Positions 1 to 64,000 of a stretch of DNA of 64,000 nucleotides are shown in pieces. How positions within the stretch are numbered: position 1 is the first letter of the stretch; the number at the start of each line of letters is the position of its first letter. Source of the DNA: an uncultured Actinomycetes bacterium. Its GTDB lineage: Bacteria; Actinomycetota; Thermoleophilia; UBA2241. A program made the translations under genes and the position numbers. The stretch covers positions 6,595 through 70,594 of the forward strand of contig CAWCWZ010000051.1 in the NCBI GenBank assembly GCA_963799395.1. The letters run 5' to 3'. The notes below the pieces were generated by a model. It worked only from the letters and a program-made list of their open reading frames with translations. It was not told the origin of the DNA and did no database searches.

Positions 1-727
1 AGAGGATGGCGGCGCAGCCCTCGGGCGAGATGACCGAGTAGGTCGCGTTCTCCTGCATCAGGACGCGGTCGGCCACGGCGAAGGCCAGGGCTCCGCCCGA
101 GCCGCCCTCGCCGATCAGCGTGGCCACGACCGGCACGCTCAGCCGGGCCATGGTCAGCATGGTCTCGGCGATCGCCCGCGCCTGGCCGCCCTCCTCGGCC
201 GCGACGCCGGGGTACGCGCCCGGCGTGTCGACGAAGGTGAGCACCGACAGGCGATGCCGCTCGGCCAGAGCGAACAGCCGCTGGGCCTTGCGGTAGCCTT
301 CGGGCTTGGCCATGCCGAAGCTGTGCTCGGTCTGCTCGTCGAGGGTGCGGCCCTTCTGGTGGCCGACCACGACCACGGCGCGACCGTCGAACCAGCCGAG
401 GCCGCCGATCACGGCCCGGTCGTCGGCCCGCAGGCGGTCTCCTTTGAGCTCCTCGAAGCCGTCGATCAGGAACTCGATGTACTCGCTGGTGCGCGGACGA
501 TCCTTGTTGCGCGCGATCTGGACGGTCAGCCAGGTGTCGTGGCGACGGCGCTCATGCCGGCGGCTCTTCAGCAGCCCCTGGAGTCGCTCCGCTTCCTCCG
601 AGAGGTTCACTCCCGGGATTCTTGAAAGCCGCCGCAACTCTTGCAGACGCTGCCCGAGCCAGCCTTCGCGTGCGGCCGCCTCTGGGTCGTGATGCTCCTC
701 GTCGTTCGAGTCCGTCAGGTTGACCAC
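1..727 (-). CDS. accA: acetyl-CoA carboxylase carboxyltransferase alpha subunit, N-terminal ~240 aa; 3' end beyond window
   Basis: Minus-strand translation of 1-330 reads ...GRAVVVVGHQKGRTLDEQTEHSFGMAKPEGYRKAQRLFALAERHRLSVLTFVDTPGAYPGVAAEEGGQARAIAE...GEGGSGGALAFAVADRVLMQENATYSVISPEGCAAIL, colinear with E. coli AccA. It is absent from the ORF track because it runs off the window edge. Candidate GTG start ~727 directly after an in-frame TGA. Confidence 0.8.
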   Translation of the reverse strand, partial: MVNLTDSNDEEHHDPEAAAREGWLGQRLQELRRLSRIPGVNLSEEAERLQGLLKSRRHERRRHDTWLTVQIARNKDRPRTSEYIEFLIDGFEELKGDRLRADDRAVIGGLGWFDGRAVVVVGHQKGRTLDEQTEHSFGMAKPEGYRKAQRLFALAERHRLSVLTFVDTPGAYPGVAAEEGGQARAIAETMLTMARLSVPVVATLIGEGGSGGALAFAVADRVLMQENATYSVISPEGCAAIL

Positions 728-1546
728 CTCCCTTCAGCAGACGGAGGTAGTTGGCCACCTTGCCCTTGAGCTCGGACCGGGGCACGATCGCGTCGAGATG
801 CCCGAGGACCAGGTTGCGCTCGGCGCTGCCGAAGTCGGCCGGCAGCTGCTCGCGCGTCGTCTGCGAGATCACCCGGGGGCCCGAGAAATAGAGCAGGGCG
901 CCGGGTTCGGCCACGCAGATGTCGGCCAGGCTGACGAAGCTCGCCACGACGCCGCCGGTGCAGGGATCGACCATCACCGCCACGAACGGCACGCGGGCGT
1001 CGTTCAAGACGTCGACCGCGCACGTGGTCTTGGCCATCTGCATGAGCGACAGTGCGCCCTCCTGCATACGGGCGCCGCCCGAGCTGGCCACGGCCACGAG
1101 CGGCCGGCCTTCGTCGGCGGCACTGGCCGCCGCGCGCCAGAGCTTCTCGCCCACCACGCTGCCCATGCTGCCGCCCATGAAGCCGAAGTCCATGACGGCC
1201 AGCACGCAGGGAGCCGAGGCGATCGCGGCCGTGCCGGCGACGATCGCCTCGGTCAGCCGGCTTTCGCCCTGAGCTTCGCGGACCCGCTCCGGGTAGGGCT
1301 CGAGGTCGACGAAGCCGAGCGGGTCGAGGGTCCGCAGGTGGCCCCAGTATTCGACGAACGTGCCTTCGTCGGCCAGCTGGGCGATGCGCTCACGGGCGCC
1401 GATGCGCTGGTGAAAGCCGCAGGCGGGACACACCGAGAGGTTCTCTTTGACCGCTGCCGGGTCGTGATCGGAGCGGCACTGGGACAGACCCAGCGGCGCT
1501 CCTGCGGCCCGGTACCGCGCCGGGCGATCTCGACGGTGACGGTCAT
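552..1546 (-). CDS. accD: acetyl-CoA carboxylase carboxyltransferase beta subunit; apparent 1-nt deletion in N-terminal zinc ribbon
   Basis: ORF 552..1433 carries the AccD core (FGFMGGSMGSVVGEKL, SSGGARMQEGALSLMQMAK) and the second CPAC of the Zn ribbon. The first half of the ribbon (MTVTVEIARRGTGPQERRWVCPS) lies in another frame starting at ATG 1546, which overlaps the fabF TGA (ATGA coupling). A Pro/Ala-rich C-terminal tail resembles that of E. coli AccD. Confidence 0.8.
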
Positions 1547-2793
1547 CCGCCGTAGCGCCGGAAGACGAGGGTCGCGTTGTGGCCGCCGAAGCCGAACGAG
1601 TTGGAGGCCGCCACGTTGACCGTGGCCGGGCGCGCCGTGTTCGGCACGTAGTCGAGGTCGCACTCCGGGTCGGGAGTGGCCAGGTTGATGGTCGGCGGGA
1701 TGACGCCGCGGTCGATGGTCAGCACCGAGATGATCGCTTCGAGGGCGCCGGAGCCGCCCAGGCAGTGACCGATCATCGACTTGGTCGAGGAGATCGCCAC
1801 CTTGCGGGCGTTCTCTTCGCCCAGGGCGATCTTGATGACGCGCGTCTCGGCGATGTCGCCGGGCGGCGTGGAGGTGCCGTGGGCGTTGATGTAGTCGATC
1901 TCGGACGGGTCGATCGCGGCCTCGTCGATGGCCATGCGCATGGCGCGGGCCTGGGTCTGCCCGGTCTCGTCGGGCAGCGTCAGGTGGAAGGCGTCGGAGC
2001 TCATGCCGTAGCCGACGAGCTCGCCGTAGATCGTGGCCCCGCGCTGCTCGGCGTGGCCGAGCTCCTCGAGCACGATGATGCCGGCGCCCTCGCCCATGAC
2101 AAAGCCGTCGCGGTCGCGGTCGAACGGCCGGCTGGCCTTTTCGGGCTCGTCGTTGCGGGTCGACAGGGCCCGCATGGCGGCAAAGGCGGTGAGGCCGACG
2201 TTGCAGACCGGCGCCTCGCTACCGCCGGCGAACATCACGTCGGCGGCGCCGCGGCGGATGATCTCGAAGGCGTCGCCGATGCCGTTGGTGCTCGCCGCGC
2301 AGGCCGTGCAGACGGTCGACAGCGGGCCCTTGGTGCCGAGGCCGAGCGAGATCTGGGCGGCGGCCATGTTGGGGATCATCATGGGGATGAACAGGGGGCT
2401 CATGCGATCGTTGCCCTTGGTCCACAGGGTGCGCAGCTGATCCTCGAAGGTGCCCAGGCCGCCCACTCCGCTGGCCACCACGGCGCCGATCCGCTCGGGC
2501 TCCTTGCTCACGTCGAGCTGGGCGTCGTCCTGGGCGAGGATGGCCGCCGCCAGCGCGTACTGGGCGAACGGGTCCATGCGGCGCTGCGTGCGGCGGTCCA
2601 TGTACTCGAGAGGGTCGAAATCGCGCACTTCGGCGGCGATGCGCACGGGCAGCGACGAGGCGTCGAAGTTGTGGATGAGCCCCACCCCGGACTGGCCGGC
2701 GATCAGTCGGCTCCAGAAGCGGTCGATGTCGCAGCCCAGCGGCGACACCACGCCCATGCCGGTGACGACGACTCGTCGGGGATCGTTGCTCAT
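1543..2793 (-). CDS. fabF: beta-ketoacyl-ACP synthase II
   Basis: Intact 416-aa ORF with the KAS-II pattern (Cys-His-His active-site triad; GHCLGGSGALEAI, NSFGFGGHNATLVF). Confidence 0.95.
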   Translation of the reverse strand: MSNDPRRVVVTGMGVVSPLGCDIDRFWSRLIAGQSGVGLIHNFDASSLPVRIAAEVRDFDPLEYMDRRTQRRMDPFAQYALAAAILAQDDAQLDVSKEPERIGAVVASGVGGLGTFEDQLRTLWTKGNDRMSPLFIPMMIPNMAAAQISLGLGTKGPLSTVCTACAASTNGIGDAFEIIRRGAADVMFAGGSEAPVCNVGLTAFAAMRALSTRNDEPEKASRPFDRDRDGFVMGEGAGIIVLEELGHAEQRGATIYGELVGYGMSSDAFHLTLPDETGQTQARAMRMAIDEAAIDPSEIDYINAHGTSTPPGDIAETRVIKIALGEENARKVAISSTKSMIGHCLGGSGALEAIISVLTIDRGVIPPTINLATPDPECDLDYVPNTARPATVNVAASNSFGFGGHNATLVFRRYGG

Positions 2794-2845
2794 GTGGGAT
2801 CGCTCCTCAGAGGATCGGCCGGACCACCGCGGCCTGTCGGTTTCG

Positions 2846-3601
2846 TCAGATGCCGAGGCCGCCGTCGACCGGGAGTATGCACCCGGTAATGTACCGCGAC
2901 AGCGGCGATGCGAGAAACAGCACGGCGTTGGCCACGTCGGACGGCAGGCCGATGCTCTTCAGCGGGGTGTTGTCGACGATGACCTGCTTGACGTCGTCGG
3001 CCAGGGCCTGGGTCATGGCGGTGTCGATGTAGCCGGGGGCCACGGCGTTGACGCGGATGGAGCGCGCCCCGAGCTCTTTGGCGAGCGACTTGGTGAGGCC
3101 GATGATGCCCGCCTTGGCGGCGGCGTAGTTGGCCTGACCGGCGTTGCCGCGGCGCCCGACGACGCTCGAGATGTTGATGATCGAGCCCTCGCGGCGCCGC
3201 AGCATCTTGCGCGCCGCCGTCTTGGAGACCAGGAACGTACCGCGCAGGTGCGTGCGGATGACTGAGTCGAACTCGTCGGGGCTCATCAGCATCACGACGT
3301 TGTCGCGCGTGATGCCGGCGTTGTTGACCACGATGCCGAGCGGACCGAGCTCGGCCTCGACCCGGTCGATGGTCGTGGCGACGCTCTGCTCGTCGCCCAC
3401 GTCGCCCATGACGACGAGGCCCGCGGCGCCCAGCGCCTCGATCTCGGCGACGACGGCCCGACAGGACTCTTCGCCGGCGAAGTCGTTGACGGCGACCGCG
3501 GCGCCGGCCGCGGCCAGCGTCAGCGCGATCTCGCGGCCGATGCCGCGACCGGCGCCGGTCACGAGCGCGATCTTGCCGCTCAAGTCGATGGTCGTGGTCA
3601 T
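2846..3601 (-). CDS. fabG: 3-oxoacyl-ACP reductase
   Basis: Intact 251-aa SDR with TGAGRGIG Rossmann motif, NNAGITRDN, YAAAKAG catalytic motif. Confidence 0.95.
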   Translation of the reverse strand: MTTTIDLSGKIALVTGAGRGIGREIALTLAAAGAAVAVNDFAGEESCRAVVAEIEALGAAGLVVMGDVGDEQSVATTIDRVEAELGPLGIVVNNAGITRDNVVMLMSPDEFDSVIRTHLRGTFLVSKTAARKMLRRREGSIINISSVVGRRGNAGQANYAAAKAGIIGLTKSLAKELGARSIRVNAVAPGYIDTAMTQALADDVKQVIVDNTPLKSIGLPSDVANAVLFLASPLSRYITGCILPVDGGLGI

Positions 3602-4529
3602 CGGTCACTCTCCCCGCCGCTGGCCCAGCCGCCGTCGAGCACCGCCGCGAGCGAATCGACGTCGCCCGCGGTCGCCGTCGCGGCGGAGCCGTCGATACGC
3701 TTGACGAGGCCGGTCAGCACGGCCCCCGGACCGACCTCGAGATACGCATTGTATCCCTCAGCCGCCAGCCGGCGCACCGACTGTTCGAACCGCACCGGCG
3801 ACACGAGCTGGCGTTCGAGCAGCGCCGGAAAGCCGTCGTGCTCGAACTCGACGCTGCAGGTCGAGAAGAAGGCCGGCGCGGGCGCCGACCACGTCGTCGC
3901 CGCGAGGGGCCCGCGCAGGGCTGCGGCCGCCGGCGCGACGAGCGGCGAGTGAAACGCCCCGCTCACCGCGAGACGCACCACACGCCGTGCGCCGGCCGCC
4001 CCGGCGGCCTCTTCGAAGACCGCGAGCGACCGCCGCGCGCAACTCACGACGACCTGTCCCGGACAGTTGTAGTTGGCCGGCCAGACGGCGTCGAGACCGG
4101 CGCACAGCCCGTCGACCACACCGGCCTCGAGCCCGAGGACGGCCACCATGCCGCCGGGGCGCCGCGCGGCGGCGGCGGCCATCGCTTCGCCGCGCGCCTT
4201 GACGAGCGCCAGCGCGTCGCGAAAGGCCAGGGCGCCGGTGGCCACCAGTGCAGAGTACTCGCCCAGGCTGTGGCCGAGCGCCGCGTCGAAGGCCAGAGCC
4301 GCCGTCGCGCAGCAGCCGCAGGACGGCCACGGAGTGCGTGAGCAGCGCCGGCTGGGTGACCTCGGTGCGGGCGAGCTGCTCCGCCGACCCCAGGCGACAG
4401 ACGCCGTGCAGGTCGTAGCCGAGCACGTCGCTCGCCTCGTCGAAGGTGTCGCGGGCGATGGGCGACGCGTCGTAGAGATCGCAGCCCATGCCGGCGGTCT
4501 GCGACCCCTGTCCGGGGAACAGGACGGCG
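3598..4529 (-). CDS. fabD: malonyl-CoA:ACP transacylase; apparent 1-nt insertion between GQGSQ and GHSLGEY motifs
   Basis: N-terminus VIAVLFPGQGSQTAGMGCDLY... is in the frame of ORF 3758..5092. The GHSLGEYSALVATGALAFRDALALVKARG... part is in the frame of ORF 3598..4245, with the switch near 4305-4315. Putative GTG start ~4529 with GGAAG RBS. Confidence 0.85.
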
Positions 4530-4572
4530 ATCACGGGCGCTTCCGGACGGTGGCCGGACAGGAAGGCGGCCC

Positions 4573-5590
4573 TCACAGCTCCCACCTCGTCAGGCAGGAG
4601 CCCCAGGTGAGCCCCGCGCCGAAGCCGACCATGAGAAGGCGGTCGCCCTTCTTCAGGCGGCCCTGCTCCATGGCGTCGTGCAGGCAGAGCGGGATCGAGG
4701 CGCAGGAAGTGTTGCCGAACCGGTCGACGTTGAAGAAGACCTGCTCGTCGCTGAAGCCGAGCTGCGCGGCGACCTTCTCGATGATGCGCAGGTTGGCCTG
4801 GTGGGGCACGAAGAGATCGACCTCGGCTGGCCGCCAGGCCGGCGTCGTCGAGGGTCTTCCGGCACGACTCGACCACCCGGCGCGTGGCGAAGCGGTACAC
4901 CTCGCGACCGTTCATGCGCAGGAAGTGCTCTCGCGCGTCGACGGTCTCGTGGCTGGCCGGCAGCCTGGTGCCGCCGGCCGGCATGTTGAGGAAGGGCGCG
5001 CCGCTGCCGTCGTTGCCGAGGTCGAAGGCGAAGATCGAGCCGTTGTCGCTGGGCCGCACGAGCACGGCGCCGGCGCCGTCGCCGAACAGCACGCAGGTGC
5101 TGCGGTCCTGCCAGTCGAGCGCCTTGGAGACCGGCCTCGGCGCCGGTCACGAGCACGTTGTCGTAGATGCCGGCCGACACGAACGCCGTGGCCGTGGCGA
5201 GACCGTAGACGAACCCGGTGCAGCCCGACTGCACGTCGAAGGCGCCGGCGTTCAGGGCGCCGATGCGCTCGGCGATCACCGACGCCGTGGCCGGGAACAG
5301 CATGTCCGGGACGAGCGAAGTGCTGATCACGAGGTCGATATCCTCGGCGTGGTGACCATTCGTGGCAAGCAGGTCGGCGGCCGCCTCGACGGCGAGGTCG
5401 GAGGTCGCCTGGTCGGGTCGGCAGACGCGCCGTTCGCGGATGCCGGTGCGCGACGAGATCCACTCGTCGGAGGTGTCGATGGCGCGAGAAAGCTCGGCGT
5501 TGGTCAGGACGCGCTCGGGGATCGACACGCCGAGCGCGGCGATCTTCGCTCCGTGGACGAGCCCCCGGCGGAGGCCGATCACCGTTCCTC
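4573..5590 (-). CDS. fabH: beta-ketoacyl-ACP synthase III; two apparent frameshifts
   Basis: Three colinear FabH segments lie in three frames. The first is [23 protein letters not shown]...[14 protein letters not shown]...[15 protein letters not shown]...VLVTGAE. The second is [24 protein letters not shown]...KTLDDAGL. The third is [24 protein letters not shown]...[10 protein letters not shown]. Breaks fall near 5113 and 4835. Confidence 0.85.
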
Positions 5591-6077
5591 TCCCGCGCCG
5601 GGGCTCAGTCGCGCCCGGCCGGACGCCGTCTGCGTCGGCGTCGGTCAGGGCGAACATGAGCTCGCCGCGGCAGGCCGTGTCGCCGGCGACGGTGGCGCTC
5701 ACCTTGCCGCGGCCCACGGCGCTGCGGGCCATCGTGACCTCGACCGTCAGGTCGAGCGTGTCGCCCGGCACGACGACGCGCTTGAACCGCACCTTGTCGA
5801 TGCCGGCGAACAGGATGAGCTTGCCCCTGTTGGCCGGGTGCGAGAGCGCCGTCACGACGCCCGCCTGGGCGAGCGCCTCGACGATCAGGACGCCGGGCAT
5901 GACGGGATTGCCGGGGAAGTGGCCGGCGAACCACCAGTCGTCCGCGCGGACGAGCCGGCGGGCGTGGCAACGCTCGCCCGGGACGAGCTCGACGACACAG
6001 TCGAGCAGCAGGAACGGAGGGCGGTGGGGGATGAGATCCTCGATCTGCTCACGGGTGAGGGAAACGGTGGCGTTCAT
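5585..6077 (-). CDS. fabZ: 3-hydroxyacyl-ACP dehydratase
   Basis: [28 protein letters not shown]...[22 protein letters not shown]... hotdog-fold FabZ. ATG 6077 overlaps the anti-sigma stop (ATGA). The 3' end is unclear because the frame runs into fabH without a stop (see findings). Confidence 0.8.
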
Positions 6078-6475
6078 ACCTTCACCTCGCCCTCGTCGGC
6101 CTTGTGACCGTACTTGCGCTGCAAGCCGATGATCACGGCGGCGACGGCCAGACCGTAGTAGGCGTAGCGCCTGATGCGACGGGGCACGCGACCGGGCAGC
6201 ACGCCGCCGGTCGCGCTCGAGAGAGCGCGCTCCAGAGCCGACGGCTCGGGCTGCGCCTCGAGGGCCGTCATGACGCGGTCGGCAAAGCCGGCCGGCACGT
6301 CGACCGTGACCTCGCGGGTGGCCTGTAGCACGGCGCGCGCCGCCGCGATCCCTTGCAGCTCGGCGGCGCAGTCGCCGCAGAAGCTCAGGTGTCGCTGGAA
6401 CTCGACGACCTGACGGTCGTCGAGCTCGCCGTCGATGTACCGCTGGATGACCTCGCGGCAGGAAACGCAGTCCAT
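6074..6475 (-). CDS. membrane-anchored zinc-finger (zf-HC2) anti-sigma factor
   Basis: CxxC...H...CxxC pattern ([40 protein letters not shown]) and a C-terminal TM ([15 protein letters not shown]). Its start overlaps the sigma stop. Confidence 0.8.
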
Positions 6476-7053
6476 CAGGCCTCCTCGTCGATGCCGCCAC
6501 CGGCCTGCAGACGCAAACGCAGCGAGGTACGGCCGCGATGCACGCAGGCCTTGACCGTGCCGAGCGGCCGGTCGAGGGCGTCCGAGATCTCGCCGTAGCG
6601 CAGCCCGTAGAGGTCGCGCAGGACGAGCGGGAGGCGATAGTCGGGAGGCAGGTCGGCGAGCGCCCTCATGACGCGCGCGTAGCCGTCGCGGCGCAGGACG
6701 TCGGCCACCGGGTCGGCGACCGGCTCGGGCACGTCGGGCAGGGCGCCGTACTTTCGGTAGCGGCGCTGGTAGTCGATGATCGCGTTCATCGCCAGGCGGA
6801 AGAACCAGGTCGTGAACGTCGAGGAACCGCGAAACCCGTCGAGCTTCTGGTGCAGACGCAGGAACGCCTCCTGCGACGCGTCTTCGGCGTCGACGTGATT
6901 GCCCAGCAGGTTGTAGGCCATCGTGTAGACCATGCCCTGGTACCTTTCGACGATCCTCCGGAACGCCTCCCGGTCGCCCGCCGCCGCGGCCGCGATGTCG
7001 TGCGGGCTCGGTTCGGGGAGATCGGTGTGGTCCGGTACGTTAGACGGCGTCAT
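6475..7053 (-). CDS. ECF (sigma-70 family, RpoE-like) sigma factor
   Basis: 192 aa from MTPSNVPD. Region 2 ([37 protein letters not shown]) and region 4 ([41 protein letters not shown]). The ORF-track N-terminal extension looks like non-coding shadow. Confidence 0.85.
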
Positions 7054-7267
7054 CGGGCAAAAGGTTGCAGAGCTTCCTCGACTGATGGGACCGGATGCGT
7101 CCGGCGGCCGCGGGGCGGTCGTCGGGGCGTGGGGCATGAGTGTACACCGCGACGAGGCGGCGCGCGGGATCGCGATCACCCGGCCACCGGTTTGCCACGG
7201 AGCCGCGTACCGGCGCGCGGCTCGCGAAAGAGAGCGACCGACGTGAGCTTCGGGGGGTCGTGCCAGT

Positions 7268-7699
7268 CTACAAGAGCGGCTTGACGAAGACGCGCTGCTC
7301 CTTTTCGAGTTCGAAGCCGCAGCGCCGATAGGCGATGTCGGCCACCTCGCGCTCAAAGCGGGTGCGCACCCGCAGAAGGTCCACGCCGCGCTCCCGCGCC
7401 CAGCGTCCAACGGCTTCAATCAGCAGGCGGGCCGCGCCTCGGCGCCGGGCGGTCGCCGCGACGATCAGCCCGCCGAGCTCGACGTAGCGCTCGCTCACGA
7501 GGAGCTGCTTCTCGGCCCCGTGGATGAAGCCGACGACAGCGCCCCCGACCGTCTCGGCGACGAAGACGACGTCGCCGTCGCTGCCCAGCACCGCGCTCAG
7601 GCGCGGTTCGATCAGCGCGGTGTCGGTCGGGTACCCGAGCTCGGTCGCGAGGGCGGCGAGGGCGGGCGCGTCGCCCGCCCTCGCCGCCCGCACCGTCAC
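7268..7699 (-). CDS. GNAT family N-acetyltransferase
   Basis: C-terminal 143 aa of ORF 7268..8005 contain a GNAT fold (VGFIHGAEKQLL...ELGGLIVAATARRRGAARLLIEAV...RCGFE). Start GTG ~7699 or ~7693. Confidence 0.75.
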   Translation of the reverse strand: MTVRAARAGDAPALAALATELGYPTDTALIEPRLSAVLGSDGDVVFVAETVGGAVVGFIHGAEKQLLVSERYVELGGLIVAATARRRGAARLLIEAVGRWARERGVDLLRVRTRFEREVADIAYRRCGFELEKEQRVFVKPLL

Positions 7700-7763
7700 G
7701 CTCTCGCGATCTCCGCCAGTCCCGGGCGCGTCGCCGGCGCCGTTTGGCCGCTTCGTCGTCACG

Positions 7764-8640
7764 TCACGACCTCCCGTGCCCGTGCTGGTGCTCCGGCTCG
7801 TCCTCGGCGTGGCGCTCCTTGCCCGGCGGGTGCGCGTGCGGGTGCGAGTGCAGCAATGCGCCGTGGTGGTGGACGTGCTCGTGGATGAGATTGACCGAGA
7901 GCAGCATGTCGCGGTCGGCGAGCACGTCGCCGAGCGGTCCGTCGGCCGCCGGGCGGTGGTCCTCGCCCAAGACCACCGCCCTGTCGACCAGCCGCTCGAG
8001 GACATCGAGCTGGTGGGTGGCCACGACGATCGTCTTGCCGGCGCCGTGGAACTGCTCGAGCAGCTCTATCAGCCACTCCTGGGTGCGCGGATCGAGACTG
8101 TTGGTGGGCTCGTCGAGCATCAGCACCTCGGGGTTGATCGACAGCACCGAGGCCAGGGCGACCTTCTTCTTCTCGCCGCCGCTCAGATTGTACGGCGCCC
8201 GCTCGGCGAGCGCGGCAAGGCCGAGCATGGCCAGCGTGTCGTCGACGCGCGCCAGGATCTCCTCGCGCGGCAGATCGAGGTGCAGCGGCCCAAAAGCGAT
8301 TTCGTCGCGCACGGTGGGGTTGAAGAGCTGGGCGTCGGCGCTCTGAAAGACCATGCCGACACGGCGGCGAAAGCGCTGGGCCGTCGCTTCGTCTTTGAGG
8401 GCGCCGTCGTCGATGCGCACGCCGAAGGCCTCGACCGTGCCCTGCGTCGGCGGGGCGAGACCGGCCAGGACCTTGAGCAGGGTGGACTTGCCGGAGCCGT
8501 TGGCGCCGAGAATGGCGAGGCGCTCGCCGCGGTCGATCGCAAGATCGACCGCGGCGAGCGCCTCGACCCCCGGGGCGTACTCGTAGCCCACGCCGGCCAA
8601 GCGAAACAGGACGCCGGCGGGTTCGCGCCCGTCGTCGGGG
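7764..8640 (-). CDS. cbiO: ECF-type Ni/Co transporter ATPase with His-rich C-terminal tail
   Basis: Walker A GANGSGKST, signature LSGGEKKKVALASVL, Walker B LMLDEP, and tail HEHVHHHGALLHSHPHAHPPGKERHAEDEPEHQHGHG. It lies in the same frame as the end of the upstream T-component, so the 5' boundary is approximate. Confidence 0.8.
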
Positions 8641-9560
8641 CGGGTAGTCTCGCGCTCGGGCGCCGCGTCGTCGCGATCGCCGCCGTCGCGTGGCGTGCCG
8701 CACAGCGGCGCAACGGACGGTCCGGCCATCAGCGCGCCGCCCGCGGTGAGCTCGAACCAGACCAGGGCGACGAGTCCCACGGCCACGACGGCGCTCCAGA
8801 TGTAGTCGAGCCGCTGCAGACGCCAGGTGCTGAGCGTGCGGGCCTCGCCGGTATAGCCACGCGAGATCATCGCCAGGTAGACCTGTTCGCTCGTCGCCTG
8901 CGACTTGCCGAACGCGGCCGCCACGGTGGCCCCCAGGAAATGGCGGTCTTCGCCGCTCGACGACGCGGCCGACCAGCCGGCTCGTGCGGGCGACCGCCAT
9001 GTCCTGGACGAGGCTGACGAGCGTGAAGACGTAGCGATAGGCGACCACCAGCACAAAGGCAAAGCCACGCGGCACGCCCACGGCGCGTATCGCCTTGAGC
9101 AGCTCGGACCAGGGAGTCGTGAGGGTGAGCAGCACGCAAAGCGAGACCACCGTCGTGACCCGCAGCACGAGGCGGGAAAAGGCGAACAGGCCCGACGCGG
9201 TGACCGCGAGCCTGCCCGGCAGCGGCCAGAAGGGGGCGCCGTGTGACCACAGCGTCAGCACGGCGTGCCCGGGTGTGACGATGTTGAAGATCGGCCGGCG
9301 CCATGATCAGCCGCGGTGAAGAGCGGAATGAACAGCCAGGCGCGGACGGCGAACCGTCGCAGGCCGATACACGAGGCCGGTACGAGGGCCACCGCCAGCG
9401 CGAGCAGCACGAGCAGCACGGTCATCCGCGTGGCGAGGGCGGCGACCACGACCAGCGCCAGCAGGCTGACGAGCTTGACCCGCGGGTCGAGGCGTTGCAG
9501 CAGCCGGGACGACGAGCGAGCTCGTCGGCGACCATGGCGCGCTCGACCCAGGCAGCCAGC
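8640..9560 (-). CDS. cbiQ: ECF transporter transmembrane (T) component CbiQ/NikQ; at least two apparent frameshifts
   Basis: N-terminal segment LLQRLDPRVKLVSLLALVVVAALATRMTVLLVLLALAV is in the frame of ORF 9255..9731. Middle segment LLTLTTPWSELLKAIRAVGVPRGFAFVLVVAYRYVFTLVSLVQDMAVARTSRL is in the frame of ORF 7759..9261. C-terminal segment ATSEQVYLAMISRGYTGEARTL is in the frame of ORF 7764..9068. Confidence 0.7.
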
Positions 9561-9738
9561 GTGCCGAGCAGCCGGTCGGTGAACAGGCGCCGGGAGCGGC
9601 GCGGACGGGCCGGCCGCGCCGGCCCGTCCGCGCCGCTCGCCGGCGCGAGCAGCCAAGCCGGCGCCTCGTCGCCCGGACGGAGTGGGTCGCCGGCCGCAGG
9701 CGCGTGCGGCATCGGGCACGAGGCGACTCACTGTGCGG

Positions 9739-10806
9739 TCAGCCCTCGTGGCAGGCCGCGCTCAGAGCGCGCCGTCTACGGGTGGCGAGCCGACCTGTGC
9801 CTGAGCCGCCGTCTGAGTGCGAACCGCCGCCCGGTGGCGCAGCCTGATCACCGAGCCAGACGATCGCCGAGAGCACCGCCACGCCGACCACGGCGCTTAC
9901 GACATAGGAGACGACGGTCCACGACGCCGCTGGCGCCGTTCCAGCTGTAGTCGGGCAGCAGACCGTGCCAGTGGCCGCCCAGGCGGGCGAAGCCCTTGGG
10001 GATGTAACCGATGCGGTTGCGCAGCTCGCTACTGTCCCACTCGGCAAAGGCGCCCCCGCTGGCAAGCAGGCCCAGGGGCACGGCCGCGATGAACACTACC
10101 AGCAAGGCCACGATCCAGCGGCGTCGTATGGGTTGAGTCGTGCCGCCTGCTGCGAACAACTCGGGGCTCTGCCGGCGCAGCACGGCAAACACGCCGACCG
10201 TGAAGGCCGCCTCGATGGGACCCACGACCAGGGCGTGCGACCCGACCATCGCCGGAAACGTCGTCTTGAAGCCGTAGGGGAAGTACTGGGCGACGCCGTT
10301 GACCGTGTGGAGCAGCGGCTGGATGCCGAGCTCGATGCTGTTGAGAAAGGCCGCCGCTACCAGGCCGCAGTACGCGCCGATGCCGGCGGCCCAGAGGCGC
10401 CGCGACGACTGCAGGTCGCTGTCGCCGGCCACCAGGCGGTAGATGGCAAGGCCGGCGTAGGGCATGACGATCGCCATGTTCAAGACGTTGACGCCGAGCG
10501 TGAGCACGCCGCCGTCACCGAAGAAGAAGGCCTGGATCACGAGGGCCGCGCTGACCGCCAGGCAGGCGATGTCGGGCCCGGCGATCACGGCGATCAGCAC
10601 CGCCCCGACGGCGTGCGCCGTCGTGCCTCCAGCCACGGGCACGTTGAGCATCATGACGAGAAACGAGAAGGCCGCGCCGAAGGCCAGCACGGGGATCATC
10701 TTGGGCTCCGAGAGGAGCTGTTTTGTGCGCCGGTTGGCCCGGTACCAGACCGGCACGGTGATCGCCCAGCCGGCGGCGATCGTCTCGGGTCCCAGATAGC
10801 CGTCGG
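9739..10806 (-). CDS. cbiM: ECF Ni/Co substrate-capture component NikM/CbiM fused to a C-terminal PDGLE (NikN-like) domain; apparent frameshift near 9960
   Basis: Hallmark N-terminus MHIPDGYLGPETIAAGW and CbiM TMs. The C-terminal region (FAEWDSSELRNRIGYIPKGFARLGGHWHGLLPDYSW) is PDGLE-like. A final TM (WTVVSYVVSAVVGVAVLSAIVWLG) is in the frame of ORF 9739..10065. Confidence 0.8.
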
Positions 10807-10808
10807 GT

Positions 10809-11287
10809 ATGTGCATGACTCCCCCTGGTCGTTGCCCGGTTGCGGCCTTGTCGTCAGTCCGGCGTTGCTTGGGCCGGCCCCGGCACTCGCGGCAGAGGCC
10901 GAACACGGTCATGCGCGCTTCGCTCACCAGAAAGCCGTCGGCATCGAGCAGCTCGCGCCGCACGGGTTCGAGGAGCCCGTCGTCGAGATGGCCGACCGCG
11001 CCGCAGCCCTCGCAGACGAAGTGATGGTGCACCGGCGAGGGGGCGACCTCATAGTACGTCGCGACCCCCGCGAGCCTGGTCTCCTGGACGAGCTCGAGGC
11101 CGACCAGCAGCTCGAGCGTGCGGTAGACGGTGGAGACGTTCACTTCGGGCAGGGTCTGCTGCACCTCGGCGGCGATCTCCTCGGCGGTCCGGTGACGGCC
11201 GCCGCGGCGCACGGCCTCCCACACCGCCACGCGCTGCGGAGTGAGGCGGTAGCCGGCCTTGCGGATGGTCTCGCGGGCGTGGTGCAT
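10809..11287 (-). CDS. Fur-family metal-responsive transcriptional regulator (Nur-like); 3' end in-frame with cbiM, likely indel
   Basis: MHHARETIRKAGYRLTPQRVAVWEAV...VSTVYRTLELLVGLELV...HHHFVCEGCG...LCRECRG is the Fur/Zur/Nur pattern. An alternative ATG lies at ~11329. A TGA in the -1 frame sits immediately before the cbiM ATG. Confidence 0.75.
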
Positions 11288-11305
11288 GGTGCGACCGTAT
11301 CGCAG

Positions 11306-11322
11306 TCGCAAGCGAGTTGCAA
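11306..11322 (-). promoter_or_regulatory. Nur-box-like operator TCGCAA-N5-TTGCAA
   Basis: Plus strand reads TCGCAAGCGAGTTGCAAG. This matches the Streptomyces Nur-box tTGCaa-N5-ttGCAA with one mismatch. It lies 19-35 nt upstream of the preferred regulator start, at the head of the nik operon. Confidence 0.4.
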
Positions 11323-11448
11323 GTGCCATGTTGTTGCCGCTCCGGCCGCCGACCGCGACATGCGGCCACCGCAGAGTCGAACGGGCGCACCGGCGTCGAT
11401 CCGACCCTCTGGGGAATAGTGTCCGAAGCACACCGAGAGAGGGTAGCC

Positions 11449-11727
11449 ATGGTAGCCGCACACGCCAATCTGCTGGACGAAGTGCTGCATGCGATGACGC
11501 AGCTTGACCCCATGGTCTATTTCATGATCGTCGTCGTGACCATCGCCTTCGGGATAACGGCCATGGTGCTGGTCGAGCTCTTTCCCGGGCGTCCCGGCAC
11601 AGAGGCCCAGACGCCACCGGCCGAGGCCGACGAGAACGACCGCGAAGGTGCAAAGACCACGACCGTCGCAGCCGACAGAGCCCGCGCGGCTCTGAGACCT
11701 ACTTCGCCGGCAGGGCGGCGTTGATCG
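11449..11727 (+). CDS. hypothetical small membrane protein
   Basis: MVAAHANLLDEVLHAMTQLDPMVYFMIVVVTIAFGITAMVLVELFPG... with a strong RBS (GAGAGAGGGtagccATG). It is divergent from the Nur-like gene. Coding status is uncertain in high-GC DNA. Confidence 0.35.
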
Positions 11728-13365
11728 AAAGCGGCACCTGCACCGCGGTCGCGGCTTCTTCGACTAACACCTCTATCTGCCAGCGGCCCTCGACCGAGAG
11801 TTCAAGGCCGCTGCCCTGCCAAACGCCGCCCGGGCCCTTGCTCAGGACGAGGGTCGAGGGGGGCACCGTGGCCTGCCCGGGCAGCGAGAAGTCAAGCTGG
11901 ACGCTGCGCAGGTCCGTGAGCGGCCGCCCTGAGGCATAATCGCTCACGGTCGCCGTGAACTGGTTGGAGCCGACGGTCCCCGGGCTCACGACCAGTCGCA
12001 CGCGGACCGTGGTCGCGTAGTCACTGCCCGAAAGCACCACCTGGTTCGATCCCGACGCCCTGGCGGCCGTCGCCGCCTCCCTGCCCGTGGCAACGCCGCC
12101 GAGCACACCGGTCACCGCCAGGATGGCCACTCCCAGGACGAGCTCATTGCGCAGCGTGCGCCGAAAAGGAGGCAGAGCGTCGTCTTTTGCCAAGGTGGGC
12201 ACCTGCAGGAAGCGATTGCGCGCCCCCAGGGCGACCAGCGCCACAAAGAGCGCCAGCTTGACCAGCAGGAGACGGCCGAAGCTCGTGTGCAGGAGGTTGG
12301 CCGGCGCCCCGACCTCGGCCACGGCGCGAGACACACCGGTGAGCAACACGATGGCCAGGCCGATGGTAGCGACCGTCGAGAAGCGCCGGCCGGCAGCCGC
12401 CCGCTTGGCGCCCGGCAGCCCGCGCAGCCCGACCAGCAGCCGGCCAGGCCACCGACCCACACCCCGACCCCCATGACGTGCAGCCACTGCACGGTCAAAT
12501 TGAAGAAGCGATAGGGGGAGGGGCCGTTGGCGTGAGTCTCCCAGATGACCGTCATTACGGCAAAGGCGGCCGCGCTGCCCAGCGCAGCCAGCGTGGGACG
12601 GCAGGGCAGGGCCGCCGTGGCGGCCACCGCCAACCCGCAGAGGACCAGCACGGCGGTGAGCTGGGCCACCATCACGAGGCCCTCGGGTGTGCCAAAGAGC
12701 GGCAGCAGCGAGGGGGCACGCACGATGGCGCGCTCCGTCAGGATGAAGGTCGATACCCCCACCGCGGCCAGCGCCCAGCCCAGCCACAGCAGGGTGGGCC
12801 CTCCGGCGGGCAGTTTGCCCCGCCACACAAACCAGCACGTGCAGGCCGCCCCGAGAAGCAGGACCAAGCCCGCCCACAGCAGCCAGCGCCCGGCAGCCTG
12901 TGTGCCAGTCAGCCAGGGCGAGGTGCTGACGAACTTGCCGAAGGGCGCCACCTTGCCGATGTTGGCGACCCCGACCCCGAAGGCATAGGCGCCGGTCACA
13001 TAGTGGCCATCCAAGGCAGAGACCGTGTGCCAGTCCACCGTGTAGACGCCGTGAGGCAGGGGCCGGCTGAGCACGATGACGAGCTGCTCGGAGTTGCTGG
13101 GCACAGCATGGGAGGGCGAGGCACCGGGTACCGCCTGGCCCTGCGTGTTGACCACCTGGGCGCCCGACAGCGTCGGATCGACCGGCTCGGTGAAGGTGAG
13201 CAGGATCTGCTGCGGTGAACGCGCTACCGTGCCGTTGATGGCCGGGGAGGCATGAATCAGCAGGGCGTGCGCCGCAGCCTGTGGGGCCGGCAGCGCAAGC
13301 CACAGCCCGGCCACCAGCCCGACAAGGGCGACGGCGCGAGCCGTCACACGGGCGTGGGCGCGCAC
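11699..13365 (-). CDS. copper resistance/uptake CopC-CopD fusion (YcnJ-like) with C-terminal YtkA-like domain; apparent frameshift near 12350
   Basis: N-terminus has a signal peptide plus CopC (AHALLIHASPAINGTVARSPQQILLTFTEPV...VYTVDWHTVSALDGHYVTGAYAF). CopD TMs follow. The C-terminal part lies in the frame of ORF 11699..13303. Confidence 0.8.
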
Positions 13366-13371
13366 CTGACC

Positions 13372-14063
13372 TCAGGCTTCAACGCGGTCGTCGGCCCCGT
13401 GTGACTGACGAACGGCCGACGGCGACCTTCTGGTCAGAAGCGCGACGCAGGCCACGACCAGGCCAAGCGCGCCGACCACCATGCCGATGATGCCGAAGAG
13501 CTGCGCGCGCGACGCCTGCGACGAGCTCGCCAGACGTGGCAGGGCGACGGCGACGCGCTGTGAGAGCTCGGTCATGGTCGGGGTCTGGAGGGGAAACTCA
13601 ACGGCCGTGGGGTCCTGCACCGGGTTGAACGTCGTGGGACTGCTCGTGAAACTCTGGTCTATCGTCTGCGAACCGATCGTGCCGGTGAAGTGAAACGTGT
13701 AGTCACCGGGGCGCGGTGGGGAACAGCCAGGCACGATAGTCGCCGGGTGTGCCCAGAGCCGGTGTCCGGATCGAACGTCGGCTCGAGGCCGAACACCATC
13801 GACTGGCTGCCGAAGATGACGGTCACGTGGAGGGTGGTGCCGAGATTGACGACCGGCTTGCCGCTCTCGAGGTAGGCCAGCACGAGCTGGACGCTGTTCT
13901 CCTGGCCTGCGTAGGCCGGTTCGTTGCCCCAGCCCACCAGGAAGTGGTAGGCGCCGACGTCGCGCGCCTCGTGAGCGAACGCCGGAGCGGCGGTCGCCGA
14001 GAGTGCGATTGTAGCCACGGCGAACGCCGCGGACAGCCGCCACCCAAGCCTTCGTCTTTTCAC
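13372..14063 (-). CDS. ycnI: YcnI-like (DUF1775) copper-binding protein with C-terminal TM anchor; apparent frameshift near 13720
   Basis: N-terminal part (VKRRRLGWRLSAAFAVATIALSATAAPAFAHEARDVGAYHFLVGWGNEPAYAGQENS...) is in the frame of ORF 13659..14513. C-terminal part (GDYTFHFTGTIGSQTIDQSF...LFGIIGMVVGALGLVVACVALL) is in the frame of ORF 13372..14268. GTG start ~14063 with GGGGG RBS. Confidence 0.75.
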
Positions 14064-14456
14064 GTCCGTACCCCCATCGCCGTCGGCAGACTTTCGCTCG
14101 CGGCCGCCCGGCCGACCGCGGCCCGAACGCGAGGTCGACGGTCGTGGCACGACGAACACCCCCAAAGACCGGCCCGCCCGATGACCGGACGAGCGACGAT
14201 GCCCCGTCGGCATGGCTGGCTGCGAACGACTCCGCGGTGTTTTGCCCACCGCGCGCCGTGTCGAGCACGTTGACCGTCTGAGCGCGACCAGTCGAAGGCG
14301 TCGCTGACCGCCGAGCGCATCCCCCGGCTGGCGCGCGGACGGTCGCTCCGGGCAGGCGGGCTGCTGTAACCTGTCACCCGACAAGAGCGATGCCTCCCAA
14401 AGCAGGGCCTGCTTCCGTGGGAGCCGCTCGTCCGGCAGCGGCGCGAGGGGGTCGAG

Positions 14457-15005
14457 ATGAGAGTGGTGGGGGTCCTGGTCGTTGCCATGGCGCTGGTCAT
14501 CGGAGTCGTCCACAGTTCACTCACTGCAAGGCCATGGCCCGCGTCGTCGGGCTCGACGATGAGCATGGGCGGCTCGGCCACGGCATCCGCCGGCGTTCGC
14601 GATGGCCCACCCGCACGACCGCGGCCGCACGCCCACGCCGATGCGCTGCTACTGCGACCGCCCGGGCCGAGGTCGGGGTCGCGCTGCCACTCGCCGCCGC
14701 CGGCGTCCTGCTGTTCGTCAGCCGGCGAAGGGGAGACCAGCCGGGCTCTGGCCGTACTCATCGGTGTGCTCGGCGCCGTCGCCATGCTCCTGCCGACGCG
14801 TGCTGATCGGCGTCTGTGCGCAGAGCAGCGCGATCTGCAACACCACCATGCGGCCCATCCTGCTGGCGGCCGGGGGGGCGACCGTGGCGCTCGGCCTTGT
14901 CACCCTGGTCAGAAACGAGTTGAGCAGCGGACCGGGGAAGGACGGGCAGCCGCTCGCCGTTCAGGCCGACCGCGCTTCAGCCGGCCGACGAGGCCGCCAT
15001 TGTGA
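14457..15005 (+). CDS. hypothetical membrane protein (uncertain; possible non-coding)
   Basis: ATG with good RBS (GAGGGGGtcgagATG) and two hydrophobic helices (VVGVLVVAMALVIGVV; ALAVLIGVLGAVAMLL). No recognisable family. It overlaps the frame-shifted start of the ABC permease. Confidence 0.2.
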   Translation: MRVVGVLVVAMALVIGVVHSSLTARPWPASSGSTMSMGGSATASAGVRDGPPARPRPHAHADALLLRPPGPRSGSRCHSPPPASCCSSAGEGETSRALAVLIGVLGAVAMLLPTRADRRLCAEQRDLQHHHAAHPAGGRGGDRGARPCHPGQKRVEQRTGEGRAAARRSGRPRFSRPTRPPL

Positions 15006-16209
15006 GGTTTCGGCGGGTCTCACCGGACTCGCCCTGCGCGACCTGGCGGGCAACGAGTCGCGAAGCTGGCTGCTGGGTCTGTGCGCCTGTTGCATCGCGG
15101 CCGTCGCCGTCACTACGGTGCTCGTCGTACCGCGCCCAGGAGAACCTGCACCTCGCCGCCTCCCGGCTGGGAGCCGACGTCGTCGTCGTGCCGCGCGGCG
15201 CCGAGACCCAGATCGACGGCGCGCTGCTGATCGGCACGGTCTCGAAGACCTGGATGCCCAGCGCCGACGTCGCCGAGGATCGCCGCCGTCAGGGGAGTGG
15301 CCGTGGCCTCTCCCCAGATCTATCTGGAATCCCTGTCGCATGCCTCGTGCTGTGCCGTCAGCCGCATGTTCATCGTCGCCTACGACCCGCGCACGGACTT
15401 CACGGTGGGACCCTGGCTCCACCACGGTCTGGGCGGCGAGCTGGGTCTGGAGCAGGCGGTCGGGCGGGCTGGCGACGTGTCGGTGCCGGTCAATCACAAC
15501 ATCATGCTCTACGGCTACACCATGTGGCTGCGAGGCAAGCTCGAGCCCACCGGCACGAACCTCGACCGAAGTCTCTTTATCAGCCTGGCGACCGCCAACG
15601 CCATGGCCCGCAGCTCGCGCACGACGGCCGTCAGGCCGCTTCTCATCCCCAAGGACAGCGTCTCGTCGGTGGTGCGCTGCCAGGTCGGCTGGGGCAGGAC
15701 CCGGGCATGATCGCCCGGACCATCAGCGAGGTGGTCCCCGGCGTGCGGCGATCGCCAGCCCGCGACCTGCTTCGCCTCCTACCGCGCAGATCGGCGACCT
15801 GCTGCGCGTCATGCTCGTGGTGCTCGGTCTTGCTGCTCACCCTCGGTGTGGTCGTCACGGCAGCGCTGTTCGCCATGGCCGCCCACGACGGCGGCGCGAG
15901 CTCGGTGTGCTGCGCGCTTTGGGGGCCACCCGGGGCGCGGTGCTCATCTCGCTCCTCTCCGAGGCGCTCGTCCTGGCGCTCGCCGGTGGTCTGGCGGGCG
16001 CCGTCGTGGCCGCGGTCGGTGTCGGTCTGTTCCACACGCTGCTCGTCTCGGCCTTCGGCTTTCCCTTCCTGTTCCCCTCGTTCGGCCGACTCGCCGGGGA
16101 GATCGCGCTGGGACTCGCCTTGGCTCTCGCCGTCGTCGTCGCGGCGGCGGCCGTGCTGCCGGCCCTGCGCGTCAGCCGGCAGGAGCCGGCGACCTCGATG
16201 CGCGAGTGA
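14848..16209 (+). CDS. ABC transporter permease, FtsX/MacB family with extracytoplasmic domain; at least three apparent frameshifts
   Basis: N-terminal TM segment LALRDLAGNESRSWLLGLCACCIAAVAVTTVLVVP. Middle segment AQENLHLAASRLGADVVVVPRGAETQIDGALLIGTV. Extracytoplasmic domain IYLESLSHASCCAVSRMFIVAYDP...NIMLYGYTMWLRGKLEPTG. Intact C-terminal FtsX TM bundle ELGVLRALGATRGAVLISLLSEALVLALAGGLAG...ALRVSRQE. These are spread over three frames. Confidence 0.7.
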   Translation: MRPILLAAGGATVALGLVTLVRNELSSGPGKDGQPLAVQADRASAGRRGRHCEVSAGLTGLALRDLAGNESRSWLLGLCACCIAAVAVTTVLVVPRPGEPAPRRLPAGSRRRRRAARRRDPDRRRAADRHGLEDLDAQRRRRRGSPPSGEWPWPLPRSIWNPCRMPRAVPSAACSSSPTTRARTSRWDPGSTTVWAASWVWSRRSGGLATCRCRSITTSCSTATPCGCEASSSPPARTSTEVSLSAWRPPTPWPAARARRPSGRFSSPRTASRRWCAARSAGAGPGHDRPDHQRGGPRRAAIASPRPASPPTAQIGDLLRVMLVVLGLAAHPRCGRHGSAVRHGRPRRRRELGVLRALGATRGAVLISLLSEALVLALAGGLAGAVVAAVGVGLFHTLLVSAFGFPFLFPSFGRLAGEIALGLALALAVVVAAAAVLPALRVSRQEPATSMRE

Positions 16210-16212
16210 CCG

Positions 16213-16907
16213 ATGATGCCGCATCGCCATGCGAGAGCTATCAGGTCGCCCGCGAGCGGCCGATCGAGGCCCTGCGCGGCGTCGGCACCTCACATCGAGC
16301 GGTGGCGAGTTCGTGGTCGTCACGGGACGCTCCGGAGCCGGCAAGACCACCCTGCTCAACGTCATCGCCGGCCTCGCGCGGCCCACGAGCGGCAGCGTCA
16401 CGGTGGACGATGTCGATCTGTGGAGCATCTCTGACCGCCGGTTGTCGCAGCTGCGCAACCGCACGATGGGGTTCGTCTTTCAGTTCCCCAGCCTGCTGGC
16501 TTCGCTGCCCGTGCTGCAGAACGTCGCGCTGCCGTTGTCGTTCGCCGACGGCGCCGACCACGACGGACTGGCGCGAGCCGTCGAGCTCTTGACCATGGTC
16601 GGCCTGGCGGACAGGCTACGGGCCTACCCCGGCCAGCTCTCGGCCGGCCAGCAGCAGCGGGTGGTGATCGCCCGGGCCCTGCGTCAACCGACCGCGGATC
16701 CTGCTGGCCGACGAGCCCAGCAGCGACCTCGACGAAGAGACGGAGGTCGAGATCATGAGCCTGCTGCGGCGGATCCATGCGGAGACGGACGTGACCATCG
16801 CCCTGGTCACGCACACCCGGCAGCTCGTCGCCTACGGGACTCGTCACCTCGCCATGGCGAACGGTGCGCTTGCCGCTGAGACGCCGGGCCGCAGGGCACC
16901 CGCTTAG
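16213..16907 (+). CDS. ABC transporter ATP-binding protein (MacB/LolD-like); at least two apparent indels
   Basis: GEFVVVTGRSGAGKTTLLNVIAGL, LSAGQQQRVVIARAL, then after a +1 shift ILLADEPSSDLDEETEVEIMSLLRRIHAETDVTIALVTHT...ending at TAG ~16907. The N-terminal 30 aa are in yet another frame. Confidence 0.75.
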
Positions 16908-16953
16908 ATCGGGCGGGTCACGACCGGGCGGGTCACGATCGGCCGACCGGCCC

Positions 16954-18469
16954 TCACCTACAGACCGACGATCGCGTCGAGGCGCGCCATGTCGAGGTGA
17001 GCTTCGACGTGGTCGGCGAGACGCTCGATGTCGGATGGGCCGGCGCCGCCAGTGCCCGGTGCGCGTCGGGCAGGCCGGCCGCGGCCCGCAGCCGCCCGAG
17101 GAACGCCTCCCTGAATTCGGCGGCGTCGAACAGGCCGTGCAGATAGGTGCCGCAGACCAGCCCGTCGGCGGAGACGGCGCCGTCGGCGTGGGTAGCCTCA
17201 GCGCTCGCCGCCACGTCCATGAGCGCGGCGACGCCGGGCGCCAGGGTTGTGGCACCCATGTGGATCTCGTACCCGTGCAGCGGCGTGCCCGCGGCCACAA
17301 GGGCCGAGCCGCTCGCTTCGCCGCTCACCCGCACCGTGCGCTTCGCTGCCCGGAACGTCGTGTCGACGTCGAGCAGGCCCAGGCCCGCCACCTCGGCGGC
17401 GGCCGATTCGACCCCCACGGGGTCGAGGATGCGGCGGCCCAGCATCTGGTAGCCGCCGCAGATGCCGATCACCGGTGTGCCGGCGGCGGCGGCCTGCGCG
17501 AGCGCGGCCGCGAGGCCGCGCTCGCGCAACCAGGCCAGGTCGGCCACCGTGCTCTTCGTGCCCGGCACGATGACGGCGGCGGCGGCCTGCAGGCCCTCCG
17601 GGGTGGTGACGAACTCGACGTCGACGTCGGGGTCGTCGGCGAGGGCATCGAAGTCGGTGTAGTTGCTGATGAAGGGCAGGCGTACGACGGCGATCCGCAG
17701 CGGCGCGCCCGGACGTCGGCGCCGCTCGTCGTCGATCGCCAGCGAGTCCTCCTCGTCGCCGCGCCAGTCGTTCAGGAAGGGCACGACGCCGAGGGTGGGC
17801 ACGCCGGTGCGCTCCTCGAGAAAGGCGAGTCCCGGGTCGAGCAGCGCCGCGTCGCCGCGGAACTTGTTGACGACAAAGCCGCGCACCAGCGCCTGCTCGG
17901 CCGGCGTGAAGAGCTCCATGTGACCGACCAGCGAGGCGAAGACGCCGCCCCGGTCGATGTCGCCGACCAGCAGCACCGGCGCCCGGGTGTGCAACGCCAC
18001 TCGCATATTGACGATGTCGCGGTCGCGCAGGTTGATCTCGGCCGGAACTGCCGGCGCCCTCGACCACCACGAGGTCGCTGGCCGCGCGCAGCCGGCCGAG
18101 CGCAGCCGTGACGACCGGCCAGACCTCCGCCTGGTAGGCGTGGTACCCGGCGACCGTCATGTCGTCGACCGGCCGGCCCATCACGACCACCTGACAGGCG
18201 CGCTCACTCGACGGCTTGAGCAGCACCGGGTTCATGTCGAGGTGGGGTTCCAGCCCGGCCGCGCCCGCCTGGTACACCTGGGCGCGGCCCATCTCGCCAC
18301 CGTCGGACGTGACGAACGAGTTGAGCGCCATGTTCTGCGCCTTGAAGGGCGCCACGCGCAGGCCGCGACGCGCGTAGATGCGGCAGAGGGCCGCGACCAG
18401 CACCGTCTTGCCGGCATGCGAGCCGGTGCCCTGGAGCATGACGATGCGGCCCGGCGGCGCGGTGCTCAT
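16954..18469 (-). CDS. cobQ: cobyric acid synthase; apparent frameshift near 18060
   Basis: N-terminal part (MSTAPPGRIVMLQGTGSHAGKTVLVAALCRIYARRGLRVAPFKAQNMALNS...VVVEGAGS) is in the frame of ORF 17198..19021. C-terminal GATase part (VLLVGDIDRGGVFAS...GICGGYQMLG...GYEIHMG) is in the frame of ORF 16954..18006. Confidence 0.85.
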
Positions 18470-18543
18470 CGCCAGACCTTCGCGGCCACGAGCGCGGCGA
18501 GTCCCGACGACAGCAGCAGAGAGACGGCGCCGGCCACGGGGCC

Positions 18544-19797
18544 TCAGGCCGCCGCGCCGTCGCCGGATACGGCCGACGCCAGTCTCGTCCGTAGCCGCCG
18601 CACGTCTCTCAACGTGAGGACCCACAACGAGGCGGCCAATCCGAGCCCGGCCGACAGCCAGCACGTGGTCGTCAGGCCGATCGCCGCGGTGACCGGCCCC
18701 GCCAGTGCCAGCCCGACCGGCCACAGGGCCAGCGAGCACATCCAGTCCCAGGCGCTGACGCGCGCGAGCGCCTCGTTGGGAATCTCGAGCTGTAGGGTCG
18801 TCGTCCAGAGCACCGAGTTCACCCCTACGGCCACGCCACGGAAGGCTTGCACGACGGTCAGCGCCACGAAATGTCCGCCGAGGGCCAGCACCAGCGGCGA
18901 GGCCGCGGCCGTCGCCCCGAGCAGCGCGCAGGCGACCATGGGACGTGCGAAACGAAGAAACGGCGCGCTTGCGCCGCCTACGAGGATGCCGCCGCTGAAG
19001 ACCGCGAGCACGATGCCCCAATGGGCCGCGCCGTGAGGGTGACCGTTCAGAACCAGCGGGCCGAGCACCTGGAACGGTGCCGAGACGATGAACAGCAGCA
19101 AGGCGGTGCGCAGGAGCATGGCCGCAAGCCAGGGCCGGTCCCGTACCTCTCGCCAGCCGTCGCGAAGCTCCCCGAGAAACGAGCCGACCTGCCGGACGCG
19201 CTCGGCCGGCACGACGCGCAACGTGGCGAGGAACCCGGCGCTGACCAGGAAGGTCGCGGCGTCGATGGCGACGGCACCACCCGGGCCGATGAAGGCGATC
19301 AGGGCGCCCGCCACGGCGGGGCCGACCATCAGGCCGATCCCGTAGGCAAAACCCAGCACGGCGTTGGCCGCCTGCACGTCGCGCTCCTCGACGAGTTGCG
19401 GCGTGAGGGCGCCGGCGGCGGGGACGAAGAAGGCCTGAGCGGCGCCGTAGGCGGCGAGAAGGACCACGAGCTCCCAGATGCGCGCGGTGTGCGTCAGCAG
19501 GAGAAGGGCAAGGATGGCCTGCGAACAGGCGCGCACGCAGTCTGAGACGAGCATCACGCGCTCGCGGCGCAGGCGGTCGCCCCAGACCCCGGCGACCAGG
19601 GTCAGCGCGACCAGCGGCGTGATCTGGGCGGCCAGGACAATGCCCAAGTCGGTCGCCGAGCCCGACATCCGCAGGACCGCGAAGGTGACGGCGACCGGGG
19701 TCAGGCCGTCACCGAAGGCCGAGATCGCCTGCCCCAGGAACAGATTGCGGAAGTTACGGACGCGCAGGACGTTCCAGCGCCGGATGAATCCCGTCAT
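18544..19797 (-). CDS. MFS transporter
   Basis: Intact 417-aa 12-TM protein (RNFRNLFLGQAISAFGDGLTPVAVTFAVL...). It sits between cobQ and the CbiR-like gene. Confidence 0.85.
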   Translation of the reverse strand: MTGFIRRWNVLRVRNFRNLFLGQAISAFGDGLTPVAVTFAVLRMSGSATDLGIVLAAQITPLVALTLVAGVWGDRLRRERVMLVSDCVRACSQAILALLLLTHTARIWELVVLLAAYGAAQAFFVPAAGALTPQLVEERDVQAANAVLGFAYGIGLMVGPAVAGALIAFIGPGGAVAIDAATFLVSAGFLATLRVVPAERVRQVGSFLGELRDGWREVRDRPWLAAMLLRTALLLFIVSAPFQVLGPLVLNGHPHGAAHWGIVLAVFSGGILVGGASAPFLRFARPMVACALLGATAAASPLVLALGGHFVALTVVQAFRGVAVGVNSVLWTTTLQLEIPNEALARVSAWDWMCSLALWPVGLALAGPVTAAIGLTTTCWLSAGLGLAASLWVLTLRDVRRLRTRLASAVSGDGAAA

Positions 19798-19869
19798 CGC
19801 GTGAGTCTATACCAACATTGCCGGAACTTCGGCCCGCCCGTCAGGCATGCGCCCGCCGACCCGTCTGTC

Positions 19870-20733
19870 TCAGCCGGCCGGGATCAGCCGCTCGCGCCGC
19901 AGGTACGCAACGCTCGCCGACAGGCCTTCGGGCGTGAGCACCTCGATGATGGTGCTGACCCCGGACCGCCGAGCCGCCGCCAACACCGCGCCCGCGTCCA
20001 CCACGCCGCAGCCCAGGGCCAGGTGAGAGTCAACGCCGGTCGCGCCGTCCACCGGCCCCGCGTTGTCGTGCAGGTGCACGTGGCGGAGCTGCGCCTGCGG
20101 ATCGCGCAGGAACTCCGCGAGCGCCTCGCAAGCCGCGGCGTGCCCCGTGTCGAGCGCCAGGCCGAGCGCGCCAAGGTCGAGGTCGCCGGGGCGCGCGAAA
20201 TGGCTGTGGTCGGCACCCATCAGGTTCTCGAGCGCCACCTCCACGCCGTACTCGTCCTGAAGGGCCGCCAGCTCGACGATGCTCCGCTGGAGCGCATCGC
20301 GAACGGCGCCGCTGCGCACGATGGGTGTGAGGTCGTAGTCGGGGTGCAGCACGTAGACGGCGGCGCCGACATCTGCGGCCGCCTCGAGGTGGCGGCGGTG
20401 CACGGCGACCGCGGCCTTGCGGGCCGCCTCGGACGGGTGCCCCACGTCGGCGTTCTCCCAGGGGCCGTGCACGGTCAGCCGCAGGCCGCTCTGCACGACG
20501 GCCCGCCGGTTGGCCGCCCTGATCAGACTGTGGTTGTAGTCGCTGTAGACCTCGGCGAGCTCGGCGACGGATGCGATGTGGGCCAGAGCGGCCGCCAGCG
20601 GCTGGTCGAACCAGGCCGTGGCGGCGAGGCCGATGTCGGGGGGCAGGAGCACGCGGCGGCCTACCTCCGACTCACCTGGACGGCACCCGGGTCCTGGCCG
20701 AGCCTGCACCTCAGAAGGGGTACGTCTTGCCAC
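19870..20733 (-). CDS. sugar phosphate isomerase/epimerase (xylose isomerase-like TIM barrel, AP endonuclease 2 superfamily); possible CbiR-like cobamide-remodeling enzyme
   Basis: Intact 287-aa ORF with TIM-barrel metal-ligand pattern (VHGPWE...VLHPDY...ALENL...HVHLHDN). The CbiR suggestion rests on context (cobQ, DUF4430, corrinoid uptake genes) and on fold family only. Confidence 0.6.
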   Translation of the reverse strand: MARRTPSEVQARPGPGCRPGESEVGRRVLLPPDIGLAATAWFDQPLAAALAHIASVAELAEVYSDYNHSLIRAANRRAVVQSGLRLTVHGPWENADVGHPSEAARKAAVAVHRRHLEAAADVGAAVYVLHPDYDLTPIVRSGAVRDALQRSIVELAALQDEYGVEVALENLMGADHSHFARPGDLDLGALGLALDTGHAAACEALAEFLRDPQAQLRHVHLHDNAGPVDGATGVDSHLALGCGVVDAGAVLAAARRSGVSTIIEVLTPEGLSASVAYLRRERLIPAG

Positions 20734-22054
20734 TGAGCGCGACCACGACCTCCGACGTGGTCAGAAGCGGCATGGCAAGAGTCGTGCCGTAGTGGTAGAA
20801 GGCACCGGAGCTCGCCTGCAGCGAGAGCAGAAAGCTGATCGGCGTCTTGCCGCCCTTCTTCCACGCTCCACCGGCGGGGTTCTGCCCGACGGCGCGGATC
20901 GCCTGGACGGCCCATGCGGTCGACTCGGCGTTGGTCGTGCCGCCCATCCCGGAGGTAAAGCCCCCGTTGCTCATCTGCTGGCTGTGCAGATAGGAGAGGG
21001 CGCGCTCGATCGCGGTGTTCGAGGCGGAGATCCCGCCTGACCTCAGCGCCTCGACGGCCGCGGCCGTGTCATCGGGGTCCGGCGCCCCGCCGGGGGTGAA
21101 GGAGAACCCACCGTTCGACGCCTGCTGGCTGGTAAGCCAGGAAACCGACTTCGTGAGCTGCGAAGAGCTCTGCCCCGCCGCCCTGAGAGCGATCACCGCC
21201 CAGGTGGTGGTGGAGACGGCGGCGTAGGTGTCGCTCCCCCCCGGCGTCGTGGAGAAGACTCCGCTCTGGCTGTTCTCGTAGGCGAGGAGATGAGCCACGA
21301 GATCGATGTGTCCGCTGCCCGCCGTGCTTATCAGCGACGAGACCCCGGCGGCGTCATATGTGATGATCATCTTGGCGTAGAAGTTGGCGGGGTTGCTGGC
21401 CGTCCCGGAGCCGCCCGTGGCCACCTCGGTGATGTCCAGCGACTGCAGGTAGGCGATCGGGCCCTTACCCCCCGAGCGCCTGAACGTCGAGGGACTCTTG
21501 CCGGTAGCCGCGATAGCCTGAACCACCCAGGGCGTCGTGGTCGTCGTCTGCCCAGACGCGCCAAACCCTCCCGAGGTCAGCTGATTGGCGCGAAAATAGG
21601 AGACGGCCTTGCCGACCGAGCTGCGCACCTGCGAAGCCAGCGATGAGGAGCTGGAGGTCTTGGTCTTGGTCGGCTTGGGCTTCGGGGTGGACTTCTGGCT
21701 CGATGACTGCAGCGTTGAGGCCGCCGAACGGGGGGCCGACGGGGCCTGCACCGTACCGGCACCGGACTTGGCCGCCGGTTTCGTTGCCGCCGACTTCGTT
21801 GCCGCCGGCGTCGGCCCCGAAGCCGCCGACGCGGTCGCGCCCGGCGAAGGCGCCGCAGCATCCGCGAGGCTCGAGATCGCTGCCGCCGATGACGCGACCG
21901 GCGAAGAGGCCGCGGACGGCGACCCACCGCCCGACGACGACGAGCCCCTCCCGTTGACCAAGACAAAGACGCCGATCGCCACCACAAAGCCAACCACGAT
22001 GATCGCCGCGATGCTGCGCTGGACCGCTGCCATGTGTCGCGGACCACTGTTCAC
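20711..22054 (-). CDS. membrane-anchored prenyltransferase/squalene-cyclase-like alpha/alpha-toroid repeat protein
   Basis: N-terminal TM (IAAIIVVGFVVAIGVFVLV). A Ser/Ala/Pro/Thr-rich linker is followed by at least four QxxxGGF repeats (NQLTSGGFGA...PWVVQAIAATG; QQASNGGFSF...DTAAAVEALRS; QQMSNGGFTS...TAWAVQAIRAVG; LQASSGAFYH). Intact 447 aa. Confidence 0.7.
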   Translation of the reverse strand: MNSGPRHMAAVQRSIAAIIVVGFVVAIGVFVLVNGRGSSSSGGGSPSAASSPVASSAAAISSLADAAAPSPGATASAASGPTPAATKSAATKPAAKSGAGTVQAPSAPRSAASTLQSSSQKSTPKPKPTKTKTSSSSSLASQVRSSVGKAVSYFRANQLTSGGFGASGQTTTTTPWVVQAIAATGKSPSTFRRSGGKGPIAYLQSLDITEVATGGSGTASNPANFYAKMIITYDAAGVSSLISTAGSGHIDLVAHLLAYENSQSGVFSTTPGGSDTYAAVSTTTWAVIALRAAGQSSSQLTKSVSWLTSQQASNGGFSFTPGGAPDPDDTAAAVEALRSGGISASNTAIERALSYLHSQQMSNGGFTSGMGGTTNAESTAWAVQAIRAVGQNPAGGAWKKGGKTPISFLLSLQASSGAFYHYGTTLAMPLLTTSEVVVALSGKTYPF

Positions 22055-22250
22055 GCGAGCGCCTCCACCATCCCGAACGGACCTGAGCCGCCCGAGCCGT
22101 CACGCACCTCGGGCGCGGCCGACGGTCCCGTTGCGTGTACTATCGGCCGCGCGCCGAGTACTACGCCCTCACCCCCGCTGCCCGAACCGGCCACGAGCAG
22201 TGACGCAGCCCCCGCGCGCTGCATGGCCGTCGTGAGGACGCAGCGGACCA

Positions 22251-23309
22251 CTACTTCCCCTTGGGGATGACGATGGTCTGGACGGTCGTGCGGCCCCAGC
22301 CGTCCATGGCGGTGACCTTGACCCTGATGGACGTGGTCTTGGGCGCCGCGGGGCTCAGATGCAGCGTCAGCGTCTGCGCGCCGGCGGCTCGTGCCCCACT
22401 CCACTTCGCGAGGACCTTGGAGCCCTTGGTGACGGCGATGGTGACGGCCGAGCGTTCGCTCAGCTTGAAGTGCACCTTGACCGTCTTGGCGTTTGTGCGC
22501 CCTGCCGCAAGCGCGCCGAGAGCGGGCTTGGCGCCCACGTTGAGCAACACCGTCGCGGAGGGTGCGTAGACATCGGTGTCCATGGCCTTCTCAGACCAGA
22601 CGGCATACGTGCCCGACGCCAGGTCCTTGACCGCGAGCGTGGAGGCGGCACCCCCGTAGACCTGGCTGCCCACGTGAACGGTGGCGCCGTCGATGGCCGG
22701 GAACTGCGCCGGAGTCTGGATGTCGGTGGTCGAGAAGCGCGTTGCGTCGGCCTGGCTGTGGACATCGGCGAGGTTCGCCCCGACGGTGCTCACGGTGACG
22801 GTCTGACCGGGCGTAAAGCCATGCTTTGCCGTGCCCCCCGTGACTCTGGTCACAAGCAGGAACGCCGGCTTGCTGAACGTGGCGTCGGGGTTCTGGAACC
22901 ACAGGTAGCTGTCGCCGGCGACCGTCTGCAGGCTGCCCGCGCCGACAGGCGAAGCGTAGCCATTGACGGCGATCTCCCACCAATTGCTGTCGTCGCCGGC
23001 CATCGCGAGTCCGTCGATCGAGTTGACATACGGACCGGAGCCGCTGACGCTCATGTCCCAGGGCAGGCCACCCAACTGCAAGGCGGCCGCGGTGGCTCCC
23101 AGAGCGGTAGCGTTCGTCGTGGTGAATGAGGTGCCGTCGGTATCCACGATCTTGCCGCCGGCGGCGCTCTCGCTGACCGTCGTCCTGGGCAGCACCTGGA
23201 ATGTGGCCCCTTGCACACGCACGCTGCTCGACACGGCCAGCGCGGCAGGCGCGGCCACGAGAGCGATGGTCGCCACGGCGACCAGCACCAGAATGATCCT
23301 CTGCTTCAT
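22251..23309 (-). CDS. secreted DUF4430 (transcobalamin beta-domain-like) protein with C-terminal Ig-like region
   Basis: Signal peptide MKQRIILVLVAVATIALVAAPAALA. DUF4430-type core: VRVQGATFQVL...PYVNSIDGLAMAGDDSNWWEIAVNGYASPVGAGSLQTVAGDSYLWFQ. Intact; ORF-track N-terminal extension discounted. Confidence 0.7.
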   Translation of the reverse strand: MKQRIILVLVAVATIALVAAPAALAVSSSVRVQGATFQVLPRTTVSESAAGGKIVDTDGTSFTTTNATALGATAAALQLGGLPWDMSVSGSGPYVNSIDGLAMAGDDSNWWEIAVNGYASPVGAGSLQTVAGDSYLWFQNPDATFSKPAFLLVTRVTGGTAKHGFTPGQTVTVSTVGANLADVHSQADATRFSTTDIQTPAQFPAIDGATVHVGSQVYGGAASTLAVKDLASGTYAVWSEKAMDTDVYAPSATVLLNVGAKPALGALAAGRTNAKTVKVHFKLSERSAVTIAVTKGSKVLAKWSGARAAGAQTLTLHLSPAAPKTTSIRVKVTAMDGWGRTTVQTIVIPKGK

Positions 23310-23537
23310 GTGAGCTCCTTTCGTGAAACGGACCCCTGAGTCTACGTCGAACACAACTGCGGTCGTCGAACTGATACTGCGTATCATATACTGCAGTGGT
23401 CTAGTGTTGGCTAGAGCAAGCATGCCGACGTAGCTGTGAGGGTCCCCACACGTGACCGTGGAGAGTCAGCTGGGTCGCGCCGAACCTCGGCGGTGGGCCT
23501 TGAGACGGCTGACGTTGACACCTTCGACGGTGCCACT

Positions 23538-24503
23538 GTGACGCGCATCGCGTTTGCGCACAGATCGTCTGCGACCTCGCGGCCGCACATCACAGCCGCG
23601 ATCGTCGTGCTCGTGCTCCTGCTGGCCGTCGGAGTCGCGGGCTGTGCCGGAGTGCGGGGCAAGTGCACACCAGCGGCCAAGGGGCACGTGCCCGGCGCCG
23701 GCGAGGTGCGACTCATCGTCTCGGAGCACTTCGGCACCACCGTCATGCTCGACGAAGTCGTGCCCTGGAAACAGGAGCTCAACGTGATGACCCTTCTGGC
23801 CGCACACGCTCGCGTCGACACCGAGTACGGTGGCGGGTTCGTGAGCGCCATCAACGGTGTCAAGTCGACCTTTGGCGGCGTCTCGTCGACGCAGGCCGCC
23901 GACTGGTTCTACTGGGTCGACGGGATCATGGCCGGTGTCGGGGCCGCCGACTACCGGCTTCACGGCGGCGAGACCGTCTGGTGGGACTTCCATCAGTGGG
24001 TCGACGCGATGTCGATCCCGGCGACGCTCTCCGCCTTCCCAGCGCCGTGGAAGGGCCGTCCCCTGGAAGTCGCCACCAACGAGGCGTGGCCTGGGCTTCA
24101 GCAGTGGACGCAGGCGTCGGGGTTGACCCTGGGCCAGACGAGCTCCCTGGCCACAGGCGCTCCCGCCGGCGGCCTCATCGTCGCGACACCGCAGGAGGTC
24201 ACCACCACGAGGTGGCTCAGCCAGCTTCTCGACAGTGGCGACGGCGTGCAGATGGTAAATCTGAAGGGAGGAGGGATCTCGCTGCTCTCACCCGCTGGTG
24301 CTCAGGGACCTCCTGCGGACGCGGTCGCTTTGGCTCTGCCCGATACCAACAACGGCAACCGCCCCTTCTTGGTCGTGCTGGCCGATTCGACCTCAGCTGC
24401 GCAGCGCATGTTCATACTCCTCACGCCCAACGCCCTCGCGGGCCACGTGGCTGTGGCGTTGGTCAACGGCTCCCTTGTCACGCTGCCCTGGCACGCCCAG
24501 TGA
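23538..24503 (+). CDS. DUF4430 (transcobalamin beta-domain-like) lipoprotein
   Basis: Lipobox LLLAVGVAGC. DUF4430 core: GEVRLIVSEHFGTTVMLDEVVPW...GGGFVSAINGVKSTFGG...DWFYWVDGIMAGVGAADYRLHGGETVWWDFHQW. GTG start ~23538 (track ORF starts earlier at 23436). Confidence 0.7.
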   Translation: MTRIAFAHRSSATSRPHITAAIVVLVLLLAVGVAGCAGVRGKCTPAAKGHVPGAGEVRLIVSEHFGTTVMLDEVVPWKQELNVMTLLAAHARVDTEYGGGFVSAINGVKSTFGGVSSTQAADWFYWVDGIMAGVGAADYRLHGGETVWWDFHQWVDAMSIPATLSAFPAPWKGRPLEVATNEAWPGLQQWTQASGLTLGQTSSLATGAPAGGLIVATPQEVTTTRWLSQLLDSGDGVQMVNLKGGGISLLSPAGAQGPPADAVALALPDTNNGNRPFLVVLADSTSAAQRMFILLTPNALAGHVAVALVNGSLVTLPWHAQ

Positions 24504-25509
24504 ACGCGCCAGCCGCGAACGATCTCAGCAAGCCGCCGGCCACTGCCGCCTCGTCTGGGAGTCGCGTGCCGGCCTTCCGCGTGGCGCCGGCGATGCCGAG
24601 ACCGACCTCCAAGCGGCGACTCGAGCCGCGTCGCCGCGGCCTTGCGCGCCGCCAGCCCGTCGCCATCGTCGCCTACGTGGGCGCGCTCACCCTCGCCGCC
24701 CTGGTGCTCGTCAATCCCCTGCAGGTCACGGCGCTACTGGCGCTCTGCCTCGTCGTCCTGGTCGCCGCCGGGCGCGGCCGGGCGGCCTGGCCCTATCTCA
24801 AGACGGCTCTCTACATCGGTGGTTTCCTGGCCATCGTCAACCCGCTGATCAGCCGCAGCGGCAGCACCGTGCTCTGGCAGCTCCAGCTTGGCCCCTTCGA
24901 CGTGCCGATCACCATCCAGGGAATCGCCTACGGTGTGACGACGGCGCTGCGCATCATCGCCGTGATCACGGCCTTCGCCCTCTTCTCCTCGTCCTCGACC
25001 CCGACGACCAGCTCGGCCTCATGAGCCGGCTGTCGTTTCGCACCGGTCTTGTGATCTCGTTGGCCTCCCGGCTCTTGCCGGTGTTCTCGCGCGACGCGGC
25101 GCGCATCTCCAATGCCCAGCGCGCTCGCGGGGTAGAGCTCGACGCCGGCCGTCGACGCGCCCGCGTCGCGGCGCGCGTACCTTTGCTGGCCGCGCTCCTC
25201 GCTCAGAGCCTCGAGCGGGCCGTCGACGTCGCCGCCTCCATGGAGGCACGCGGCTTCGGCGCCCGCGACCGTTCGCACTGGTCGCACGGGCGGCGCTGGA
25301 GAACTGCCGACCTGGTCACCACGGCGGCGGCTCTGCTTGGCGCGGCGGCGCTGCTCGGGGGCCTCTTCGCCGGGGCCTTCTCGTACAACTTCTATCCCTT
25401 GCTGGACGACCCCTGGAGCCAGCTCGCCGGCATCTGGTGGCTGCTCGCCTTCGCGGCGCTCATCGTTCCCGCACTCTGGACCCTGCCGTGGCGACGCTCG
25501 CGCGACTGA
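24500..25509 (+). CDS. ecfT: ECF transporter T component (EcfT/CbrU-like); apparent frameshift near 24990
   Basis: First segment ALYIGGFLAIVNPLISRSGSTVLWQLQLGPFDVPITIQGIAYGVTTALRIIAVITAFALFS is in the frame of ORF 23663..25024. Second segment RLSFRTGLVISLASRLLPVFSRDAARISNAQRARGVEL... is in the frame of ORF 24298..25509. GTG start overlaps the upstream TGA (GTGA). Confidence 0.75.
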
Positions 25510-27161
25510 CCGACGTCACCTACTGGTACCCCGGACGCGAGAGGCCGGCTCTCCGCGACGTCTCGCTACGGATCGGTCCAGCCGAGGTGATCCTCGTGGT
25601 CGGCTCCTCGGGCAGCGGCAAGTCGACCTTGTTGCGCTGCCTGAACGGTCTCGTGCCGCACTTCCACGGCGGCACCCTCGCCGGGCACGTGGAGGTCGAC
25701 GGCAGGGACACGCGCACGTCACACACACACGAGCTGGCCCATGCCGTCGGTCTCGTCTTCCAGGATCCCGAGAGCCAGTCGGTGATGACCACAGTCGAGC
25801 GTGAGATCGCCTTTGGCCTCGAGAACAGGGGGGTGCCGAGCGCTGCGATCAGCCGCCTCGTCGAAGAGGCGCTTATTCTCCTCAGCCTGTCGCACCTGCG
25901 ACACGCCTCGCTCTCGACACTTTCGGGTGGAGAGCTGCAGAAGGTCGCTCTGGCCGCGGTCGTGGCCACCCAGCCGCAACTGCTGCTCCTGGACGAGCCG
26001 ACTTCGCAGCTCGACCCCGTGAGCTCCGAGGAGCTGCTCGCCGCCATCAGGCGACTCGCGGAGGACACGGGCTCGACCATCATCCTCGCCGAGCATCGCA
26101 CGGAGCGCTGCCTGCACCTGGTCACCCGCGTGCTATATATGGATGACGGCGTTCTGGCAGAAGACGCCGATCCGCAGGACTTCGCGGACTGGGCGCTGGA
26201 CGGACACCGCGGCTTGCTGCCGCCGGTCGCTCGCCTCTTCGCCCGCAGGACCAGCGACCGCTCGGCCGGCGCCGGCGACCCGGATCTGCCGATGACGGTC
26301 AAGGACGCTCGCCGTTTGCTTGTGACCCACGAAGACCCGCAGCCGCGTCGCAGCCCGGCCACGTCATGGAAACCCTCCGGCGGCATCGTCCTCGAAGCGC
26401 GCAAGCTGGCGATCGGCTACGACCCCGACGAGCCGCTGCTCGAGGGCTTGAGCTTCGGTCTGGCGCGCGGCGAGGCAGTGGCCCTCATGGGCGAGAACGG
26501 CGTGGGCAAGTCGACGCTGATCCGTCACTTCATCGGCTTGGCGCGGCCGCTGGCCGGCAAGGTCGTGCTGCTCGACCGCGACGTCTCCGAGATCACCGTG
26601 GCGGCGGCGGCACGTGACTGCGCCCTCATGGGTCAGAACCCGAACGACCTGTTCGTGAAGGACACTGTGGCCGAGGAGATCGCCTTCACGCTCGACGCAC
26701 TGGGTATCACCGGCGAGCGGCACGACTCCCTGACGGCCAAGATCGTCGCCGAGCTTGATCTGGAAGCTCTCCTGCAGCGGAACCCACGCGACCTGTCGGG
26801 CGGCGAGCGCACGCGGGTCGCGCTCGCCGCCACCGTCTGCGGAGACCCCACCATGGTCGTGCTCGACGAGCCCACGAGAGGCATGGACGCACGGCACAAG
26901 GCCGAGCTTGCCGCGACGATACGCCGCTGGGTCAGTGCGGGCCGCTGCGTCGTGCTCGTCACGCACGACGTGGAGTTCGCGGCGAGCGTCGTCGAGCGGG
27001 TGATCGTGCTCGGCGACCGCGGCCTGCTGGCCGACGGGCCCGTGGCCGACGTGCTCGACGGGTCGCTGTTCTTCTCGACGCAGATCAACCGTCTGTTCCG
27101 CCGCGTGCTTCCCGGCATCCTGCGCGAGGACGAGATCCAATGGGGAGAGGGAGCCTCGTGA
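25488..27161 (+). CDS. ecfA: fused duplicated ECF transporter ATPase (EcfA-EcfA', CbrV-like)
   Basis: Intact 574-aa ORF with two complete ABC cassettes (GSSGSGKSTLL / LSGGELQKVALA / LLLLDEP and GENGVGKSTLI / LSGGERTRVALA / MVVLDEP). Confidence 0.9.
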   Translation: MATLARLTDVTYWYPGRERPALRDVSLRIGPAEVILVVGSSGSGKSTLLRCLNGLVPHFHGGTLAGHVEVDGRDTRTSHTHELAHAVGLVFQDPESQSVMTTVEREIAFGLENRGVPSAAISRLVEEALILLSLSHLRHASLSTLSGGELQKVALAAVVATQPQLLLLDEPTSQLDPVSSEELLAAIRRLAEDTGSTIILAEHRTERCLHLVTRVLYMDDGVLAEDADPQDFADWALDGHRGLLPPVARLFARRTSDRSAGAGDPDLPMTVKDARRLLVTHEDPQPRRSPATSWKPSGGIVLEARKLAIGYDPDEPLLEGLSFGLARGEAVALMGENGVGKSTLIRHFIGLARPLAGKVVLLDRDVSEITVAAAARDCALMGQNPNDLFVKDTVAEEIAFTLDALGITGERHDSLTAKIVAELDLEALLQRNPRDLSGGERTRVALAATVCGDPTMVVLDEPTRGMDARHKAELAATIRRWVSAGRCVVLVTHDVEFAASVVERVIVLGDRGLLADGPVADVLDGSLFFSTQINRLFRRVLPGILREDEIQWGEGAS

Positions 27162-27961
27162 GCCCGCAAGAGCCCAAGGCTCTGCCTGGTCGCCTGCGGC
27201 GCGATCTCGTCGCCTGGCTGCTGCTGGCCGTTCTCGGTGTCGTCGCGCTGGTGGCGGCAGGCTATGCCGTCCTCGACCCCGGCGCCGTCAACTGGGGCTT
27301 CCTCAGTCTCGTACTCATCGCCGCCGTCGTCGGCTTCGCACTGGTCGCCTATGGCCTGCGCGATTCGAGCGCCAGCGAGCTGTCGCTGATCGCCGCCCTG
27401 GCGGCCCTGGCCACGGCCGGTCGTGTGCTCTTCGCCTCACTGCCCAACTTCAAGCCGGTGACCTTCATCGTTCTCGTCTCCGGCGTCGCTCTGGGGCCGG
27501 CTCCGGGCTTCATGGTGGGCGCGACGACGGCCGTGGTCTCCAACCTGTTCTTCGGTCAGGGGCCGTGGACGCCCTGGCAGATGCTCGCCTGGGGACTGGT
27601 CGGCGTAGTGGGCGGGCTCATGGGCATCAAGGGCAGGCGGCCCCGGCGCTGGGAGCTGGTGCTGGTCGGAGCGGCGCTGTCCGTCGGCTTCGACTGGTTC
27701 GTGACCCTCTGGATGTATCTCTCCTACACTCCGCACACCTGGCCCGCGCTCGTCGCGCTCTACGGCCAGGGCCTGCCTTTCGACGTGTCGCACCTGAGCG
27801 CCACGGCCATACTGGCGGCGCTGTTCGGTCCCCGGGCGATCGCCATCATCGCGCGTTTCCGCGCCCGGACGAGCGTGAGGTTCCTGCCGGCGTCACCAGC
27901 GCGCCGTGCACTGCCCAGCCTTGACGGTCCGCAGCGATTCGACAATGCTTCTCAGCCATGA
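27140..27961 (+). CDS. ECF transporter substrate-specific (S) component (CbrT-like candidate)
   Basis: Intact 273-aa protein with 6 predicted TMs. Overlaps the ecfA stop. Family assignment within S-components is not possible by eye. Confidence 0.65.
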   Translation: MGRGSLVSPQEPKALPGRLRRDLVAWLLLAVLGVVALVAAGYAVLDPGAVNWGFLSLVLIAAVVGFALVAYGLRDSSASELSLIAALAALATAGRVLFASLPNFKPVTFIVLVSGVALGPAPGFMVGATTAVVSNLFFGQGPWTPWQMLAWGLVGVVGGLMGIKGRRPRRWELVLVGAALSVGFDWFVTLWMYLSYTPHTWPALVALYGQGLPFDVSHLSATAILAALFGPRAIAIIARFRARTSVRFLPASPARRALPSLDGPQRFDNASQP

Positions 27962-28414
27962 AGGTCCAAAACCCACACCAGTCCTCGATCGACGAGGTCT
28001 TCGCCGCCCGCGGCATCCCGCTCACACGGCAGCGCCGCGCCATCTGGCAGTACTTCGCGTCGGCCGGCCGGGCGAGCACCGTCCCGGAGGCCGCGGAGGC
28101 TCTCCGCACGCAGGGCATCGGCCAGGCGACCGTCTACCGTGCGGTCGGCTTGCTCGACGGAGCTTGGCCTGCTGCTCAGCGTCCACGTCGGCGAAGGGCG
28201 CCCCTGTTATGCGGCGCCACCGGTCGGTCACAGTCATCCGCTCATCTGTGGAGTCTGCCGCAGGATCGTCGATTTCGACGGTGATGGGGACCTCCGCTAC
28301 CTCGAGAAACAGCTCGAGACCACGACGGGGTTTGCCATCTACGGCCATCATCTGGAGGTCTACGGCATCTGCCCTGACTGCAGACGAGAGCAACGCGAGG
28401 CCATGCCCTCCTAG
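27958..28414 (+). CDS. Fur-family transcriptional regulator (Zur/PerR-like); apparent frameshift near 28150
   Basis: N-terminal part MKVQNPHQSSIDEVFAARGIPLTRQRRAIWQYFASAGRASTVPEAAEALRTQGIGQATVYRAVGLLD is in ORF 27958..28284. C-terminal part VGHSHPLICGVCRRIVDFDG...YGHHLEVYGICPDCR is in ORF 28139..28414. ATG overlaps the S-component TGA (ATGA). Confidence 0.7.
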
Positions 28415-28559
28415 CCGCTGTGCCAGAACGCCGGCTCCTTCTCGATCGAGCCGCGGCCGGCCTGCGTGTTCTCGATCACGGTTCATCTCGCGACGCGATC
28501 CGGTGAGCGCGCCGCAGAGCCGGGCCTAGAGTCGCTGAGGCTTCAGGATCGGGCGGGCG

Positions 28560-28757
28560 CTACGCCTTCACGGCGACCAGCGAGACACCGAGCGTGTCCT
28601 CGAGCTCCTTGATCTTGGCGACCTGGCCGCCGTCGATGGCAGCCGGCTCCGCCGCATGGCAGGCGAAGGCGAGCACTGGGACCCCCAGGTCCTTCTCAAG
28701 CGCCCCGATCTTCTCCAGCTGCTGCTGGTCGAGCTTGGTCGCAAGGCTGCACAGCAT
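28560..28757 (-). CDS. small hypothetical protein
   Basis: MLCSLATKLDQQQLEKIGALEKDLGVPVLAFACHAAEPAAIDGGQVAKIKELEDTLGVSLVAVKA. Non-biased composition. Lies downstream of the HTH gene in the cobO transcript direction. Confidence 0.35.
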   Translation of the reverse strand: MLCSLATKLDQQQLEKIGALEKDLGVPVLAFACHAAEPAAIDGGQVAKIKELEDTLGVSLVAVKA

Positions 28758-28931
28758 GGTCGTGGCTCGTTTCGGCGATGGCAACCGATCGTCGGCCACC
28801 TTCCCGCCTGGACCGCAAAGTAAGCGCGGTGACGCGACCAAACGCCGGCACTTGCATCCGACGCCGCCGCGCCCAGCGATCTACCGCAAGCGATATCCGG
28901 TGCGCGGGCCGGTCAGCCGCTCGCGGGCGGG

Positions 28932-29438
28932 TCATTGTCGCGCGATGGCCCCGCCATGGGCGCGCGTCGCCAGGCCCTCGAGATCGAGATGATCGAGGTC
29001 CCTGCGGATGGTCATCTGCGACACGCCGAGCAACGCGCTCAAAGACGAGACGCGCACGGCCCGCCGCTCGTCGAGTAGCGCGATGATGTGTGCGCGGCGC
29101 TCGGCGGCAAGAGTTTGCGGCGCCCTGCCCGCCTGTTGGTGCGACCCCACCGGCCGCTGCTCAGGGGGTTCGTCACGCGAGCACCGGTCTACGGCGGCAA
29201 ACACTTCGGGCCCACCCGCCCGCAACGCCACGATATCGGCCAGCGGGACGCGCCAGTGACCGGCGGACGTCTGGAAGGCGTCCGGCAGCAGGCCACTCTC
29301 GAGGGCCGCCCGCATGACGCCGGGATGCACGGCAAGTATGCGAGCGGCGTCTCGTAGCGAGCGCAATCCGGCCTCGTGCTCGATGACGTTGGCGATCTCC
29401 GCTCCCTCGGTAGCGTTCACCCAGCGATGCGGCATCAT
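28932..29438 (-). CDS. DNA-binding protein with excisionase-type HTH (HTH_17-like) plus C-terminal DeoR-type HTH
   Basis: LRSLRDAARILAVHPGVMRAALESGLLPDAFQTSAGHWRVPLADIVALRAG followed by HIIALLDERRAVRVSSLSALLGVSQMTIRRDLDHLDLEGLATRAHGGA. Start taken at MMPHRW. Confidence 0.55.
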   Translation of the reverse strand: MMPHRWVNATEGAEIANVIEHEAGLRSLRDAARILAVHPGVMRAALESGLLPDAFQTSAGHWRVPLADIVALRAGGPEVFAAVDRCSRDEPPEQRPVGSHQQAGRAPQTLAAERRAHIIALLDERRAVRVSSLSALLGVSQMTIRRDLDHLDLEGLATRAHGGAIARQ

Positions 29439-29478
29439 TCCCTCCTTTTCTGGCAACGGCCACGGCTCCTTGCGCGCA

Positions 29479-30075
29479 CTAGAACTCGATCCCGGCGCGT
29501 GCCTGCACACCGCGTTGGTAGTAGTGCTTGACCTCATGCATCTCGGTGACCAGGTCGGCCCGTTCGATCAAGGCCGGTGGCGCGTAGCGGCCGGTGATCA
29601 CGAGCTCGACTGCCGGCGGCCGCGCTTCAACCAACTCGAGGCAATCGCGCGCCGAGAGCAGGCCGAACCAGACCGCGACGTCGAGCTCGTCGAGCACGAC
29701 GAGGTCGTTCTCGCCTGAGATAAGCGCGGCGGCGGCGCGGGCGTGGCCCTCGAAGGCGTGCCGGCGGTGCACCGTGGTGACCTCGTCGCGATGGATGCAC
29801 CCGGGATCGCCGAACTGCTCGACGGTGATCAGCGGGTTGTCGCGCAACGCGGCAATCTCGCCGTAGGAGCTGGCCTTCATGAACTGACCGACCCAGACCC
29901 GCTTACCATGACCGGCGGCCCGCAGGACCAGGCCGAAGGCGGCCGTAGTCTTGCCCTTGCCCTCACCGGTGTAGATGTGCACGTAGCCGCGGCCTGTCGC
30001 AGCTCGAGCGCCAAACTCAGCGCTCCCAGACGTTCGGTCGAGCTTCGCAGACAGCGTATGCGCGGTCGTGGGCAT
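29479..30075 (-). CDS. cobO: cob(I)yrinic acid a,c-diamide / cob(I)alamin adenosyltransferase
   Basis: MPTTAHTL...GRGYVHIYTGEGKGKTTAAFGLVLRAAGHGKRVWVGQFMK...VVLDELDVAVWFGLL...ELVITGRYAPPALIERADLVTEMHEVKHYYQRGVQARAGIEF. RBS AAGGAGA precedes ATG 30075. ORF-track N-terminal extension discounted. Confidence 0.9.
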   Translation of the reverse strand: MPTTAHTLSAKLDRTSGSAEFGARAATGRGYVHIYTGEGKGKTTAAFGLVLRAAGHGKRVWVGQFMKASSYGEIAALRDNPLITVEQFGDPGCIHRDEVTTVHRRHAFEGHARAAAALISGENDLVVLDELDVAVWFGLLSARDCLELVEARPPAVELVITGRYAPPALIERADLVTEMHEVKHYYQRGVQARAGIEF

Positions 30076-30159
30076 GGCTTCTCCTTTGTGGCGATGGAGT
30101 CCGTGGACGATGCGAGGAATGCGCGGCACGAGGAATGGCTCTGGGGGAGTGGGCGGAGG

Positions 30160-30200
30160 AGAGTCGCAACAACACGGTGAGCCGGCCTGATCGGCCGGGA
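30160..30200 (-). terminator. putative riboswitch expression-platform hairpin (attenuator) in cobO leader
   Basis: Minus-strand CCGGCCgatcaGGCCGG stem-loop followed by CUCACCGUGUUGUUG. It lies between the B12 box and the cobO RBS. Confidence 0.35.
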
Positions 30201-30269
30201 CCGAAGTGTTTCTCGAGCGCCGATGTGAAGGCACGCCGGTCCTCCCGCGAGGTTCGCCGTCAGCGTCTC

Positions 30270-30425
30270 CTCGGGGCCCGTCTCCTGGCTTGCCGCCTGA
30301 AAGCCTACTGGTCGCGCCTTCCCGTCTCTCTCTTGAGAGACAGTGGCATGCCGGCGACGTTCGTCAGCGGTCACAGTTGCGGGGCAGCACCGGTCTTGCA
30401 CCGGTTTCCGTGTGCCTCCGAGGCA
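30270..30425 (-). ncRNA. cobalamin (AdoCbl) riboswitch
   Basis: Minus-strand sequence reads GGTGcaagaccGGTGCTGCCCCGCAACTGTGAccgc...GCCACTG...GGGAAGGC...AGGCggcaAGCCAGGAGACGGGCC. It contains the conserved CCCGCAACUGU, GCCACUG and GGGAAGGC elements and a near-consensus B12 box (AGCCAGGAGACGGGCC). It lies upstream of cobO. Confidence 0.85.
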
Positions 30426-30495
30426 GTTACTTGAGAAACATTATCAAATGGCTCTCGCGTCGGTCAAGCGCCGGGCGGGCAGTTTGGCGCCGGGT

Positions 30496-32301
30496 ATGCT
30501 TCACCTACGGATGAAGACCTTCTGGCGCATCACCAAGCTGCTCGGCGACTACCCGTGGCTCGTCTTCGTCGGTTTCAGCACGGCGCTGCTGCAGACGGCC
30601 GCGTCGCTCGCCATCCCCTGGCTCACCCGCGGGGTCATCAACAAGGCGCTCGTGCCCGGCAAGACGAGCCTGCTGATCTGGTACGGCCTGGCGATGCTCG
30701 GGATCGGCGTCCTGCGCTTCGGCTTCGCCGTCGCCCGCCGTCTGTCGACCGGCAAGGTCAGCCTCGCCATCGAGTACGACCTGCGTAACCGCATGTGGGG
30801 TCATCTGCTGCGCCAACCGTTCACCTACTTCGACCGCTGGCCCACCGGGCAGCTCATGTCGCGGGCCATGGCCGACATCCAGAACGTGCGCATGTTCCTG
30901 GGCTACGGCCTCATCTTCTTCACCACCAACATCTTCACGATGGTCGCGGTCACCGTGCTGATGTTCTTTCTGGACTGGCAGCTCGCCCTGCTCAGCCTGG
31001 CGTTCCTGCCACTCCTGCTGCTCGTCACCGTGCGCTTCAGCCGCCGCCTGCAGCCGATCCTGCGCGACGTCCAGCAGAAGATCGCCGACGTCACCGCGAC
31101 GGCTGAAGAGAACGTGACCGGCTCGCGGATCGTACGCATCTTCGCCCGCGAAGACGACGAGCTCGCCAAGTTCTCCGACCGCAGCACGAGGGTGTTCGAG
31201 GCCGAGGTGAGCGCCGCCCGTATCCGCGCCTTCTACGTGCCGCTGATCGGCTTTCTGCCCAATCTCGCGGTCGTCGTGCTGCTCTACGGGGGCGGCCGCG
31301 CGGTCATCGACGGCAGCCTCAGCCTGGGCTCGCTCGTGGCTTTCTACAGCTACCTGATGATGCTCATCTACCCGGCCCAGGTGATCGGCTGGCTCACCGG
31401 CCTCGCCCAGCGCGCCATCGCCTCGGGGCATCGCGTGTACGAGATCCTCGACGCGCCGATCGAGATGCTCGAGCGCCCCGACGCGACCCCCGTGCCGAGC
31501 ATCCGCGGCGAGGTGCGCTTCGAGAACGTGTCGTTCTCGTACGTCGACCGGCCGGTGCTCGAGAACGTCGACCTCAAGGTGCCGGCCGGCCACACGATCG
31601 CCCTCGTGGGCCACACCGGCTGCGGCAAGACGACCCTGACCAACCTGGTGCCGCGCTTCTACGATACCGGCGACGGCCGCATCCTGATCGACGGCCTCGA
31701 CGTGCGCGAGGCCCGCCTCGCCGATCTGCGCAGCCACATCGGCGTCGTCACCCAGGACCCGTTCCTGTTCTCGACGACCGTCGCCGACAACATCCGCTTC
31801 GGTCGCCCCGAGGCAAGCGACGAGCAGGTGCGTGAGGCGGCCGAGCGCGCCCAGGCCGCGTCGTTCATCGAGGCCTTGCCCGACGGCTACGAGACGGTCG
31901 TCGGCGAGCGCGGCCTCTCCCTGTCGGGCGGCCAGCGCCAGCGCATCGCCATCGCTCGCGCGCTCGTCGTCGATCCCCGGATCCTCATCCTCGACGACGC
32001 CACCTCGAGCGTCGACGCCGAGACGGAGTTCAAGATCAGGCGCGCACTGGTCGAGGTCATGAAGGGCCGCACGACCTTCATCATCGCCCACCGGCCGTCG
32101 ACCATCTCGCTGGCCGAGGAGATCGTGGTGATGGACAAGGGACGCGTCGTCGAGCGCGGCGTCCACGCCGAGCTGATCGCCGGCGACACCCTCTACCGGC
32201 GCATGTTCGGCGCCGCGGAGCTCGAAGGCACGACACTCGATGCGGCCGACGGCTTCGCCGGCGATGGGCGCGGCGCGCGGCGCCGGGGCAAGGTGGGCTG
32301 A
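30496..32301 (+). CDS. ABC transporter ATP-binding/permease protein (type I exporter half-transporter)
   Basis: Intact. Six-TM domain plus NBD (GHTGCGKTTL, LSGGQRQRIAIARAL, ILILDDATSSVD). Start chosen at MLHLRMKTFW; the track ORF starts earlier at 30343. Confidence 0.85.
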   Translation: MLHLRMKTFWRITKLLGDYPWLVFVGFSTALLQTAASLAIPWLTRGVINKALVPGKTSLLIWYGLAMLGIGVLRFGFAVARRLSTGKVSLAIEYDLRNRMWGHLLRQPFTYFDRWPTGQLMSRAMADIQNVRMFLGYGLIFFTTNIFTMVAVTVLMFFLDWQLALLSLAFLPLLLLVTVRFSRRLQPILRDVQQKIADVTATAEENVTGSRIVRIFAREDDELAKFSDRSTRVFEAEVSAARIRAFYVPLIGFLPNLAVVVLLYGGGRAVIDGSLSLGSLVAFYSYLMMLIYPAQVIGWLTGLAQRAIASGHRVYEILDAPIEMLERPDATPVPSIRGEVRFENVSFSYVDRPVLENVDLKVPAGHTIALVGHTGCGKTTLTNLVPRFYDTGDGRILIDGLDVREARLADLRSHIGVVTQDPFLFSTTVADNIRFGRPEASDEQVREAAERAQAASFIEALPDGYETVVGERGLSLSGGQRQRIAIARALVVDPRILILDDATSSVDAETEFKIRRALVEVMKGRTTFIIAHRPSTISLAEEIVVMDKGRVVERGVHAELIAGDTLYRRMFGAAELEGTTLDAADGFAGDGRGARRRGKVG

Positions 32302-32411
32302 GGTGGCTCGCCGAGACGGGCAGTGGCACTCCAGCTGGGCCGGGAAGGTCTGCGCGAGCTCGCTCATGGCCGTGCTGCTCGGCTCGTGGTGGCAGGCGTG
32401 CCGCGAGCGGC

Positions 32412-34268
32412 GTGCGGCGCGGCGAAAGCGACGAGGCTGAGATGGCCTGGAGCGGACGCCAGTCGGGCCCTCACGGCAGCGGCGCCGACCTGCACGACTT
32501 CCGTGGCTGGCGCGCCTTCGTGCATCTGGCGCGCGAGCTCAAGCTCGCGCGCCTCGCGCGGCTGGCCTACCCCTACCGCGGCCGGGCGGCGCTCAGCATC
32601 ATCTCGATGGTGGTCGTCACCCTGACGGGTCTGGCCGTGCCCTACCTCGTCAAGATCGCCATCGACTCGGGGATCCAGCAGAAAGACATGCACGTCGTCG
32701 ACCTCGTCATCGTCGCCTTCCTCGCCGTCAACCTCCTGAACCTTGGCGCGAGCTACGTGCAGACCTACCTCGTGAGCTGGGTCGGCGAGCGCCTCATCCT
32801 CGACCTGCGGCGCAACGTCTTCGCTCACCTCCAGAAGCTCTCGCTCGACTTCTTCAGCCGCCAGCGCACCGGCTGGATCGTGTCGCGTCTGACGAACGAC
32901 ATCGACGCCCTCGACCAGCTCGTCACAGACGGCGTCAGCACGCTCGTCACGAACGGCCTCACCATCGTCGGCGCCGCCGTCCTGCTTTTCGTGCTGGACT
33001 GGCGCCTGGCTCTCGCCACGCTCGCCATCATGCCCTTCCTGCTGCTCGGCACCCTCAGGTTCCGCACGCGCTCGGCGCGCTCGTATGCGCTCGTGCGCAA
33101 CCGCATCGGCGACGTCTCGGCCCACCTCCAGGAGTCGATCTCGGGCATGCGCGTGCTCAAGGCCTTCCGCGCCGAGGAGCGCGACATGAAGGGAGAGGTC
33201 GCAACCAACGCCGCCTACCGCGACGCCAACATGCAGACGGTGGTGCAGAGCGGCCTCTACTTCCCCTTCGTGGAGCTCATGTCGGCGGTGGGGATCGTGG
33301 TCGTGCTCTGGTACGGCGGCACGCTCGTCGTCAGCGGCGCCATCCAGGTCGGCGTACTGGTCGCCTTCATCGCCTATCTGGGAAGCTTCTTCGACCCCAT
33401 CCAGCAGCTTTCCCAGCTCTACAACACCTTCCAGTCGTCGATGGCGGCCGTGCAGAAGATCTACACCGTGCTCGACACCGAGCCCGACCTGACCGACGCG
33501 CCCGATGCCCGGCCGCTGCGCGACGTGCGCGGCCGCGTCGAGTTCGACCACGTCACCTTCGGCTACGGCGACGGCGGCGACGTGCTGCACGACGTCGACT
33601 TCGCCGTGGCGCCGGGCGCCACCATCGCCCTGGTGGGCACGACCGGGGCCGGCAAGTCGACGATCATCAAGCTGCTGGCGCGCTTCTACGACCCGCGCGG
33701 CGGGGCCGTGCGCATCGACGGCTTCGACCTGCGCAAGGTGACCACGAGATCGTTGCGCGAACAGCTCGCCGTCGTGCCTCAGGAGGCGTTCCTGTTCACC
33801 GGCTCGATCGTCGACAACATCCGCTTCGGCCGTCCCGACGCGAGCCTCGACGAGGTGCGGCGCATCGCTCGTATCGTGGGCGTGCACGACTTTGTCGAGG
33901 GGCTACCCGAGGGCTACGACACCGACGTCCAGGAGGGCGGCAGCGCCCTGTCGACCGGCCAGCGTCAGCTCATCTCGTTCGCCCGAGCGCTGCTCGCCGA
34001 TCCCCGCGTGCTCATCCTCGACGAGGCGACCTCGAGCGTCGACGCCGAGAGCGAGCAGCGCATCTCGCGGGCCATGGACGTGCTCTTCAGCGGCCGCACC
34101 TCGGTGATCGTCGCGCACCGCCTGAGCACGGTGCGCTACGCCGACGAGATCCTCGTGATCGAGGACGGTCGCATCGTCGAGCGCGGCGATCACGACGGGC
34201 TCCTGCTGGCCGGTGGTCGCTACTGCGGACTGTACCGCGAGTGGGAGGAGACGGGCAGGCTCGTTTGA
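32412..34268 (+). CDS. ABC transporter ATP-binding/permease protein (heterodimer partner)
   Basis: Intact 618-aa ORF. TMD plus NBD (GTTGAGKSTII, LSTGQRQLISFARAL, VLILDEATSSVD). Exact start uncertain. Confidence 0.85.
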   Translation: MRRGESDEAEMAWSGRQSGPHGSGADLHDFRGWRAFVHLARELKLARLARLAYPYRGRAALSIISMVVVTLTGLAVPYLVKIAIDSGIQQKDMHVVDLVIVAFLAVNLLNLGASYVQTYLVSWVGERLILDLRRNVFAHLQKLSLDFFSRQRTGWIVSRLTNDIDALDQLVTDGVSTLVTNGLTIVGAAVLLFVLDWRLALATLAIMPFLLLGTLRFRTRSARSYALVRNRIGDVSAHLQESISGMRVLKAFRAEERDMKGEVATNAAYRDANMQTVVQSGLYFPFVELMSAVGIVVVLWYGGTLVVSGAIQVGVLVAFIAYLGSFFDPIQQLSQLYNTFQSSMAAVQKIYTVLDTEPDLTDAPDARPLRDVRGRVEFDHVTFGYGDGGDVLHDVDFAVAPGATIALVGTTGAGKSTIIKLLARFYDPRGGAVRIDGFDLRKVTTRSLREQLAVVPQEAFLFTGSIVDNIRFGRPDASLDEVRRIARIVGVHDFVEGLPEGYDTDVQEGGSALSTGQRQLISFARALLADPRVLILDEATSSVDAESEQRISRAMDVLFSGRTSVIVAHRLSTVRYADEILVIEDGRIVERGDHDGLLLAGGRYCGLYREWEETGRLV

Positions 34269-34269
34269 G

Positions 34270-35591
34270 AGGCGTGGGCGGGCGCGCGGGGGGCGCAACT
34301 CCACGCGGCGGCGGCGGACGCCCCTGATGTCGGGCAGCGTGATCTGCAACACCGCCGAGCCGAACGTCGCGACGCTGGCCACCGTGAACGAGCCGGCGAC
34401 GCCGATGACCGCGGCAATCGGGCCGGCGACGACGACGCCCAGCGGATAGAAGGCCAGCGAGCCCATGAGATCGAAGGCGGACACCCGCGACAACGCCTCT
34501 GCCCGGATCTGTTCCTGCAGCGTGGTCTCCCAGAGCACGTTGACGAGCGCCGCCGAGATACCGCACAGGGCCGCGGCGCCGATCAGCGCCGCCGTGCCGT
34601 AGCCGAGAGCGAAGAAGGCAAACAGCGGCACCTCGAGCAGCGTGAGCCAGCCGCAAAGGAGCAGGGGCCGCGCCACTCGCAGACGCAGGCCGGTCGCGCC
34701 GCCGATCACCTGGCCCACACCGAACGATGCCAGGATCGCGCCCCAGGCGGTCGCCCCGCCGAGGGAGTACTTCGCGACATAGGGGCCGAGCACGAACAGC
34801 GGCGCGATGATGACCAGGTGAAAGACCGCCGCCTCGCAAACCATCACCCATAGCCAGGTGCGCGAGCGGAACTCCTGCCAGCCGTCGCGCAGATCGCGCA
34901 GGAAGCTGCCGGTCTGGCCGCCGGGCTCGCCTTGCGCAAGAGCGCCGGCGGTGCCGCTGAGCCCCGCCGTGAGGCCGCTCTCGGCGGCCGCCAGCGAGCC
35001 GGCCCTCGTGGAGACCGCCGGAACGAGCCCCCGCAGCCCCCACAGAAACCAGGCGCTCACGAGGTAGGACAGAGCATCGACGCCGATCGCCCAGCCCGAA
35101 CCGATGGCCGCCACCAGCACGCCGCCCAGGGCGGCGCCCAGCGTCACACCCAGACTGTCGGTCAGCCCCCTAAGGGCGTTGGCCTGCTGCAGGTGCCCGG
35201 CGCTGACCGTATGCGGCACCAGGCCGGTCTGGGCCGGACGGAAGAACGCCTCGGCGGTGCCGCGCACGAACTGCAGGACGGCGAGCTCCCAGATGGACGC
35301 GTGGTGAGTGATCAGCAGCCAGGCCATCGCCGCCTGGCAGAAGAAGCGCACTACGTCGGAGACCAGCATCACCCACTGGCGCGGCAGTCGGTCAGCCCAC
35401 ACGCCGCCGATCAGCAGGAAGAGGACGAGCGGGAGGAGACCGGCGGCCACGACGATGCCGAGATCGGTTCGCGTACCGATCTCGAGCACGGCGAAAGCCA
35501 ACGCGACCGTGGTCACCGAGCTGCCGATCAGTGAAATGGCCTGGCCTGTGAACAGCAGCCGGAAGTCCGGTTCGCGCAGGGCTTCGAACAT
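34270..35591 (-). CDS. MFS transporter
   Basis: MFEALREPDFRLLFTGQAISLIGSSVTTVALAFAVLEI... about 12 TMs. No in-frame stop before it runs antisense into the ABC gene, so the 3' end is approximate (possible indel). Confidence 0.7.
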
Positions 35592-35655
35592 CCCCGGGCG
35601 TGAATCGCCTACGCCGACCCTCCCTTGTTCCCGCACGACGCCGCTGGCGGCGTCG

Positions 35656-37935
35656 CTACCCTTCGCCTATCTTCGGCAGGACCCTCTCCAACGATGAGGG
35701 CAGCCACCAGTTGATCGACCCCACGAGACGCATGGTGGCCGGCACGAGCAGGATGCGGATGATGGTCGCGTCCAATGCGATGGCCACCGCCAGGCCTACG
35801 CCGATGGCCTTGGTGATGAGGATGCTGGTGGTCGCGAAGGAGCCCGCGACGATGACGATGATGAGCGCCGCGCTCGTGATGATGCGCCCGGTGCGCTCCA
35901 GGCCAAAGCCCACCGCCTGGCGGTTGTCGCGGGTCTCGAGCCAGGCCTCGCGCATGCGGGTGAGCAGGAACACCTCGTAGTCCATCGAGACGCCGAACAG
36001 GCAGCAGAACATGATCACCGGCAGCGTGGCGTCGACGTAGCCCTCGGGCACGAAGTTGAGGACACCCGACAGGTGTCCCTGCTGAAAGACGAACACGAGG
36101 GCGCCGAAGCTCGCCATGATCGACAGCGAGTTGACGAGCACGGCCTTGAGCGGCAGCCAGGCGCTGCGCAGCAGCAGCAGCAGCACGACGTAGGTCACGC
36201 ACACGACGAAGAGGATGACCCACGGAAAGCGGCTGTAGATGGCCGAGAGAAAGTCGTGGGTGCCGGCCGACAGGCCGGCCACGTGGACGGCGTAGCCCGT
36301 CGGCGGCGGCAAGTTCTTGATCGTCTGCGACAGGGCCTGGGCGGCGCCGCCGCTCGGGTCGCTCTTCGGGGCGACCTGGAAGAGGACGGTGTTGGGCGCG
36401 GTGGTCGCGGCGAGCAGCGCCTGGGCGGCGGCGGCCTTCGGCCCGGGGAACGGCGAAGACCCCGGAAGAGAAACGCTCGCCGAGCCTACTCTCAGCACGA
36501 GGTTCCAGAACGTCTGCACGGTCTCCTGCGACGTCAGCCCCGGCTGGTTGACGATGCTCGTGACGCCGGCCACGTCGGGCAGCGCGGCGAGCTGCTTGCC
36601 GTAGCCGTAGAGCGCGTCCAGGTTCTGCGGCGCGGTCGGCTGCGCCGCCGCGCCCGTGCCCTGCCAGGTGACGAGCACCTGCACCGGGTTGAGCGCCCCG
36701 CGGTCGAAGCGCGCCTGGATGATGTCGTAGCCCTGGCGCGCCTCCTGGCTCGTCGGCAGCGACGTGGCGGTGGGCACGTTCGTCCGGATGCGCACGATCG
36801 GCCCGGCGAAGAGAGCGATCACGGCGATCGTGCCGACCAGCACCACGACGGGATGGTCCATGACCCAGTTCGACCAGGCGCGCCAGAAGCGGCTCTCGGT
36901 GCCGCCGTGCCCGAAGATGCGCAGCGAGTCCACGCGCCGGCCGAGCACGCCGAGCACGGCGGGCAGCAGGGTCAGCGCCGAGAGCACCGAGAACGCTACG
37001 ACGATGGCCCCGCCCAGGCCGATCGAGCGCAGCGACATGTACGAGAACATGAGCAGGCCGGAGAGACCGACCATCACGGCGATGCCGCTGAAGAAGATCG
37101 CCCGTCCGGCGTGGGCGACCGTCGCTTCGACCGCGGCGGCGACGCTCGCCCCCCCGGCGAGCTCCTCGCGGAAGCGGCCGACGATGAACAGCGAGTAGTC
37201 GATGCCCACGGCGAGGCCCAGCAGCGAGGCCACGTTCATCGTGAAGATCGAAAGGCTGAGGCGCTGGGCGAGGAGGTACAGCACGCCGAGCGTGACCGTC
37301 ACGGCCAGGCCGCCGCCGATCACCGGCAGGGCGGCGGCCACCACGCTGCCGAAGACGATGACGAGCACGATCAGGGCGAACGGCAGGGCGTAGGTCTCGG
37401 CCCGGCGCAGGTCGCTCGCCGACACCGTCTCAAGCGCCTGGTAGACGGCCGGGTCGCCAGTGATGTAGGCCGTGAGGCCGTCGGGCTGCAGCCGAGCCCT
37501 GATGCGGTCGACCTGTTGCTGGGCCTGTTCGATCTGACTGTCGAAGACCAGAAGGGCAAGCGAGGCCTTGCCGTCGCTCGAGACGAGGGTCGTGTCGCCA
37601 CTCGACCCGTAGGTCCGCACGCTCTGCAGTCCCGGGATGGTGGCCGCCGTGACGCCGGCCAGCGCCCGCGCCTCGGCCGCCCGGAACTGCGGGCCGCGGG
37701 CGTCCAGCGTGGGGCTCGTGAAGACGACGGCGATCTCGGCGAGGCCGGTGTGCAGGCGTCGCTGCATGAGGTCGAGCGCCCGCTGGGCCGGCGCGCCCGG
37801 GTTGGAGAAGCCGCCCCCCTTGAGCTCGCTGTGGAGGCGGGGGATGGTCGCGAGGCCCAGGGTGAAGGCCACCACCCAGACGGCGATGACCGGCCAGCGG
37901 AACCGGTACGAGAACCTGCCGATCGCGGCGAACAA
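35656..37935 (-). CDS. MMPL-family (RND superfamily) membrane transporter
   Basis: Intact 759 aa with two 6-TM bundles and two extracytoplasmic loops (FAAIGRFSYRFRWPVIAVWVVAF...; FLSAIYSRFPWVILFVVCVTYVVLLLLL...). Confidence 0.85.
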   Translation of the reverse strand: MFAAIGRFSYRFRWPVIAVWVVAFTLGLATIPRLHSELKGGGFSNPGAPAQRALDLMQRRLHTGLAEIAVVFTSPTLDARGPQFRAAEARALAGVTAATIPGLQSVRTYGSSGDTTLVSSDGKASLALLVFDSQIEQAQQQVDRIRARLQPDGLTAYITGDPAVYQALETVSASDLRRAETYALPFALIVLVIVFGSVVAAALPVIGGGLAVTVTLGVLYLLAQRLSLSIFTMNVASLLGLAVGIDYSLFIVGRFREELAGGASVAAAVEATVAHAGRAIFFSGIAVMVGLSGLLMFSYMSLRSIGLGGAIVVAFSVLSALTLLPAVLGVLGRRVDSLRIFGHGGTESRFWRAWSNWVMDHPVVVLVGTIAVIALFAGPIVRIRTNVPTATSLPTSQEARQGYDIIQARFDRGALNPVQVLVTWQGTGAAAQPTAPQNLDALYGYGKQLAALPDVAGVTSIVNQPGLTSQETVQTFWNLVLRVGSASVSLPGSSPFPGPKAAAAQALLAATTAPNTVLFQVAPKSDPSGGAAQALSQTIKNLPPPTGYAVHVAGLSAGTHDFLSAIYSRFPWVILFVVCVTYVVLLLLLRSAWLPLKAVLVNSLSIMASFGALVFVFQQGHLSGVLNFVPEGYVDATLPVIMFCCLFGVSMDYEVFLLTRMREAWLETRDNRQAVGFGLERTGRIITSAALIIVIVAGSFATTSILITKAIGVGLAVAIALDATIIRILLVPATMRLVGSINWWLPSSLERVLPKIGEG

Positions 37936-38044
37936 GCGATCACCTCCGGCGCCCGGAGGCGCAGCCGTGTCGAGACCGCCAAGGATATACTAGCCGCAGA
38001 TGAGCGGCCGCGCCCGCTGCGCGGCCGGCCTCGAGGGGAGCCGC

Positions 38045-38494
38045 ATGGAGGTCAGGCACCAGGTGTCGGCAGGCGGCGTCGTGGCGCGCCCGGGCGCCGT
38101 CCTCGAACTGTGTCTGATCCGCCCGGCCGGGCGCATCGTGTGGGCTCTGCCCAAGGGCTGGGTCGAGCCCGGCGAGACCCACGAGGCCGCCGCCCTGCGC
38201 GAGATCCGCGAGGAGACCGGCATCGAGGGCGTGATCGACGGCGACCTCGACAGCATCGAGTACTGGTTCTACTCGCGCGAAGACCAGGTGCGCATCCATA
38301 AGGTGGTCCACTTCTTCCTCGTGCGCTTCGTCCGCGGCGACACGTCGCAGCACGATCACGAGGTCGCCGAGGCGGCCTGGTTTCCCGTGGAACGCGCCCT
38401 CGACCGCATGACCTACCCCAACGAACGTCAGATCGTGCGCAAGGCGACCGCGTTGCTGGCCGCGGCCGGCGGGGAGCGGACGCCGGGACCCTAG
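38045..38494 (+). CDS. NUDIX hydrolase
   Basis: Nudix box GWVEPGETHEAAALREIREETGIEG. Start at MEVRHQVSAGGVV. Confidence 0.8.
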   Translation: MEVRHQVSAGGVVARPGAVLELCLIRPAGRIVWALPKGWVEPGETHEAAALREIREETGIEGVIDGDLDSIEYWFYSREDQVRIHKVVHFFLVRFVRGDTSQHDHEVAEAAWFPVERALDRMTYPNERQIVRKATALLAAAGGERTPGP

Positions 38495-39336
38495 ACCCAG
38501 ACGACCGTCTCGGCGCCGCGGCGGGCCCTGTTCAGGCCGGCCGCGAGCAGCTCGAGGAGGTCGGTCGCGACCATGTCGACCACGTCGAGGTGAGTCGCGG
38601 CGAAGCGAAAGGCGACCTTGTCTTCCGACGAGCACTGGCCGGCCAGCCCGTGGCGCAGCCGCTCGAGCACGGCCTGCACGCCGTGCCGGCTTACATGGGG
38701 CAGGACGGCCACGAACTCGACGTCGCCGAGGCGTCCGACCGTGTCGTAGCGGCGCACGTCGGCGGCGATCAACCGGGCGGAGCAGCGCAGAAGATCGTCG
38801 AGATCGGCCGGCGCGCCGCGGCGAGCGCCGTCGCGGGCCACGATGGCGGCGGCAAAGGCACCGAGCCCCACCTCGGTGCGCCGGCAGCGCTCGAGCTCGA
38901 CCGCAAGGCGGCGGCCGACTTCGGCGGCGTTGATGAGGCCGGTCACCGGGTCGGTCGGCGCCAGGGCGGCGACTGTCTGGCTGAGCTGGCCGACCGTGTC
39001 TTCGAGGCCCTCGGCAAAGCCGACGCCGGCGCGCAGCAGGGCCTCGCCTTCGAGGCGCCCGAGGCGCTCGGCGACGAGCGCCTCGTCGGGCGAGGCTCCC
39101 GACAGCGCGCCGCGAAACGCTCCGAGTCCGAGCTGGAGCCCGATGAAGACGTCGGCCATGCGCAGGCAGCGTTCGGCAGCGAACAGCCGGGCACGGCCTT
39201 CGACGGCCGTGAGGAAGCTTGCGGGGTCGTCGCTGACGAGAGCGTCGACCAGGTCGTCGACGAGCGGCACGAACACGGAGTCGTACGGACTATCGAGCGT
39301 CACCGCCTGGGCGGCTGCTATCACTGTCGATTGCAT
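38491..39336 (-). CDS. GGDEF-domain protein with degenerate active site (GDVEF)
   Basis: DPVTGLINAAEVGRRLAVELERCRR...DLDDLLRCSARLIAADVRRYDTVGRLGDVEFVAVLP. Start at MQSTVIAAAQ. Confidence 0.65.
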   Translation of the reverse strand: MQSTVIAAAQAVTLDSPYDSVFVPLVDDLVDALVSDDPASFLTAVEGRARLFAAERCLRMADVFIGLQLGLGAFRGALSGASPDEALVAERLGRLEGEALLRAGVGFAEGLEDTVGQLSQTVAALAPTDPVTGLINAAEVGRRLAVELERCRRTEVGLGAFAAAIVARDGARRGAPADLDDLLRCSARLIAADVRRYDTVGRLGDVEFVAVLPHVSRHGVQAVLERLRHGLAGQCSSEDKVAFRFAATHLDVVDMVATDLLELLAAGLNRARRGAETVVWV

Positions 39337-39421
39337 GAACGCCCACTCTCCACCGAATGCCGGTACGGGGTAGCATATAACCGATGACCGCCTTGCGATA
39401 CGAGCAAAAGGACCGACCACA

Positions 39422-40222
39422 GTGCGCCTGACACTGCTCGGCACCCAGGGCTGGATCCCCACGCCAGAGCGCGAGACGACCTGCGTGGCGATCGCCGACG
39501 GCCCTCTGCTGCTGATCTTCGACGCGGGCACCGGCCTCGGCAGGCTGCTGCGTCCGCCGGCGTCGGAGCTCCTGGCCAACGCCCACGAGATCCATCTGTT
39601 CCTCACCCACTACCATCTCGACCACGTGTGCGGCCTCGCCTACCTGCCGGCCATCTTCGCGGGCCGCACGCTGATGGTCCACGTGCCCGACGCCGCGCTA
39701 AGCGGCGTCGACCCGCAGCGCGGCGTGCCCGAGCTCATCCGCAAGCCCTACAACCCGCGCGCCTGGCACGAGCAGCCGGGTCTCGTGCTCGAGACGCTGC
39801 ACCAGGGCGTCAACGAGGTCGCCGGCCACGAGCTGCGGCTGCGGGCCCAGTGTCACCCCGACACGACCGTGGCCTACCGACTCGACGACCACTTCGTCAT
39901 GGCGACCGACACGGTGGCCGACCCCGAGACCGCGGTCTTCGCCCGCGGCGCCGAGGTGCTGCTGCACGAATCCTGGATCGACGGCGTCGAAGAAGCCGAC
40001 CCCGACGCCGAAGACCTGGTGCGCACGACCTACCTCGCCCACAGCTCGGCCCGCCAGGCCGCCGCCCTGGCGGCGCAGGCCGGGGTCGGCGAGCTCATCC
40101 TCATCCATCTGAACCCGCTGCGCGACAACGGCTACTACGCCCGGATGCAGGCCTCGGCGCGCGAGATCTTCGCGGCGACCTCCATCTACCCCGACCTCCA
40201 CGAGCGTGCTCTCGGGAGCTGA
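39422..40222 (+). CDS. MBL-fold metallo-hydrolase (RNase Z/BN-like)
   Basis: VRLTLLGTQGWIPTPERETTCVAIADGPLLLIFDAGTG...HLFLTHYHLDHVCGL. Intact. Confidence 0.8.
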   Translation: MRLTLLGTQGWIPTPERETTCVAIADGPLLLIFDAGTGLGRLLRPPASELLANAHEIHLFLTHYHLDHVCGLAYLPAIFAGRTLMVHVPDAALSGVDPQRGVPELIRKPYNPRAWHEQPGLVLETLHQGVNEVAGHELRLRAQCHPDTTVAYRLDDHFVMATDTVADPETAVFARGAEVLLHESWIDGVEEADPDAEDLVRTTYLAHSSARQAAALAAQAGVGELILIHLNPLRDNGYYARMQASAREIFAATSIYPDLHERALGS

Positions 40223-40249
40223 GGCCGGCCCGATGGCCCCGGCCGGCTC

Positions 40250-40867
40250 ATGATCGCCTTGTCTTCCGTCGGACCCGACGGCTCCCAGCCGAGCCCCGCG
40301 CCCCTGTTCAGGAACCGCAACAAGCGCTTCTGGATCATCCTCATCCTGGTCGTCGTGATCCTCGTGTTCTACCTGCCCTCGCTCGTGGCCTTCCGCTACA
40401 CGGCCGCGGCCCAGAACACCGGCTTTCTCACGCACCCGTGGCGCAGCTGGTCGTTCATTATCACGGCGCTCACCGTGCCCGGCGACTCGCGGCTGAAGAC
40501 GTCGGGCATCGCCCTGCGCCACGCCGACGGCTACTTTCGCGGCTCGGCGATCGACCCCCACGAGGTGCGTCTGCTGTTCCTGCCCGAGGGCAAGCCCTAC
40601 ACGTTCACGCACCCGCTCGGCCACCGCACCGTGACGACGACGATCACGCCGCCCTACCGCTTCGTCTGGCAGGTCAGCGGCCACATCGACGGCGTGAGCG
40701 GCCCCGACACGGTCGTCGCGCTGCTCGACTACCGCACCGGCAGGGTGCTCTACGACGTGCGCACCGACCTGCCGCAGGGCACTCCGGCGACTGAGCCCAC
40801 GGACTCGCCGTCGGCCGCGCCCTCGCCCGCGGCCACGACCACCCCGACGCCCGGCGCGACCCCCTGA
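40250..40867 (+). CDS. hypothetical single-pass membrane protein with Pro/Thr-rich C-terminus
   Basis: TM FWIILILVVVILVFYLPSLVAF followed by a globular domain. No recognisable family. Confidence 0.5.
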   Translation: MIALSSVGPDGSQPSPAPLFRNRNKRFWIILILVVVILVFYLPSLVAFRYTAAAQNTGFLTHPWRSWSFIITALTVPGDSRLKTSGIALRHADGYFRGSAIDPHEVRLLFLPEGKPYTFTHPLGHRTVTTTITPPYRFVWQVSGHIDGVSGPDTVVALLDYRTGRVLYDVRTDLPQGTPATEPTDSPSAAPSPAATTTPTPGATP

Positions 40868-40875
40868 GCGCGACC

Positions 40876-41700
40876 GTGCCCCTTCTCGCCGTCAGCGCCA
40901 CCACGAGCGGCGTCATCACCGCCGCCGTCATCCTGCTACTCACGGTCGCCGTGGCCGAGGTCGTCGACCGCCTCATGCGGCGCCACGGCGGCGGCCTCTC
41001 GCGCGCCATCTCGCGCAAGCTCCCGGCCGCCGACGAGACCCGCCTGCGCATGGCGCGGCGGCTCGTCGTGGCGGCCATCGTCATCGTCGGAGTGGCGGCG
41101 GCCCTCGTGAAGCTGCCCGGGGTCAGCACGTTCGCCCGCGGCCTCCTGGCCTCGGCCGGTATCACGGCCGTGATCGTCGGCTTCGCCGCGCGCTCCGTCC
41201 TGGCCAACCTCGTCTCGGGCGTCCTCGTCGCCCTGGCCCAGCCGGTGCGTATCGGCGACTACGTGGCCATCGACGAGTGGCAGGGGACGGTCGAGGAGGT
41301 GCGTCTGACCTACTCGTACATCCGCGGCGACGACAACAGCCGCATCGTCATCCCCAACGAGCAGCTCGGCAGCAAGGTCATCCGCAACTTCACGATCGTC
41401 GACGAGGCGAGCGCGGCGGCGGTCGACTTCGTCGTGCCCGCCGCCGCCGCGCTCGCCGACGTGCGCCGTGAGGCGCTCGCGACGGCCGCGGCGTTCAGCC
41501 GCGGCCGTTCCCCCGAGCGCCATCCGACTCTCGCCGTGACCGAGCTCGCCGCTGACACGGTCCGCCTGCGTCTCACCGTCTGGCAGGAATCCAAGCCCGA
41601 CGCCGACCGCGCCGCCGCCGGCCTGCGGTTCGCACTGGAGGAGCGGCTCAAGGCGGCCGGTCTGGGGCCCGGCGCCGACGCCCCGCCGGCGACTCCGTGA
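40876..41700 (+). CDS. small-conductance mechanosensitive channel (MscS family)
   Basis: TM3 plus beta-domain pattern (SVLANLVSGVLVALAQPVRIGDYVAIDEWQGTVEEVRLTYSYIRGDDNSRIVIPNEQL). Confidence 0.8.
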   Translation: MPLLAVSATTSGVITAAVILLLTVAVAEVVDRLMRRHGGGLSRAISRKLPAADETRLRMARRLVVAAIVIVGVAAALVKLPGVSTFARGLLASAGITAVIVGFAARSVLANLVSGVLVALAQPVRIGDYVAIDEWQGTVEEVRLTYSYIRGDDNSRIVIPNEQLGSKVIRNFTIVDEASAAAVDFVVPAAAALADVRREALATAAAFSRGRSPERHPTLAVTELAADTVRLRLTVWQESKPDADRAAAGLRFALEERLKAAGLGPGADAPPATP

Positions 41701-41863
41701 GATACTAGGCAGCGCCCACACGGTCGACGCCTGACCTACGAGGAAGCGCACGGACCCCATCCCGAACATCGTCGCCGACGAGGCTCTCGAGCCGGAGCCC
41801 GGGACCACGGACCTCGCAGCCGAGCCCGCCGCCGTCGCGGCGCCGAGCTACCTGCGGCGCACC

Positions 41864-43048
41864 ATGGTCATGGCGGTCGTCTCGCGGCTGCTCATCGGCC
41901 TGACGGCGGCCCTCGCGACCTGGGTGATCGGCGTCAAGCCGGCGCAGTGGGCCTGGCGCCTGCCGCGCCTGGCCGAGCCCTTCCACGGCACGCTCGCCCA
42001 CCTCTTCAACCCGTGGGCCGTCTGGGACGGCGTCTGGTTCATCAAGATTGCCGCCGACGGTTACGCGGGCAACGACGGCACGGTGGCCTTCTTCCCGCTC
42101 TACCCGTTGATGGTGCGCTGGGTGAGCATCGTCTTCGACAACAACCTGGTGATCGCCGGCATCGTCGTGTCGCTCGCCTGCTACTTCGCCGCGATGTACT
42201 TCCTCTACCGCCTGGTGGCGGCCCGGTACGGCGGCAAGGTCGCCTACCGCACGTGCCTGTACCTGTCGATCTTCCCGACCGCCTTCTTCTGGCAGGCCGT
42301 CTACAGCGAATCGATGTTCCTCATGCTCTCGGCCGCCTGCATCCTCTGGTCGACCGAGGGCCGCTGGAAGCTCGCCGGCCTCGCCGGCCTGGCGGCCGCC
42401 CTCACGCGCAGCGCCGGATTCCTGCTGATCGTGCCGATGGCGCTCTGCTACTACGAGCAGCGCGACTGGGAGCTGCGTCGCACCGACGCCTCGGTCGCGT
42501 CGCTCCTGATGATCCCCGAGGGCCTCATGGTCTGGATGGCCTACCTCAGCCTCAGCTTCGGCAAGCCGCTGCTGTTCGCCCAGGTCCAGGACCAGTGGCG
42601 CCGCTACCTCGCGGTGCCGACGTACGCGCTCTGGGAGGGAGTCGCGGCGGGCTTCCAGGGCGCCCGCCAGCTCATCTCGGGCCAGACGAGCCGTCTCTAC
42701 TGGCCGGCGACCCACCCCGGGGAGGTGGTGCCGCTGGCGGTGGCCAACCTCGTCAACCTGACGGCGCTCGTCATCGCCGGCCTCGCCCTCTGCTACGGCC
42801 TGCGGCGCCTGCCGCTGGCGCTGTCCGCCTACGCCCTCGTCACGATCGGCTACCCGCTGCTGTTCCCGGCCGCCTCGACGCCGCTCCTGTCGATGCCGCG
42901 CTTCGTGCTCGTCGCCTTCCCGATCTTCATGAGCATGGCGCTGTTCACCGACCGCCGTCCGCGGGCGCACCTCATCATCTGCACCCTGTCGATCGTGCTC
43001 TGCGTCGTTCTCACGGCCAAGTTCGCGATCTTTAGCTGGGTCGCCTGA
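41864..43048 (+). CDS. polyprenol-phosphate-mannose-dependent mannosyltransferase-like GT-C membrane protein (PIG-V/GT87-like)
   Basis: Intact 394-aa multi-TM protein. VWDGVWFIKIAADGYAG...AFFPLYPLMVRW resembles PIG-V/DUF2029-type mannosyltransferases. Confidence 0.6.
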   Translation: MVMAVVSRLLIGLTAALATWVIGVKPAQWAWRLPRLAEPFHGTLAHLFNPWAVWDGVWFIKIAADGYAGNDGTVAFFPLYPLMVRWVSIVFDNNLVIAGIVVSLACYFAAMYFLYRLVAARYGGKVAYRTCLYLSIFPTAFFWQAVYSESMFLMLSAACILWSTEGRWKLAGLAGLAAALTRSAGFLLIVPMALCYYEQRDWELRRTDASVASLLMIPEGLMVWMAYLSLSFGKPLLFAQVQDQWRRYLAVPTYALWEGVAAGFQGARQLISGQTSRLYWPATHPGEVVPLAVANLVNLTALVIAGLALCYGLRRLPLALSAYALVTIGYPLLFPAASTPLLSMPRFVLVAFPIFMSMALFTDRRPRAHLIICTLSIVLCVVLTAKFAIFSWVA

Positions 43049-43079
43049 ACCACCCGCCTCGGGGAGCTTGGGGCGCTGC

Positions 43080-44756
43080 CTAGAAGATCTGCGACAGCGC
43101 CGCCCGCAGAGTGGGTTGCACGCGCAGCACGTAGCGTCCGGGCCGCCCGGCCCGTAGCAGCGTCCAGTCACCGGGCGCGCGCGCCAGGCTGCCCGCCGCG
43201 GCCGCCGGCCCGGGTGCCGCGACGAGGCGCCAGTACGGTGTCCAGGTGAACTTGACGATGTAGGCGCCGGGCCGGGCGACGGCGATGGCGATCGTGTCGT
43301 GGCCGACCGCGGTCACGGCGGCGCCCTGGGCGGCGGGCGGGAGCGTCGAACCGACGCTCCCGCCCGCCGTCACCACGAGCGGCGACGGCGCACGCAGTCG
43401 GTAGACCGTCCATGAGCTTGATTGAAAGACGCGTACGAAGGCCGGCGAGCGCCTGATCAGGGCCGGCTCGCCGACGCTGCTGATATCGTGCGCCGCGCGC
43501 GGCACGAACACGTCGCTCACGCCGAGGTCGCGCAGCCAGGCGATGTACTGCGCCCGGGTGGGTGACTGATAGAGGATGGCGTTGTGCTGCCAGTCGCTCT
43601 GGCGAAACCAGCCGCGGGTGATGGGCAGCCCCGCCCGCGGAAAGTAGTAGGACTCCCAGTGCAACCGCAGGGCGACGACGTGGTAGCGAAAGTCGGCACG
43701 GTAGTCGCGGCGCGCGAACGACAGGACCGGCGCGAAGAACGCCGCCTTGGTCTGGGCGGCGTCGCCGGGACGCAGCAGGTCGGAGACGGGCGTCGCGAGC
43801 TGGACGGCGGCGACGGCCGCCAGCAGGGCCGCCGTCGCCGCCCGCGGCAGCCGCACCCGACGCACCATGAGCAGCGCCGGCAGGCCGAACAGCGCGAGGA
43901 ACCGGCCGGCGTTGTTGCCGAGCTCCGTCGGCACGACGATGGCCGCCAGGCACAAGGCCCCCGCCAGCGCGAAGAGGATCTGTTTGGCGCGCCGCTCGGG
44001 ATCGTCCGAGAGCCGGGCGAGCACGACGCCGACGGCGGCGACCGCCGTCCACTTGAGGAGCTCGGTGGGCTGCGCCAGGTACGAGGCGCGGCCGCGAAAG
44101 GCGAGCTGCAGGCCCAGCCAGGCGACGACGAACGGAGACAGTGCCGCGGCGAACAGCAGGACGCGACGCCGCACCGGCCGCCAGGCGAGCGCCTCGGCCG
44201 CCACGAACACGGCGCCGACCACCACGGCAATGGGGTTGGTGAAGGCGGCCACGCCGACGGGCAGCGCCGCCCACACCGGGTGGTCGTGGGCGAGCAGAGC
44301 GAGGCCGGCCATGGTCAACGCCATGGCGAGCAGGAACGGGTCCTGGCCGTTCATCAGGTAGAAGACGACGACCACGGCCAGCGCCACCGCGGGCAGCAGG
44401 CTCGTCACCCGCCAGGCGCGACGCACGTAGAGATGAAACAGGAGCGGCAGCAGACCGGCGGACAGCACGACGATGGGCACCGCGCCGACCAGACGCGCGA
44501 GCTCGTAGTAGACGACGCCGTAGCCGACGATGCCGTACGACCCGGCATACCAGAGATCGTCCCAGACGAGCGACTGCCCCTGGGCCACGAGGCTGGTCTT
44601 GTAGGCGTGGGCGGCGGCGTCGCTCCCGGTCAGCCCGACGAGGTGCATGACGACGAGCGCCGCGACGACCGCCACGACGGGCGCCACGGCGAGCGCCAGG
44701 AGCCGCCGGTCGACCCTGAGCCGAGCCCGCGCCACTGGTCCGCTCGCCTCGACCAT
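43080..44756 (-). CDS. large polytopic membrane protein with ~250-aa C-terminal extracytoplasmic domain (GT-C-like glycosyltransferase candidate)
   Basis: Starts at MVEASGPVARARL 14 nt after the DUF2079 stop. Many TMs, then a soluble domain (YFPRAGLPITRGWFRQSDWQHNAILYQSP...). Family not assignable by eye. Confidence 0.5.
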   Translation of the reverse strand: MVEASGPVARARLRVDRRLLALAVAPVVAVVAALVVMHLVGLTGSDAAAHAYKTSLVAQGQSLVWDDLWYAGSYGIVGYGVVYYELARLVGAVPIVVLSAGLLPLLFHLYVRRAWRVTSLLPAVALAVVVVFYLMNGQDPFLLAMALTMAGLALLAHDHPVWAALPVGVAAFTNPIAVVVGAVFVAAEALAWRPVRRRVLLFAAALSPFVVAWLGLQLAFRGRASYLAQPTELLKWTAVAAVGVVLARLSDDPERRAKQILFALAGALCLAAIVVPTELGNNAGRFLALFGLPALLMVRRVRLPRAATAALLAAVAAVQLATPVSDLLRPGDAAQTKAAFFAPVLSFARRDYRADFRYHVVALRLHWESYYFPRAGLPITRGWFRQSDWQHNAILYQSPTRAQYIAWLRDLGVSDVFVPRAAHDISSVGEPALIRRSPAFVRVFQSSSWTVYRLRAPSPLVVTAGGSVGSTLPPAAQGAAVTAVGHDTIAIAVARPGAYIVKFTWTPYWRLVAAPGPAAAAGSLARAPGDWTLLRAGRPGRYVLRVQPTLRAALSQIF

Positions 44757-44770
44757 GCGTCGTCGCGCGG

Positions 44771-46418
44771 CTACGGCGCGGCCGGGGTCGCCGTGGGGCT
44801 CGCCGCCGGGCTCGGCGTGAGGAACGGCACCCCCGTCTTGCCCGCCGGCGCCGGGCTGCCGACCCGCTTGAACACGTACACCCCGTCGCGGGCGAAGACC
44901 GACTGGTAGTTCTGGTTGAGCACGAGCTGGCCGAGGGCTTCGGAGTGGCCCACCTGGTCGCGGTGGTCGTAGACGAACGGGTTCGTCTGGTCGACGATCA
45001 CCCACTGCGCGTTGTCGATGTAGGGGAACGAGTAGACGACGCGCCGTGCCGAAAGGTGCGATCCGGCGTCGTTCTCGGTGCTCACGGTCGCGCCCGCGGG
45101 GATCATCCTGATGGCCATGTCGAGCACCTTGGCGTGCCCCGTCACGGCATAGTCGCGCCCCGAGTAGTGGGCCCCCGGCAGCGAGAAGGGCAGCGGCCCC
45201 AGCACGAAGTTGGCGAGCACCGCCGCGCCCAGCACGGCGCGTCGCCAGGGTGGCCACCGACACGCGCGGCGAGCGCACCGCCGAGCGCCGCGTGCGGCGG
45301 CCGCCGCGCGAGAGCCAGTCGCGGGCGCGGGCGATCCCGAGCACCGCGCCGGCGAACAGGAACGGCACTTCGCCGGCCACGTAGTGGAACTCATACGAGC
45401 GCTGATAGCCGTTGCTGGCGAGCGCGTTCAGCAGGTACTCGGGGGCGGCGATCAGGGTGGTCAAGGGGCTCAGCAGAGAGCTGAACCCCAGCGGCCACAG
45501 GAGCTGCAGCCAGTAGTGCAGGTCGGACCAGGCGAACAGGTGCCCCAGGGTGACCCCCGGCTTGAGGACGAGGTTCACGCCGATGCCGCTGACGCTCGAG
45601 CCCAGGTCGGCGTAGCGGCTCAGGAACGGGCTGCCGCCGGAGTGGTAGTGGGGCAGCACGACCTTGACGGCCACGAGGAAGTACGCGGTGGCGACCGCCG
45701 TGAGGATGAGGGGCCGGAGGCTGCGCTGGCGCAGCGCGAAGTAGGCGCCCATGACGGCGATGACGGCCGGGATCTCCTCTTTGCAGAGGGCGGCCAGCAC
45801 GAGAAACGGCGCCGCGCGCCACCAGTGTCCCTCGTCGATGAACACGAAGGCGAAGAGCAGGAAGGGGATGGCCAGGGTCACCGGGTGGAACTCGTTCAGC
45901 ACCGCGTACTGGAGCGGCGGGTAGAGCAACAGGGCCAGCGAGAGGAAGAAGGCCGCGCGGGCGTCGCCCAGGATACGCAGACCCAGCCGGTAGGCGGGCC
46001 AGGCGGCCAGGGCCACGATCGCCGCCTGGGCGACGAGCAGCATCATGGGGCTCGGCCAGAGGCGCCAGGGGATGGCGAACACGGCCAGGATGGGGTCGAC
46101 GTGCGAGCCCAGACGCGACGTCTGCTTGCCGTCGGCCGTGGTGATCTCCAGGAAGTGCCCGTGGGCCGTGTTGTAGACCGCCTGCACCATGTTGCCCATG
46201 TCGAAGCGGCCGCCGTAGTAGTTCCGGTAGCGCTGGATCGAGAGGATGCTGAGGATCGCCGCCGCCACGACCATGGCGACGATCAGGTAGATGAAGTAGC
46301 GGCGCGCGAGGTCGGTCGGCGTCGCGACCGGCGCCGGCGCGGCGGCCGGCCCGGCCGCCGCGGGCCGCGCGGCGGTCTTCTGGGGACGCTTGCCGGTCGT
46401 GGTGCGTCGCGCGCTCAT
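44771..46418 (-). CDS. DUF2079-family membrane protein; apparent frameshift near 45300
   Basis: N-terminal and TM part (RYRNYYGGRFDMGNMVQAVYNTAHGHFLEITT...HVDPILAVFAIPWRLWPSP...) is in the frame of ORF 43080..46523. C-terminal periplasmic domain (FSLPGAHYSGRDYAVTGHAKVLDMAIRMIPAGATVSTENDAGSHLSARRVVYSFPYIDNAQWVIVD) is in ORF 44771..45394. Confidence 0.6.
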
Positions 46419-46437
46419 GGCGCGGTCTGTTCCCGAG

Positions 46438-47460
46438 TCATCCGTCGTCTCCGTCCCGGCGCGGCGCGCGCAGAGGCCGCGCGTGCTCGCTCGTCCCCGT
46501 CTCGATGGCGGCCGCACGCCCACGCGCGCGGCGCTGCAGACGATCGACGAGGGCGGCGACGGCCACGAAGCTCAGTTCCAGTGCAGTCTGCCACAGTCTG
46601 GCGAGCAATGCCCAGGCCAGCGCCACGCCGCCGCCGGCGAACACGCCGGCCGTGGCGGCCGCCAGGACGGCCTCGCGCACGCCGATGCCGCTGGGCACGA
46701 AGAACACGACCATGCCGGCCACGAACGCCATCGCAAAGCCCGCGGTGATCTCGGGGAAGGCGGCGGCGGTCACGTTCGTGACCGCCGCCGCGAACGTCCA
46801 CATGGCGAGGCCGATCACGACCCAGAGGCCGGTGAAGGCGGCGAGCAGGCCGAGCACCATGCGAAACGACAGGACCTGGGTGAGCGGCGGCCGGCGCAGC
46901 GCCCGCAGCAGCACCGCCGAGAGCGGCGCGAACACCCGCGGGTGCAGCGCGACCACGATCAGCGGGATGGCGAGCAGGGACCAGGCCGTCACCTCGCGTT
47001 CATAGTGCCAGAAGGGAAACAGCGCCGCCGTGATCACGAGCGCCCCGGCGACGCTCAGGACCTGCTCGTAGACCATGCCGGCGCTCACCCGATCGACGTC
47101 GAGACCCTGGCGGTGGCTCATCCAGCCGCGGCTCACGAACATGAACACGTTGCCGGGCAGGTAGCGGGCGATGATCGACTTGGCCCAGGTGGCGACCGTG
47201 CTGGTCGGCGCCGGCCGCAGCCCCGAGCCGCGCAGGATCGTCCACCACACCAGGGCGTTCAGCAGGTAGAACGTCAGAACGAGGACTGCCGAGACGACGA
47301 GCAGACCGGGCCGCAGCCGCCAGGGGTAGGCGTGGACGGACGGCCAGGCGTGACGCAGATAGCGTCCGAGAAAGACGACCACGGCCGCGATGAAGACGGC
47401 CTGCACCACGCGGAAGGTCGTCGACGAGCCCCGGCGGCCGGCCCGCTGGTCGTCGCTCAC
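46438..47460 (-). CDS. flippase-like membrane protein (lysyl-phosphatidylglycerol synthase TM-region family)
   Basis: GTG start overlaps the upstream GT stop (GTGA). Eight TMs with IARYLPGNVFMFVSRGWMSHRQGLDVDRVSAGMVYEQVLSVAG... pattern. Confidence 0.6.
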   Translation of the reverse strand: MSDDQRAGRRGSSTTFRVVQAVFIAAVVVFLGRYLRHAWPSVHAYPWRLRPGLLVVSAVLVLTFYLLNALVWWTILRGSGLRPAPTSTVATWAKSIIARYLPGNVFMFVSRGWMSHRQGLDVDRVSAGMVYEQVLSVAGALVITAALFPFWHYEREVTAWSLLAIPLIVVALHPRVFAPLSAVLLRALRRPPLTQVLSFRMVLGLLAAFTGLWVVIGLAMWTFAAAVTNVTAAAFPEITAGFAMAFVAGMVVFFVPSGIGVREAVLAAATAGVFAGGGVALAWALLARLWQTALELSFVAVAALVDRLQRRARGRAAAIETGTSEHARPLRAPRRDGDDG

Positions 47461-48582
47461 AGGCACGCCTCGAGCGCCGCCAGCAAGGTCGCCGCCACCG
47501 CCTCGGGAGTGCAGCGCCGCCGGTACAGCTCGAGCGCCGCGACGCCCAGGCGAGCGCGCTCGCCGCGGTCGCCCAGGCGGCGCAGGGCCGCGGCCAGCGC
47601 CGGCCCGTCGCCGGGCGGCACGAGCAGCGCGTCGTCGCCGTCGTGGAGCAGCTCGCGGGCGGCCGGCGAGTCTTCGGTCACCAGCGGCCGCCCGGCGGCG
47701 AGCGCGTCGTAGACCTTGTTGGGCACCACCCGCGCCGCCTTGTCGGAGGTGCCGAACACGCCGAGGCAGATGTCGCTCGGCGACGATCCGCGAACGCAGC
47801 CGCCACGCGGGCAGGGCCTCCGAGAGATCGACGGTGTCGAGACGCAGACGGCGGACCTCGTCGGCCAGGTGCGAGGCGAGCTGCCCGTCGCCGATCAGCT
47901 CGAACCGGAACGGCTCGTCGCGCAGCTCGACGGCCGCCTCGAGCACCGTGGCGAGGCCGTGGAGAGGGCTCCAGCGCCCGTACTGCACGACTCGCAACGG
48001 CTCTCCCGCGGCCGGCTCGCGAGCGGCGCCGCTCGCGCCGGGCAGCGGCAGGGCGCCCACCGGCACGACGGCGAGCTTCGCGGGCGGCACACCGAGGACG
48101 ACCGCGTAGTAGTCGGCGTGCGCCTGGGTGTCGGCCAGCACCACGTCGGGCAGCCCGAACGACACCCTGTCGATGAGGTTGGCGGCGTAGCCCGCGGGGC
48201 TGTCGCCGGCCAGCAGCTCGCGGTCGCCGGCGAAGGTGTCGAACAGCGACACGAGCGGATCGAAGACCAGCGCCGCCTGCCGGTAGCGGGCCACGGTCCA
48301 GGCGAAGGGCACCAGAAGGTGGCCGGGGTAGCCGACGACGACCACGTCGAACGAGACGCCGCGACGGTGCCTGACGAGCAGCGAAAGGTGGGCGCGGACG
48401 AGCTCGCCGGCCAGCCTGGCCGCGCCCGCGGCGGTGGTCATCTGGGCCGCCGTGAGCGACGAGTCGAGCGGCGCCGCGTACTCGAGCACCTCGGCGCCGG
48501 CGGCGCGCAGCCCGTCGATCAGGACCCGATTGCGCGCGTACGCGGGGTCGTACGTACCGAGATAGGCGATCCGCAGGCTCAT
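47457..48582 (-). CDS. GT-B fold glycosyltransferase (GT4/GT1-like); apparent frameshift near 47780
   Basis: N-terminal domain (MSLRIAYLGTYDPAYARNRVLIDGLRAAGAEVLEY...) is in the frame of ORF 46438..48582. C-terminal domain (VVPNKVYDALAAGRPLVTEDSPAARELLHDGDDALLVPPGDGPALAAAL) is in ORF 47457..47759. Confidence 0.7.
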
Positions 48583-48622
48583 CGACCCGGGCGACCGCGA
48601 ACCCGACGGCGGTCGGCGGCCG

Positions 48623-57912: not shown

Positions 57913-58851
57913 CTACCCGACCAGGCGGTCGATGCCACGTCCGACCGCTGCGACGAGCTCCGCCTGCAGGGTCTCGTTGCCCGAGGCGATGCAGGCGATC
58001 TGGTAGTCGGCATCGCTGCCCAGCAGCGGGCGGCGCGCGAGCGACGAGCCGTCGGCGTCGGTCATCGGCACGCCCGCCTCGCGACACAGCAGCCAGGCCG
58101 CAGCCAGGTCGTACGGCGAGTTGCAGAGCACGTGGCCGTGGCCCACGCGGCGGAACTCGGCCGCGGTCGCGGGGCGGGCGGCGATGATCGCCGGGCCGAT
58201 GTCGACGTAAGCGTCGAGCTGACCGGTCAGCACACGGGTGATCGCGTACGTGGCCGAACCGAGCTCGAACACCGCGCCGCCGACACTCGACAGGTCGACG
58301 AGCTCCTCGATGACCCGCGAGAGGACCATCAGCGGCCGTCCGCGAAAGCCGGTGTTCCAGAACAGCCCCTCGAGGTCCGTCCGCGGCGACGGCGAGAGGG
58401 CGAGCGGCGCGCCGGAGGCGCGCCGCATGACAAGGCCGCCGCCGCGCTCGGCGGCGAACAGGTCGCCGCTCTTGATCTCCTGGACGACTCCGGCCACGAG
58501 CTCGGCCATGGTGGGGGCGGTGGCCGGCCGCGCGGCGGCGACGCTCACACAGGCCGACTCGAGGCCGGCCGCCGCCGGCCGCGTGCCGTCGATGGGATCG
58601 ACGATCAGCACCAGTTCCGGCTCGGCCGCGCCCCGCAGGCCGCGGTCTTCCGAGTAGCAGGCCCAGCGCGGCAGCCGGGCCCCCAGATACTCCTCGAGGA
58701 AGCGCTCGGCGACCTCGTCGATCTCGAAGGTCACGTCGCCGCCCACGGCCTCGCCGGCGTGAGCGCGGGCAGCGTGGAGCCCGAGGAACGGCAGCACGAC
58801 CTCGCGCAGGCCGGCGCAGAGGGCGGTCAGCTCGGGCATGATGTCGGTCAC
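57913..58851 (-). CDS. inositol monophosphatase family protein
   Basis: Intact 312 aa. LIVDPIDGTRPAAAG motif and ATYAITRVLTGQLDAYVD. Confidence 0.8.
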   Translation of the reverse strand: MTDIMPELTALCAGLREVVLPFLGLHAARAHAGEAVGGDVTFEIDEVAERFLEEYLGARLPRWACYSEDRGLRGAAEPELVLIVDPIDGTRPAAAGLESACVSVAAARPATAPTMAELVAGVVQEIKSGDLFAAERGGGLVMRRASGAPLALSPSPRTDLEGLFWNTGFRGRPLMVLSRVIEELVDLSSVGGAVFELGSATYAITRVLTGQLDAYVDIGPAIIAARPATAAEFRRVGHGHVLCNSPYDLAAAWLLCREAGVPMTDADGSSLARRPLLGSDADYQIACIASGNETLQAELVAAVGRGIDRLVG

Positions 58852-58992
58852 GGCGCTCCTTCTTCACGACGGGGTACGTCGGGCTCGCGGCGGCATCCAT
58901 TCTACCGCCGGGGGCCCGAGCCCGCGGCCGGCGGCGGCCGCGCTATAATGAGCACCGCGCGTCCGCCTACCCCGACACACACGAGCGGTCTC

Positions 58993-59628
58993 ATGCCAGA
59001 CACGATCGTCTACCGCGGCAAAGGCAATATCTACCTCAACATCACCAACCGCTGTTCCTGCGACTGCGAGTTCTGCTTTCGCTCGTTCACGACCGACGTG
59101 TTCGGCAGCGACCTTGCCCTGTCGGCGGAGCCCACGATCGACGAGCTCACGCGCGAGATCGAGCTCGCCTACCTCGACGGGCCGGCCGACGAGGTGGCCT
59201 TCGTGGGCATGGGCGAGCCCACCATGCGCCTCGACGTCGTGCTCGCCGTCACCGAGTGGTTGACCACGAGGAGGCTACGCTCGCGCCTCGTGACGAACGG
59301 CCACGGCCGGCTGCTCAACCCCGACGTCGACGTCGTGGAGGGCCTGGCTCGCGTCGGCCTCGACGCCGTGACCGTGAGCCTGAACGCCGCCGACCCGCAG
59401 ACTTACGACCTTCTGTGCCGGCCGATGTTCTCCAAGGCGTTCCGCGAGGTCGTCCTCTTTGCCCGCGCCTGTGTCGCAGGCGGCATCGCCACGACGCTCA
59501 CCGCGGTTGACCTGCCCGAAGCCGACCCCGACGGCTGCCGCGCGATCGCCGAATCCGTGGGCGCGTCGTTTCGCCTGCGCGCTCACGTGCCGCCGCCGGA
59601 GCCGTCCGCCGGTCCGGCCGCACAGTGA
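58993..59628 (+). CDS. small radical SAM protein
   Basis: MPDTIVYRGKGNIYLNITNRCSCDCEFCFR contains Cx3Cx2C. VAFVGMGEPTMRL is a glycine-rich SAM-binding region. The rest of ORF 58132..59628 is shadow. Confidence 0.65.
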   Translation: MPDTIVYRGKGNIYLNITNRCSCDCEFCFRSFTTDVFGSDLALSAEPTIDELTREIELAYLDGPADEVAFVGMGEPTMRLDVVLAVTEWLTTRRLRSRLVTNGHGRLLNPDVDVVEGLARVGLDAVTVSLNAADPQTYDLLCRPMFSKAFREVVLFARACVAGGIATTLTAVDLPEADPDGCRAIAESVGASFRLRAHVPPPEPSAGPAAQ

Positions 59629-59677
59629 CCGGCGGCGCCCGAGCGAGCGGCGATGAGGACACGAGGCTGATGATACG

Positions 59678-60397
59678 ATGTCGTCGCAGATGACCGATCC
59701 CGGCGCCAAGATCCTGCTCGTCGACGACGAGGAGGCCATCCAGAAGCTGCTGCGGTTCCCCCTCGAAAAGGAGGGGTACCAGGTCGTCCAGGCGCGCGAT
59801 GGCCAGGAGGCCCTCGACGCCTTCGCCCGCGAACCGTTCGACCTCGTGATCCTCGACCTGATGATGCCCCGCATCGACGGCACCGAGGTGTGCCGCCGGC
59901 TGCGCGCCGTCAGCATCGTGCCCATCATCATGCTCACCGCCAAGGCCGACGAGTTCGACAAGGTGCTCGGCCTCGAGATCGGCGCCGACGACTACATCAC
60001 CAAGGACCGCTTCAGCCTGCGCGAGTTCCGCAGCCGGGTGCGCGCCCAGCTGCGCCGGGCCGACATGGCTCGCCAGGCGGGCGGCGCCCACCGCGACCTG
60101 GTCTCGGTCGACGGTCTCGAAGTCGACCTGCCCAAGCGCAACGTCGACGTGCGCGGCAGTCGCGTCGACCTCACCTACATCGAGTTCGAGCTGCTGAAGA
60201 CGCTCATCTCGCACCCTGGCCGCGTGTACTCGCGGCAGATCCTCCTGCAGCTCGTCTGGGGCGACGCCGAGTTTCGCGACGCGCGCACGGTCGACGTGCA
60301 CATCCGCCACCTGCGCGAAAAGATCGAACGCGACGCCCGCAACCCCGAGTTCGTGTTCACCGTCCGCAATATCGGCTACAAGTTCCGCGAGTTCTAG
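59678..60397 (+). CDS. OmpR-family response regulator (MprA-like)
   Basis: Intact. Receiver domain (KILLVDDEEAIQKLL...DLVILDLMMP) plus winged-helix domain (RTVDVHIRHLREKIE). Confidence 0.9.
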   Translation: MSSQMTDPGAKILLVDDEEAIQKLLRFPLEKEGYQVVQARDGQEALDAFAREPFDLVILDLMMPRIDGTEVCRRLRAVSIVPIIMLTAKADEFDKVLGLEIGADDYITKDRFSLREFRSRVRAQLRRADMARQAGGAHRDLVSVDGLEVDLPKRNVDVRGSRVDLTYIEFELLKTLISHPGRVYSRQILLQLVWGDAEFRDARTVDVHIRHLREKIERDARNPEFVFTVRNIGYKFREF

Positions 60398-60425
60398 GTC
60401 TCTCGCCCTCCCTTCCGAGGTCGCA

Positions 60426-62258
60426 GTGCGACGTTCGTTCATGCACCGGGTCTGGTCGCTTCTCGTCTCTTCTCTGCGCGCCGTCGGCGACGCGCTCGCC
60501 TGGTGCTTCAGCCCCGTCCCGGGGTCGGTCAAGAACTGGCTCACCGTGCTCTTCCTGGGGGTCGTGCTGCTCGACATCGGCCTCATGTACGTCTACGTCG
60601 TGCCGAGCCTCCAGCCCCGCCTCCTGCACCAGAAGCTGAACGACCTCTCCGGCGACTCGCTCCTAGTCGCCAACACCATCGCCAACGTGAACCCCGATCA
60701 GCTCGAATTGAGCCAGGCCGCGACCTTCATCGACACGCAGATCAACGCCCGCATCGTGATCATCGACCCCACCGACATGCAGGCCATCGCCGACTCCCGG
60801 CAGGGCCTGCCGATCAACATCGCCAACTACCCGGTCGTCGCCCTCGCCCGACGGACCGGTCGCGTCACGATCGGCGACGCGACCATCAATCACACGCACT
60901 ACGCGACCGCGGCGGTGCCCGTGGTCAGCCGCCTCACCGGCTTTCGCGGCATCGTCCTGGTGTCGGCGCCGCTCACCGACCTGCAGCGCACCGTGCAGGC
61001 GGTCAAGCACCAGATCCTGCTCGCCGGCTGCCTCGCCCTGATCGCGACGCTGTTCGCCGGCTACCTTGCTTCGTACTTCATCGCCCGACGGCTGAAACGC
61101 ATCGAGCGCGGCGCCCTGTCGATCGCCTCGGGCGACCTGTCGCGCCCCGTGCTGCCGGGACCGCCCGACGAGATCGGCCAGCTCGCCGTCACCTTCAACA
61201 TGATGGGCGGGCGCCTGCGCGAGGCCTTCTCCCAGATCGAGCGCGAAAAGGAGAACGTCGAGGTCCTGCTCTACGACCTGGCCGAAGGCGTGATCGGCGT
61301 CACCGCCGAGGGCGGCCTGGCCATCGCCAACCCCGCCGCCGCGACCCTCCTGGGCAGGGCGCTGCCGGCCGGCGCACCTCTCGCCGACCTGCTGCCGCCC
61401 GACGTCGCCCAGGCGCTCGCCGAGACCCAGGCCGACGGCGAGGACCGCATCGTCGTGGTCGAGTACGGCGCCCGCTCGCTCGAAGCATCGGTCTACCAGG
61501 TCGGCCGCGAAGCCGAGGTGCGCGACATCGTCGTCCTGCGCGACATCACCGAGCAGGCCCGGCTCGACGCCGCCCGGCGTGACTTCATCGCCACCGCATC
61601 GCACGAGCTCAAGACGCCGCTGTTCTCGCTCTCCGGCTTCATGGAGCTGATCGACGAGGGCGAGCTCGACCCCGAGACCGAAAAGGAGTTCCTGTCGCTG
61701 ATGCGCCAGCAGGTCGACCGGCTGACCGACCTGTCGCTCAGCCTCCTCGACCTGTCTCAGGTCGACTCGGGGGCGGTGCGCCTCGAAGCCGACGACATCG
61801 ACGTGACGGCGGTCGTGCGGGCCGTCATCGCCGAGTTCCGGGCGGGCGCCGAAAGCCGCGATGTCGGCATCAGGGTCGACGCGCCCGCCGCGCTGCCGGC
61901 GGCCTGCGACGAGCGCCGTCTGAGCCAGGTCCTGCGGGCGCTGCTCGACAACGCCGTGAAGTTCTCGCCCCAGGGAGGGACGGTCGACGTCGGCCTCGCT
62001 GCCGAGTCCGACGCCGACGCCGCCGGCGACGACGTCGTGATCACCGTCGCCGACCAGGGGCCGGGGATCTCGCATGACGAGCTGGACCGCGTGTTCGAAC
62101 GGTTCTTCCGCGGCAACGGAGGGGCCCACAAGTCGGGCACGGGCTGGGCCTCTCGATCGCCCGCGACATGGTCGAGCTCATGGGCGGTACGCTGACGGTG
62201 CGCTCGACCCGCGGCGCCGGAGCGACCTTCACGGTCCGGATGCCGCGCATCCAGGGCT
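60426..62258 (+). CDS. sensor histidine kinase (MprB-like); apparent 1-nt deletion near 62143
   Basis: Two TMs, HAMP, H-box FIATASHELKTPLFSL, and N and G1 boxes. After a shift the +1 frame reads GTGLGLSIARDMVELMGGTLTVRSTRGAGATFTVRMPRIQG*. Confidence 0.85.
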
Positions 62259-62404
62259 GACGGACTGTGCGCGAGACCCGGCCGACGGCGGGCTCGAGAC
62301 TCGGGTCGATCGCAGGTTAGGATTGCTCGACCGGTGGCATGAACGGCCAAGAGGGGCAGGTGCGGTCGCCGCGCCGGCGGCGTCGCAGCGGCAGGAGGGA
62401 ACGC

Positions 62405-63597
62405 ATGCACACATCACGGAGCTTCGTGGCCGGAGCCGTCGGCGGGATCGTCGGCGCGGCTCTGCTCATGGTCGTCCTCTTCCTGCTGGGCGTCACCGGC
62501 GTCAAGAAGGAGACGACCGTCACCGTCACCGCGCCGGCGGCGTTCGCCAGCCCGGGCGCGCCCACGGGAGGCGCGGCCCTCACGCCGACCCAGATCTACG
62601 ATCGCGAAGCGACCGGCGTCGTCGAGATCACGAGCACGTTCCCGGTGACCGGCGGCGGCCTGTTCGGCCCGTCCCCGGGGAGCAATGTCGGCATCGGCTC
62701 GGGCTTCGTGGTCTCCCGGCAGGGTTACATCCTCACCAACGCCCACGTCGTCTACGACTCGGGGCACCGCGCCACCAACGTCAGCGTCGCCTTCAAGGGC
62801 AGCGGCACGCAGACCAGGACAAGTGAGCGGCAAGATCGTCGGCGTCGACACGCAGTCCGACGTGGCCGTGATCAAGGTCGACCCGTCGGGCCTGAAGCTC
62901 AACCCCCTGCCGATGGGCGACTCCAACACCGTCCAGGTCGGCGAGCCGGTCGTGGCGATCGGCAATCCGCTGGCACCTCGAGTTCACGCTCACCTCCGGC
63001 ATCGTCTCGGCCATCCACCGCGATCTCAGCCCCCAGGCCGGCACGAACATCTTAAACGGCATCCAGACCGACGCCGCCATCAACCCCGGCAACTCCGGCG
63101 GGCCGCTGATCGACGCGAGCGGCAACGTCATCGGCATCAACGAGAGCATCGTATCCACCACCGGCGGCAACCAGGGACTCGGTTTCGCCGTGCCGATCGA
63201 CTCCGCCAAGAACTCGCTCGGCCAGATCATCAAGAGCGGCCACGTCACCTACGCCTGGATGGGTGTCAGTCTCGAGACACTGACCCCCGATCTGGCCAAG
63301 GCGCTGAAGTACCCCGTCGGCGAGGGCGCGCTGGTCGCCTCCGTCAACGCCGGCAGTCCAGCCGCCAAAGCGGGCATCAGGGGCGGCACATCGACCGTCA
63401 CCTTCCAAGGTGAGGCGTTCACCGTGGGGGGCGACGTCATCACCGCAGTGAACGGCAAGCCGGTGACCTCGGCCGACGACCTCGTGCAGGCCATCACCGC
63501 CCACAAGCCGGGAGACACCGTCACGGTGACGATCAACCGGCACGGTGCGACCTCGACGGTCAACGTGACGCTCGGCACGCGTCCTGCCAACCTGTAG
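62405..63597 (+). CDS. htrA: HtrA/DegP-family serine protease with PDZ domain (PepD-like); two apparent frameshifts
   Basis: First segment [19 protein letters not shown] in one frame. Second segment [17 protein letters not shown]...[12 protein letters not shown] in a second frame. Third segment [12 protein letters not shown]...[24 protein letters not shown]...PDZ...[13 protein letters not shown] in a third frame. RBS GGAGGG before ATG 62405. Confidence 0.8.
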
Positions 63598-63621
63598 CGG
63601 GCGGGCGGCGGCGCCCGCCCG
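63598..63621 (+). terminator. GC-rich hairpin after the htrA stop (putative terminator, no clear U-tract)
   Basis: CGGGCGGGCG-gcgg-CGCCCGCCCG, a perfect 10-bp stem. Confidence 0.35.
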
Positions 63622-63660
63622 ACGCCCGTCCCGGGCTTCTCAACCAAAACGGGTATCTGG

Positions 63661-63689
63661 TTGACTGTTTTCGACAGATGCTGTTAGAT
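63661..63689 (+). promoter_or_regulatory. sigma-70-like promoter TTGACT-N17-TTAGAT
   Basis: It sits in a local AT-rich patch. Overlapping palindromes follow (TCACGggattCGTGAaaggaaTCACGA), upstream of the YheO-like gene. Confidence 0.4.
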
Positions 63690-63769
63690 TCGTCACGGGA
63701 TTCGTGAAAGGAATCACGAGTGGGGGCCGCGCCGTCGGCCCCGCTCTGAGTGACGACGGAGGGAGTCGC

Positions 63770-64000
63770 GTGGGGGCAACGCCCGGCGGCAACCGGTATC
63801 TGCACTCGTATCACGCCGTCGTGCAGGGTCTGGCCGAGATGTTCGGGCCCGACTGCGAGGTCGTGCTCCACGACCTGACGGCCATGCCTCACTCGATCGT
63901 GGCCATCGAGAACGGTCACGTCACCGGCCGCCGGCTCGGCGATGCCCCGACCGACCAGATGCTGCGCTCCCTGCGCAACGCCGACGAGACGCCCGACGTG
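63770..64000 (+). CDS. YheO-like PAS-domain transcriptional regulator, N-terminal fragment (continues beyond window)
   Basis: VGATPGGNRYLHSYHAVVQGLAEMFGPDCEVVLHDLTAMPHSIVAIENGHVTGRRLGDAPTDQ matches the YheO N-terminal domain pattern. Confidence 0.55.
   Translation, partial: MGATPGGNRYLHSYHAVVQGLAEMFGPDCEVVLHDLTAMPHSIVAIENGHVTGRRLGDAPTDQMLRSLRNADETPDV

Follow-up and report, generated by a model that had tools for sequence, protein, structure and literature searches.

A 17-base palindrome, TTGCAACTCGCTTGCGA (box 1), lies just ahead of a gene for a Fur-family regulator, which opens an operon for an ECF-type nickel/cobalt importer in a 64,000-nucleotide stretch of DNA from an uncultured Thermoleophilia bacterium (the whole stretch analysed is referred to here as the window). 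From comparison with related loci, we propose that this box is the operator of an autoregulated, metal-repressed fur-nik(MN)QO operon, bound by the encoded Fur-like protein with Ni(II) as the most likely effector and Co(II) as a possible one, a reading to which we assign a probability of roughly 0.64.

Box 1, its promoter and their conservation

All genes of the operon are on the minus strand, on which box 1 reads TTGCAA-CTCGC-TTGCGA (TCGCAA-GCGAG-TTGCAA on the plus strand). In Streptomyces coelicolor, nickel-dependent binding of Nur to a box of this type, tTGCaa-N5-ttGCAA, occurs at the nikA and nikM promoters (An et al, 2009; PMC2691836), and box 1 has a single mismatch to the Nur consensus. 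An initial annotation of this DNA had described a Nur-box-like operator at the head of a Fur-family/nik operon, and the motif is as it was written there. Box 1 is the sole match to TTGCAA-N5-TTGCAA in the 64-kb window with up to two mismatches, where 0.19 are expected, and also with up to one, where 0 are expected. A weight matrix derived from 41 orthologous boxes, excluding the window's own, gave box 1 a score of 20.8 bits and the next best site in the window 12.5 bits. Among 30 Markov-random windows, one scored as high as 20.9 bits, so that the score alone corresponds to p of about 0.03, and the case for box 1 is carried by its position and conservation rather than by this score. That single random window is what speaks for a chance resemblance to a Nur box, a reading effectively refuted by conservation: none of 100 shuffles contains a site with one mismatch or fewer, and box 1 sits precisely at the promoter of a Fur-family/nik operon, in a position kept in 49 relatives. 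Neither the matrix nor the degenerate pattern TYGCRA-N5-TYGCRA revealed a second credible box in the 64 kb; matches at 20115 and 52352 were rejected, as they lie inside open reading frames and are at chance level. The window contains no sodF or sodN, and the nik operon is its sole candidate target of the Nur-regulon type.

Table 1. Features of the fur-nik locus, with positions in the window
Feature	Position	Strand	Remarks
Box 0, degenerate upstream unit, CGGCAA-CAACA-TGGCAC	11323..11339	-	Abuts box 1; weakest element
Box 1, TTGCAA-CTCGC-TTGCGA	11306..11322	-	Unique in window; weight-matrix score 20.8 bits
Box 2, cTGCGA-TACGG-TCGCAc	11289..11305	-	Weaker palindrome around the -10 hexamer; weight-matrix score only 7.3 bits
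-10 hexamer TACGGT (TAnnnT)	11294..11299	-	Ends 6 nt ahead of the start-codon A
Start codon (MHHARE) and predicted transcription start	11285..11287	-	Homologue starts, upstream TAG, no Shine-Dalgarno sequence
Fur-family regulator gene	10854..11287	-	144 aa once a missing G is restored; PF01475, E = 1.7e-24
nikM Shine-Dalgarno sequence GGGGGAG	10819..10825	-	In the 37-nt fur-nikM spacer; read directly
nik(MN), ECF S component with C-terminal PDGLE/N-like part	9760..10816	-	N-terminus MHIPDG; CbiM, E = 2.7e-53
nikQ, ECF T component	8726..9719	-	Split over three frames; CbiQ matches in three ORFs
nikO, ECF ATPase with His-rich C-terminal tail	7764..8729	-	ABC_tran, E = 2.2e-32; ECF ATPase models match; tail at about 7767..7886
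GNAT acetyltransferase gene, directly downstream	7268..7699	-	Orthologues in L081-L087 carry PF00583; window collinear

Box 1 ends 18 nt before the ATG of MHHARE, and its left half, TTGCAA (11322..11317), occupies the position of a -35 hexamer, 17 nt from the -10 hexamer. In mycobacteria the -10 consensus is TANNNT, with CGN ahead of it a known promoter feature, and promoters of M. tuberculosis have no conserved -35 at all (PMC3898074). We used the TANNNT criterion because a scan with the E. coli consensus, in which nothing was found, is uninformative for an actinobacterium of 70% GC. Counting from the first base of box 1, T24, A25 and T29 of the hexamer are invariant in 49 of 49 orthologous promoters, 6 to 8 nt before the ATG or GTG, where about 6-7 nt would be expected of a leaderless actinobacterial mRNA, and direct reading of the sequence shows no Shine-Dalgarno motif before the regulator start codon; together these features indicate that the regulator mRNA is probably leaderless.

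The choice of start codon made in the initial annotation, the MHHARE ATG rather than an upstream ATG (11329..11327) whose reading frame would enclose box 1, is borne out. All 120 homologue clusters start with (M/V)HH[AGT] (117 anchored, 3 by direct reading; GTG in 8), the position of the TAnnnT element agrees with the downstream start, and the close relatives L081, L083, L001 and L003 have an in-frame TAG four codons upstream of it. The upstream ATG, which is not conserved among relatives, was rejected on these grounds. With the start codon fixed, so is the native N-terminus that any expression construct must keep.

Conservation was assessed across 49 distinct orthologous promoters, which are phylogenetically related rather than 49 independent trials, and whose regulator proteins are 58-100% identical. 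The box lies 35-37 nt ahead of the MHHAR start codon in every one of them, and the profile has two 6-nt blocks of high information around a 5-nt spacer of low information (6-5-6). T1, T2, G3, C4, G14 and C15 are invariant (49/49), A6 and T12 are kept in 47 and 48 promoters, and the spacer is variable, giving the consensus TTGCRA-N5-TYGCAR for this clade of regulators, named here after its MHHAR start. Beyond -17 relative to the box start, which is upstream of about -52 from the start codon, information is near zero. Because the box holds a fixed position in 49/49 promoters while the sequence upstream is unconserved, it is under selection. Within box 2, T19, G20, C21 and G22 are found in 42-46 of the 49, G31 in 46 and C32 in all; C21 and G22 may alternatively be the actinobacterial CGN extension of the -10 element (PMC3898074). 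In box 0, G, C and A at -14, -13 and -11 from the start of box 1 occur in 40, 44 and 37 of 49 promoters, and nucleotide homology with L081 starts exactly at its outer edge, 11339; the role of box 0 is a putative one.

Some of this conservation may reflect the promoter and not the operator, since the left half-site is a plausible -35 and C21 G22 could serve as the CGN extension. Taken to its limit, the whole block would be a strong leaderless promoter (-35 TTGCAA, CGN-TAnnnT -10) that no repressor binds, with an incidental palindrome. TTGCAA indeed agrees with TTGACA at four of six positions and is separated from the -10 by exactly 17 nt, and CGN before TANNNT is an established promoter feature (PMC3898074), but several observations make this explanation very improbable. 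The right half-site (T12 Y13 G14 C15 A16) is no less invariant than the left, and it falls in the promoter spacer, on which sigma factors place no sequence demands; the conserved G31 and C32 are downstream of the -10; and the arrangement of half-sites relative to the promoter differs among related regulators. A double 6-5-6 box, at -35 and -10, characterises the MHHAR clade, whereas its MTHHAT sister clade has one 6-5-6 box over the -10, in the position of box 2 and downstream of a separate, canonical TTGACA, and Dehalococcoidia-type relatives space the half-sites 6-4-6. In Chloroflexia and Ktedonobacteria, a near-perfect box in an unrelated promoter context precedes a NiCoT permease gene, which itself precedes the regulator gene. 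The same half-sites are thus found with related Chloroflexota regulators ahead of nikM or a NiCoT permease gene, and the box architecture shifts with the regulator clade.

Importer operon and assembly errors

The order fur-nik(MN)-nikQ-nikO(-GNAT) is conserved among relatives, in agreement with the earlier description of the Fur gene as the first of a nikM(N)QO operon, and the GNAT gene is probably the last of the operon. nikM follows the regulator gene in 48 of the 49 loci, and does so without exception in genome loci of more than 46% identity. The upstream neighbours vary even where the regulators are at least 97% identical, with CopCD in the window, DUF4418/FtsX in L081 and ABC exporters in L083, which leaves the regulator gene as the only constant transcription-factor partner of the box.

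The closest solved structure to the nikM product is TtNikM2 (4M58; E = 6e-53, 183 bits), with RcCbiM (5X3X) at E = 5.7e-15 and 59 bits. Met1, His2 and His67 are conserved, the segments MHIPDGYL and GGTTAHA aligning to TtNikM2, and NikM requires its exact free N-terminus, Met1-His2 (PMC3945884). In relatives nik(MN) encodes 350 aa with CbiM and PDGLE domains, and PF13190 is present; the PDGLE match in the window is weak (E = 0.0063) because of frameshifts, and two 1-nt insertions, at about 9922 and 9853, make the end coordinate of the gene approximate. nikQ, intact at 327-329 aa in relatives, shows, against L083 and L081 alike, 1-nt indels at about 9505, 9309, 9294 and 8961, and its GC3 frame plot switches frame. 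The His-rich tail of the ATPase, remarked on in the initial annotation, is real and conserved within the clade: it reads IHEHVHHHGALLHSHPHAHPPGKERHAEDEPEHQHGHGRS, the last 55 residues hold 13 histidines, and tails across the MHHAR clade have 10-16, whereas sister clades have no such tail.

As assembled, an open reading frame of 537 aa (9848..11461) joins Fur and NikM into an apparent fusion protein, which we rejected. A run of G near 10877 is one G short in the window, so that the Fur reading frame has no stop and continues in frame into nikM, whereas relatives 97-98% identical stop after 144 aa (...TPD*). A fusion is also unlikely to be real because NikM needs its free Met1-His2 N-terminus. 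Both the fusion and the broken nikQ are attributable to assembly errors because they arise from 1-nt indels relative to two independent relatives; such indels recur across unrelated genes of the window. The window is therefore a noisy assembly, and apparent gene fusions and pseudogenes in it should not be trusted.

The regulator and its relation to Nur

With the missing G restored, the regulator ends in ...CRECRGPAQATPD*, matches PF01475, a winged-helix DNA-binding part plus a dimerisation part, over its full length and is 97-98% identical to the 144-aa proteins P0001, P0002 and P0004. It reaches no NCBIfam equivalog cutoff. The Nur structure 3EYY aligns to residues 8-137 with E = 1.4e-20, and the similarity to Nur is no greater than that to Bacillus Fur (77 bits for Nur, 80 for Bacillus-type Fur, 73 for C. 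jejuni Fur and 72 for PerR). The nickel site of Nur, His70/His72/His126, is described as "conserved only in Nur orthologs" (PMC2691836). In the alignment to 3EYY these histidines are replaced by Glu, Arg and Arg, and across the whole MHHAR clade the three positions hold E, R/K/H and R/Q, against H/H/H in about 45 true Nur-type loci retrieved in the same search. Because the nickel-site histidines are absent, the regulator is, as judged from its sequence, not a Nur orthologue. Of the residues equivalent to the Nur M-site, His33, His88 and His90 are kept, His86 is replaced by Pro (a Nur H86A mutant still bound DNA; PMC2691836), and there is an extra His at 89. His81 is replaced by Glu and Glu101 by His, and the equivalents of His33, Glu81, His88-90 and His101 are invariant in the clade, the last of these being His100 of the 144-aa protein. 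A structural Cys4 site of two CxxC pairs is present, with Cys at Nur-equivalent positions 93, 96, 133 and 136.

What this system shares with Nur is thus the DNA site and the logic of regulation, rather than the sensing site. Both systems pair a Fur-family protein with a 6-5-6 palindrome of TTGCAA-type half-sites at the promoter of a nikM-type ECF importer, and both would be expected to use a metal-loaded repressor that shuts off uptake. The segment STVYRTLELL of the recognition helix is the same in the two proteins, which also share His33, His88, His90 and the two CxxC pairs. We dropped this helix as an argument for Nur-like specificity, as that of Bacillus-type Fur is almost the same (TVYRTLELL, with one flanking difference) and recognises a different box. 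Nur does not have the invariant Met-His-His N-terminus of the MHHAR clade, and true Nur-type genes occur apart from nikM, with no box nearby in 12-kb loci, whereas the regulator gene described here is the first of its operon.

A further possibility is that a genuine Nur orthologue with His70/His72/His126, encoded elsewhere, binds the box while the local Fur-like protein has another target or role. The box fits the Nur consensus, the S. coelicolor Nur binds a nikM promoter (PMC2691836), and true Nur-type genes are common in Actinomycetota and, never being nikM-linked, act in trans. We nevertheless regard this possibility as improbable. In both Thermoleophilia and Chloroflexota the box accompanies the regulator gene, and where it sits and how its half-sites are spaced follow the regulator clade, as expected of a cis-linked autoregulator; moreover, a true Nur gene is absent from the window and from every MHHAR-clade locus (within +/-6 kb). 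Chloroflexota are not known to carry Nur, which also counts against binding in trans.

On the preferred reading, in which the encoded protein binds the box, the promoter geometry suggests a simple switch. The A of the MHHARE ATG would be the first transcribed base, which places the -35-like TTGCAA at -35..-30 and the -10 TACGGT at -12..-7. Both promoter elements would be covered by box 1 (-35..-19) together with the weaker box 2 that abuts it (-18..-2), so that one or two dimers of the metal-loaded regulator could keep RNA polymerase out. With the metal in short supply, the apo-protein would come off the DNA and regulator and importer would be made together, closing a negative feedback loop. 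Classical Fur, Zur and PerR are likewise dimeric metal-dependent repressors with operators over the -35 and -10 and with autoregulation, and adjacent or abutting sites in both cases suggest more than one dimer; their palindromes, however, are AT-rich and of the n-1-n type with a 1-nt gap, unlike the 5-nt gap and GC-cored TYGCRA half-sites seen here (PMC2691836).

The effector metal and a possible role of the N-terminus

Nickel-responsive autorepression is a prediction, as it was in the initial annotation, and nickel is favoured over cobalt as the effector on comparative grounds. The operator could instead be real and bound by the encoded protein with cobalt or another metal (Fe, Zn) as the effector, the transporter being of CbiMNQO type, which we consider unlikely though far from negligible. 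In NCBIfam the M subunit is called "cobalt transporter CbiM" (NF008873; score 261 bits, cutoff 225), and the Nur-specific nickel site is absent from the regulator. TtNikM2 binds Co as well as Ni, and CbiMNQO systems carry Ni too, so the transporter does not fix the metal (PMC3945884). L081 and L082 have the cobalamin salvage genes cbiZ, cobD and cobQ at 3-6 kb upstream, and the window itself has B12 salvage genes and a cobalamin riboswitch elsewhere. In L081, however, the cobalamin genes are set apart by unrelated genes, and they are missing from that position in L083 and in the window. A scan with Rfam detected no riboswitch or other RNA at the nik locus; its sole match in the window is that cobalamin riboswitch, 19 kb away before cobO, so the operon does not use a device that the same window uses for cobO. 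The M subunit is also much closer to TtNikM2 than to RcCbiM by bit score, and the only characterised regulator with this box is nickel-specific (PMC2691836).

A non-Nur Fur-family protein in Mycoplasma genitalium controls a transporter annotated as CbiMNQO together with a His-rich lipoprotein linked to nickel accumulation (PMC8566771). That system resembles the one described here in placing such a protein over an ECF-type system implicated in nickel uptake, and differs in its unrelated lineage, its operator and the position of the regulator gene, which is not the first of the transporter operon. nikMNQO and cbiMNQO operons are reportedly under the control of NikR or a B12 riboswitch. The transporter architecture (M with an N-like part, Q and O) and metal-repressed uptake are shared with those operons, whereas this locus has neither a NikR gene nor a riboswitch and carries a Fur-family regulator inside the operon.

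The N-terminus of the regulator offers a candidate sensing site. Met-His-His is invariant in the MHHAR clade, for which the predicted mature form is X-His-His, and the sister clade starts M(T/S)HH, from which removal of Met by the excision rule would again leave X-His-His. Nickel sites built from an N-terminal amine and histidine include the ATCUN motif, the MHE of HypA and the N-terminal ligands of RcnR and NmtR. Both the N-terminal X-His-His and the His-rich tail of the ATPase are features characteristic of nickel-binding proteins, though neither excludes cobalt. Fur-family proteins are not known to use such a site. Searches of open-access papers brought up work on Nur and on M. genitalium Fur, but none on this regulator clade or on Fur proteins with an N-terminal MHH. 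The free N-terminus followed by His recalls Met1-His2 of NikM (PMC3945884), with the difference that in the regulator it is only a conserved sequence feature. The N-terminal site would be ATCUN-like and would need the exact leaderless start.

A tentative reading, possible rather than probable, is that the nikM- and NiCoT-linked regulators are, within the Fur family, a separate lineage of nickel (or nickel/cobalt) sensors, which uses Nur-type TTGCAA half-sites without the Nur nickel site and senses metal at the mature X-His-His together with the His33, His88-90 and His101 equivalents. If so, 6-5-6 DNA recognition would be independent of the nickel site, in conflict with what An et al (2009; PMC2691836) proposed, and N-terminal-amine nickel sensing, as in RcnR and NmtR, would have arisen independently in the Fur fold. 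The Nur-type operator appears to be in use well beyond Nur orthologues, with Fur-family proteins that do not have the nickel site held to define specificity and 6-5-6 recognition, and the link between the two drawn by An et al (2009) is now directly testable. For Thermoleophilia and Chloroflexota, the box and its regulator provide a concrete candidate pair of operator and regulator in the homeostasis of nickel or cobalt. To our knowledge no metal regulator has been characterised in these abundant, mostly uncultured bacteria of soil and peat, and the combination of the box with the N-terminal MHH signature could be used to annotate such regulators and their regulons in metagenome-assembled genomes.

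Conservation of the box 1 palindrome

The genes concerned all lie on the minus strand, where the promoter of the fur-nik(MN)QO operon reads, 5' to 3', ...cggcaacaacatggcac TTGCAACTCGCTTGCGA ctgcgaTACGGTcgcacc ATG CAC CAC GCC CGC GAG... Box 1 is the only site in 64 kb that matches TTGCAA-N5-TTGCAA at up to two mismatches (0.19 expected), and again the only one at up to one mismatch, for which 100 shuffles yielded no site. With a position weight matrix (PWM) trained on 41 orthologous boxes, the window excluded, box 1 scored 20.8 bits and the runner-up site in the window 12.5 bits. Because 20.9 bits was attained in one of 30 Markov-random windows, the score by itself corresponds to p ~ 0.03, and what decides the matter is position and conservation.

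Searching with the protein gave more than 120 cluster representatives (58–98% identity), scans of genomes and metagenome contigs gave 160 loci, and look-ups for two close homologues added eight. Among these loci, the MHHAR clade (the window regulator and its orthologues) contributes 49 distinct promoters. In 49/49, the sequence that matches the palindrome best is placed 35–37 nt upstream of the start codon; nikM is the next gene in 48, the remaining contig being too short to tell. Numbered from the start of box 1, the left half-site comprises T1, T2, G3 and C4 (49/49), R5 and A6 (47/49), the five spacer positions are poorly conserved, and the right half-site comprises T12 (48/49), Y13, G14 and C15 (49/49), A16 and R17. 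A 6-5-6 architecture with the half-site TYGCRA thus emerges from the conservation profile alone. An alignment of 11 promoters found no similarity 5' of the conserved block, not even for relatives with coding DNA 87–90% identical to that of the window, and near-identical regulators have differing upstream neighbours: CopC/CopD in the window, DUF4418/FtsX in the related locus L081 and ABC exporters in another, L083. The promoter blocks of the window and L083 are identical but for three positions, all outside the half-site cores. The Nur-box-like site that the initial annotation placed, as a predicted operator, ahead of the Fur-family gene is borne out, with a strong phylogenetic footprint.

Features of the nik promoter region and of other genes in the window
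Feature	Position	Strand	Remarks
GNAT acetyltransferase, ECF sigma factor and zf-HC2 anti-sigma factor genes	6074..7699	minus	GNAT gene directly after nikO
CbiM/NikM gene	10816 (N-terminus MHIPDG)	minus	own ribosome-binding site, GGGGGAG
Downstream ATG (MHHARE)	11287..11285	minus
Box 2, cTGCGA-TACGG-TCGCAc	11305..11289	minus	weaker palindrome over the -10
Box 1, TTGCAA-CTCGC-TTGCGA	11322..11306	minus	palindrome
Upstream ATG	11329..11327	minus
Possible degenerate third unit	11323..11339	minus	conserved GCnA (GCrAc), 17 nt upstream of box 1 GC core
Membrane ORF, 91 aa	11449..11724	plus	no Pfam match; divergent from nik promoter
Copper cluster: CopC-CopD-YtkA fusion gene (frameshifted) and upstream ORF without Pfam match	11699..14513	minus	just upstream of nik promoter, co-directional with nik operon
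Duplicated ECF-type ABC ATPase (574 aa), then ECF S-component-like membrane protein (DUF6580 / ECF_trnsprt)	25437..27961	plus	possible importer of a corrinoid or vitamin; convergent to the riboswitch-cobO unit
DeoR-HTH ORF	28932..29537	minus	after adenosyltransferase gene
CobA/CobO/BtuR-type corrinoid adenosyltransferase gene	29479..30234	minus	PF02572, E = 3.5e-59
Cobalamin riboswitch RF00174	30258..30457	minus	82 bits; directly upstream of CobA/CobO/BtuR-type gene

Start codon, promoter geometry and operon

Homologue N-termini read (M/V)HHA/G/T in 120/120 clusters, eight of them with a GTG start, and the MHH position is therefore always a start codon. Four codons upstream, an in-frame TAG is present in L081, L083, L001 and L003, where the window has TAC, and the upstream ATG is CTG, GTG or missing in relatives. 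The His and Ala codons vary synonymously, which shows selection at the protein level. Sequence comparison therefore confirms the earlier preference for the downstream ATG as the start codon.

The profile continues 3' of box 1 as T19 G20 C21 G22 n T24 A25 n n n T29 n G31 C32, in which T24, A25 and T29 are invariant across the 49 promoters and correspond to the actinobacterial -10 element TANNNT. This element ends 6 nt before the start codon in the window and 6–8 nt before it in relatives. In M. tuberculosis, TANNNT is centred 7–12 bp upstream of 73% of start sites, CGN often stands just before it, and no conserved -35 was found (Cortes et al., PMC3898074). Because the -10 is so placed and no Shine-Dalgarno sequence occurs 5' of the MHHARE ATG, the fur-nik transcript is predicted to be leaderless, with +1 at the A of this codon (11287). 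Box 1 would then cover -35 to -19, and its left half could plausibly be the -35 hexamer, with a 17-nt spacer. Box 2 has a PWM score of 7.3 bits, rank 6 in the window, and its conservation at C21 and G22 may in part reflect the CGN promoter element. The GCrAc element, also found at equivalent positions in the 49 relatives, may be a third, degenerate unit of the operator or may belong to the promoter as an upstream element.

The regulator ORF belongs to the Fur family (PF01475, E = 1.7e-24) and, as initially annotated, heads a nik importer operon, with CbiM/NikM, CbiQ and ABC ATPase genes downstream. The annotated His-rich tail of the ATPase likewise stands: it has 13 His per 55 residues at the C terminus, is kept throughout the MHHAR clade and is missing in sister clades. 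Single-base indels relative to both L083 and L081 occur at ~10877 (a G-run at the 3' end of fur), 9922, 9853, 9505, 9309, 9294, 8961, 8739, 5632, 5367 and 5132, and the GC3 frame plot shifts frame in accord with them. Across 5000..13400, indels break fur (with read-through into nikM), nikMN, nikQ and the fabA/KASIII-like and CopC/CopD genes, the adjoining CopC/CopD gene being split over two frames. Intact lengths in relatives are 144 aa for Fur, 350 aa for NikMN, 327–329 aa for NikQ, 344–346 aa for NikO and ~160 aa for GNAT. A 537-aa Fur-NikM fusion ORF and a broken nikQ were both rejected as assembly artefacts, because the differences from L083 and L081 are 1-nt indels and the relatives' genes are separate and intact. 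The window has the look of a noisy assembly, probably from long reads, and not of a set of pseudogenes. Relatives also have an ECF sigma/anti-sigma pair downstream of GNAT, an arrangement kept in L081–L088, and in L001 and L081 GNAT and the ATPase are either fused or called as one.

A nikM-linked Fur subfamily and its probable effector

Only one transcription-factor gene is always found with the box, the Fur-family gene directly downstream of it, and box architecture varies with regulator clade. The sister clade (N-terminus MTHHAT/MSHHAT, 46–53% identity) has a canonical TTGACA -35 and one TTGCAA-TAnAn-TyGCAa box in which the -10 forms the spacer. In Dehalococcoidia-type relatives (42–45% identity), the -35 of fur-nikM carries TTGCAA-N4-TTGCAA. 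Chloroflexia/Ktedonobacteria loci have a NiCoT permease (HX4DH motif) gene 5' of a related regulator gene, the box ahead of the permease reading TTGCAAAAAATTTGCAA in L051 and TTGCGAAAGATTTGCAA in L071. Three transporter/promoter contexts share the half-site, each with a linked Fur-like gene, a pattern that in comparative work commonly marks a cis-encoded autoregulator. Strong but indirect evidence thus points to such a Fur-like autoregulator as the protein that binds the box. Binding, repression and metal are predictions for the window regulator.

TTGCAA half-sites spaced by 4 nt occur upstream of fur-nikM in Dehalococcoidia-type and other Chloroflexota loci (L009, L012, L019, L046, L076, L077, L140, L147, L151–L153, L157 and L164), often with an additional TTGCAC/TTGCGC half-site upstream. 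The NiCoT loci (L051 4430..6477, L071 183..2140 and L024) encode regulators beginning MHQY or MHQH and have TTGCAA-N5-TTGCAA, exact or with one mismatch, ~190 nt ahead of the permease gene.

The Nur subfamily was defined by the Ni-site residues His70, His72 and His126, "conserved only in Nur orthologs", to which both nickel specificity and 6-5-6 recognition were ascribed (An et al., PMC2691836). In alignment with Streptomyces coelicolor Nur (PDB 3EYY), the window protein has Glu, Arg and Arg at Nur positions 70, 72 and 126. Positions 81 and 86 are occupied by Glu and Pro, 88–90 and 101 by His, and His33 and both CxxC pairs are shared with Nur. About 45 proteins in the same 80 genome loci (Nocardioides, Streptomyces, Frankiaceae and other Actinomycetota) carry His/His/His; none has nikM within 6 kb or a box in the vicinity of its own gene. 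In sequence similarity the window protein is equidistant from Bacillus-type Fur (80 bits), Nur (77), C. jejuni Fur (73) and PerR (72), and it attains no NCBIfam equivalog cutoff. The recognition helix gives no information here: that of Bacillus-type Fur is nearly the same (TVYRTLELL), and the box it binds is different. Judged by the Ni-site residues, the window regulator is not a Nur orthologue.

Met-His-His is invariant at the N terminus of the MHHAR clade, and its counterpart in the sister clade is Met-(Thr/Ser)-His-His. As the initiator Met is normally kept before His and cleaved before Thr or Ser, both clades would mature to X-His-His, in which a free amine is combined with histidines at positions 2 and 3, the arrangement of ATCUN motifs. 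The predicted terminus is likewise comparable to the nickel site that Met1 and His2 form in NikM (PMC3945884). The motif is accompanied by His at Nur position 101, and we hypothesize that X-His-His forms a sensing site.

The effector is probably nickel, or nickel with some cobalt response (probability roughly 0.55–0.6). Only one user of the box has been characterised, and it is Ni-specific. The M subunit reaches 183 bits with TtNikM2 and 59 bits with R. capsulatus CbiM and conserves Met1, His2 and His67, the His-rich ATPase tail is clade-conserved, and no cobalamin riboswitch precedes the nik operon, though the window has one before its cobO-type gene. Cobalt as the sole effector appears unlikely. 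In its favour, TtNikM2 binds Co too (PMC3945884), the NCBIfam name for the M subunit is CbiM, and two very close relatives, L081 and L082 (29..3281), have cobalamin salvage genes (cbiZ, cobD/cbiB and cobQ-like) 3–6 kb upstream of fur-nik, a weak indication of cobalt. These genes are missing from that position in L083 and the window.

The searchable literature yielded no description of such a nikM-linked Fur subfamily. The window regulator and its relatives would represent a new one, widespread in uncultured Thermoleophilia, that pairs a Nur-type operator with a distinctive N-terminal His-His and does without the Nur nickel site.

Follow-up and report, generated by a model that had tools for sequence, protein, structure and literature searches.

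In a window of 64,000 nucleotides (the whole stretch of DNA that was analyzed) from a soil-type, Thermoleophilia-like actinobacterium, a secreted DUF4430 protein (DUF4430-A, or "long") and a membrane-anchored alpha/alpha toroid are likely to capture corrinoids outside the cytoplasm for a dedicated importer of the ECF-CbrT type (Table 1). ECF transporters are by textbook definition ABC importers without extracytoplasmic binding proteins. In many species-level genomes, we find an ECF-CbrT system that is controlled by a riboswitch and has three conserved surface proteins, one of them usually fused to the S-component. It offers a concrete and testable example of a substrate being captured before it reaches an ECF S-component, and would also represent a bacterial counterpart, possibly an ancestor, of the animal B12 carriers. 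The idea of a split transcobalamin-like binder is not new: scavenging of B12 or its precursors was predicted for SLBB-toroid proteins by Burroughs, Balaji, Iyer and Aravind (2007, Biol Direct 2:4; PMC1796856), and a heterodimeric capture device of beta-like Lsa1839 and alpha-like Lsa1840 was proposed for L. sakei in 2019 (bioRxiv 10.1101/864751). New here is a clade whose operons lack a riboswitch and carry a Fur-box-like palindrome and a Fur-family gene. The literature searched contains no demonstration of corrinoid binding by a bacterial DUF4430 or toroid protein.

The original prediction described DUF4430-A and the toroid as neighbors in a minus-strand operon that runs on into a CbiR-like TIM barrel, an MFS transporter and cobQ, with a second DUF4430 protein, a lipoprotein (DUF4430-B), heading a divergent CbrTUV-like ECF operon, and this arrangement was borne out by the profile searches. 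DUF4430-A and DUF4430-B match PF14478 with 29.8 and 46.5 bits, respectively (gathering cut-off 23.8), and the toroid exceeds the cut-offs of PF13243 (38.2 bits), PF13249 (30.9 bits) and PF00432 (29.0 bits). The beta-like gene comes first, 196 bp ahead of the toroid gene, and the same-strand genes downstream of the toroid are separated by small gaps or overlap. On the divergent side, the makeup of an ECF-CbrT transporter is present, with a CbrT-homologous S-component, a CbiQ-type T-component and two ABC ATPase domains; the only significant PDB match of the S-component is 6FNP_A (E 1e-11 over ~165 residues). All three surface proteins are placed outside the cell, DUF4430-A by a signal peptide, DUF4430-B by a lipobox and the toroid by a transmembrane (TM) anchor. 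Comparisons by tblastn reveal frameshifts in cobQ, cbiQ, the second toroid and one fur gene; cobQ, for example, falls into three frames when searched with the intact CobQ of the 82%-identical relative L087. These are probably long-read assembly errors; if real, they would mean that the system is decaying, which would count against a corrinoid importer.

Table 1. Position and identification of the genes and sites in the window
Feature	Position	Strand	Details
CbiM-CbiQ-CbiO system	7759-11461		separate, complete
cobQ (cobyric acid synthase)	16954-18469	-	NF001989 357 bits; two frameshifts, ~18040 and ~17080
MFS transporter (MFS_1/MFS_3, H+ antiporter-type)	18544-19797	-	position conserved in L087/L088
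CbiR-like xylose-isomerase/AP_endonuc_2 TIM barrel	19870-20733	-	PF01261 E 3e-25; overlaps toroid stop codon
Membrane-anchored alpha/alpha toroid	20711-22054	-	447 aa
DUF4430-A, secreted protein	22251-23309	-	352 aa; PF14478 match
Fur-box-like 7-1-7 palindrome TGATACTGCGTATCA	23372-23386	.	divergent promoter region
DUF4430-B lipoprotein	23538-24503	+	PF14478 E 5e-12; lipobox LAVGVAG/C; start codon ambiguous (GTG 23538 or 23607)
CbiQ-type ECF T-component	24500-25509	+	PF02361 in two frames; frameshift ~24986; tblastn with L087 CbiQ
Fused CbiO-CbiO (EcfA-A') ATPase	25437-27161	+	two PF00005 domains
ECF S-component, CbrT homologue	27140-27961	+	PF20221/PF07155/PF12822
Fur-family regulator gene	27961-28411	+	end of ECF operon; frameshift ~28157; phmmer/tblastn with L001/L087 Fur
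DeoR-type HTH protein	28932-29537	-	downstream of cobO; PF08220; conserved in L087/L088
cobO/btuR ATP:corrinoid adenosyltransferase	29479-30234	-	PF02572 E 4e-59; tblastn; probable start 30075
Cobalamin riboswitch	30258-30457	-	ahead of cobO; RF00174 82.4 bits
Second Fur-box-like site	30432-30446		overlaps -10 element of promoter-like site ahead of cobO
Second surface toroid	50341-52138	+	signal peptide, toroid, Big_13 Ig-like domain, C-terminal TM; frameshift ~51080
MotA/ExbB-like gene	52122-53117	+	coupled to second toroid
DUF2149 gene	53136-53690	+	coupled to second toroid

DUF4430-A (identical to database entry P0121) has a Sec signal peptide (residues 1-26, with cleavage between MKQRIILVLVAVATIALVAAPAALA and V), a transcobalamin-beta-like SLBB/DUF4430 domain (residues ~27-150) and a beta-rich C-terminal half. 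An AlphaFold2 model of residues 27-165 has a pLDDT of 82, and a Foldseek search of the PDB with it returned as its best 19 matches the beta domains of transcobalamin, haptocorrin and intrinsic factor together with the bacterial DUF4430 structure 3u7z, which its depositors labeled a "putative metal binding protein"; from rank 20 onward, E exceeded 0.5. The TM-score of the domain against the isolated transcobalamin beta domain (5no0) is 0.68. As modeled, the DUF4430 domain is transcobalamin-beta-like at the level of fold.

The toroid (identical to P0001) consists of a TM helix (residues ~14-33), a Ser/Ala/Pro-rich low-complexity linker of ~100 residues and the toroid proper (residues ~135-447), an alpha6/alpha6 fold that superposes on the transcobalamin alpha domain as a fold-level match. 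It resembles class II terpene cyclases more closely than transcobalamin, which counts against corrinoid capture: the family profile matches squalene-hopene cyclase in the PDB (E 3e-37) and no transcobalamin, intrinsic factor or haptocorrin chain at E <= 1, and the eukaryotic cobalamin-binder family PF01122 is absent from the Pfam matches at E <= 0.01. The proposal that the pair represents the two halves of a transcobalamin is supported at the level of fold for the DUF4430 half; for the toroid, it is matched in fold and not in sequence. The toroid also contains a DPDDTA segment resembling the DxDD motif of class II cyclases, whose aspartates are not conserved among 23 aligned family members (DTDSTA, NPDMTA, DSNDTA and EADMTG, for example).

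Our comparison of 80 species-level loci shows a recurrent order of riboswitch, DUF4430-A, DUF4430-B, CbiQ, CbiO-CbiO, S-component and toroid. A cobalamin riboswitch lies upstream of the orthologous ECF operon in all 68 assessable loci (8/8 of those sampled were confirmed with Rfam, at 72-90 bits), which are mostly from Solirubrobacterales and so are not independent samples. DUF4430-B heads the ECF operon in 73 loci, and a PduO-type adenosyltransferase gene adjoins the system in 58. In most relatives, the toroid is a C-terminal extension of the S-component by way of a seventh TM helix (60 of 90 toroid ORFs), and in three others (L032, L055 and L083), as well as in P0102, it is fused to DUF4430-A. 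The domains of these DUF4430-toroid fusions run in the reverse order of transcobalamin, so that order-dependent structure aligners cannot read their arrangement. In addition, at least six further metagenomic DUF4430/toroid pairs appear to share a contig, to judge by contigs of equal length, and together with the natural fusions this links the toroid functionally to DUF4430-A. Because of the riboswitches, the conserved order and the toroid fusions, the corrinoid reading is well supported, and the link is strengthened by the CbrT-homologous S-component, by cobQ, cobO and the CbiR-like gene in the window, and by CbiZ and CbiB in L087, which also encodes CobQ. The same order and fusions indicate that several proteins make up the unit, an ECF-CbrT capture system; of the two-protein corrinoid-capture device originally put forward, the ties to corrinoids and between DUF4430 and toroid survive, but in place of a free-standing pair the conserved unit has two DUF4430 paralogues and a toroid joined in most cases to the S-component.

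Several known systems share parts of this design. Mammalian transcobalamin, intrinsic factor and haptocorrin likewise combine, at the fold level, an alpha6/alpha6 toroid and a beta-grasp domain with a hairpin insert; however, they are single chains with alpha before beta, whereas here there are two genes with beta first, two beta paralogues, and a membrane-anchored toroid that lacks a sequence match to any transcobalamin chain. ECF-CbrT of Lactobacillus delbrueckii (Santos et al. 2018, eLife; PDB 6FNP) has a homologous S-component and imports cobalamin and cobinamide without competition from hemin (PMC5997447), but it uses a shared ECF module without extracytoplasmic accessory proteins, in contrast to the dedicated module and three surface proteins found here. 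The system of Burroughs et al. also comprises a secreted SLBB domain (now PF14478/DUF4430), an alpha/alpha toroid and CbiO/CbiQ operons; their SLBB-toroid fusions are mainly from Firmicutes and archaea, whereas ours are separate actinobacterial genes, the fusion of S-component and toroid is unmentioned there, and the window operons stand under a Fur-box-like site rather than a riboswitch. By its description, L. sakei Lsa1836-1840 likewise pairs separate secreted beta-like and alpha-like proteins with a dedicated ECF module (S, T and fused A-A'), although its genes are co-directional in one operon and our evidence points to corrinoids. The CbiR-like protein resembles Akkermansia muciniphila CbiR (Mok et al. 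2020, mBio; PMC7733943) in its AP-endonuclease-2 TIM barrel and in its neighborhood of cobamide genes and transporters, being on the same strand as cobQ in the window and accompanied by CbiB and CobQ in L087, and a homologue lies within the ECF operon of L003. CbiR (NF041277) is its top NCBIfam match, but at 65.1 bits it falls below the equivalog cut-off of 105, and by sequence we regard it as a putative cobamide phosphodiesterase.

From these observations, we infer that DUF4430-A, DUF4430-B and the anchored toroid would bind corrinoids (cobalamin, cobinamide or others) on the outer side of the membrane. By analogy with transcobalamin, DUF4430-A and the toroid would be in physical contact, and the corrin would most likely sit between the toroid face and the DUF4430 domain. 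The surface proteins would then hand the corrinoid to the CbrT-like S-component, and transport, powered by CbiQ and the fused CbiO-CbiO ATPase, would be inward. Inside the cell, CobO would adenosylate the corrinoid, and the CbiR-like phosphodiesterase and CobQ would remodel or complete it, with CbiZ and CbiB added in relatives. In the clade of the window, the toroid has split from the S-component, acquired its own TM anchor and moved with DUF4430-A into the divergent operon.

Regulation in this clade differs from that in other relatives. The window has one riboswitch, ahead of cobO, and none ahead of either DUF4430 operon; the operons of the closest relatives (L001, L003 and L087) also lack it, and its absence counts against the corrinoid reading. 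Rather, these promoters carry a Fur-box-like palindrome, which occurs twice in the window (0.02 expected). The box in the divergent promoter region is conserved in the intergenic alignment of the window with L087, L088, L001 and L003, and 1.65 Mb of sequence contain 17 matches, 15 of them at system promoters of the clade. It was found at each promoter examined: the ECF operon, the DUF4430-A/toroid operon, a detached DUF4430-A gene and the cobO leader. In the window, L087 and L001/L002, the ECF operon includes a Fur-family gene, and the window copy has solely sub-threshold NCBIfam matches (PerR/Fur/Zur). Another Fur paralogue in the window is on the CbiM cobalt importer, which suggests that these paralogues sense Co or Ni. 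One tentative possibility is that the riboswitch has been replaced by the Fur-family paralogue at the end of the ECF operon, binding the 7-1-7 box and sensing cobalt or a corrinoid instead of iron; such a swap could lead to a previously undescribed sensor of metals or corrinoids.

Having a Fur-box-like operator and a Fur-family gene in place of a riboswitch would also fit an iron- or haem-linked role, in which the system of this clade would take up haem or another iron tetrapyrrole under iron-Fur control. There is a precedent in the claim for L. sakei Lsa1836-1840, where haem was assigned as the ligand from docking and deletion of the whole operon (bioRxiv 10.1101/864751). That report, the sole experimental work on an ECF system with split alpha and beta proteins, described uptake of haem rather than B12 and counts against corrinoids. 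We nevertheless consider haem uptake improbable in this clade: the promoter of the riboswitch-controlled cobO bears the same box, the toroid operon runs on into the CbiR-like gene and cobQ (in L087, into CbiZ and CbiB), hemin is no competitor of B12 in the homologous CbrT, every assessable orthologous operon is under riboswitch control, and the Fur paralogue at CbiM suggests sensing of Co or Ni. Import of free cobalt or nickel ions, with the DUF4430 proteins as metal binders, could draw on the CbiQ and CbiO families of the T and A components, the deposited label of 3u7z and the Fur-type regulator. It is very unlikely given that the S-component is CbrT-like and not CbiM/CbiN, that a complete CbiM-CbiQ-CbiO system is already present in the window, and that the fold matches of DUF4430 are specific to corrinoid-binding domains.

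Two further alternatives concern the surface proteins themselves. BtuG, BtuH and BtuJ of Bacteroides form a corrinoid relay, and in a similar manner DUF4430-A, DUF4430-B and the toroid could each independently bind a corrinoid and transfer it stepwise with no alpha/beta heterodimer. A relay of this kind would agree with the two DUF4430 paralogues per toroid, the ~6 kb between the DUF4430-A and toroid genes of L003, the tethering of the toroid to the S-component, not the DUF4430 protein, in most relatives, and the ability of an isolated transcobalamin beta domain to bind cyanocobalamin alone (PDB 5np4); against it are the natural fusions of DUF4430-A with the toroid and the lack of a membrane anchor on DUF4430-A, which implies that it would need a partner to stay at the cell surface, and we hold the relay to be the less probable arrangement. 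There is little chance that the toroid instead works outside the cytoplasm as an enzyme on a lipid or glycan of the envelope, resembling a terpene cyclase, prenyltransferase or glycoside hydrolase, with DUF4430 adjacent incidentally. Its top matches in both sequence and structure (squalene-hopene cyclase, drimenyl diphosphate synthase and MstE) and the DPDDTA segment would suit an enzyme, but the motif varies across the family, the protein is one domain located outside the membrane, its neighborhood contains no isoprenoid genes, and in relatives it is fused to ECF S-components or DUF4430 behind cobalamin riboswitches.

Away from the capture genes, the window encodes a second surface toroid. 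It shares 35-37% identity (tblastn) with the L087 toroid, which is the closest relative of the first toroid. The original prediction counted two independent copies of each half; this is correct for the toroids, which occupy two loci, but the second locus has no DUF4430 gene, so both DUF4430 genes are at one locus. The second toroid is coupled to the MotA/ExbB-like and DUF2149 genes, whose products may harness the proton-motive force to pull tightly bound corrinoid off a surface toroid; in a bacterium with a single membrane this would, if true, amount to a TonB-like role in the absence of an outer membrane. Elsewhere, the MotA/ExbB-DUF2149 module follows a cobalamin riboswitch in L006, and in L013 it closes the ECF operon.

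The genes of the locus were picked by third-position GC and then checked against Pfam and NCBIfam, in a window with a G+C of ~70% whose nearest relatives are Thermoleophilia metagenome-assembled genomes. At the level of the gene map, and with three caveats, the original prediction described the sequence correctly: DUF4430, toroid, TIM barrel, MFS transporter and cobQ genes follow one another, and a divergent DUF4430 lipoprotein leads the ECF genes. It had also counted two copies of each half, but the second toroid locus has no DUF4430 gene. Relative to intact orthologues, frameshifts interrupt cobQ (two), cbiQ, fur, the second toroid and DUF4418. Because similar split genes occur in the related assembly L088 and the relatives' contig names are of long-read style, long-read indel errors are the probable cause, with decay by pseudogenisation as a possible alternative.

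Features of the locus and Fur-box-like sites in the window and in homologous loci of relatives (L001, L003, L087)
Feature	Position	Strand	Arrangement
DUF4430-A (secreted)	22251-23309	-	first in minus-strand series
TM-anchored toroid	20711-22054	-	follows DUF4430-A
AP-endonuclease-2 TIM barrel	19870-20733	-	overlaps toroid stop codon
MFS transporter	18544-19797	-	follows TIM barrel
cobQ	16954-18469	-	follows MFS gene
DUF4430 lipoprotein	~23538-24503	+	heads divergent series
CbiQ, then fused CbiO-CbiO		+	between DUF4430 lipoprotein and S-component
ECF S-component	27140-27961	+	
Fur-family gene	27961-28411	+	directly 3' of S-component gene
cobO and DeoR-type gene	within 28932-30457	-	convergent with ECF series, riboswitch-led
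Cobalamin riboswitch	30258-30457	-	82 bits; sole one in the window
ABC half-transporters (two)	30343-34268	+	divergent from cobO leader
Second toroid	50341-52138	+	
Second toroid, MotA/ExbB-like and DUF2149	50341-53690	+	translationally coupled
CopC and CopD domains	11699-13365	-	overlapping frames, adjoin CbiM locus
Fur-family ORF into CbiM	9848-11461	-	in frame, no stop codon between
CbiQ and CbiO	7759-9261 and 7764-9068		after CbiM
Fur-box-like sites, window	23372-23386, 30432-30446		
Fur-box-like sites, L001	8723, 8857		
Fur-box-like sites, L003	4119, 9929		
Fur-box-like sites, L087	3370, 9924		
Frameshifts (six)	~14799, ~17080, ~18040, ~24986, ~28157, ~51080		relative to intact L087 orthologues

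DUF4430-A carries a cleavable signal peptide and lacks an anchor. Its AlphaFold2 model (residues 27-165, 22 sequences, pLDDT 82) matched, at ranks 1-19 in the PDB (E 2e-5 to 4e-3), the beta domains of transcobalamin, haptocorrin and intrinsic factor together with the bacterial DUF4430 structure 3u7z; at rank 20, E rose above 0.5. For the model and the isolated beta domain of human transcobalamin, the TM-score was 0.68. The link to solved structures was obtained solely through this structure model: profile and single-sequence searches of solved structures in the PDB returned no match for either DUF4430 protein, so the fold match is independent support for the DUF4430-A Pfam hit. The predicted beta-domain-like nature of DUF4430 is thus well supported by modelling. 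In a third homology search the DUF4430-A domain profile found only 5 matches, too few to be informative. Bacteroides BtuH was considered as a DUF4430 relative and rejected, as the BtuH paper names neither transcobalamin nor any DUF family. The toroid domain is modelled as a single alpha/alpha barrel (pLDDT 94.7, pTM 0.93), and here the expectation of an alpha-domain-like protein holds for the fold, whereas the nearest relatives by sequence profile are squalene-hopene cyclase (E 3e-37) and prenyltransferase beta subunits, not transcobalamin.

That the two proteins belong together is indicated by gene order and gene fusion. One scan of species-representative genomes gave 80 loci, one per species and mostly from a single order, and these loci were profiled with the window proteins and the DUF4430-A profile; members of the toroid family are numerous in Thermoleophilia and Solirubrobacterales. 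The toroid ORFs number 90: in 60 the toroid is a C-terminal extension of an S-component, 27 stand alone, and three (in L032, L055 and L083) are fused C-terminally to a DUF4430-A-type domain, as is also the case in the database protein P0102. The order in these last fusions is identical to that of the gene pair in the window, and is reversed relative to the domains of transcobalamin. In the S-component fusions P0045 and P0035, a hydrophobic segment lies between the six-helix S-component and the toroid, which places the fused toroid outside the cell; the stand-alone toroid of the window has its N-terminal anchor as the counterpart of this segment. In L001, L002, L087 and L088 the DUF4430-A and toroid genes are neighbours, just as they are here; in L003 ~6 kb separate them within one locus. 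Equal contig sizes suggest that homologues of both share contigs in at least six metagenome pairs. Taken as gene-level data, this is good genomic evidence that DUF4430-A would work with the toroid, and the toroid beside the S-component.

As for the ligand, five lines of evidence favour corrinoids. The proposed corrinoid-capture device is partly supported: we consider corrinoid capture the fairly probable function of the system, and a transcobalamin-like two-protein sandwich a putative arrangement. The sole significant PDB match of the S-component is 6FNP chain A (E 1e-11). This structure is of ECF-CbrT, a transporter of cobalamin and cobinamide that hemin does not inhibit (PMC5997447). Outside the window's clade, a recurrent order was found of cobalamin riboswitch, DUF4430-A-type gene, DUF4430 lipoprotein, CbiQ, CbiO-CbiO and S-component, with the toroid fused or adjacent. 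With an nhmmer profile, a riboswitch was located upstream on the same strand in all 68 assessable loci, a count that overstates independence since the loci are mostly from one order; in a seven-locus sample, Rfam confirmed eight of eight riboswitch sites (72-90 bits). A PduO-type adenosyltransferase gene adjoins 58 loci. The toroid operon of the window continues into the TIM barrel, for which CbiR is the top NCBIfam match (below cut-off), and later cobQ. In L087, which is 82% identical, CbiZ and CbiB are inserted after the MFS gene and before cobQ (L087 14836-16574 vs window 18544-18469); neither gave a tblastn match anywhere in the 64-kb window. Lastly, the riboswitch-led cobO is 2 kb away.

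Haem uptake by the same kind of system has a published precedent in L. sakei (bioRxiv 10.1101/864751) and would agree with a Fur box, but three observations contradict it: the S-component is of CbrT type, cob genes lie in the operon, and relatives have riboswitches. Uptake of free metal is an unlikely reading. So is an enzymatic toroid: residues 192-197 read DPDDTA, the same form as the DxDDTA motif of class II terpene cyclases, but the toroid family does not conserve the motif, which we therefore rejected as a sign of cyclase activity and did not count as evidence of catalysis. On how the partners cooperate, it is quite possible that the system is a relay of independent binders with no heterodimer. 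Burroughs et al. (2007) (PMC1796856) defined a transcobalamin-like SLBB clade; in bacteria they noted alpha/alpha toroids fused at either end, operons with a further SLBB paralogue, a link to CbiO/CbiQ and predicted B12 scavenging. In L. sakei an ECF operon encodes a beta-like and an alpha-like protein as separate chains, which have been modelled as a heterodimer (bioRxiv 10.1101/864751). Because of these works the central idea of a split transcobalamin-like pair is not new, and its novelty is modest. No papers were found that link ECF transporters and cobalamin to a prenyltransferase or toroid; nor did the literature searched describe how common S-component::toroid fusions are, the riboswitch-led arrangement with two DUF4430 paralogues across a whole actinobacterial order, the exchange of a riboswitch for a Fur-type box, or the recurring toroid-MotA/ExbB-DUF2149 module. 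As a rule ECF transporters have no binding protein, and this system departs from that rule in a clean and testable way.

The regulatory exchange merits follow-up. The DUF4430/ECF operons are without a riboswitch in one clade, comprising the window, L087/L088, L001/L002 and L003/L007; in the divergent intergenic region of the window (23310-23600) none was found even at E <= 1, and the cobO riboswitch serves neither DUF4430 operon. Instead, the aligned divergent intergenic regions conserve a palindrome (window, TGATACTGCGTATCA; L003, TGATAATTATCATCA) that fits the 7-1-7 Fur-box consensus of Bacillus Fur-family operators, TGATAATnATTATCA. The alignment and a pattern search revealed it; an inverted-repeat tool at its settings found nothing in the intergenic region. 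At <=3 mismatches the window holds 2 matches against 0.02 expected, and 15 of the 17 in 1.65 Mb of loci are in the window's clade, each before a system gene; the box is present at each system promoter examined there. In L003 one match is 72 nt ahead of the DUF4430-A gene that is detached from the toroid, and in the window the site at 30432-30446, before the cobO riboswitch, shares positions with the -10 hexamer of a promoter-like site. Directly 3' of the S-component gene, the window (with a frameshift), L087 and L001/L002 carry a Fur-family gene that reached no named subfamily cut-off in NCBIfam (Fur, Zur, PerR, Nur, Irr). We conclude that both DUF4430 genes, the toroid, the ECF module and cobO form one putative protein-controlled regulon in this clade, and the links to cobO and CbiM favour cobalt or corrinoid over iron as its signal.

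The second Fur-family ORF runs into CbiM (MHIPDGY...). CbiQ and CbiO come next, and the locus encodes a cobalt/nickel ECF importer that has a Fur paralogue to itself. As CbiM requires a free N-terminus, the read-through reflects either internal initiation or a lost stop codon. The CopC and CopD copper-resistance domains and neighbouring genes around CbiM are a metal-handling neighbourhood. The second toroid carries a signal peptide, an Ig-like domain and a C-terminal TM segment. Its module with MotA/ExbB-like and DUF2149 genes also follows a cobalamin riboswitch and DUF4430 gene in L006 (8435-12514) and ends a whole ECF operon in L013 (3930-13000), which suggests a proton-motive-force-driven corrinoid-capture step in a monoderm. 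The cobO operon is conserved in L087/L088, and its DeoR-type HTH gene would be a transcription factor under B12 riboswitch control. Divergent from its leader are two exporter-fold half-transporter genes (ABC_membrane plus ABC_tran), and the annotated start of the first overlaps the riboswitch.

Follow-up and report, generated by a model that had tools for sequence, protein, structure and literature searches.

The window analysed here is a 64,000-nt stretch of contig CAWCWZ010000051.1 (assembly GCA_963799395.1, positions 6,595–70,594, forward strand) from an uncultured Thermoleophilia bacterium of the Actinomycetota. Spurious long ORFs are common in the window on account of its G+C content of ~70 %. 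A sequence-only reading of this DNA had drawn attention to a minus-strand ORF at 19870–20733, proposing that it encodes a xylose-isomerase-like TIM barrel of CbiR type, and this ORF is indeed a real coding gene, as indicated by its GC3 (0.88, against 0.70 for the genome), its Pfam match and its homologues. The plus-strand ORF that overlaps it (19801–20736; GC3 0.77, GC1 0.89) was discarded as a shadow ORF. The start at 20733, however, is that of the longest ORF and appears to be ~27 codons too long. A search of a 5.8-billion-protein collection returned 136 homologues (E≤1e-3), the full-length members of which are 255–260 aa long and begin with MxLPPDIGL, suggesting that the true start is most likely the GTG at 20652, with a GGAGG motif 11 nt upstream. 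The TIM-barrel gene so defined (19870–20652, minus strand) encodes a 260-aa AP_endonuc_2 protein and consequently no longer overlaps the gene upstream, the stop codon of which lies at 20711. The product lacks a signal peptide, suggesting that the enzyme is cytoplasmic and acts after import.

On the minus strand, the genes follow one another in the direction of transcription as DUF4430 protein, toroid protein, TIM barrel, MFS transporter and cobQ. The first encodes a secreted DUF4430 protein resembling the transcobalamin beta domain (22251–23312; PF14478), with the signal peptide MKQRIILVLVAVATIALVAAPAALA; its longest ORF extends to 23423, and the start given here was inferred from the orthologue at the related locus L001. 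The second (20711–22054) encodes a membrane-anchored alpha/alpha-toroid, prenyltransferase-like protein (PF00432 Prenyltrans, 38 bits), in which an N-terminal transmembrane helix is followed by a Ser/Ala/Pro-rich linker; it is a putative extracellular corrinoid-capture protein, and its orthologues adjoin the TIM-barrel gene in loci L001, L010 and L013. Downstream of the TIM-barrel gene by 72 bp is an MFS transporter of efflux type (18544–19797; 2A0121/MFS_3, from Pfam and NCBIfam matches), and this pair recurs in L011 with 88 % identity. The cobyric acid synthase gene cobQ (16954–18469; NF001989, 387 bits) lies two genes downstream of the TIM-barrel gene on the same strand. It is frameshifted near 18046, such that the NF001989 match spans only profile positions 135–444 and the N-terminal domain is found in another frame. 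The view, implied by the sequence-only reading, that MFS/cobQ is a conserved pair is not borne out, as cobQ is absent from the corresponding position in L001 and L011; together with the 11.5–18.5 kb block, it is confined to the window lineage. Scanning of positions 16500–24000 detected no promoters and three terminator-like sites (1.7 expected), all of which fall within coding regions. Further downstream on the minus strand are a Fur-family regulator (10883–11287) and CbiM-PDGLE (together 9848–11287), identified by family matches as part of a cobalt/nickel importer, followed by CbiQ/CbiO (7764–9254). In L001 and L011, this Fur-cbiMQO unit directly follows TIM or TIM-MFS. No cobU, cobS, cobT or cobC was found within the 64-kb window; remodeling would require at least the first two of these.

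Transcribed divergently from this gene group is an ECF importer operon, the first gene of which (23436–24503, plus strand) encodes a second DUF4430 protein, this one lipoprotein-like (PF14478, 46.5 bits), with a true start probably near 23607. It is followed on the same strand by a CbiQ-like ECF T component (24500–25509), which, compared with L001, is frameshifted near 24985, a fused A-A' ATPase with two ABC_tran domains (25437–27161, 196.6 bits) and an S component assigned by family matches (27140–27961; DUF6580/ECF-ribofla_trS). Judging from context only, the S component may be corrinoid-specific; there is no curated corrinoid assignment among its family matches. The operon ends with a Fur-family regulator (27973–28399), detected by tBLASTn with the L001 orthologue and by family matches and frameshifted near 28157. 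Between the two DUF4430 genes, a divergent promoter region of ~290 bp contains a 6-3-6 palindrome, TGATACtgcGTATCA (23372–23386), for which 0.03 matches are expected by chance, making it a candidate operator, possibly for a Fur-family regulator. Beyond the importer, on the minus strand, lies cobO, encoding an ATP:corrinoid adenosyltransferase (29479–30234; PF02572, 200 bits; NF004637, 184 bits), followed by an HTH regulator gene (28932–29537) and a gene for a conserved 65-aa protein without a family match (28560–28757), which in L009 is located directly between cobO and the TIM-barrel gene. A cobalamin riboswitch (RF00174, 82.4 bits, E=9e-19; 30258–30457, minus strand) lies upstream of cobO. 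All the neighbours named in the sequence-only reading are thus present (toroid, DUF4430, MFS, CobQ, ECF importer, cobO and riboswitch), and the riboswitch is within the 10 kb it had given, at a distance of 9.6 kb from the TIM-barrel gene. It nonetheless controls cobO and not the TIM operon, and a search of the divergent promoter region (22900–24000, E≤1) returned no second riboswitch.

The predicted fold of the protein is clear. It matches PF01261 (AP_endonuc_2, xylose-isomerase-like) with 90 bits (E=2.6e-25), and an AlphaFold2 model computed with 30 homologues as input is a TIM barrel (mean pLDDT 94.6, pTM 0.92), in agreement with the fold originally assigned. Within the family, residues H62, H103, D105, E142, D168, H171, H191, H193, H195, D208, H210 and E237 are invariant, and among 105 distant relatives H62, H103, E142, D168, H171, H193, H210 and E237 remain invariant, with D208 conserved in at least 90 %. 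We compared these positions with the nine-residue trinuclear metal site of endonuclease IV (E. coli Nfo, 1qtw; Mycobacterium tuberculosis, 5zhz), which has the same TIM-barrel fold. Eight of the nine Nfo ligands fall on invariant family residues in a MAFFT alignment, for which we used a 285-aa sequence that we take to be that of E. coli Nfo and in which each of the nine ligand positions carries the residue expected there; the ninth ligand, H62, is matched where HMMER aligns the protein with the M. tuberculosis enzyme. Sugar epimerases of the PF01261 superfamily have a four-residue site. The alignments therefore point to a trinuclear phosphoesterase site of endonuclease IV type rather than a sugar-epimerase site, and the conservation of this ligand set suggests phosphoester hydrolysis rather than sugar-isomerase chemistry.

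There are nevertheless differences from Nfo itself. It scores far below the cut-offs of the Nfo models (17.4 bits versus 129.65 for TIGR00587; 37.5 versus 244 for NF002198), and its family is multi-copy, with a genomic context other than DNA repair. The DNA-inserting residues R37, Y72 and L73 of Nfo lie opposite H41, N67 and A68, in an alignment that is shifted by three residues near H69/H62 and is uncertain there. Net charge and pI were dropped as an argument against DNA binding, being non-discriminating. The closest neighbour in both sequence and structure is the uncharacterised MJ1311 of Methanocaldococcus jannaschii (PDB 3wqo, ‘D-tagatose 3-epimerase-like’), which, unlike the protein studied here, has no known corrinoid context. 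A profile built from the nearest relatives of the TIM-barrel protein matches MJ1311 with 271 bits, placing it in an MJ1311-like group of endonuclease-IV-like barrels.

CbiR, of whose type the protein had been proposed as a candidate, is itself an AP_endonuc_2 enzyme, splitting the phosphoribosyl bond of cobamides to yield cobinamide-phosphate (Cbi-P) and an alpha-riboside (PMC7733943). The enzyme is sensitive to oxygen, and EDTA inhibits it. In the same study, 80 % of CbiR homologues adjoined cobamide genes and 25 % adjoined transporters, Table S1 listed no Actinobacteria among 282 homologues, and a coupling of CbiR to uptake was already proposed (PMC7733943). The equivalog model for CbiR, NCBIfam NF041277, has a cut-off of 105 bits (E roughly 7e-30). 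It is the best NCBIfam match of the TIM-barrel protein, at 65.5 bits (E=4.9e-18), below this cut-off. The nearest representatives of 50 %-identity clusters were taken from 1.84 billion proteins searched exhaustively with HMMER: ten of them, scanned individually, all score 37–81 bits, none passing the cut-off, and among the 105 nearest, 24 match the CbiR model at E≤1e-18 (best 4.9e-24) and none reaches the cut-off. Used as a seed, the top CbiR scorer of the ten (P0238) recovered a haloarchaeal ‘sugar phosphate isomerase’ family and no CbiR; a tBLASTn search against plasmids gave matches in Haloferax only, and no CbiR structure was detectable in the PDB by sequence or profile. The resemblance also extends beyond the corrinoid-linked genes. 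Subfamily A, the clade to which the TIM-barrel gene belongs, scores 59–78 bits against NF041277, and the related clades B, B' and C score 66–77, 57–67 and 55–58 bits, respectively; paralogues without B12 context match equally well (55–77 bits), suggesting that the likeness to CbiR is a general trait of the family as a whole. If ‘CbiR-type’ is taken to mean membership of the CbiR family, it is therefore not upheld: the protein is placed outside the CbiR equivalog family by model scores, as distinct from a tree including CbiR sequences.

There is nonetheless much in common with CbiR (Akkermansia muciniphila Amuc_1679; ACD05497.1/WP_081429195.1), namely the PF01261 domain, a length of ~250 aa and His/Asp/Glu metal ligands. 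Both genes adjoin cobamide and transporter genes, the host of CbiR is an anaerobe and that of the TIM-barrel gene probably is too, and the same reaction may be predicted for the two enzymes. The neighbours differ in kind, those of the TIM-barrel gene being uptake genes (ECF importer, DUF4430 and toroid) and cobO, and those of cbiR being the loop-assembly genes cobU/S/T; in addition, unlike CbiR, the protein lies within a family of many paralogues that is specific to Thermoleophilia. A second point of comparison is the remodeling enzyme CbiZ, an adenosylcobinamide amidohydrolase. CbiZ is uptake-associated and opens the nucleotide loop, as the TIM-barrel enzyme would; however, it has an unrelated fold and cuts an amide bond, whereas the bond predicted here is a phosphoester.

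A scan of relatives, using one genome per GTDB species, revealed 78 family loci, almost without exception in metagenome-assembled genomes (MAGs) of Thermoleophilia or Actinomycetota. A single MAG carries as many as four copies; the family is thus expanded in Thermoleophilia. Several paralogue clades were resolved by neighbour-joining, with subfamily A (the window, L001, L009, L010, L011 and L013; 68–88 % identity to the TIM-barrel protein) monophyletic in 100/100 bootstraps. Corrinoid genes lie beside the TIM-barrel gene in all six of these species-level loci, in five different arrangements. The window and L011 share (DUF4430-toroid-)TIM-MFS. L001, to which L002–L004 and L012 are identical in arrangement, has DUF4430-x-toroid-TIM flanked by the ECF importer, cobO with a riboswitch and Fur-cbiMQO. 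L009 carries a B12 riboswitch, cobO, the gene for the 65-aa protein and TIM, followed by CODH/ACS with a corrinoid Fe-S protein. In L010, TIM is convergent with toroid-ECF S-ECF A, and L013 reads DUF4430-ECF T-A-S-TIM, where the stop of the S gene and the start of the TIM gene overlap by 4 bp. The linkage thus includes co-transcription with cobO under riboswitch control (L009) and, in L013, translational coupling of TIM to the S-component gene. Subfamily A was found only in three GTDB species representatives and metagenome contigs, so these arrangements come from one narrow lineage; the MAGs CAVXDR01, DATIYD01 and JAXGZO01 carry it. Since relatives of the host encode CODH/ACS with a corrinoid Fe-S protein, the host is probably an anaerobe.

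The sister clades occupy other surroundings. Clade B (52–58 % identity) lies among AAA/VWA, DegV and cNMP-binding genes, and clade C, comprising about 30 loci, is immediately followed by a gene for a cNMP-binding-CBS-DUF294 nucleotidyltransferase. In five genomes, the clade B' gene immediately precedes znuA-znuC-znuB-fur. At L041 and L044, loci of two genomes, cbiZ is positioned upstream of the clade B' gene on the same strand, with cobO between the two in L041; cbiZ beside this sister clade is consistent with CbiR-like chemistry.

Linkage to genes for corrinoid uptake and adenosylation has persisted through rearrangement, which provides good evidence for corrinoids as what subfamily A acts on. 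Our best explanation of its role, which we advance tentatively and hold at a little short of even, is that the TIM-barrel protein is a cytoplasmic corrinoid nucleotide-loop phosphoesterase with a CbiR-like function, probably not a CbiR orthologue. Subfamily A would accordingly have been recruited into corrinoid salvage in an anaerobic Thermoleophilia lineage. Corrinoids would be captured outside the cell by the DUF4430 and toroid proteins and imported via the ECF importer. The TIM-barrel enzyme would then hydrolyse one of the phosphoester bonds in the nucleotide loop, most likely the phosphoribosyl bond, to give cobinamide-phosphate and an alpha-riboside, following which the loop would be rebuilt with the preferred lower ligand and the product adenosylated by CobO. 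In this scheme, we infer the substrate, the bond cleaved, the metal and the presence of loop-rebuilding genes.

The gene-context evidence would be accommodated equally by a corrinoid-pathway phosphoesterase catalysing another reaction, either a phosphatase resembling CobC or CobZ, with alpha-ribazole-5'-phosphate or adenosylcobamide-5'-phosphate as its substrate, or an enzyme processing the loop fragment released by CbiZ. Sites of endonuclease IV type also have 3'-phosphatase activity, and the adjacency of cbiZ and TIM in L041 and L044 would fit an enzyme that follows the amidohydrolase or works in parallel with it; that adjacency, however, belongs to paralogue clade B' and not to subfamily A, and the known CobC and CobZ are of other folds. 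We regard this alternative as quite unlikely. The sequence-only reading had also weighed a corrinoid role against sugar metabolism and favoured the former, which our data support. A sugar or sugar-phosphate isomerase/epimerase without a B12 link is what the JGI annotation of homologues would imply, yet no NCBIfam model for such enzymes matches the protein at E≤1e-4, the PDB sequence match to IolI has an E value of only 0.078, the extended set of His/Asp ligands corresponds to the endonuclease IV type and no carbohydrate genes occur in the subfamily A neighbourhoods examined, where corrinoid genes recur in the five arrangements described. We therefore consider this assignment very improbable.

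A housekeeping metallo-phosphodiesterase or AP endonuclease paralogue, placed at these loci by metal-regulon (Fur/Zur/Nur) organisation and perhaps with paralogue-specific metals, is a further alternative. The position of clade B' upstream of the znu-fur genes in five genomes, the proximity of Fur-cbiMQO to the TIM-barrel gene in the window lineage, and the Fur-family gene that ends the ECF operon, together with the palindrome in the divergent promoter region, are all compatible with such an organisation. For the endonuclease variant, nine of nine Nfo ligands are kept, and an earlier listing gave MJ1311, whose structure is the nearest one, as the predicted homologue of EndoIV in M. jannaschii (PMC2770678). 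Against this, cbiMQO is not near the TIM-barrel gene in L009, L010 or L013 and corrinoid genes are present in six of six loci; the universal neighbours of subfamily A are thus corrinoid genes and not metal importers, which weakens the metal-regulon account. Moreover, Nfo models return 17–51 bits against cut-offs of 130–244, and up to four copies per MAG would be unusual for a repair nuclease. Overall, we judge this explanation unlikely.

Returning to the loop-phosphoesterase reading, a fuller version of it can be proposed, which we consider possible if doubtful. Here, an MJ1311-like, non-orthologous metallo-phosphodiesterase would have been recruited independently of CbiR to open the nucleotide loop in import-coupled cobamide remodeling, linked by operon structure, and in one genome by translation, to an ECF importer with split transcobalamin-like capture proteins, in CODH/ACS-bearing anaerobic Thermoleophilia, while its sister paralogues, associated with the Zur regulon or paired with DUF294 nucleotidyltransferases, would have specialised for other phosphodiesters.

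Which B12 analogues are usable by a microbe is determined by cobamide remodeling, an activity that, to our knowledge, has been ascribed only to CbiZ, CbiR and some CobS enzymes. Neither the class of enzyme nor the idea is new, CbiR having been described in 2020. If the TIM-barrel protein were inactive on corrinoids, it would be an ordinary unannotated TIM-barrel gene. If our reading is correct, Actinomycetota would possess a second lineage of the superfamily, probably of independent recruitment and tied to an ECF importer with split transcobalamin-like capture proteins, and this would be the new element. This would mean that loop-opening phosphodiesterases evolved more than once, that the present CbiR HMM cut-off misses functional analogues and that predictions of remodeling reach soil and sediment Actinomycetota, which feature in no CbiR survey. 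The paralogue series, with its B12-, Zur- and nucleotidyltransferase-linked members, gives a point of entry to the function of the uncharacterised MJ1311-like group.

The toroid and DUF4430 proteins of the corrinoid-uptake locus (genes at window 20711-23423, minus strand), together with a second DUF4430 protein (window 23436-24503, plus strand), resemble a split transcobalamin displayed outside the cell, with the toroid corresponding to the alpha domain and DUF4430 to the beta domain. The toroid protein carries a transmembrane helix at its N-terminus and a long linker rich in Ser, Ala and Pro. A signal peptide is present in one of the DUF4430 proteins, and a lipobox-like VAGC in its counterpart.

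The two DUF4430 operons diverge from a promoter region that is free of riboswitches and contains a palindrome, TGATACtgcGTATCA (window 23372-23386; the region listed with this observation in the close relative L001 is 7055-7380). A Fur-box-like sequence, TTGATAATTATCATCATT, lies upstream of the DUF4430-ECF operon in a second relative (L013, ~5700-5730). The last gene of the ECF operon belongs to the Fur family, which suggests that corrinoid uptake is under metalloregulator control.

Comparison with L001 revealed three frameshifts in ~10 kb of the window, in cobQ (~18046), ECF T (~24985) and the Fur-family gene (~28157), which are due to gene decay or else to indel errors that long reads left in the assembly; unlike these genes, the TIM-barrel gene is an intact ORF. 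L001 and another relative, L011, both lack the block at window 11500-18500 between TIM(-MFS) and Fur-cbiM. The block, which includes cobQ, CopC and an FtsX-like permease, has the look of an insertion specific to the window's lineage. Elsewhere in the window are a fatty-acid synthesis cluster (accA, fabF and fabG; 2-3604) and parB and parA (53727-55598, minus strand); on account of the latter pair, a chromosomal origin may be nearby.

A conserved 65-aa protein (MLCSLATKLDQ...GVSLVAVKA) without a match in Pfam or NCBIfam is encoded in the window (28560-28757, minus strand), L001 (1975-2172) and L009 (5016-5213), always after cobO or after cobO and an HTH gene; in L009, its gene sits directly between cobO and the TIM-barrel gene.

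The TIM-barrel paralogues keep other company. Those of clade C form a tight gene pair with a ~612-aa protein containing cNMP-binding, CBS, DUF294 nucleotidyltransferase and DUF294_C domains, whose gene always comes immediately downstream on the same strand, at about 10.7-11 kb in every full-length locus (L007, L043, L048, L053, L056-L058, L060-L062, L064-L067, L069-L072, L074, L075, L078, L080-L083, L085, L086 and L088). In five genomes (L044, L084, L077, L046 and L038), clade B' genes immediately precede the operon for a zinc ABC importer of the Zur type (znuA-znuC-znuB-fur); in two, they lie directly downstream of cbiZ (L041, 8509-10768, with cobO in between; L044, 8948-10798).

Finally, CODH/ACS genes encoding CooS, CdhC, CdhD/E (corrinoid Fe-S protein) and the RACo activator adjoin the TIM-barrel orthologues of two relatives (L009, 6826-15645; L010, 58-2353), and these Thermoleophilia are therefore likely to be Wood-Ljungdahl anaerobes with a high corrinoid demand.

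Follow-up and report, generated by a model that had tools for sequence, protein, structure and literature searches.

A corrinoid-type ECF importer with transcobalamin-like surface proteins and a co-encoded Fur-family regulator as a putative substitute for riboswitch control

In the window, i.e. the whole 64-kb stretch of DNA that was analysed, a five-gene transporter operon and a divergent operon share a promoter region, and a cobO operon runs convergently towards the transporter genes. The following features were assigned:

18544..19797, minus strand: MFS_3 transporter (Pfam MFS_1, MFS_3), with which the divergent operon probably ends
19870..20733, minus strand: AP_endonuc_2 protein resembling the cobamide-remodelling phosphodiesterase CbiR (NF041277)
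20711..22054, minus strand: membrane-anchored alpha/alpha-toroid protein, transcobalamin-alpha-like (Prenyltrans 38.2 bits; SQHop_cyclase)
22251..23309, minus strand: SLBB2, second DUF4430 protein, secreted, first gene of the divergent operon (PF14478 29.8 bits)
23372..23386, strand not applicable: Fur-box-like palindrome TGATACTGCGTATCA in the divergent promoter region (sequence motif)
23538..24503, plus strand: SLBB1 lipoprotein (PF14478 (DUF4430) 46.8 bits, cut-off 23.8)
24500..25509, plus strand: EcfT (CbiQ family), transmembrane coupling subunit (PF02361 in both halves; split in the window)
25488..27161, plus strand: fused EcfA-EcfA' ATPase (two ABC_tran domains, 196.6 bits in total; TIGR04520)
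27140..27961, plus strand: CbrT-like S component (alternative start GTG 27158; DUF6580, ECF-ribofla_trS and ECF_trnsprt matches)
27958..28414, plus strand: Fur-family regulator Fur1 (PF01475 in both halves; ATGA overlap with the S stop; split in the window)
29479..30075, minus strand: CobO/BtuR ATP:corrinoid adenosyltransferase (PF02572 200 bits; start as in orthologues)
30258..30457, minus strand: cobalamin riboswitch leading the convergent cobO operon (RF00174 82.4 bits, gathering cut-off 31.5)
30432..30446, strand not applicable: a further Fur-box-like site, TGAGAAACATTATCA, which overlaps the cobO promoter at its -10 hexamer

The genes and their order as given in the preliminary description (DUF4430 lipoprotein, EcfT, fused EcfAA', S component, Fur-family regulator) were recovered in the sequence and by domain matches. 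Also, the stop/start overlaps described for three junctions were read from the sequence: GTGA 24500-24503, where the GTG start of EcfT lies over the lipoprotein stop, GTGA 27158-27161, where the start of the S gene overlaps the stop of AA', and ATGA 27958-27961 between S and Fur. The T/A junction is a 22-nt overlap, provided that AA' starts at 25488. The maximal ORF of EcfAA' (25437-27161) has 574 aa, and the relatives start at the equivalent of GTG 25488 (555-557 aa), where residue 1 of the orthologues aligns. EcfAA' reached 343.4 bits against TIGR04520 (ECF_ATPase_1; cut-off 315). The two halves of EcfT gave 34.3 and 48.4 bits against PF02361 (cut-off 25), and the protein is intact with 336-338 aa in the related loci L088, L003 and L091.

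The S component scored above the Pfam cut-offs for ECF_trnsprt, ECF-ribofla_trS and DUF6580 and bears an additional N-terminal extension of ~75 aa. Its only phmmer match among PDB sequences was CbrT (6FNP_A; E=1e-11, residues 11-174 of 182), with no other solved S component matched, and hhalign of the S family profile with CbrT gave 98.1% probability and 28% identity over 156 columns. Based on these two matches, the protein was classified as a homologue of CbrT, a proven Cbl/Cbi carrier (Santos et al. 2018, PMC5997447). Thereby the family assignment that had been called for is available, and the proposed CbrT (cobalamin)-type dedicated ECF system is borne out. As in dedicated (group I) ECF transporters, T, two ECF-type ATPase domains and the S component are encoded in one operon. 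Judged by its gene content, the locus is a dedicated (group I) ECF importer of the corrinoid type, the transporter design itself having been described already.

In SLBB1, a signal peptide with the lipobox ...LLAVGVAG/C (VAGC), as read from the sequence, is followed by a transcobalamin-beta-like (DUF4430/SLBB) domain in the N-terminal part and an alpha/beta domain of unknown function in the C-terminal part. A 321-aa protein in NCBI/ENA (P0241) is identical to SLBB1. Its AF2 model (pLDDT 88) had as best PDB matches the beta domains of transcobalamin, intrinsic factor and haptocorrin and the DUF4430 structure 3U7Z; for 5NO0, TMt was 0.68 and rmsd 2.6 A, and 2V3N, 2PMV and 4KKI were matched as well. 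In this predicted structure, SLBB1 is a transcobalamin beta-domain (beta-grasp) fold. With predicted surface anchoring and an operon shared with CbiO/CbiQ-like genes, it has the features of the SLBB surface proteins. SLBB2 carries the signal peptide MKQRIILVLVAVATIALVAAPAALA, again read from the sequence, and its orthologues start at the equivalent of 23309. In the toroid protein, which has a Ser/Ala/Pro-rich linker, Prenyltrans and both SQHop_cyclase matches exceeded the Pfam cut-offs.

The preliminary description had regarded a lipoprotein belonging to an ECF operon as atypical. This view did not hold, because DUF4430/SLBB and alpha/alpha-toroid proteins regularly belong to the cassette (SLBB–T–AA'–S–toroid), which is kept in ~70/80 species representatives (species-level genomes), with the toroid gene after the S gene in most relatives. 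Conservation to this extent places the gene arrangement far beyond chance. Moreover, the design had been predicted before (Burroughs et al. 2007, PMC1796856), and its L. sakei version, lsa1836-1840, has been investigated (bioRxiv 10.1101/864751).

The best NCBIfam model for the AP_endonuc_2 protein was NF041277 (CbiR) with 65.1 bits (E=6.8e-18), under the cut-off of 105, and this score counts against our main reading of the locus. Its position corresponds only loosely to the context by which CbiR is recognised, i.e. adjacency to cobamide genes (Mok et al. 2020, PMC7733943). In L006, the CbiR-like orthologue follows directly after the S gene with a 4-nt overlap. The MFS_3 gene is placed equally in L001 and L088.

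For 30/33 distant relatives tested, a cobalamin riboswitch was found upstream of the cassette on the same strand. Ahead of the cassettes of the window, L088, L001, L003, L091 and L006, no riboswitch was found; a B12 riboswitch regulon is thus typical of the cassette family, not of the window locus or its clade. The assignment to corrinoids follows from the riboswitches of the relatives, from the CbiR-like gene, the riboswitch-led cobO and a CobQ gene in the locus, and from CbiZ and CobD adjoining the locus in L001. The alternative offered earlier, that a metal chelate rather than a corrinoid is transported, is disfavoured by the riboswitch upstream of the relatives' cassettes and by the CbiR-like gene and riboswitch-controlled cobO, though the heme data from L. 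sakei leave it some probability. We consider it probable that in this soil actinobacterial lineage the locus encodes an importer for corrinoids (vitamin B12, cobinamide, related cobamides) in which a Fur-family repressor replaces riboswitch control.

The two halves of Fur1 gave 18.3 and 20.5 bits against PF01475, each <23.1 because the gene is split in the window; intact orthologues carry the domain, among them the 99% identical P0121 with 151 aa. At least one other Fur paralogue is encoded in the genome (10883-11287). The translational coupling of S and Fur that had been proposed from the ATGA overlap in the window is retained in L003, L088 and L091. Matches of Fur1 to Zur, PerR, Fur and Nur in the PDB ranged from about 1e-13 to 1e-9, the nearest entries being MtZur 2O03 and BsPerR 2FE3 (~1e-13), and no NCBIfam subtype cut-off was reached (best PerR, 63.8 bits versus 180). 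The structural CxxC...CxxC zinc site is present, with CGVC and CPDC invariant in the subfamily alignment. The canonical regulatory-site ligands, N-terminal His and hinge Asp, are absent: the equivalent of PerR H37 is Arg and that of D85 is Ala, and this altered pattern is conserved across the subfamily (signature GRA(A/S)T ... GHSHPLICGVC ... DFDGDGD ... YGHHLEVYGICPxC). Since these ligands are missing and no subtype cut-off was reached, the metal of Fur1 cannot be read from the sequence.

At the predicted regulated promoters, 7-1-7 palindromic candidate operators were identified (23372-23386 and 30432-30446), i.e. 2 Fur-box-like sites in the window versus 0.02 expected. The first is the sole exact TGATA-N5-TATCA in the 64 kb (0.08 expected at <=1 mismatch) and is conserved in L088, L001, L003 and L091; its L003 version, TGATAATGAGTATCA, is one mismatch away from the classical 7-1-7 Fur box. 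The second, with two mismatches to the classical box TGATAATNATTATCA, is conserved in the same four loci and overlaps the sigma70-like promoter TTGACC-16-GATAAT (30467 to 30440, minus strand), the only one detected in 23200-30600. In L006, a box occupies the same promoter position, though this locus lacks a riboswitch and has no Fur gene nearby. The box lies directly upstream at all 7 importer-linked Fur contexts, including upstream of subfamily members in L093-L097. It was essentially absent across ~1 Mb of high-GC, riboswitch-bearing loci, and none was found in the ±6 kb read around the Fur homologue linked to a cob cluster (L098-L101).

Homologues of Fur1 (59–80% identity) were located beside corrinoid/cobalt importers or a B12 synthesis cluster in 8/8 contexts examined, the neighbours being SLBB-ECF, BtuFCD-like and CbiMNQO importers and one cob biosynthesis cluster. 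For the adjacent BtuFCD-like components, the corrinoid BtuC/BtuD/BtuF models ranked ahead of the iron-siderophore ones, and genes for siderophore synthesis, ferritin or znuABC-type uptake were not found at these eight contexts. The linkage of the ECF cassette to Fur is narrow, with 0/80 among the species representatives. The idea of the preliminary description that corrinoid uptake may be tied to a sensor of the Fur type is strengthened by the operator-like box in the promoter and by the recurrence of the subfamily beside B12/cobalt genes. That Fur stands in for the riboswitch is suggested by the absence of a cassette riboswitch in the clade, the rare and conserved box, and the B12/cobalt setting of every Fur context examined. 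Fur control instead of a riboswitch appears to be a new regulatory element on a known transporter type.

According to the mechanism that we propose, the lipid-anchored SLBB1 would capture the corrinoid outside the membrane, probably together with the divergently encoded SLBB2 and the membrane-anchored toroid protein, and the three would pass it to the CbrT-like S component, for which EcfT and the fused EcfAA' ATPase would provide the drive. The CbiR-like phosphodiesterase would strip the lower ligand from the cargo and CobO would adenosylate it. Fur1, encoded by the last gene of the operon, may bind the 7-1-7 palindrome of the divergent promoter region that the two operons share and thereby shut both of them as well as its own synthesis (autoregulation); it may also bind the second box over the -10 region of cobO. 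Our first guess for the effector is Co2+ or a corrinoid-related signal, given that the subfamily recurs next to genes for cobalt, corrinoids and B12 synthesis. We tentatively suggest, at less than even chances, that the subfamily is a new class of repressor of corrinoid/cobalt acquisition and B12 synthesis that replaces the riboswitch in a Thermoleophilia lineage and responds to Co2+ or a corrinoid. Such a class may stand beyond Fur, Zur, Mur, Nur, PerR and Irr. Irr and Har are Fur-family proteins that bind heme. By analogy, the subfamily may bind corrinoids directly, which is the more radical option.

Alternatively, the importer may transport corrinoids while Fur1 senses iron or zinc as ordinary members of its family do. 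In that case corrinoid uptake would belong to a metal-sparing response, e.g. more B12 import for B12-dependent isozymes under iron or zinc scarcity, and no dedicated cobalt or corrinoid sensor would be involved. The candidate operator closely resembles the classical Fur box, the similarities of Fur1 (PDB, NCBIfam) spread across Zur, PerR and Fur without a distinct class, and the structural zinc site is in place. The likeness of the box to the classical iron-Fur box also counts against our main reading in that it could be bound by a global iron Fur; so do the altered regulatory-site ligands and missing subtype of Fur1, and the cob-cluster homologue without a box within 6 kb. However, the eight subfamily contexts examined hold B12/cobalt genes throughout and none of the iron or zinc genes named above, the neighbouring ABC systems fit corrinoid Btu models better than iron-siderophore models, and the changes at the regulatory site are conserved in the subfamily. 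We therefore regard an ordinary iron or zinc sensor as unlikely.

Also considered was import of heme or of another iron tetrapyrrole through the cassette, with Fur1 as iron-responsive repressor of heme-iron acquisition. The L. sakei system lsa1836-1840 has the same five components and is reported to raise heme uptake, its deletion having lowered heme content (bioRxiv 10.1101/864751), which counts against a corrinoid importer; Fur-controlled ECF-type heme uptake exists in S. lugdunensis (PMC7299338), and the candidate operator is Fur-box-like. Against this, CbrT is the only solved S component to which that of the locus is matched, 30/33 distant relatives tested are under cobalamin riboswitches, the flanking genes are the CbiR-like gene, cobO with its riboswitch and CobQ, and the locus showed no gene for a heme oxygenase or of the Dyp type. 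Heme import is hence an improbable explanation.

As sequenced, EcfT and Fur are frameshifted in the window, which counts against a functional corrinoid importer under Fur control. Compared with L001 and L003, one base is missing in EcfT at ~24987 and one extra G is present in Fur at 28156. L088 is 99.46% identical to the window over 12.9 kb, with 31 scattered single-base gap positions in both directions; all five genes are intact there, and cobO is broken in L088 and intact in the window. Based on these differences, the frameshifts are most likely assembly indels and not decay. A pseudogenised Fur had been named earlier as an outcome that would refute the proposal; the window copy is indeed frameshifted, but the 99%-identical P0121 is intact at 151 aa. 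Although there are two single-base frameshifts among the five genes, we consider it very improbable that they are real and that the operon is decaying in this strain, with a non-functional system and a Fur coupling without present role, because both genes are intact in a contig that itself differs by scattered gaps including cobO-breaking ones, EcfAA' of L001 is split similarly to the window's breaks, and translation is still conserved past each shift (C-terminal half of EcfT 95% identical to L003).

Bacterial B12 uptake genes are almost always riboswitch-controlled. If true, the swap from a riboswitch to a Fur-family repressor, which appears across ECF, BtuFCD-like and CbiMNQO importers, would be a natural experiment in which protein-based control replaces RNA-based control of the same genes, and it could reveal a Fur-family sensor with a new effector, cobalt or corrinoid. 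In the textbook view, ECF transporters work without extracytoplasmic binding proteins. According to the survey, soil Actinomycetota and Bacillota commonly possess ECF importers equipped with transcobalamin-like surface binders, which qualifies this statement and also bears on cobamide competition among soil bacteria.

Among known systems, CbrTUV/CbrUVT was reportedly predicted by Rodionov et al. in 2009 to be a group I ECF transporter for cobalamin precursors, assigned via B12 riboswitch regulons. CbrU and CbrV, which we take to be AA' and T, would give the same set as found here, i.e. a dedicated T, a duplicated ATPase and a CbrT-type S component in one operon. CbrU, CbrV and CbrT have been used as a signature of B12 uptake in which the surface protein is not listed (PMC6593275, PMC8123684). 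With ECF-CbrT of L. delbrueckii (6FNP; PMC5997447), the locus shares a homologous S component, an ECF-type energising module and a B12-related gene neighbourhood including an adenosyltransferase. That system belongs to group II, in which CbrT shares the general ECF module with other S components, whereas T and the fused AA' are dedicated here and lie in the same operon; the ~75-aa N-terminal extension of S and the extracytoplasmic transcobalamin-like proteins are further differences.

Known systems also include the SLBB operons (Burroughs, Balaji, Iyer, Aravind 2007), for which scavenging of B12 or its precursors by bacterial transcobalamin-like proteins was predicted (PMC1796856), and lsa1836-1840 of L. 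sakei, for which heme import was reported (bioRxiv 10.1101/864751). Like these, the locus combines a secreted SLBB protein, a toroid protein, CbiQ-like T, fused CbiO-like AA' and S, and the second SLBB paralogue often found in known SLBB operons is present as well. In the clade, however, the genes for the toroid protein and the second SLBB protein have been relocated into a divergent operon with the CbiR-like gene, the relatives' typical riboswitch is absent, and a Fur-family gene stands at the 3' end of the operon.

Fur1 resembles the Fur family (M. tuberculosis Zur 2O03, B. subtilis PerR 2FE3, S. coelicolor Nur 3EYY) in its winged-helix and dimerisation domains, and regulators such as Fur, Zur, Nur, PerR and Irr in the CxxC...CxxC site, the HxH motif, the AT-rich 7-1-7 palindromic candidate operator and its autoregulatory placement. 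It differs from them in the exchange of the N-terminal His for Arg and of the hinge Asp for Ala, in reaching no subtype cut-off, and in a subfamily tied to corrinoid, cobalt and B12-synthesis genes instead of iron, zinc or peroxide genes. Compared with RF00174 control of B12 uptake, the class of target genes is the same, and the riboswitch remains on cobO and on the cassettes of most relatives, whereas in the clade, whose cassette has none, a protein repressor and its operator appear to substitute; cobO seems to be under both the candidate operator and the riboswitch.

Between positions 23538 and 28414 of the window (G+C content ~70%), five genes are located on the plus strand:

23538-24503, plus strand: DUF4430 lipoprotein SLBB1, 321 aa (PF14478, 46.8 bits), with the lipobox VAGC ending the signal sequence
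24500-25509, plus strand: EcfT/CbiQ gene (T)
25437-27161, plus strand: fused double ABC ATPase EcfAA′ (AA′), maximal ORF of 574 aa (TIGR04520, 343 bits vs a cut-off of 315)
27140/27158-27961, plus strand: membrane S component (S)
27958-28414, plus strand: Fur-family gene (product, Fur1)

The stop-start overlaps reported in the preliminary description were seen as GTGA at 24500, GTGA at 27158, and ATGA at 27958. In relatives, AA′ starts at the equivalent of GTG 25488, and with that start T and AA′ overlap by 22 nt. Because gene callers use a 557-aa start, an exact-sequence look-up of the 574-aa ORF gave no match; the lipoprotein is identical to the NCBI/ENA record P0241, with the same start.

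A divergent operon of four genes starts from the same intergenic region, and a further operon is convergent to the transporter genes. These and other related genes are located as follows:

22251-23309, minus strand: second DUF4430 protein, secreted (SLBB2)
20711-22054, minus strand: alpha/alpha-toroid protein, membrane-anchored
28932-30457, minus strand: riboswitch-led cobO operon with cobO, a gene for a 167-aa HTH_17/DeoR-type protein, and a small ORF of 65-93 aa
16954-18450, minus strand: CobQ/CbiP-like amidotransferase (GATase_3 + CbiA)
10883-11287, minus strand: second Fur-family paralogue, upstream of the cobalt/nickel ECF genes CbiM(+PDGLE), CbiQ, and CbiO (7887-11287)

The divergent operon also encodes an AP_endonuc_2 protein, whose best NCBIfam match (65 bits, under the cut-off of 105) is the cobamide-remodelling enzyme CbiR, and, as its fourth gene, an MFS_3 transporter. 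Neither DUF4430 protein is represented by an NCBIfam model. In the convergent unit, a cobalamin riboswitch (82 bits) is followed by cobO/btuR, the HTH gene, and the small ORF, and this layout is kept in four related contigs (L001, L003, L088, and L091). The DeoR-type transcription factor itself would thus be under B12 riboswitch control.

In the window, both EcfT and Fur are divided between two frames. According to alignments with relatives, EcfT lacks one base at ~24987, and in Fur a G is inserted at 28156; frameshifts were assessed by aligning the window directly to L088, L001, and L003, since a GC3 frame plot was too noisy to count them. Both frameshifts are most likely assembly indels, and the genes probably functional in the organism, because all five genes are intact (336, 336, 557, 273, and 151 aa) in contig L088, which is 99.46% identical over 12.9 kb, because the 31 scattered single-base gap positions between window and L088 occur in both directions, and because cobO is broken in L088 and intact in the window, while AA′ is likewise split in L001. 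Further evidence of such indels is an extra C at 18042 in the CobQ/CbiP-like gene, which encodes 350 aa in the window vs 503 aa in L088. A second toroid paralogue (50431-51346, plus strand), ~36% identical to the toroid protein at 20711-22054, shows a frame change at ~51075-51086, likely another single-base indel, and CbiM may be frameshifted near 9851-9923.

In a sequence comparison with all PDB chains, the S component matched only CbrT of L. delbrueckii (6FNP_A; E=1e-11, nearly full CbrT length), a B12/cobinamide S component. When a profile of 18 S-family members was aligned to CbrT, the probability was 98.1% and the identity 28%. Pfam does not discriminate S-component subfamilies; CbrT itself matches ECF_trnsprt and not DUF6580. 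AA′ and T presumably correspond to CbrU and CbrV. In the AlphaFold model of the lipoprotein (pLDDT 88), the N-terminal domain found its best PDB matches in the beta domains of transcobalamin, intrinsic factor, and haptocorrin and in a DUF4430 structure. The C-terminal alpha/beta domain (residues ~170-320), which homologues conserve and which the model resolves with confidence, has no counterpart in Pfam; its PDB fold matches are weak, BcsB-like, and none of them confident. This domain may serve for docking to S or to the toroid protein. The transporter is of a known kind: a dedicated ECF importer of the CbrT type, predicted to take up corrinoids and equipped with surface proteins that resemble transcobalamin.

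What looks new is the way the genes are regulated. No riboswitch precedes the cassette in the window, in L088, L001, L003-5, and L091/92, or in the nearest outgroup L006, and a permissive Rfam search of 23150-23750 gave chance matches only, so no riboswitch is hidden before the operon. Within the window clade, toroid and SLBB2 have moved into the divergent operon; at the 3′ end of the transporter operon, the S stop is overlapped by a Fur-family gene, in a position occupied by Fur in 0 of 80 species representatives. In L006 (GCA_040776965.1), at 10001-11556, a CbiR-like AP_endonuc_2 gene follows S with a 4-nt overlap, in the position that Fur has in the window clade; there, translational coupling would link transport with cobamide remodelling. 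Two candidate operators were detected:

23372-23386: Fur-box-like palindrome TGATACTGCGTATCA, the sole exact TGATA-N5-TATCA in 64 kb
30432-30446: second Fur-box-like site TGAGAAACATTATCA, over the -10 hexamer of a predicted sigma70-like promoter

With arms of only 6 nt, the motif escaped an inverted-repeat search of the promoter; alignment and a pattern search revealed it. At ≤1 mismatch, 0.08 matches to the TGATACTGCGTATCA-type motif are expected in the window. The shared divergent promoter region is conserved in the clade, and the counterpart of the first box in L003, TGATAATGAGTATCA, differs from the classical 7-1-7 Fur box at one position. The TGAGAAACATTATCA site is likewise conserved, and the promoter beneath it, the only one predicted in the region, drives the riboswitch-cobO operon. 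L006 has boxes in the corresponding promoters, though without a nearby Fur gene and without a riboswitch, and the motif is essentially absent from ~1 Mb of high-G+C riboswitch-bearing loci.

The repaired window Fur is 99% identical to the intact 151-aa protein P0121. Its similarity to M. tuberculosis Zur, to B. subtilis PerR, to several Fur proteins, and to Nur is at about the same level, and it scores below the cut-off of every NCBIfam subtype model. The subfamily retains a CxxC...CxxC site, an HSH motif, a DFDGDGD loop, and a C-terminal GHH, with Arg replacing the N-terminal His ligand and Ala the hinge Asp. An assignment as Zur or PerR was rejected on the equally weak similarity to several subtypes and the altered ligand set.

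Eight genomic contexts of subfamily members (59-99% identical to the window Fur) were looked up, and B12-related genes adjoin the Fur gene in all of them. Two (L088 and L091/92) are the ECF cassette itself with Fur at the 3′ end. In L095, Fur lies just upstream of a same-strand run including a DUF4430 gene and an EcfT/CbiQ-like gene; in L094, L096, and L097 it is first in a run including a BtuFCD-like ABC system, whose components match corrinoid BtuC/BtuD/BtuF models best; and in L093 it adjoins CbiMNQO and a Btu-like system. In L098-L101 (~6001-6444), a cluster for cobalamin biosynthesis that includes CbiG, CobQ, a CbiJ-CobO fusion, and a TP_methylase (tetrapyrrole methylase family) gene ends with a cobA-hemD fusion and, 33 nt further downstream, the Fur gene; neither box nor riboswitch was found within the 6 kb read on each side. 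Directly upstream of all seven importer-linked contexts is a TGA(G/T)AA-N3-TT(C/A)TCA box, and none has a riboswitch. In these related MAGs (L094, L096, and L097, ~8001-12600; L093), the same-strand genes after Fur encode a Dph6-like ATP pyrophosphatase, which L094 lacks, Peripla_BP_2, FecCD, and an ABC ATPase with a C-terminal MJ0874 domain, and tandem Fur-box-like sites lie ahead of the Fur-led genes. For the transporter components of L096, the best matches are haloarchaeal corrinoid Btu models.

Because the subfamily is associated exclusively with cobalt, corrinoid, and B12-synthesis genes, the evidence points to Co2+ or a corrinoid-derived signal as the effector of Fur1. Fur1 may instead sense iron or zinc, as the candidate operator resembles a Fur box and the protein has no diagnostic set of ligands. 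In principle, the box could also be bound by the second Fur paralogue (10883-11287, beside cbiM-cbiQ-cbiO), which is 28-31% identical to the operon Fur and has the canonical HHH motif and the N-terminal His; no TGA(G/T)AA-N3-TT(C/A)TCA box is present upstream of it. With Fur1 as binder, the riboswitch seems to have given way to a Fur-family repressor that controls its own synthesis through the operon promoter and that also seems to add a second control layer on cobO. We infer the ligand, the hand-over between the proteins, the repressor-operator pairing, and the effector from comparative genomics. No description of a Fur-family regulator of cobalamin uptake was found in the searchable part of the literature, which is weak evidence; control in the Anabaena 'cobalt-sensitive Btu' case is riboswitch-mediated.

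For the distribution of the cassette, one genome per species was scanned, 80 loci were returned, and the gene order was read by tblastn. The order SLBB-EcfT-EcfAA′-S-toroid occurs in ~70 of these 80 loci, with hosts among the Thermoleophilia (Solirubrobacterales, Gaiellales), other Actinomycetota, and Bacillota; two archaeal loci (L040, L070) have EcfT-EcfAA′-S only. An extracytoplasmic binder thus belongs to the usual make-up of this ECF family and is no oddity, and the earlier view of the lipoprotein as atypical does not hold. Upstream of the cassette, on the same strand, 30 of 33 distant relatives tested carry a cobalamin riboswitch (Rfam), the exceptions being L065, L031, and the archaeon L040. 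In L049 (Bacillota), a second one directly downstream of S (8650-8832) suggests a further B12-regulated unit after the cassette.

Given the riboswitches in relatives, the CbrT homology, and the CbiR-like, CobO, and CobQ neighbours, the cargo is most likely a corrinoid. Heme is a minority alternative, since the same five-part system of L. sakei, lsa1836-1840, was studied experimentally and read there as a heme importer (bioRxiv 10.1101/864751). Burroughs et al. (2007; PMC1796856) proposed a role in the scavenging of B12 or its precursors for operons in which bacterial transcobalamin-like SLBB surface proteins occur with CbiO- and CbiQ-like genes, often joined by a second paralogue and an alpha/alpha toroid; the regular extracytoplasmic binder was already inferred in that work.

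Follow-up and report, generated by a model that had tools for sequence, protein, structure and literature searches.

A cobalamin riboswitch ahead of cobO in an uncultured actinobacterium, with a candidate platform for control through leader translation

Several described systems bear on the locus reported here. Among cobalamin riboswitches of the Rfam family RF00174, such as that of Escherichia coli btuB and the class I (AdoCbl) riboswitches, a large peripheral P6 extension is what defines class I (PMC11260477). In Mycobacterium tuberculosis, the B12 riboswitches of ppe2 and metE are associated with translated upstream open reading frames (uORFs; Kipkorir et al., NAR 2024, PMC11260477); for ppe2, which has been dissected by experiment, L13 lies between an anti-TIR and the TIR of the uORF, and translation of the uORF is required for PPE2 (PMC11260477). 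Riboswitches can also control Rho-dependent termination. Examples are the Mg2+ sensor of mgtA and the FMN riboswitch of ribB, as credited to Hollands et al. 2012 in PMC11260477, and the uORF of the M. tuberculosis Mbox (PMC12810186).

The locus lies on the minus strand of a 64-kb stretch of DNA from an uncultured actinobacterium, the whole of which is called the window here; its features are collected in Table 1. With the RF00174 kind it shares the B12 box, the GGAA junction, the C-rich L5 and the P6 extension, together with a directly following hairpin whose loop is G-rich and a corrinoid gene as target. It departs from that kind in having no P2 arm and in that the annotated start of cobO lies about 190 nt past the aptamer. 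Like ppe2 and metE, the locus is actinobacterial, its L13 is flanked by CCUC (in the place of the anti-TIR) and by GGGAGGA-N5-GUG (in the place of the TIR), there is no intrinsic terminator, and the route proposed is Rho and/or translational coupling. The frame from the upstream start reaches the main gene in the window and in two related leaders (L021 and L002); in a third, L030, it overlaps the beginning of the gene. In contrast to ppe2 and metE, the main gene in the window has a strong Shine-Dalgarno (SD) sequence of its own, and three of the four leaders with an upstream start are in frame with it rather than joined to it by an NUGA overlap. The large P6 extension is kept in the window, whereas that of ppe2 is truncated. 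With mgtA, ribB and the Mbox, the locus has in common a long leader in which a stretch rich in C and poor in G separates sensor and gene; the likeness is one of composition alone, and in the window it would be a translational platform that exposes the stretch.

Table 1. Positions of the features discussed in the text, numbered along the window
Feature	Position	Strand	Basis or remark
Sigma-70-like promoter: -35 TTGACC 30467..30462, 16-nt spacer, -10 GATAAT 30445..30440	30440..30467	-	
RF00174 aptamer	match 30258..30457; transcribed part about 30423..30269	-	covariance model
P1 5' strand: CCUCGG, bulged A, GGC	30414..30423	-	pairs with 30277..30269
L5 loop CCCCG, putative C-rich half of a kissing loop	30380..30384	-	Rfam alignment
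GCCACUG block	30347..30341	-	sequence
B12 box AGCCAGGAGACGGGCC	30275..30290	-	sequence and RF00174 alignment
P1 3' strand: GCC then CCGAGG	30269..30277	-	pairs with P1 5' strand
Platform hairpin (P13): CGG, CGAA, CCUC, GCGG, GAGG, A, CCG	30237..30259	-	
Shine-Dalgarno-like GGGAGGA, the P13 3' strand	30240..30246	-	5 nt before GUG 30234
Candidate riboswitch-gated start GUG	30232..30234	-	opens 53-codon leader frame into cobO
GC-rich hairpin: core CCGGCC-GAUCA-GGCCGG 30198..30182, AACAC...GUGUU extension	30168..30210	-	
'U-rich' run GUGUUGUUG	30174..30166	-	starts 8 nt past stem
Tract rich in C (50%) and poor in G (15%), candidate Rho loading (rut) site	30087..30164	-	
CUCUCCUCC within C-rich tract	30163..30155	-	
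cobO Shine-Dalgarno AAGGAGA	30080..30086	-	kept in all five leaders; AAAGGG in L017
cobO, ATP:corrinoid adenosyltransferase (CobA/CobO/BtuR), 198 aa, AUG 30075	29479..30075	-	PF02572
HTH_17 + HTH_DeoR DNA-binding protein, 168 aa, without effector domain	28932..29438	-	Pfam
65-aa ORF	28757..28560	-	conserved family

The nearest CobO proteins come from MAGs of uncultured Actinomycetes, Thermoleophilia and Solirubrobacteraceae. The same aptamer precedes cobO in four related loci, L001, L002, L021 and L030, at 66-87 bits. L021 is identical to L027 and L029, and the distinct leaders number five with that of the window; the other four are all of MAG or metagenome origin, and a pattern scan of metagenomes for extra leaders returned one locus only. 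The aptamer is also found directly upstream of monocistronic-looking cobO genes in two distant, low-GC genomes, L011 (100 bits) and L012 (Athalassotoga sp., 101 bits), a direct position ahead of cobO being common to them and to the window. Those leaders differ in architecture, with a GC hairpin, a run of 8-9 U, and the SD and start codon all within about 80 nt, whereas in the window the U tract is missing and the leader has double the length. Riboswitches directly before cobO occur in 4 of the 15 genome loci with CobO relatives, Athalassotoga included. The sequence-only reading had described the gating of an adenosyltransferase as less common, a view at odds with these counts and with the recurrence of the arrangement in distant phyla; because it is also present in L011 and L012, we regard riboswitch control of cobO as a recurrent and already known organization.

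Identification of the aptamer is straightforward. A cmscan search of the whole window matched RF00174 at 30457..30258 of the minus strand over the full model (positions 1-189 of 189). The match scores 82.4 bits (E 9.2e-19), where the family's gathering score is 31.5 bits, and RF00174 was the sole family to reach its gathering score across the 64 kb. The sequence-only reading, which had called a canonical cobalamin riboswitch on this strand, was thus borne out, and the blocks that it had quoted (ACCGGUGCAAGACCGGUGCUGCCCCGCAACUGUGA, GCCACUG, GGGAAGGC and the B12 box AGCCAGGAGACGGGCC) are all present on the minus strand. In the RF00174 alignment, AGCCAGGAGACGGGCC, GGAAACCGGUGC, GCCACUG and GGGAAGGC match the consensus at high posterior probability. 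A scan of 14-36 kb with a permissive E-value recovered the same match and no further cobalamin match at E <= 1. The interval 30160-30425 assigned to the riboswitch beforehand spans the transcribed aptamer, the platform hairpin and the GC hairpin; the ribosome-binding site of cobO falls outside it.

The aptamer has no P2 arm, and P1 leads almost directly into P3. The P6 extension is matched at model positions of about 94-165, which include GCCACUG...GGGAAGGC, and in L001 this region contains an additional 60-nt insertion. By its P6 architecture the aptamer appears class-I-like and of the AdoCbl type, the ligand selectivity being judged from that architecture. The six outer pairs of P1 (30423..30418 with 30274..30269) form in every one of the five leaders (100%); one C-G pair has become U-A by a double change, and two one-sided changes give wobble pairs. 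Pairing drops to 37-65% in a control where the partner is shifted by 1-3 columns; five related leaders are a small sample, below that for statistical covariation. The aptamer as a whole is nearly invariant among the five despite diverged flanks. We consider it very probable that this is a real riboswitch and that it represses in response to B12.

The promoter upstream of the aptamer has 10 of 12 consensus matches, where shuffled sequences would be expected to yield 0.1, and both of its hexamers are kept in L001, L002, L021 and L030, as well as in L017, a relative whose cobO has no riboswitch. The position and conservation of the hexamers suggest that transcription starts near 30433. The initial ~24 positions of the alignment to RF00174 (about 30457..30434, the P1/P2 columns), which form non-canonical pairs, would therefore fall on promoter DNA upstream of the start site.

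As the sequence-only reading proposed, the target is cobO, the first gene downstream. Its product matches PF02572 (E 1.7e-59, 201 bits; cutoff 25.7) and NCBIfam NF004637 (185.5 bits, cutoff 185), and scores under the cutoff of TIGR00708 (155.5 bits; cutoff 167.75). The ribosome-binding site named for the gene is likewise present, as AAGGAGA-N4-AUG at 30086..30073. In other relatives cobO lacks the riboswitch: no match was obtained even at E <= 1 for L017, L032 and L034, nor for L031 in the 178 nt available upstream, and the P13 motif is absent in all of these loci. L017 keeps this promoter as well as the divergent ABC exporter, and an untranslated leader of only about 70 nt separates its promoter and gene. 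Between near relatives, aptamer and platform are thus present or absent as an entire module.

The segment that joins the aptamer to cobO begins with the platform hairpin. A 14-nt block of this hairpin, CCUCGCGGGAGGAC, is invariant and restricted to riboswitch-bearing loci, and in L030 a G-C pair of the outer P13 stem is replaced by A-U through a double change. The arrangement GGGAGGA-N5-start is found in four of the five distinct leaders; the start codon is UUG in L021 and GUG in the other three (window, L002 and L030). In L001 the upstream start codon has been lost through a 1-nt deletion of its first base, and the riboswitch is retained. Codon 2 of the frame is CCU, CCA or CCG, a variation confined to the wobble position. 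The combination of P13, its SD and GUG beside the aptamer, together with the C-rich tract farther downstream, had been overlooked in the sequence-only reading.

Two kinds of contact could link the hairpin to the aptamer. The L5 loop CCCCG is complementary to the hairpin loop GCGG, and both are invariant in the five leaders and hence carry no covariation signal. Alternatively, when the platform and the P1 3' strand were folded together with RNAalifold, a helix was predicted between CGAGG of P1 and CCUCG of the hairpin, an arrangement that leaves GAGGA in a small hairpin loop; in L001 and L002 this helix contains an A-C mismatch. Forced folds of the window gave -92.1 for the bound-like structure and -95.3 for the alternative, a gap of about 3 kcal/mol.

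From the upstream start, 159 nt of the window, 162 nt of L002 and 147 nt of L021 lead in frame to the cobO AUG; the L030 frame differs from that of cobO and stops 13 nt past the start of the gene. The chance probability of three in-frame leaders among the four that have a start codon is about 0.1, and the sequence of the leader peptide is not conserved. Absence of stop codons from the frame was considered as evidence of coding and dropped: the leaders are so GC-rich that nearly all of their three frames lack stops, and an open frame is for that reason uninformative. The base composition of the leader appears more telling of its role than the open frame. The C-rich tract of the window has a C/G ratio of 3.25, the maximum for 78-nt windows when both strands of the 64 kb are considered. 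Ratios for the leaders of L021 (2.11) and L030 (2.00) rank within the highest 0.6% of the same background, that of L002 (1.61) is weak or marginal and that of L001 (1.19) unremarkable; in the riboswitch-less leader of L017 the ratio is 1.0.

We favour a mechanism in which an AdoCbl-type riboswitch turns translation off at the upstream start, with Rho-type polarity extending the effect to cobO, and we give this full mechanism a probability of roughly 55%. On binding of the ligand, P1 would close (30423..30414 with 30277..30269) and the hairpin at 30259..30237 would be stabilized as well, probably through an L5-L13 kissing loop between CCCCG and GCGG. The stabilized hairpin would hide the SD GGGAGGA of GUG 30234 and thereby prevent ribosome loading. 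A ribosome-free leader of 159 nt would leave the tract at 30164..30087 bare, and cobO would be silenced by Rho and/or by lost translational coupling. Without ligand, the P1 3' strand would instead pair with CCUCG of the hairpin, such that the SD is exposed, the leader is translated and cobO is on. An implication is that sufficient coenzyme B12 would switch off both cobO and the HTH_17/DeoR gene behind it, a form of end-product feedback on corrinoid adenosylation; the product of the downstream gene is the enzyme that makes adenosylated corrinoid. What the sequences show is the family membership, the promoter and gene context, the conservation and covariation in P1 and the hairpin, and the composition of the leader; the identity of the ligand, the OFF direction, the use of GUG 30234 as a start and the involvement of Rho are what we infer.

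Translational OFF control is favoured because the SD hairpin is conserved and the leader is C-rich in composition. Confidence is tempered because cobO keeps a strong SD of its own and because L001 has lost the upstream start. The upstream start also appears dispensable for making CobO, since the SD and AUG of the gene itself lie about 150 nt downstream and are used in the riboswitch-less L017. That the GUG or UUG buried in P13 is gated instead of the cobO ribosome-binding site, and that translation of the leader shields the rut tract from Rho, is accordingly a tentative proposal, and a rather doubtful one when taken in that specific form. As a platform that combines leader translation with Rho, the arrangement is plausible, and judged from sequence comparison it is a candidate for a second instance, this time beyond Mycobacterium, of B12 control exerted in this way.

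The earlier model for the locus was transcriptional, with bound ligand allowing the hairpin at 30198..30182 to terminate by use of GUGUUGUUG. The CCGGCC/GGCCGG hairpin that it invoked is indeed present (-19.8 kcal/mol in the window), and each of the five leaders has a stable GC hairpin in the corresponding place (-16 to -25 kcal/mol), with one double change in the consensus helix. Moreover, the distant cobO riboswitches of L011 and L012 carry a textbook hairpin followed by a U8-9 tract. High-GC actinobacteria are reported to have few canonical terminators, and weak ones are therefore conceivable here. The other half of the claim, a U-rich stretch downstream, comes down to GUGUUGUUG, which is not a U tract; the tail of the window hairpin, GCGACUCU, holds 2 U in 8 nt, and the 8 nt past the GC hairpins of the five leaders contain 2, 0, 0, 3 and 4 U. 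In the best local fold the U-containing run of the window is itself paired, GUGUU with AACAC, inside an extended stem. A terminator scan of 29400..31000 called no intrinsic terminator, no anti-terminator alternative was identified, and the invariant element among the leaders is the SD hairpin rather than the GC hairpin. On the negative scan and the tails of the five leaders, we reject an intrinsic terminator at this position and consider transcriptional OFF control unlikely.

An alternative that is similarly improbable places the switch at the SD of cobO itself. According to this proposal, CUCUCCUCC would pair with the P1 3' tail GAGGAGACG in the ligand-free state and with AAGGAGA (30086..30080) in the ligand-bound state. 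UCUCCU is complementary to AGGAGA, GAGGAGACGC is paired with GCGACUCUCCUC in the unconstrained minimum free energy (MFE) fold of the full leader, and an anti-SD:SD helix appears in the RNAalifold consensus for the other leaders; separated anti-TIR and anti-anti-TIR elements are present in metE of M. tuberculosis. The consensus anti-SD helix is broken in the window, however, and the predicted accessibility of the SD hardly shifts between bound and free states and is inconsistent among the five leaders. With RNAduplex, shuffled leaders did equally well or better in a fraction of 0.55 (P1 3' tail) and 0.57 (cobO SD) of cases for the window, the best such fraction being 0.07, for L021. An anti-SD/anti-anti-SD device acting on the cobO SD was rejected on these grounds, namely inconsistent accessibility and duplexes no better than those of shuffles. 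The MFE of the whole leader has a z-score of -0.72, which is not significant. Finally, a decaying or non-functional relic with cobO constitutively expressed from its own SD can be set aside as highly improbable: L017 (with the same promoter and neighbours), L032 and L034 do without a riboswitch and the window has frameshifted fur and cobQ genes, but the aptamer scores far over threshold, its conserved blocks are all intact, and it is near-invariant amid diverged flanks, with compensatory changes in P1 and P13.

The regulated unit, whether governed by translational OFF control as we favour or otherwise, probably extends beyond cobO. The HTH_17/DeoR gene begins 40 nt past cobO, a DeoR-HTH gene is next after cobO in every syntenic relative (L001, L017, L030, L032 and L034), and no terminator was found between the two genes. 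On the basis of this synteny and the absence of an intervening terminator, cobO and the HTH gene are taken as one regulated unit, probably co-transcribed and co-controlled. The sequence-only reading had included both this gene and a small ORF in the gated set; the first part of that proposal probably holds, and the second is not clearly so. The 65-aa ORF belongs to a family with 92 matches, nearly always 65 aa in length, whose members are also encoded where cobO is missing: next to CODH/ACS genes, next to a RACo gene or in unrelated surroundings. A motif, GCTT(G/A)-N16-GGG(A/T)A, is present in 9 of 10 aligned upstream regions, about 40-70 nt before the ATG (28825..28797 in the window). Because this upstream motif is shared, the ORF probably has its own promoter, and its place in the riboswitch unit is doubtful. 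It matches no Pfam or NCBIfam family; its AF2 model has a pLDDT of 93.6 and no match in the PDB.

The wider surroundings agree with the earlier description of a corrinoid-related island at 17-30 kb. The island contains cobQ, a gene for a CbiR-like AP_endonuc_2 protein (65 bits, below cutoff), two DUF4430 genes and an ECF transporter composed of CbiQ, a fused ATPase and a DUF6580-type S component, and it also encodes a prenyltransferase-like alpha/alpha toroid protein. DUF4430 corresponds to the C-terminal part of transcobalamins (PMC4350170). No second riboswitch for the ECF transporter or the other island genes was found at E <= 1 within 14-36 kb. The fur gene (27958..28414) and cobQ (about 16954..18480) are each split over two frames, and could be either pseudogenes or products of assembly indels; the syntenic L030 encodes an intact Fur of 152 aa. 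Because of these apparent frameshifts, reading frames in the assembly are not fully trustworthy. On the opposite side of the riboswitch, the ABC exporter ORF drawn from 30343 of the plus strand begins at ATG 30511, with ABC_membrane starting at residue 19, and L001 and L027 share its N-terminus MKTFWRITKLL and its called length of 596 aa. The suspicion that the 5' part of that ORF is non-coding was therefore correct.

The riboswitch is ordinary as such; it correctly flags an island for corrinoid salvage and remodelling in an uncultured actinobacterium, and the analysis corrects the start of the ABC exporter and possibly that of cobO. Near relatives with and without the aptamer and its platform of roughly 190 nt offer a natural comparison for the gain or loss of a riboswitch module. 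If the upstream start is indeed gated, the product of the leader would be an N-terminally extended CobO where the frames agree, and a coupled uORF otherwise. To our knowledge, the logic of a uORF-dependent B12 riboswitch has been demonstrated so far only in M. tuberculosis, and the locus would carry that logic to a distant actinobacterial class, in a Solirubrobacterales-like lineage. Finally, because a DeoR/HTH_17 gene without an effector domain lies in the same unit as cobO, we suggest that B12 status would be relayed to a transcription factor, which perhaps acts on the neighbouring, riboswitch-less ECF corrinoid transporter.

The riboswitch and its expression platform, a module of ~330 nt, form a presence/absence polymorphism. 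In the close relative L017 (2836..3007, compared with window 30075..30467), the promoter and the divergent ABC exporter are the same as in the window, as is the synteny of cobO, the HTH protein gene and the 65-aa ORF; the riboswitch, however, is absent and the leader is only ~70 nt long. At another related locus, L001 (2560..2660), the P6 extension of the homologous aptamer is enlarged by an insertion of ~60 nt; this aptamer still scores 66 bits. The sequence GGGTATGCTT upstream of the ABC exporter is invariant across four loci (L001, L002, L017 and L021), and is probably the -10 element for a near-leaderless exporter mRNA, in a divergent, back-to-back arrangement with the riboswitch promoter.

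Two other cobO relatives, at loci L032 and L034, are preceded by long gaps in which nothing from Rfam was matched, even at E ≤ 1. In both loci the gap itself follows one or two Fur-family genes.

Features discussed in the text (window coordinates unless a locus is named)
Feature	Position	Strand	Remark
GGGTATGCTT	30492..30501	+	9 nt 5' of ABC exporter ATG (30511)
cobQ (cobyric acid synthase)	16954..18480	-	frameshifted, like the Fur-family gene
CbiR-like AP_endonuc_2	19870..20733		corrinoid cluster
Prenyltransferase-like toroid protein	20711..22054		corrinoid cluster
DUF4430 protein, first	22251..23423	-	transcobalamin C-terminal domain
DUF4430 protein, second	23436..24503	+	transcobalamin C-terminal domain
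EcfT/CbiQ; fused double ATPase; DUF6580 S component	within 19870..27961		corrinoid cluster
Fur-family regulator gene	27958..28414	+	broken across two reading frames
65-aa ORF	28560..28757	-	member of conserved family
Promoter-like motif upstream of 65-aa ORF	28797..28825	-	shared by nine of ten aligned upstream regions
Gap upstream of cobO relative	L032 2058..2501		440-480 nt range
Gap upstream of cobO relative	L034 1232..1711		440-480 nt range

The 65-aa ORF belongs to a family (92 hits) in which nearly all members have this same length, with an invariant N-terminus, MLCSL, and a second Cys that is likewise invariant. It has no counterpart in Pfam or NCBIfam. AF2 models the protein confidently (pLDDT 93.6) in a beta-alpha-beta-alpha arrangement, for which a PDB match was not found. 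Family members neighbour cobO, CODH/ACS (L024, L026) or unrelated contexts (L018, L022), and at L020 one adjoins a RACo gene that is flanked by two Cbl riboswitches. Nine of ten aligned regions upstream of the family's genes contain GCTT(G/A)-N16-GGG(A/T)A, a motif similar to a SigB/SigF-type promoter.

Two genes in the window are split between frames. The N-terminal CbiA-type part of cobQ (MSTAPPGRIVMLQGTGSHAGKT...) is in the frame of ORF 17198..19021 (-), and the GATase_3 part is in 16954..18156 (-), matching positions 135-444 of the 480 in the NCBIfam CobQ profile. For the Fur-family gene, FUR profile positions 3-54 are matched by 27958..28284 (+) and positions 55-121 by 28139..28414 (+). 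An unbroken 152-aa Fur is found at the syntenic locus L030; the split gene is either a pseudogene or the product of an assembly indel.

Finally, the region 19870..27961 is a corrinoid uptake and remodelling cluster, and contains no riboswitch. Candidates for its regulator are the riboswitch-linked HTH protein and the Fur-like protein.
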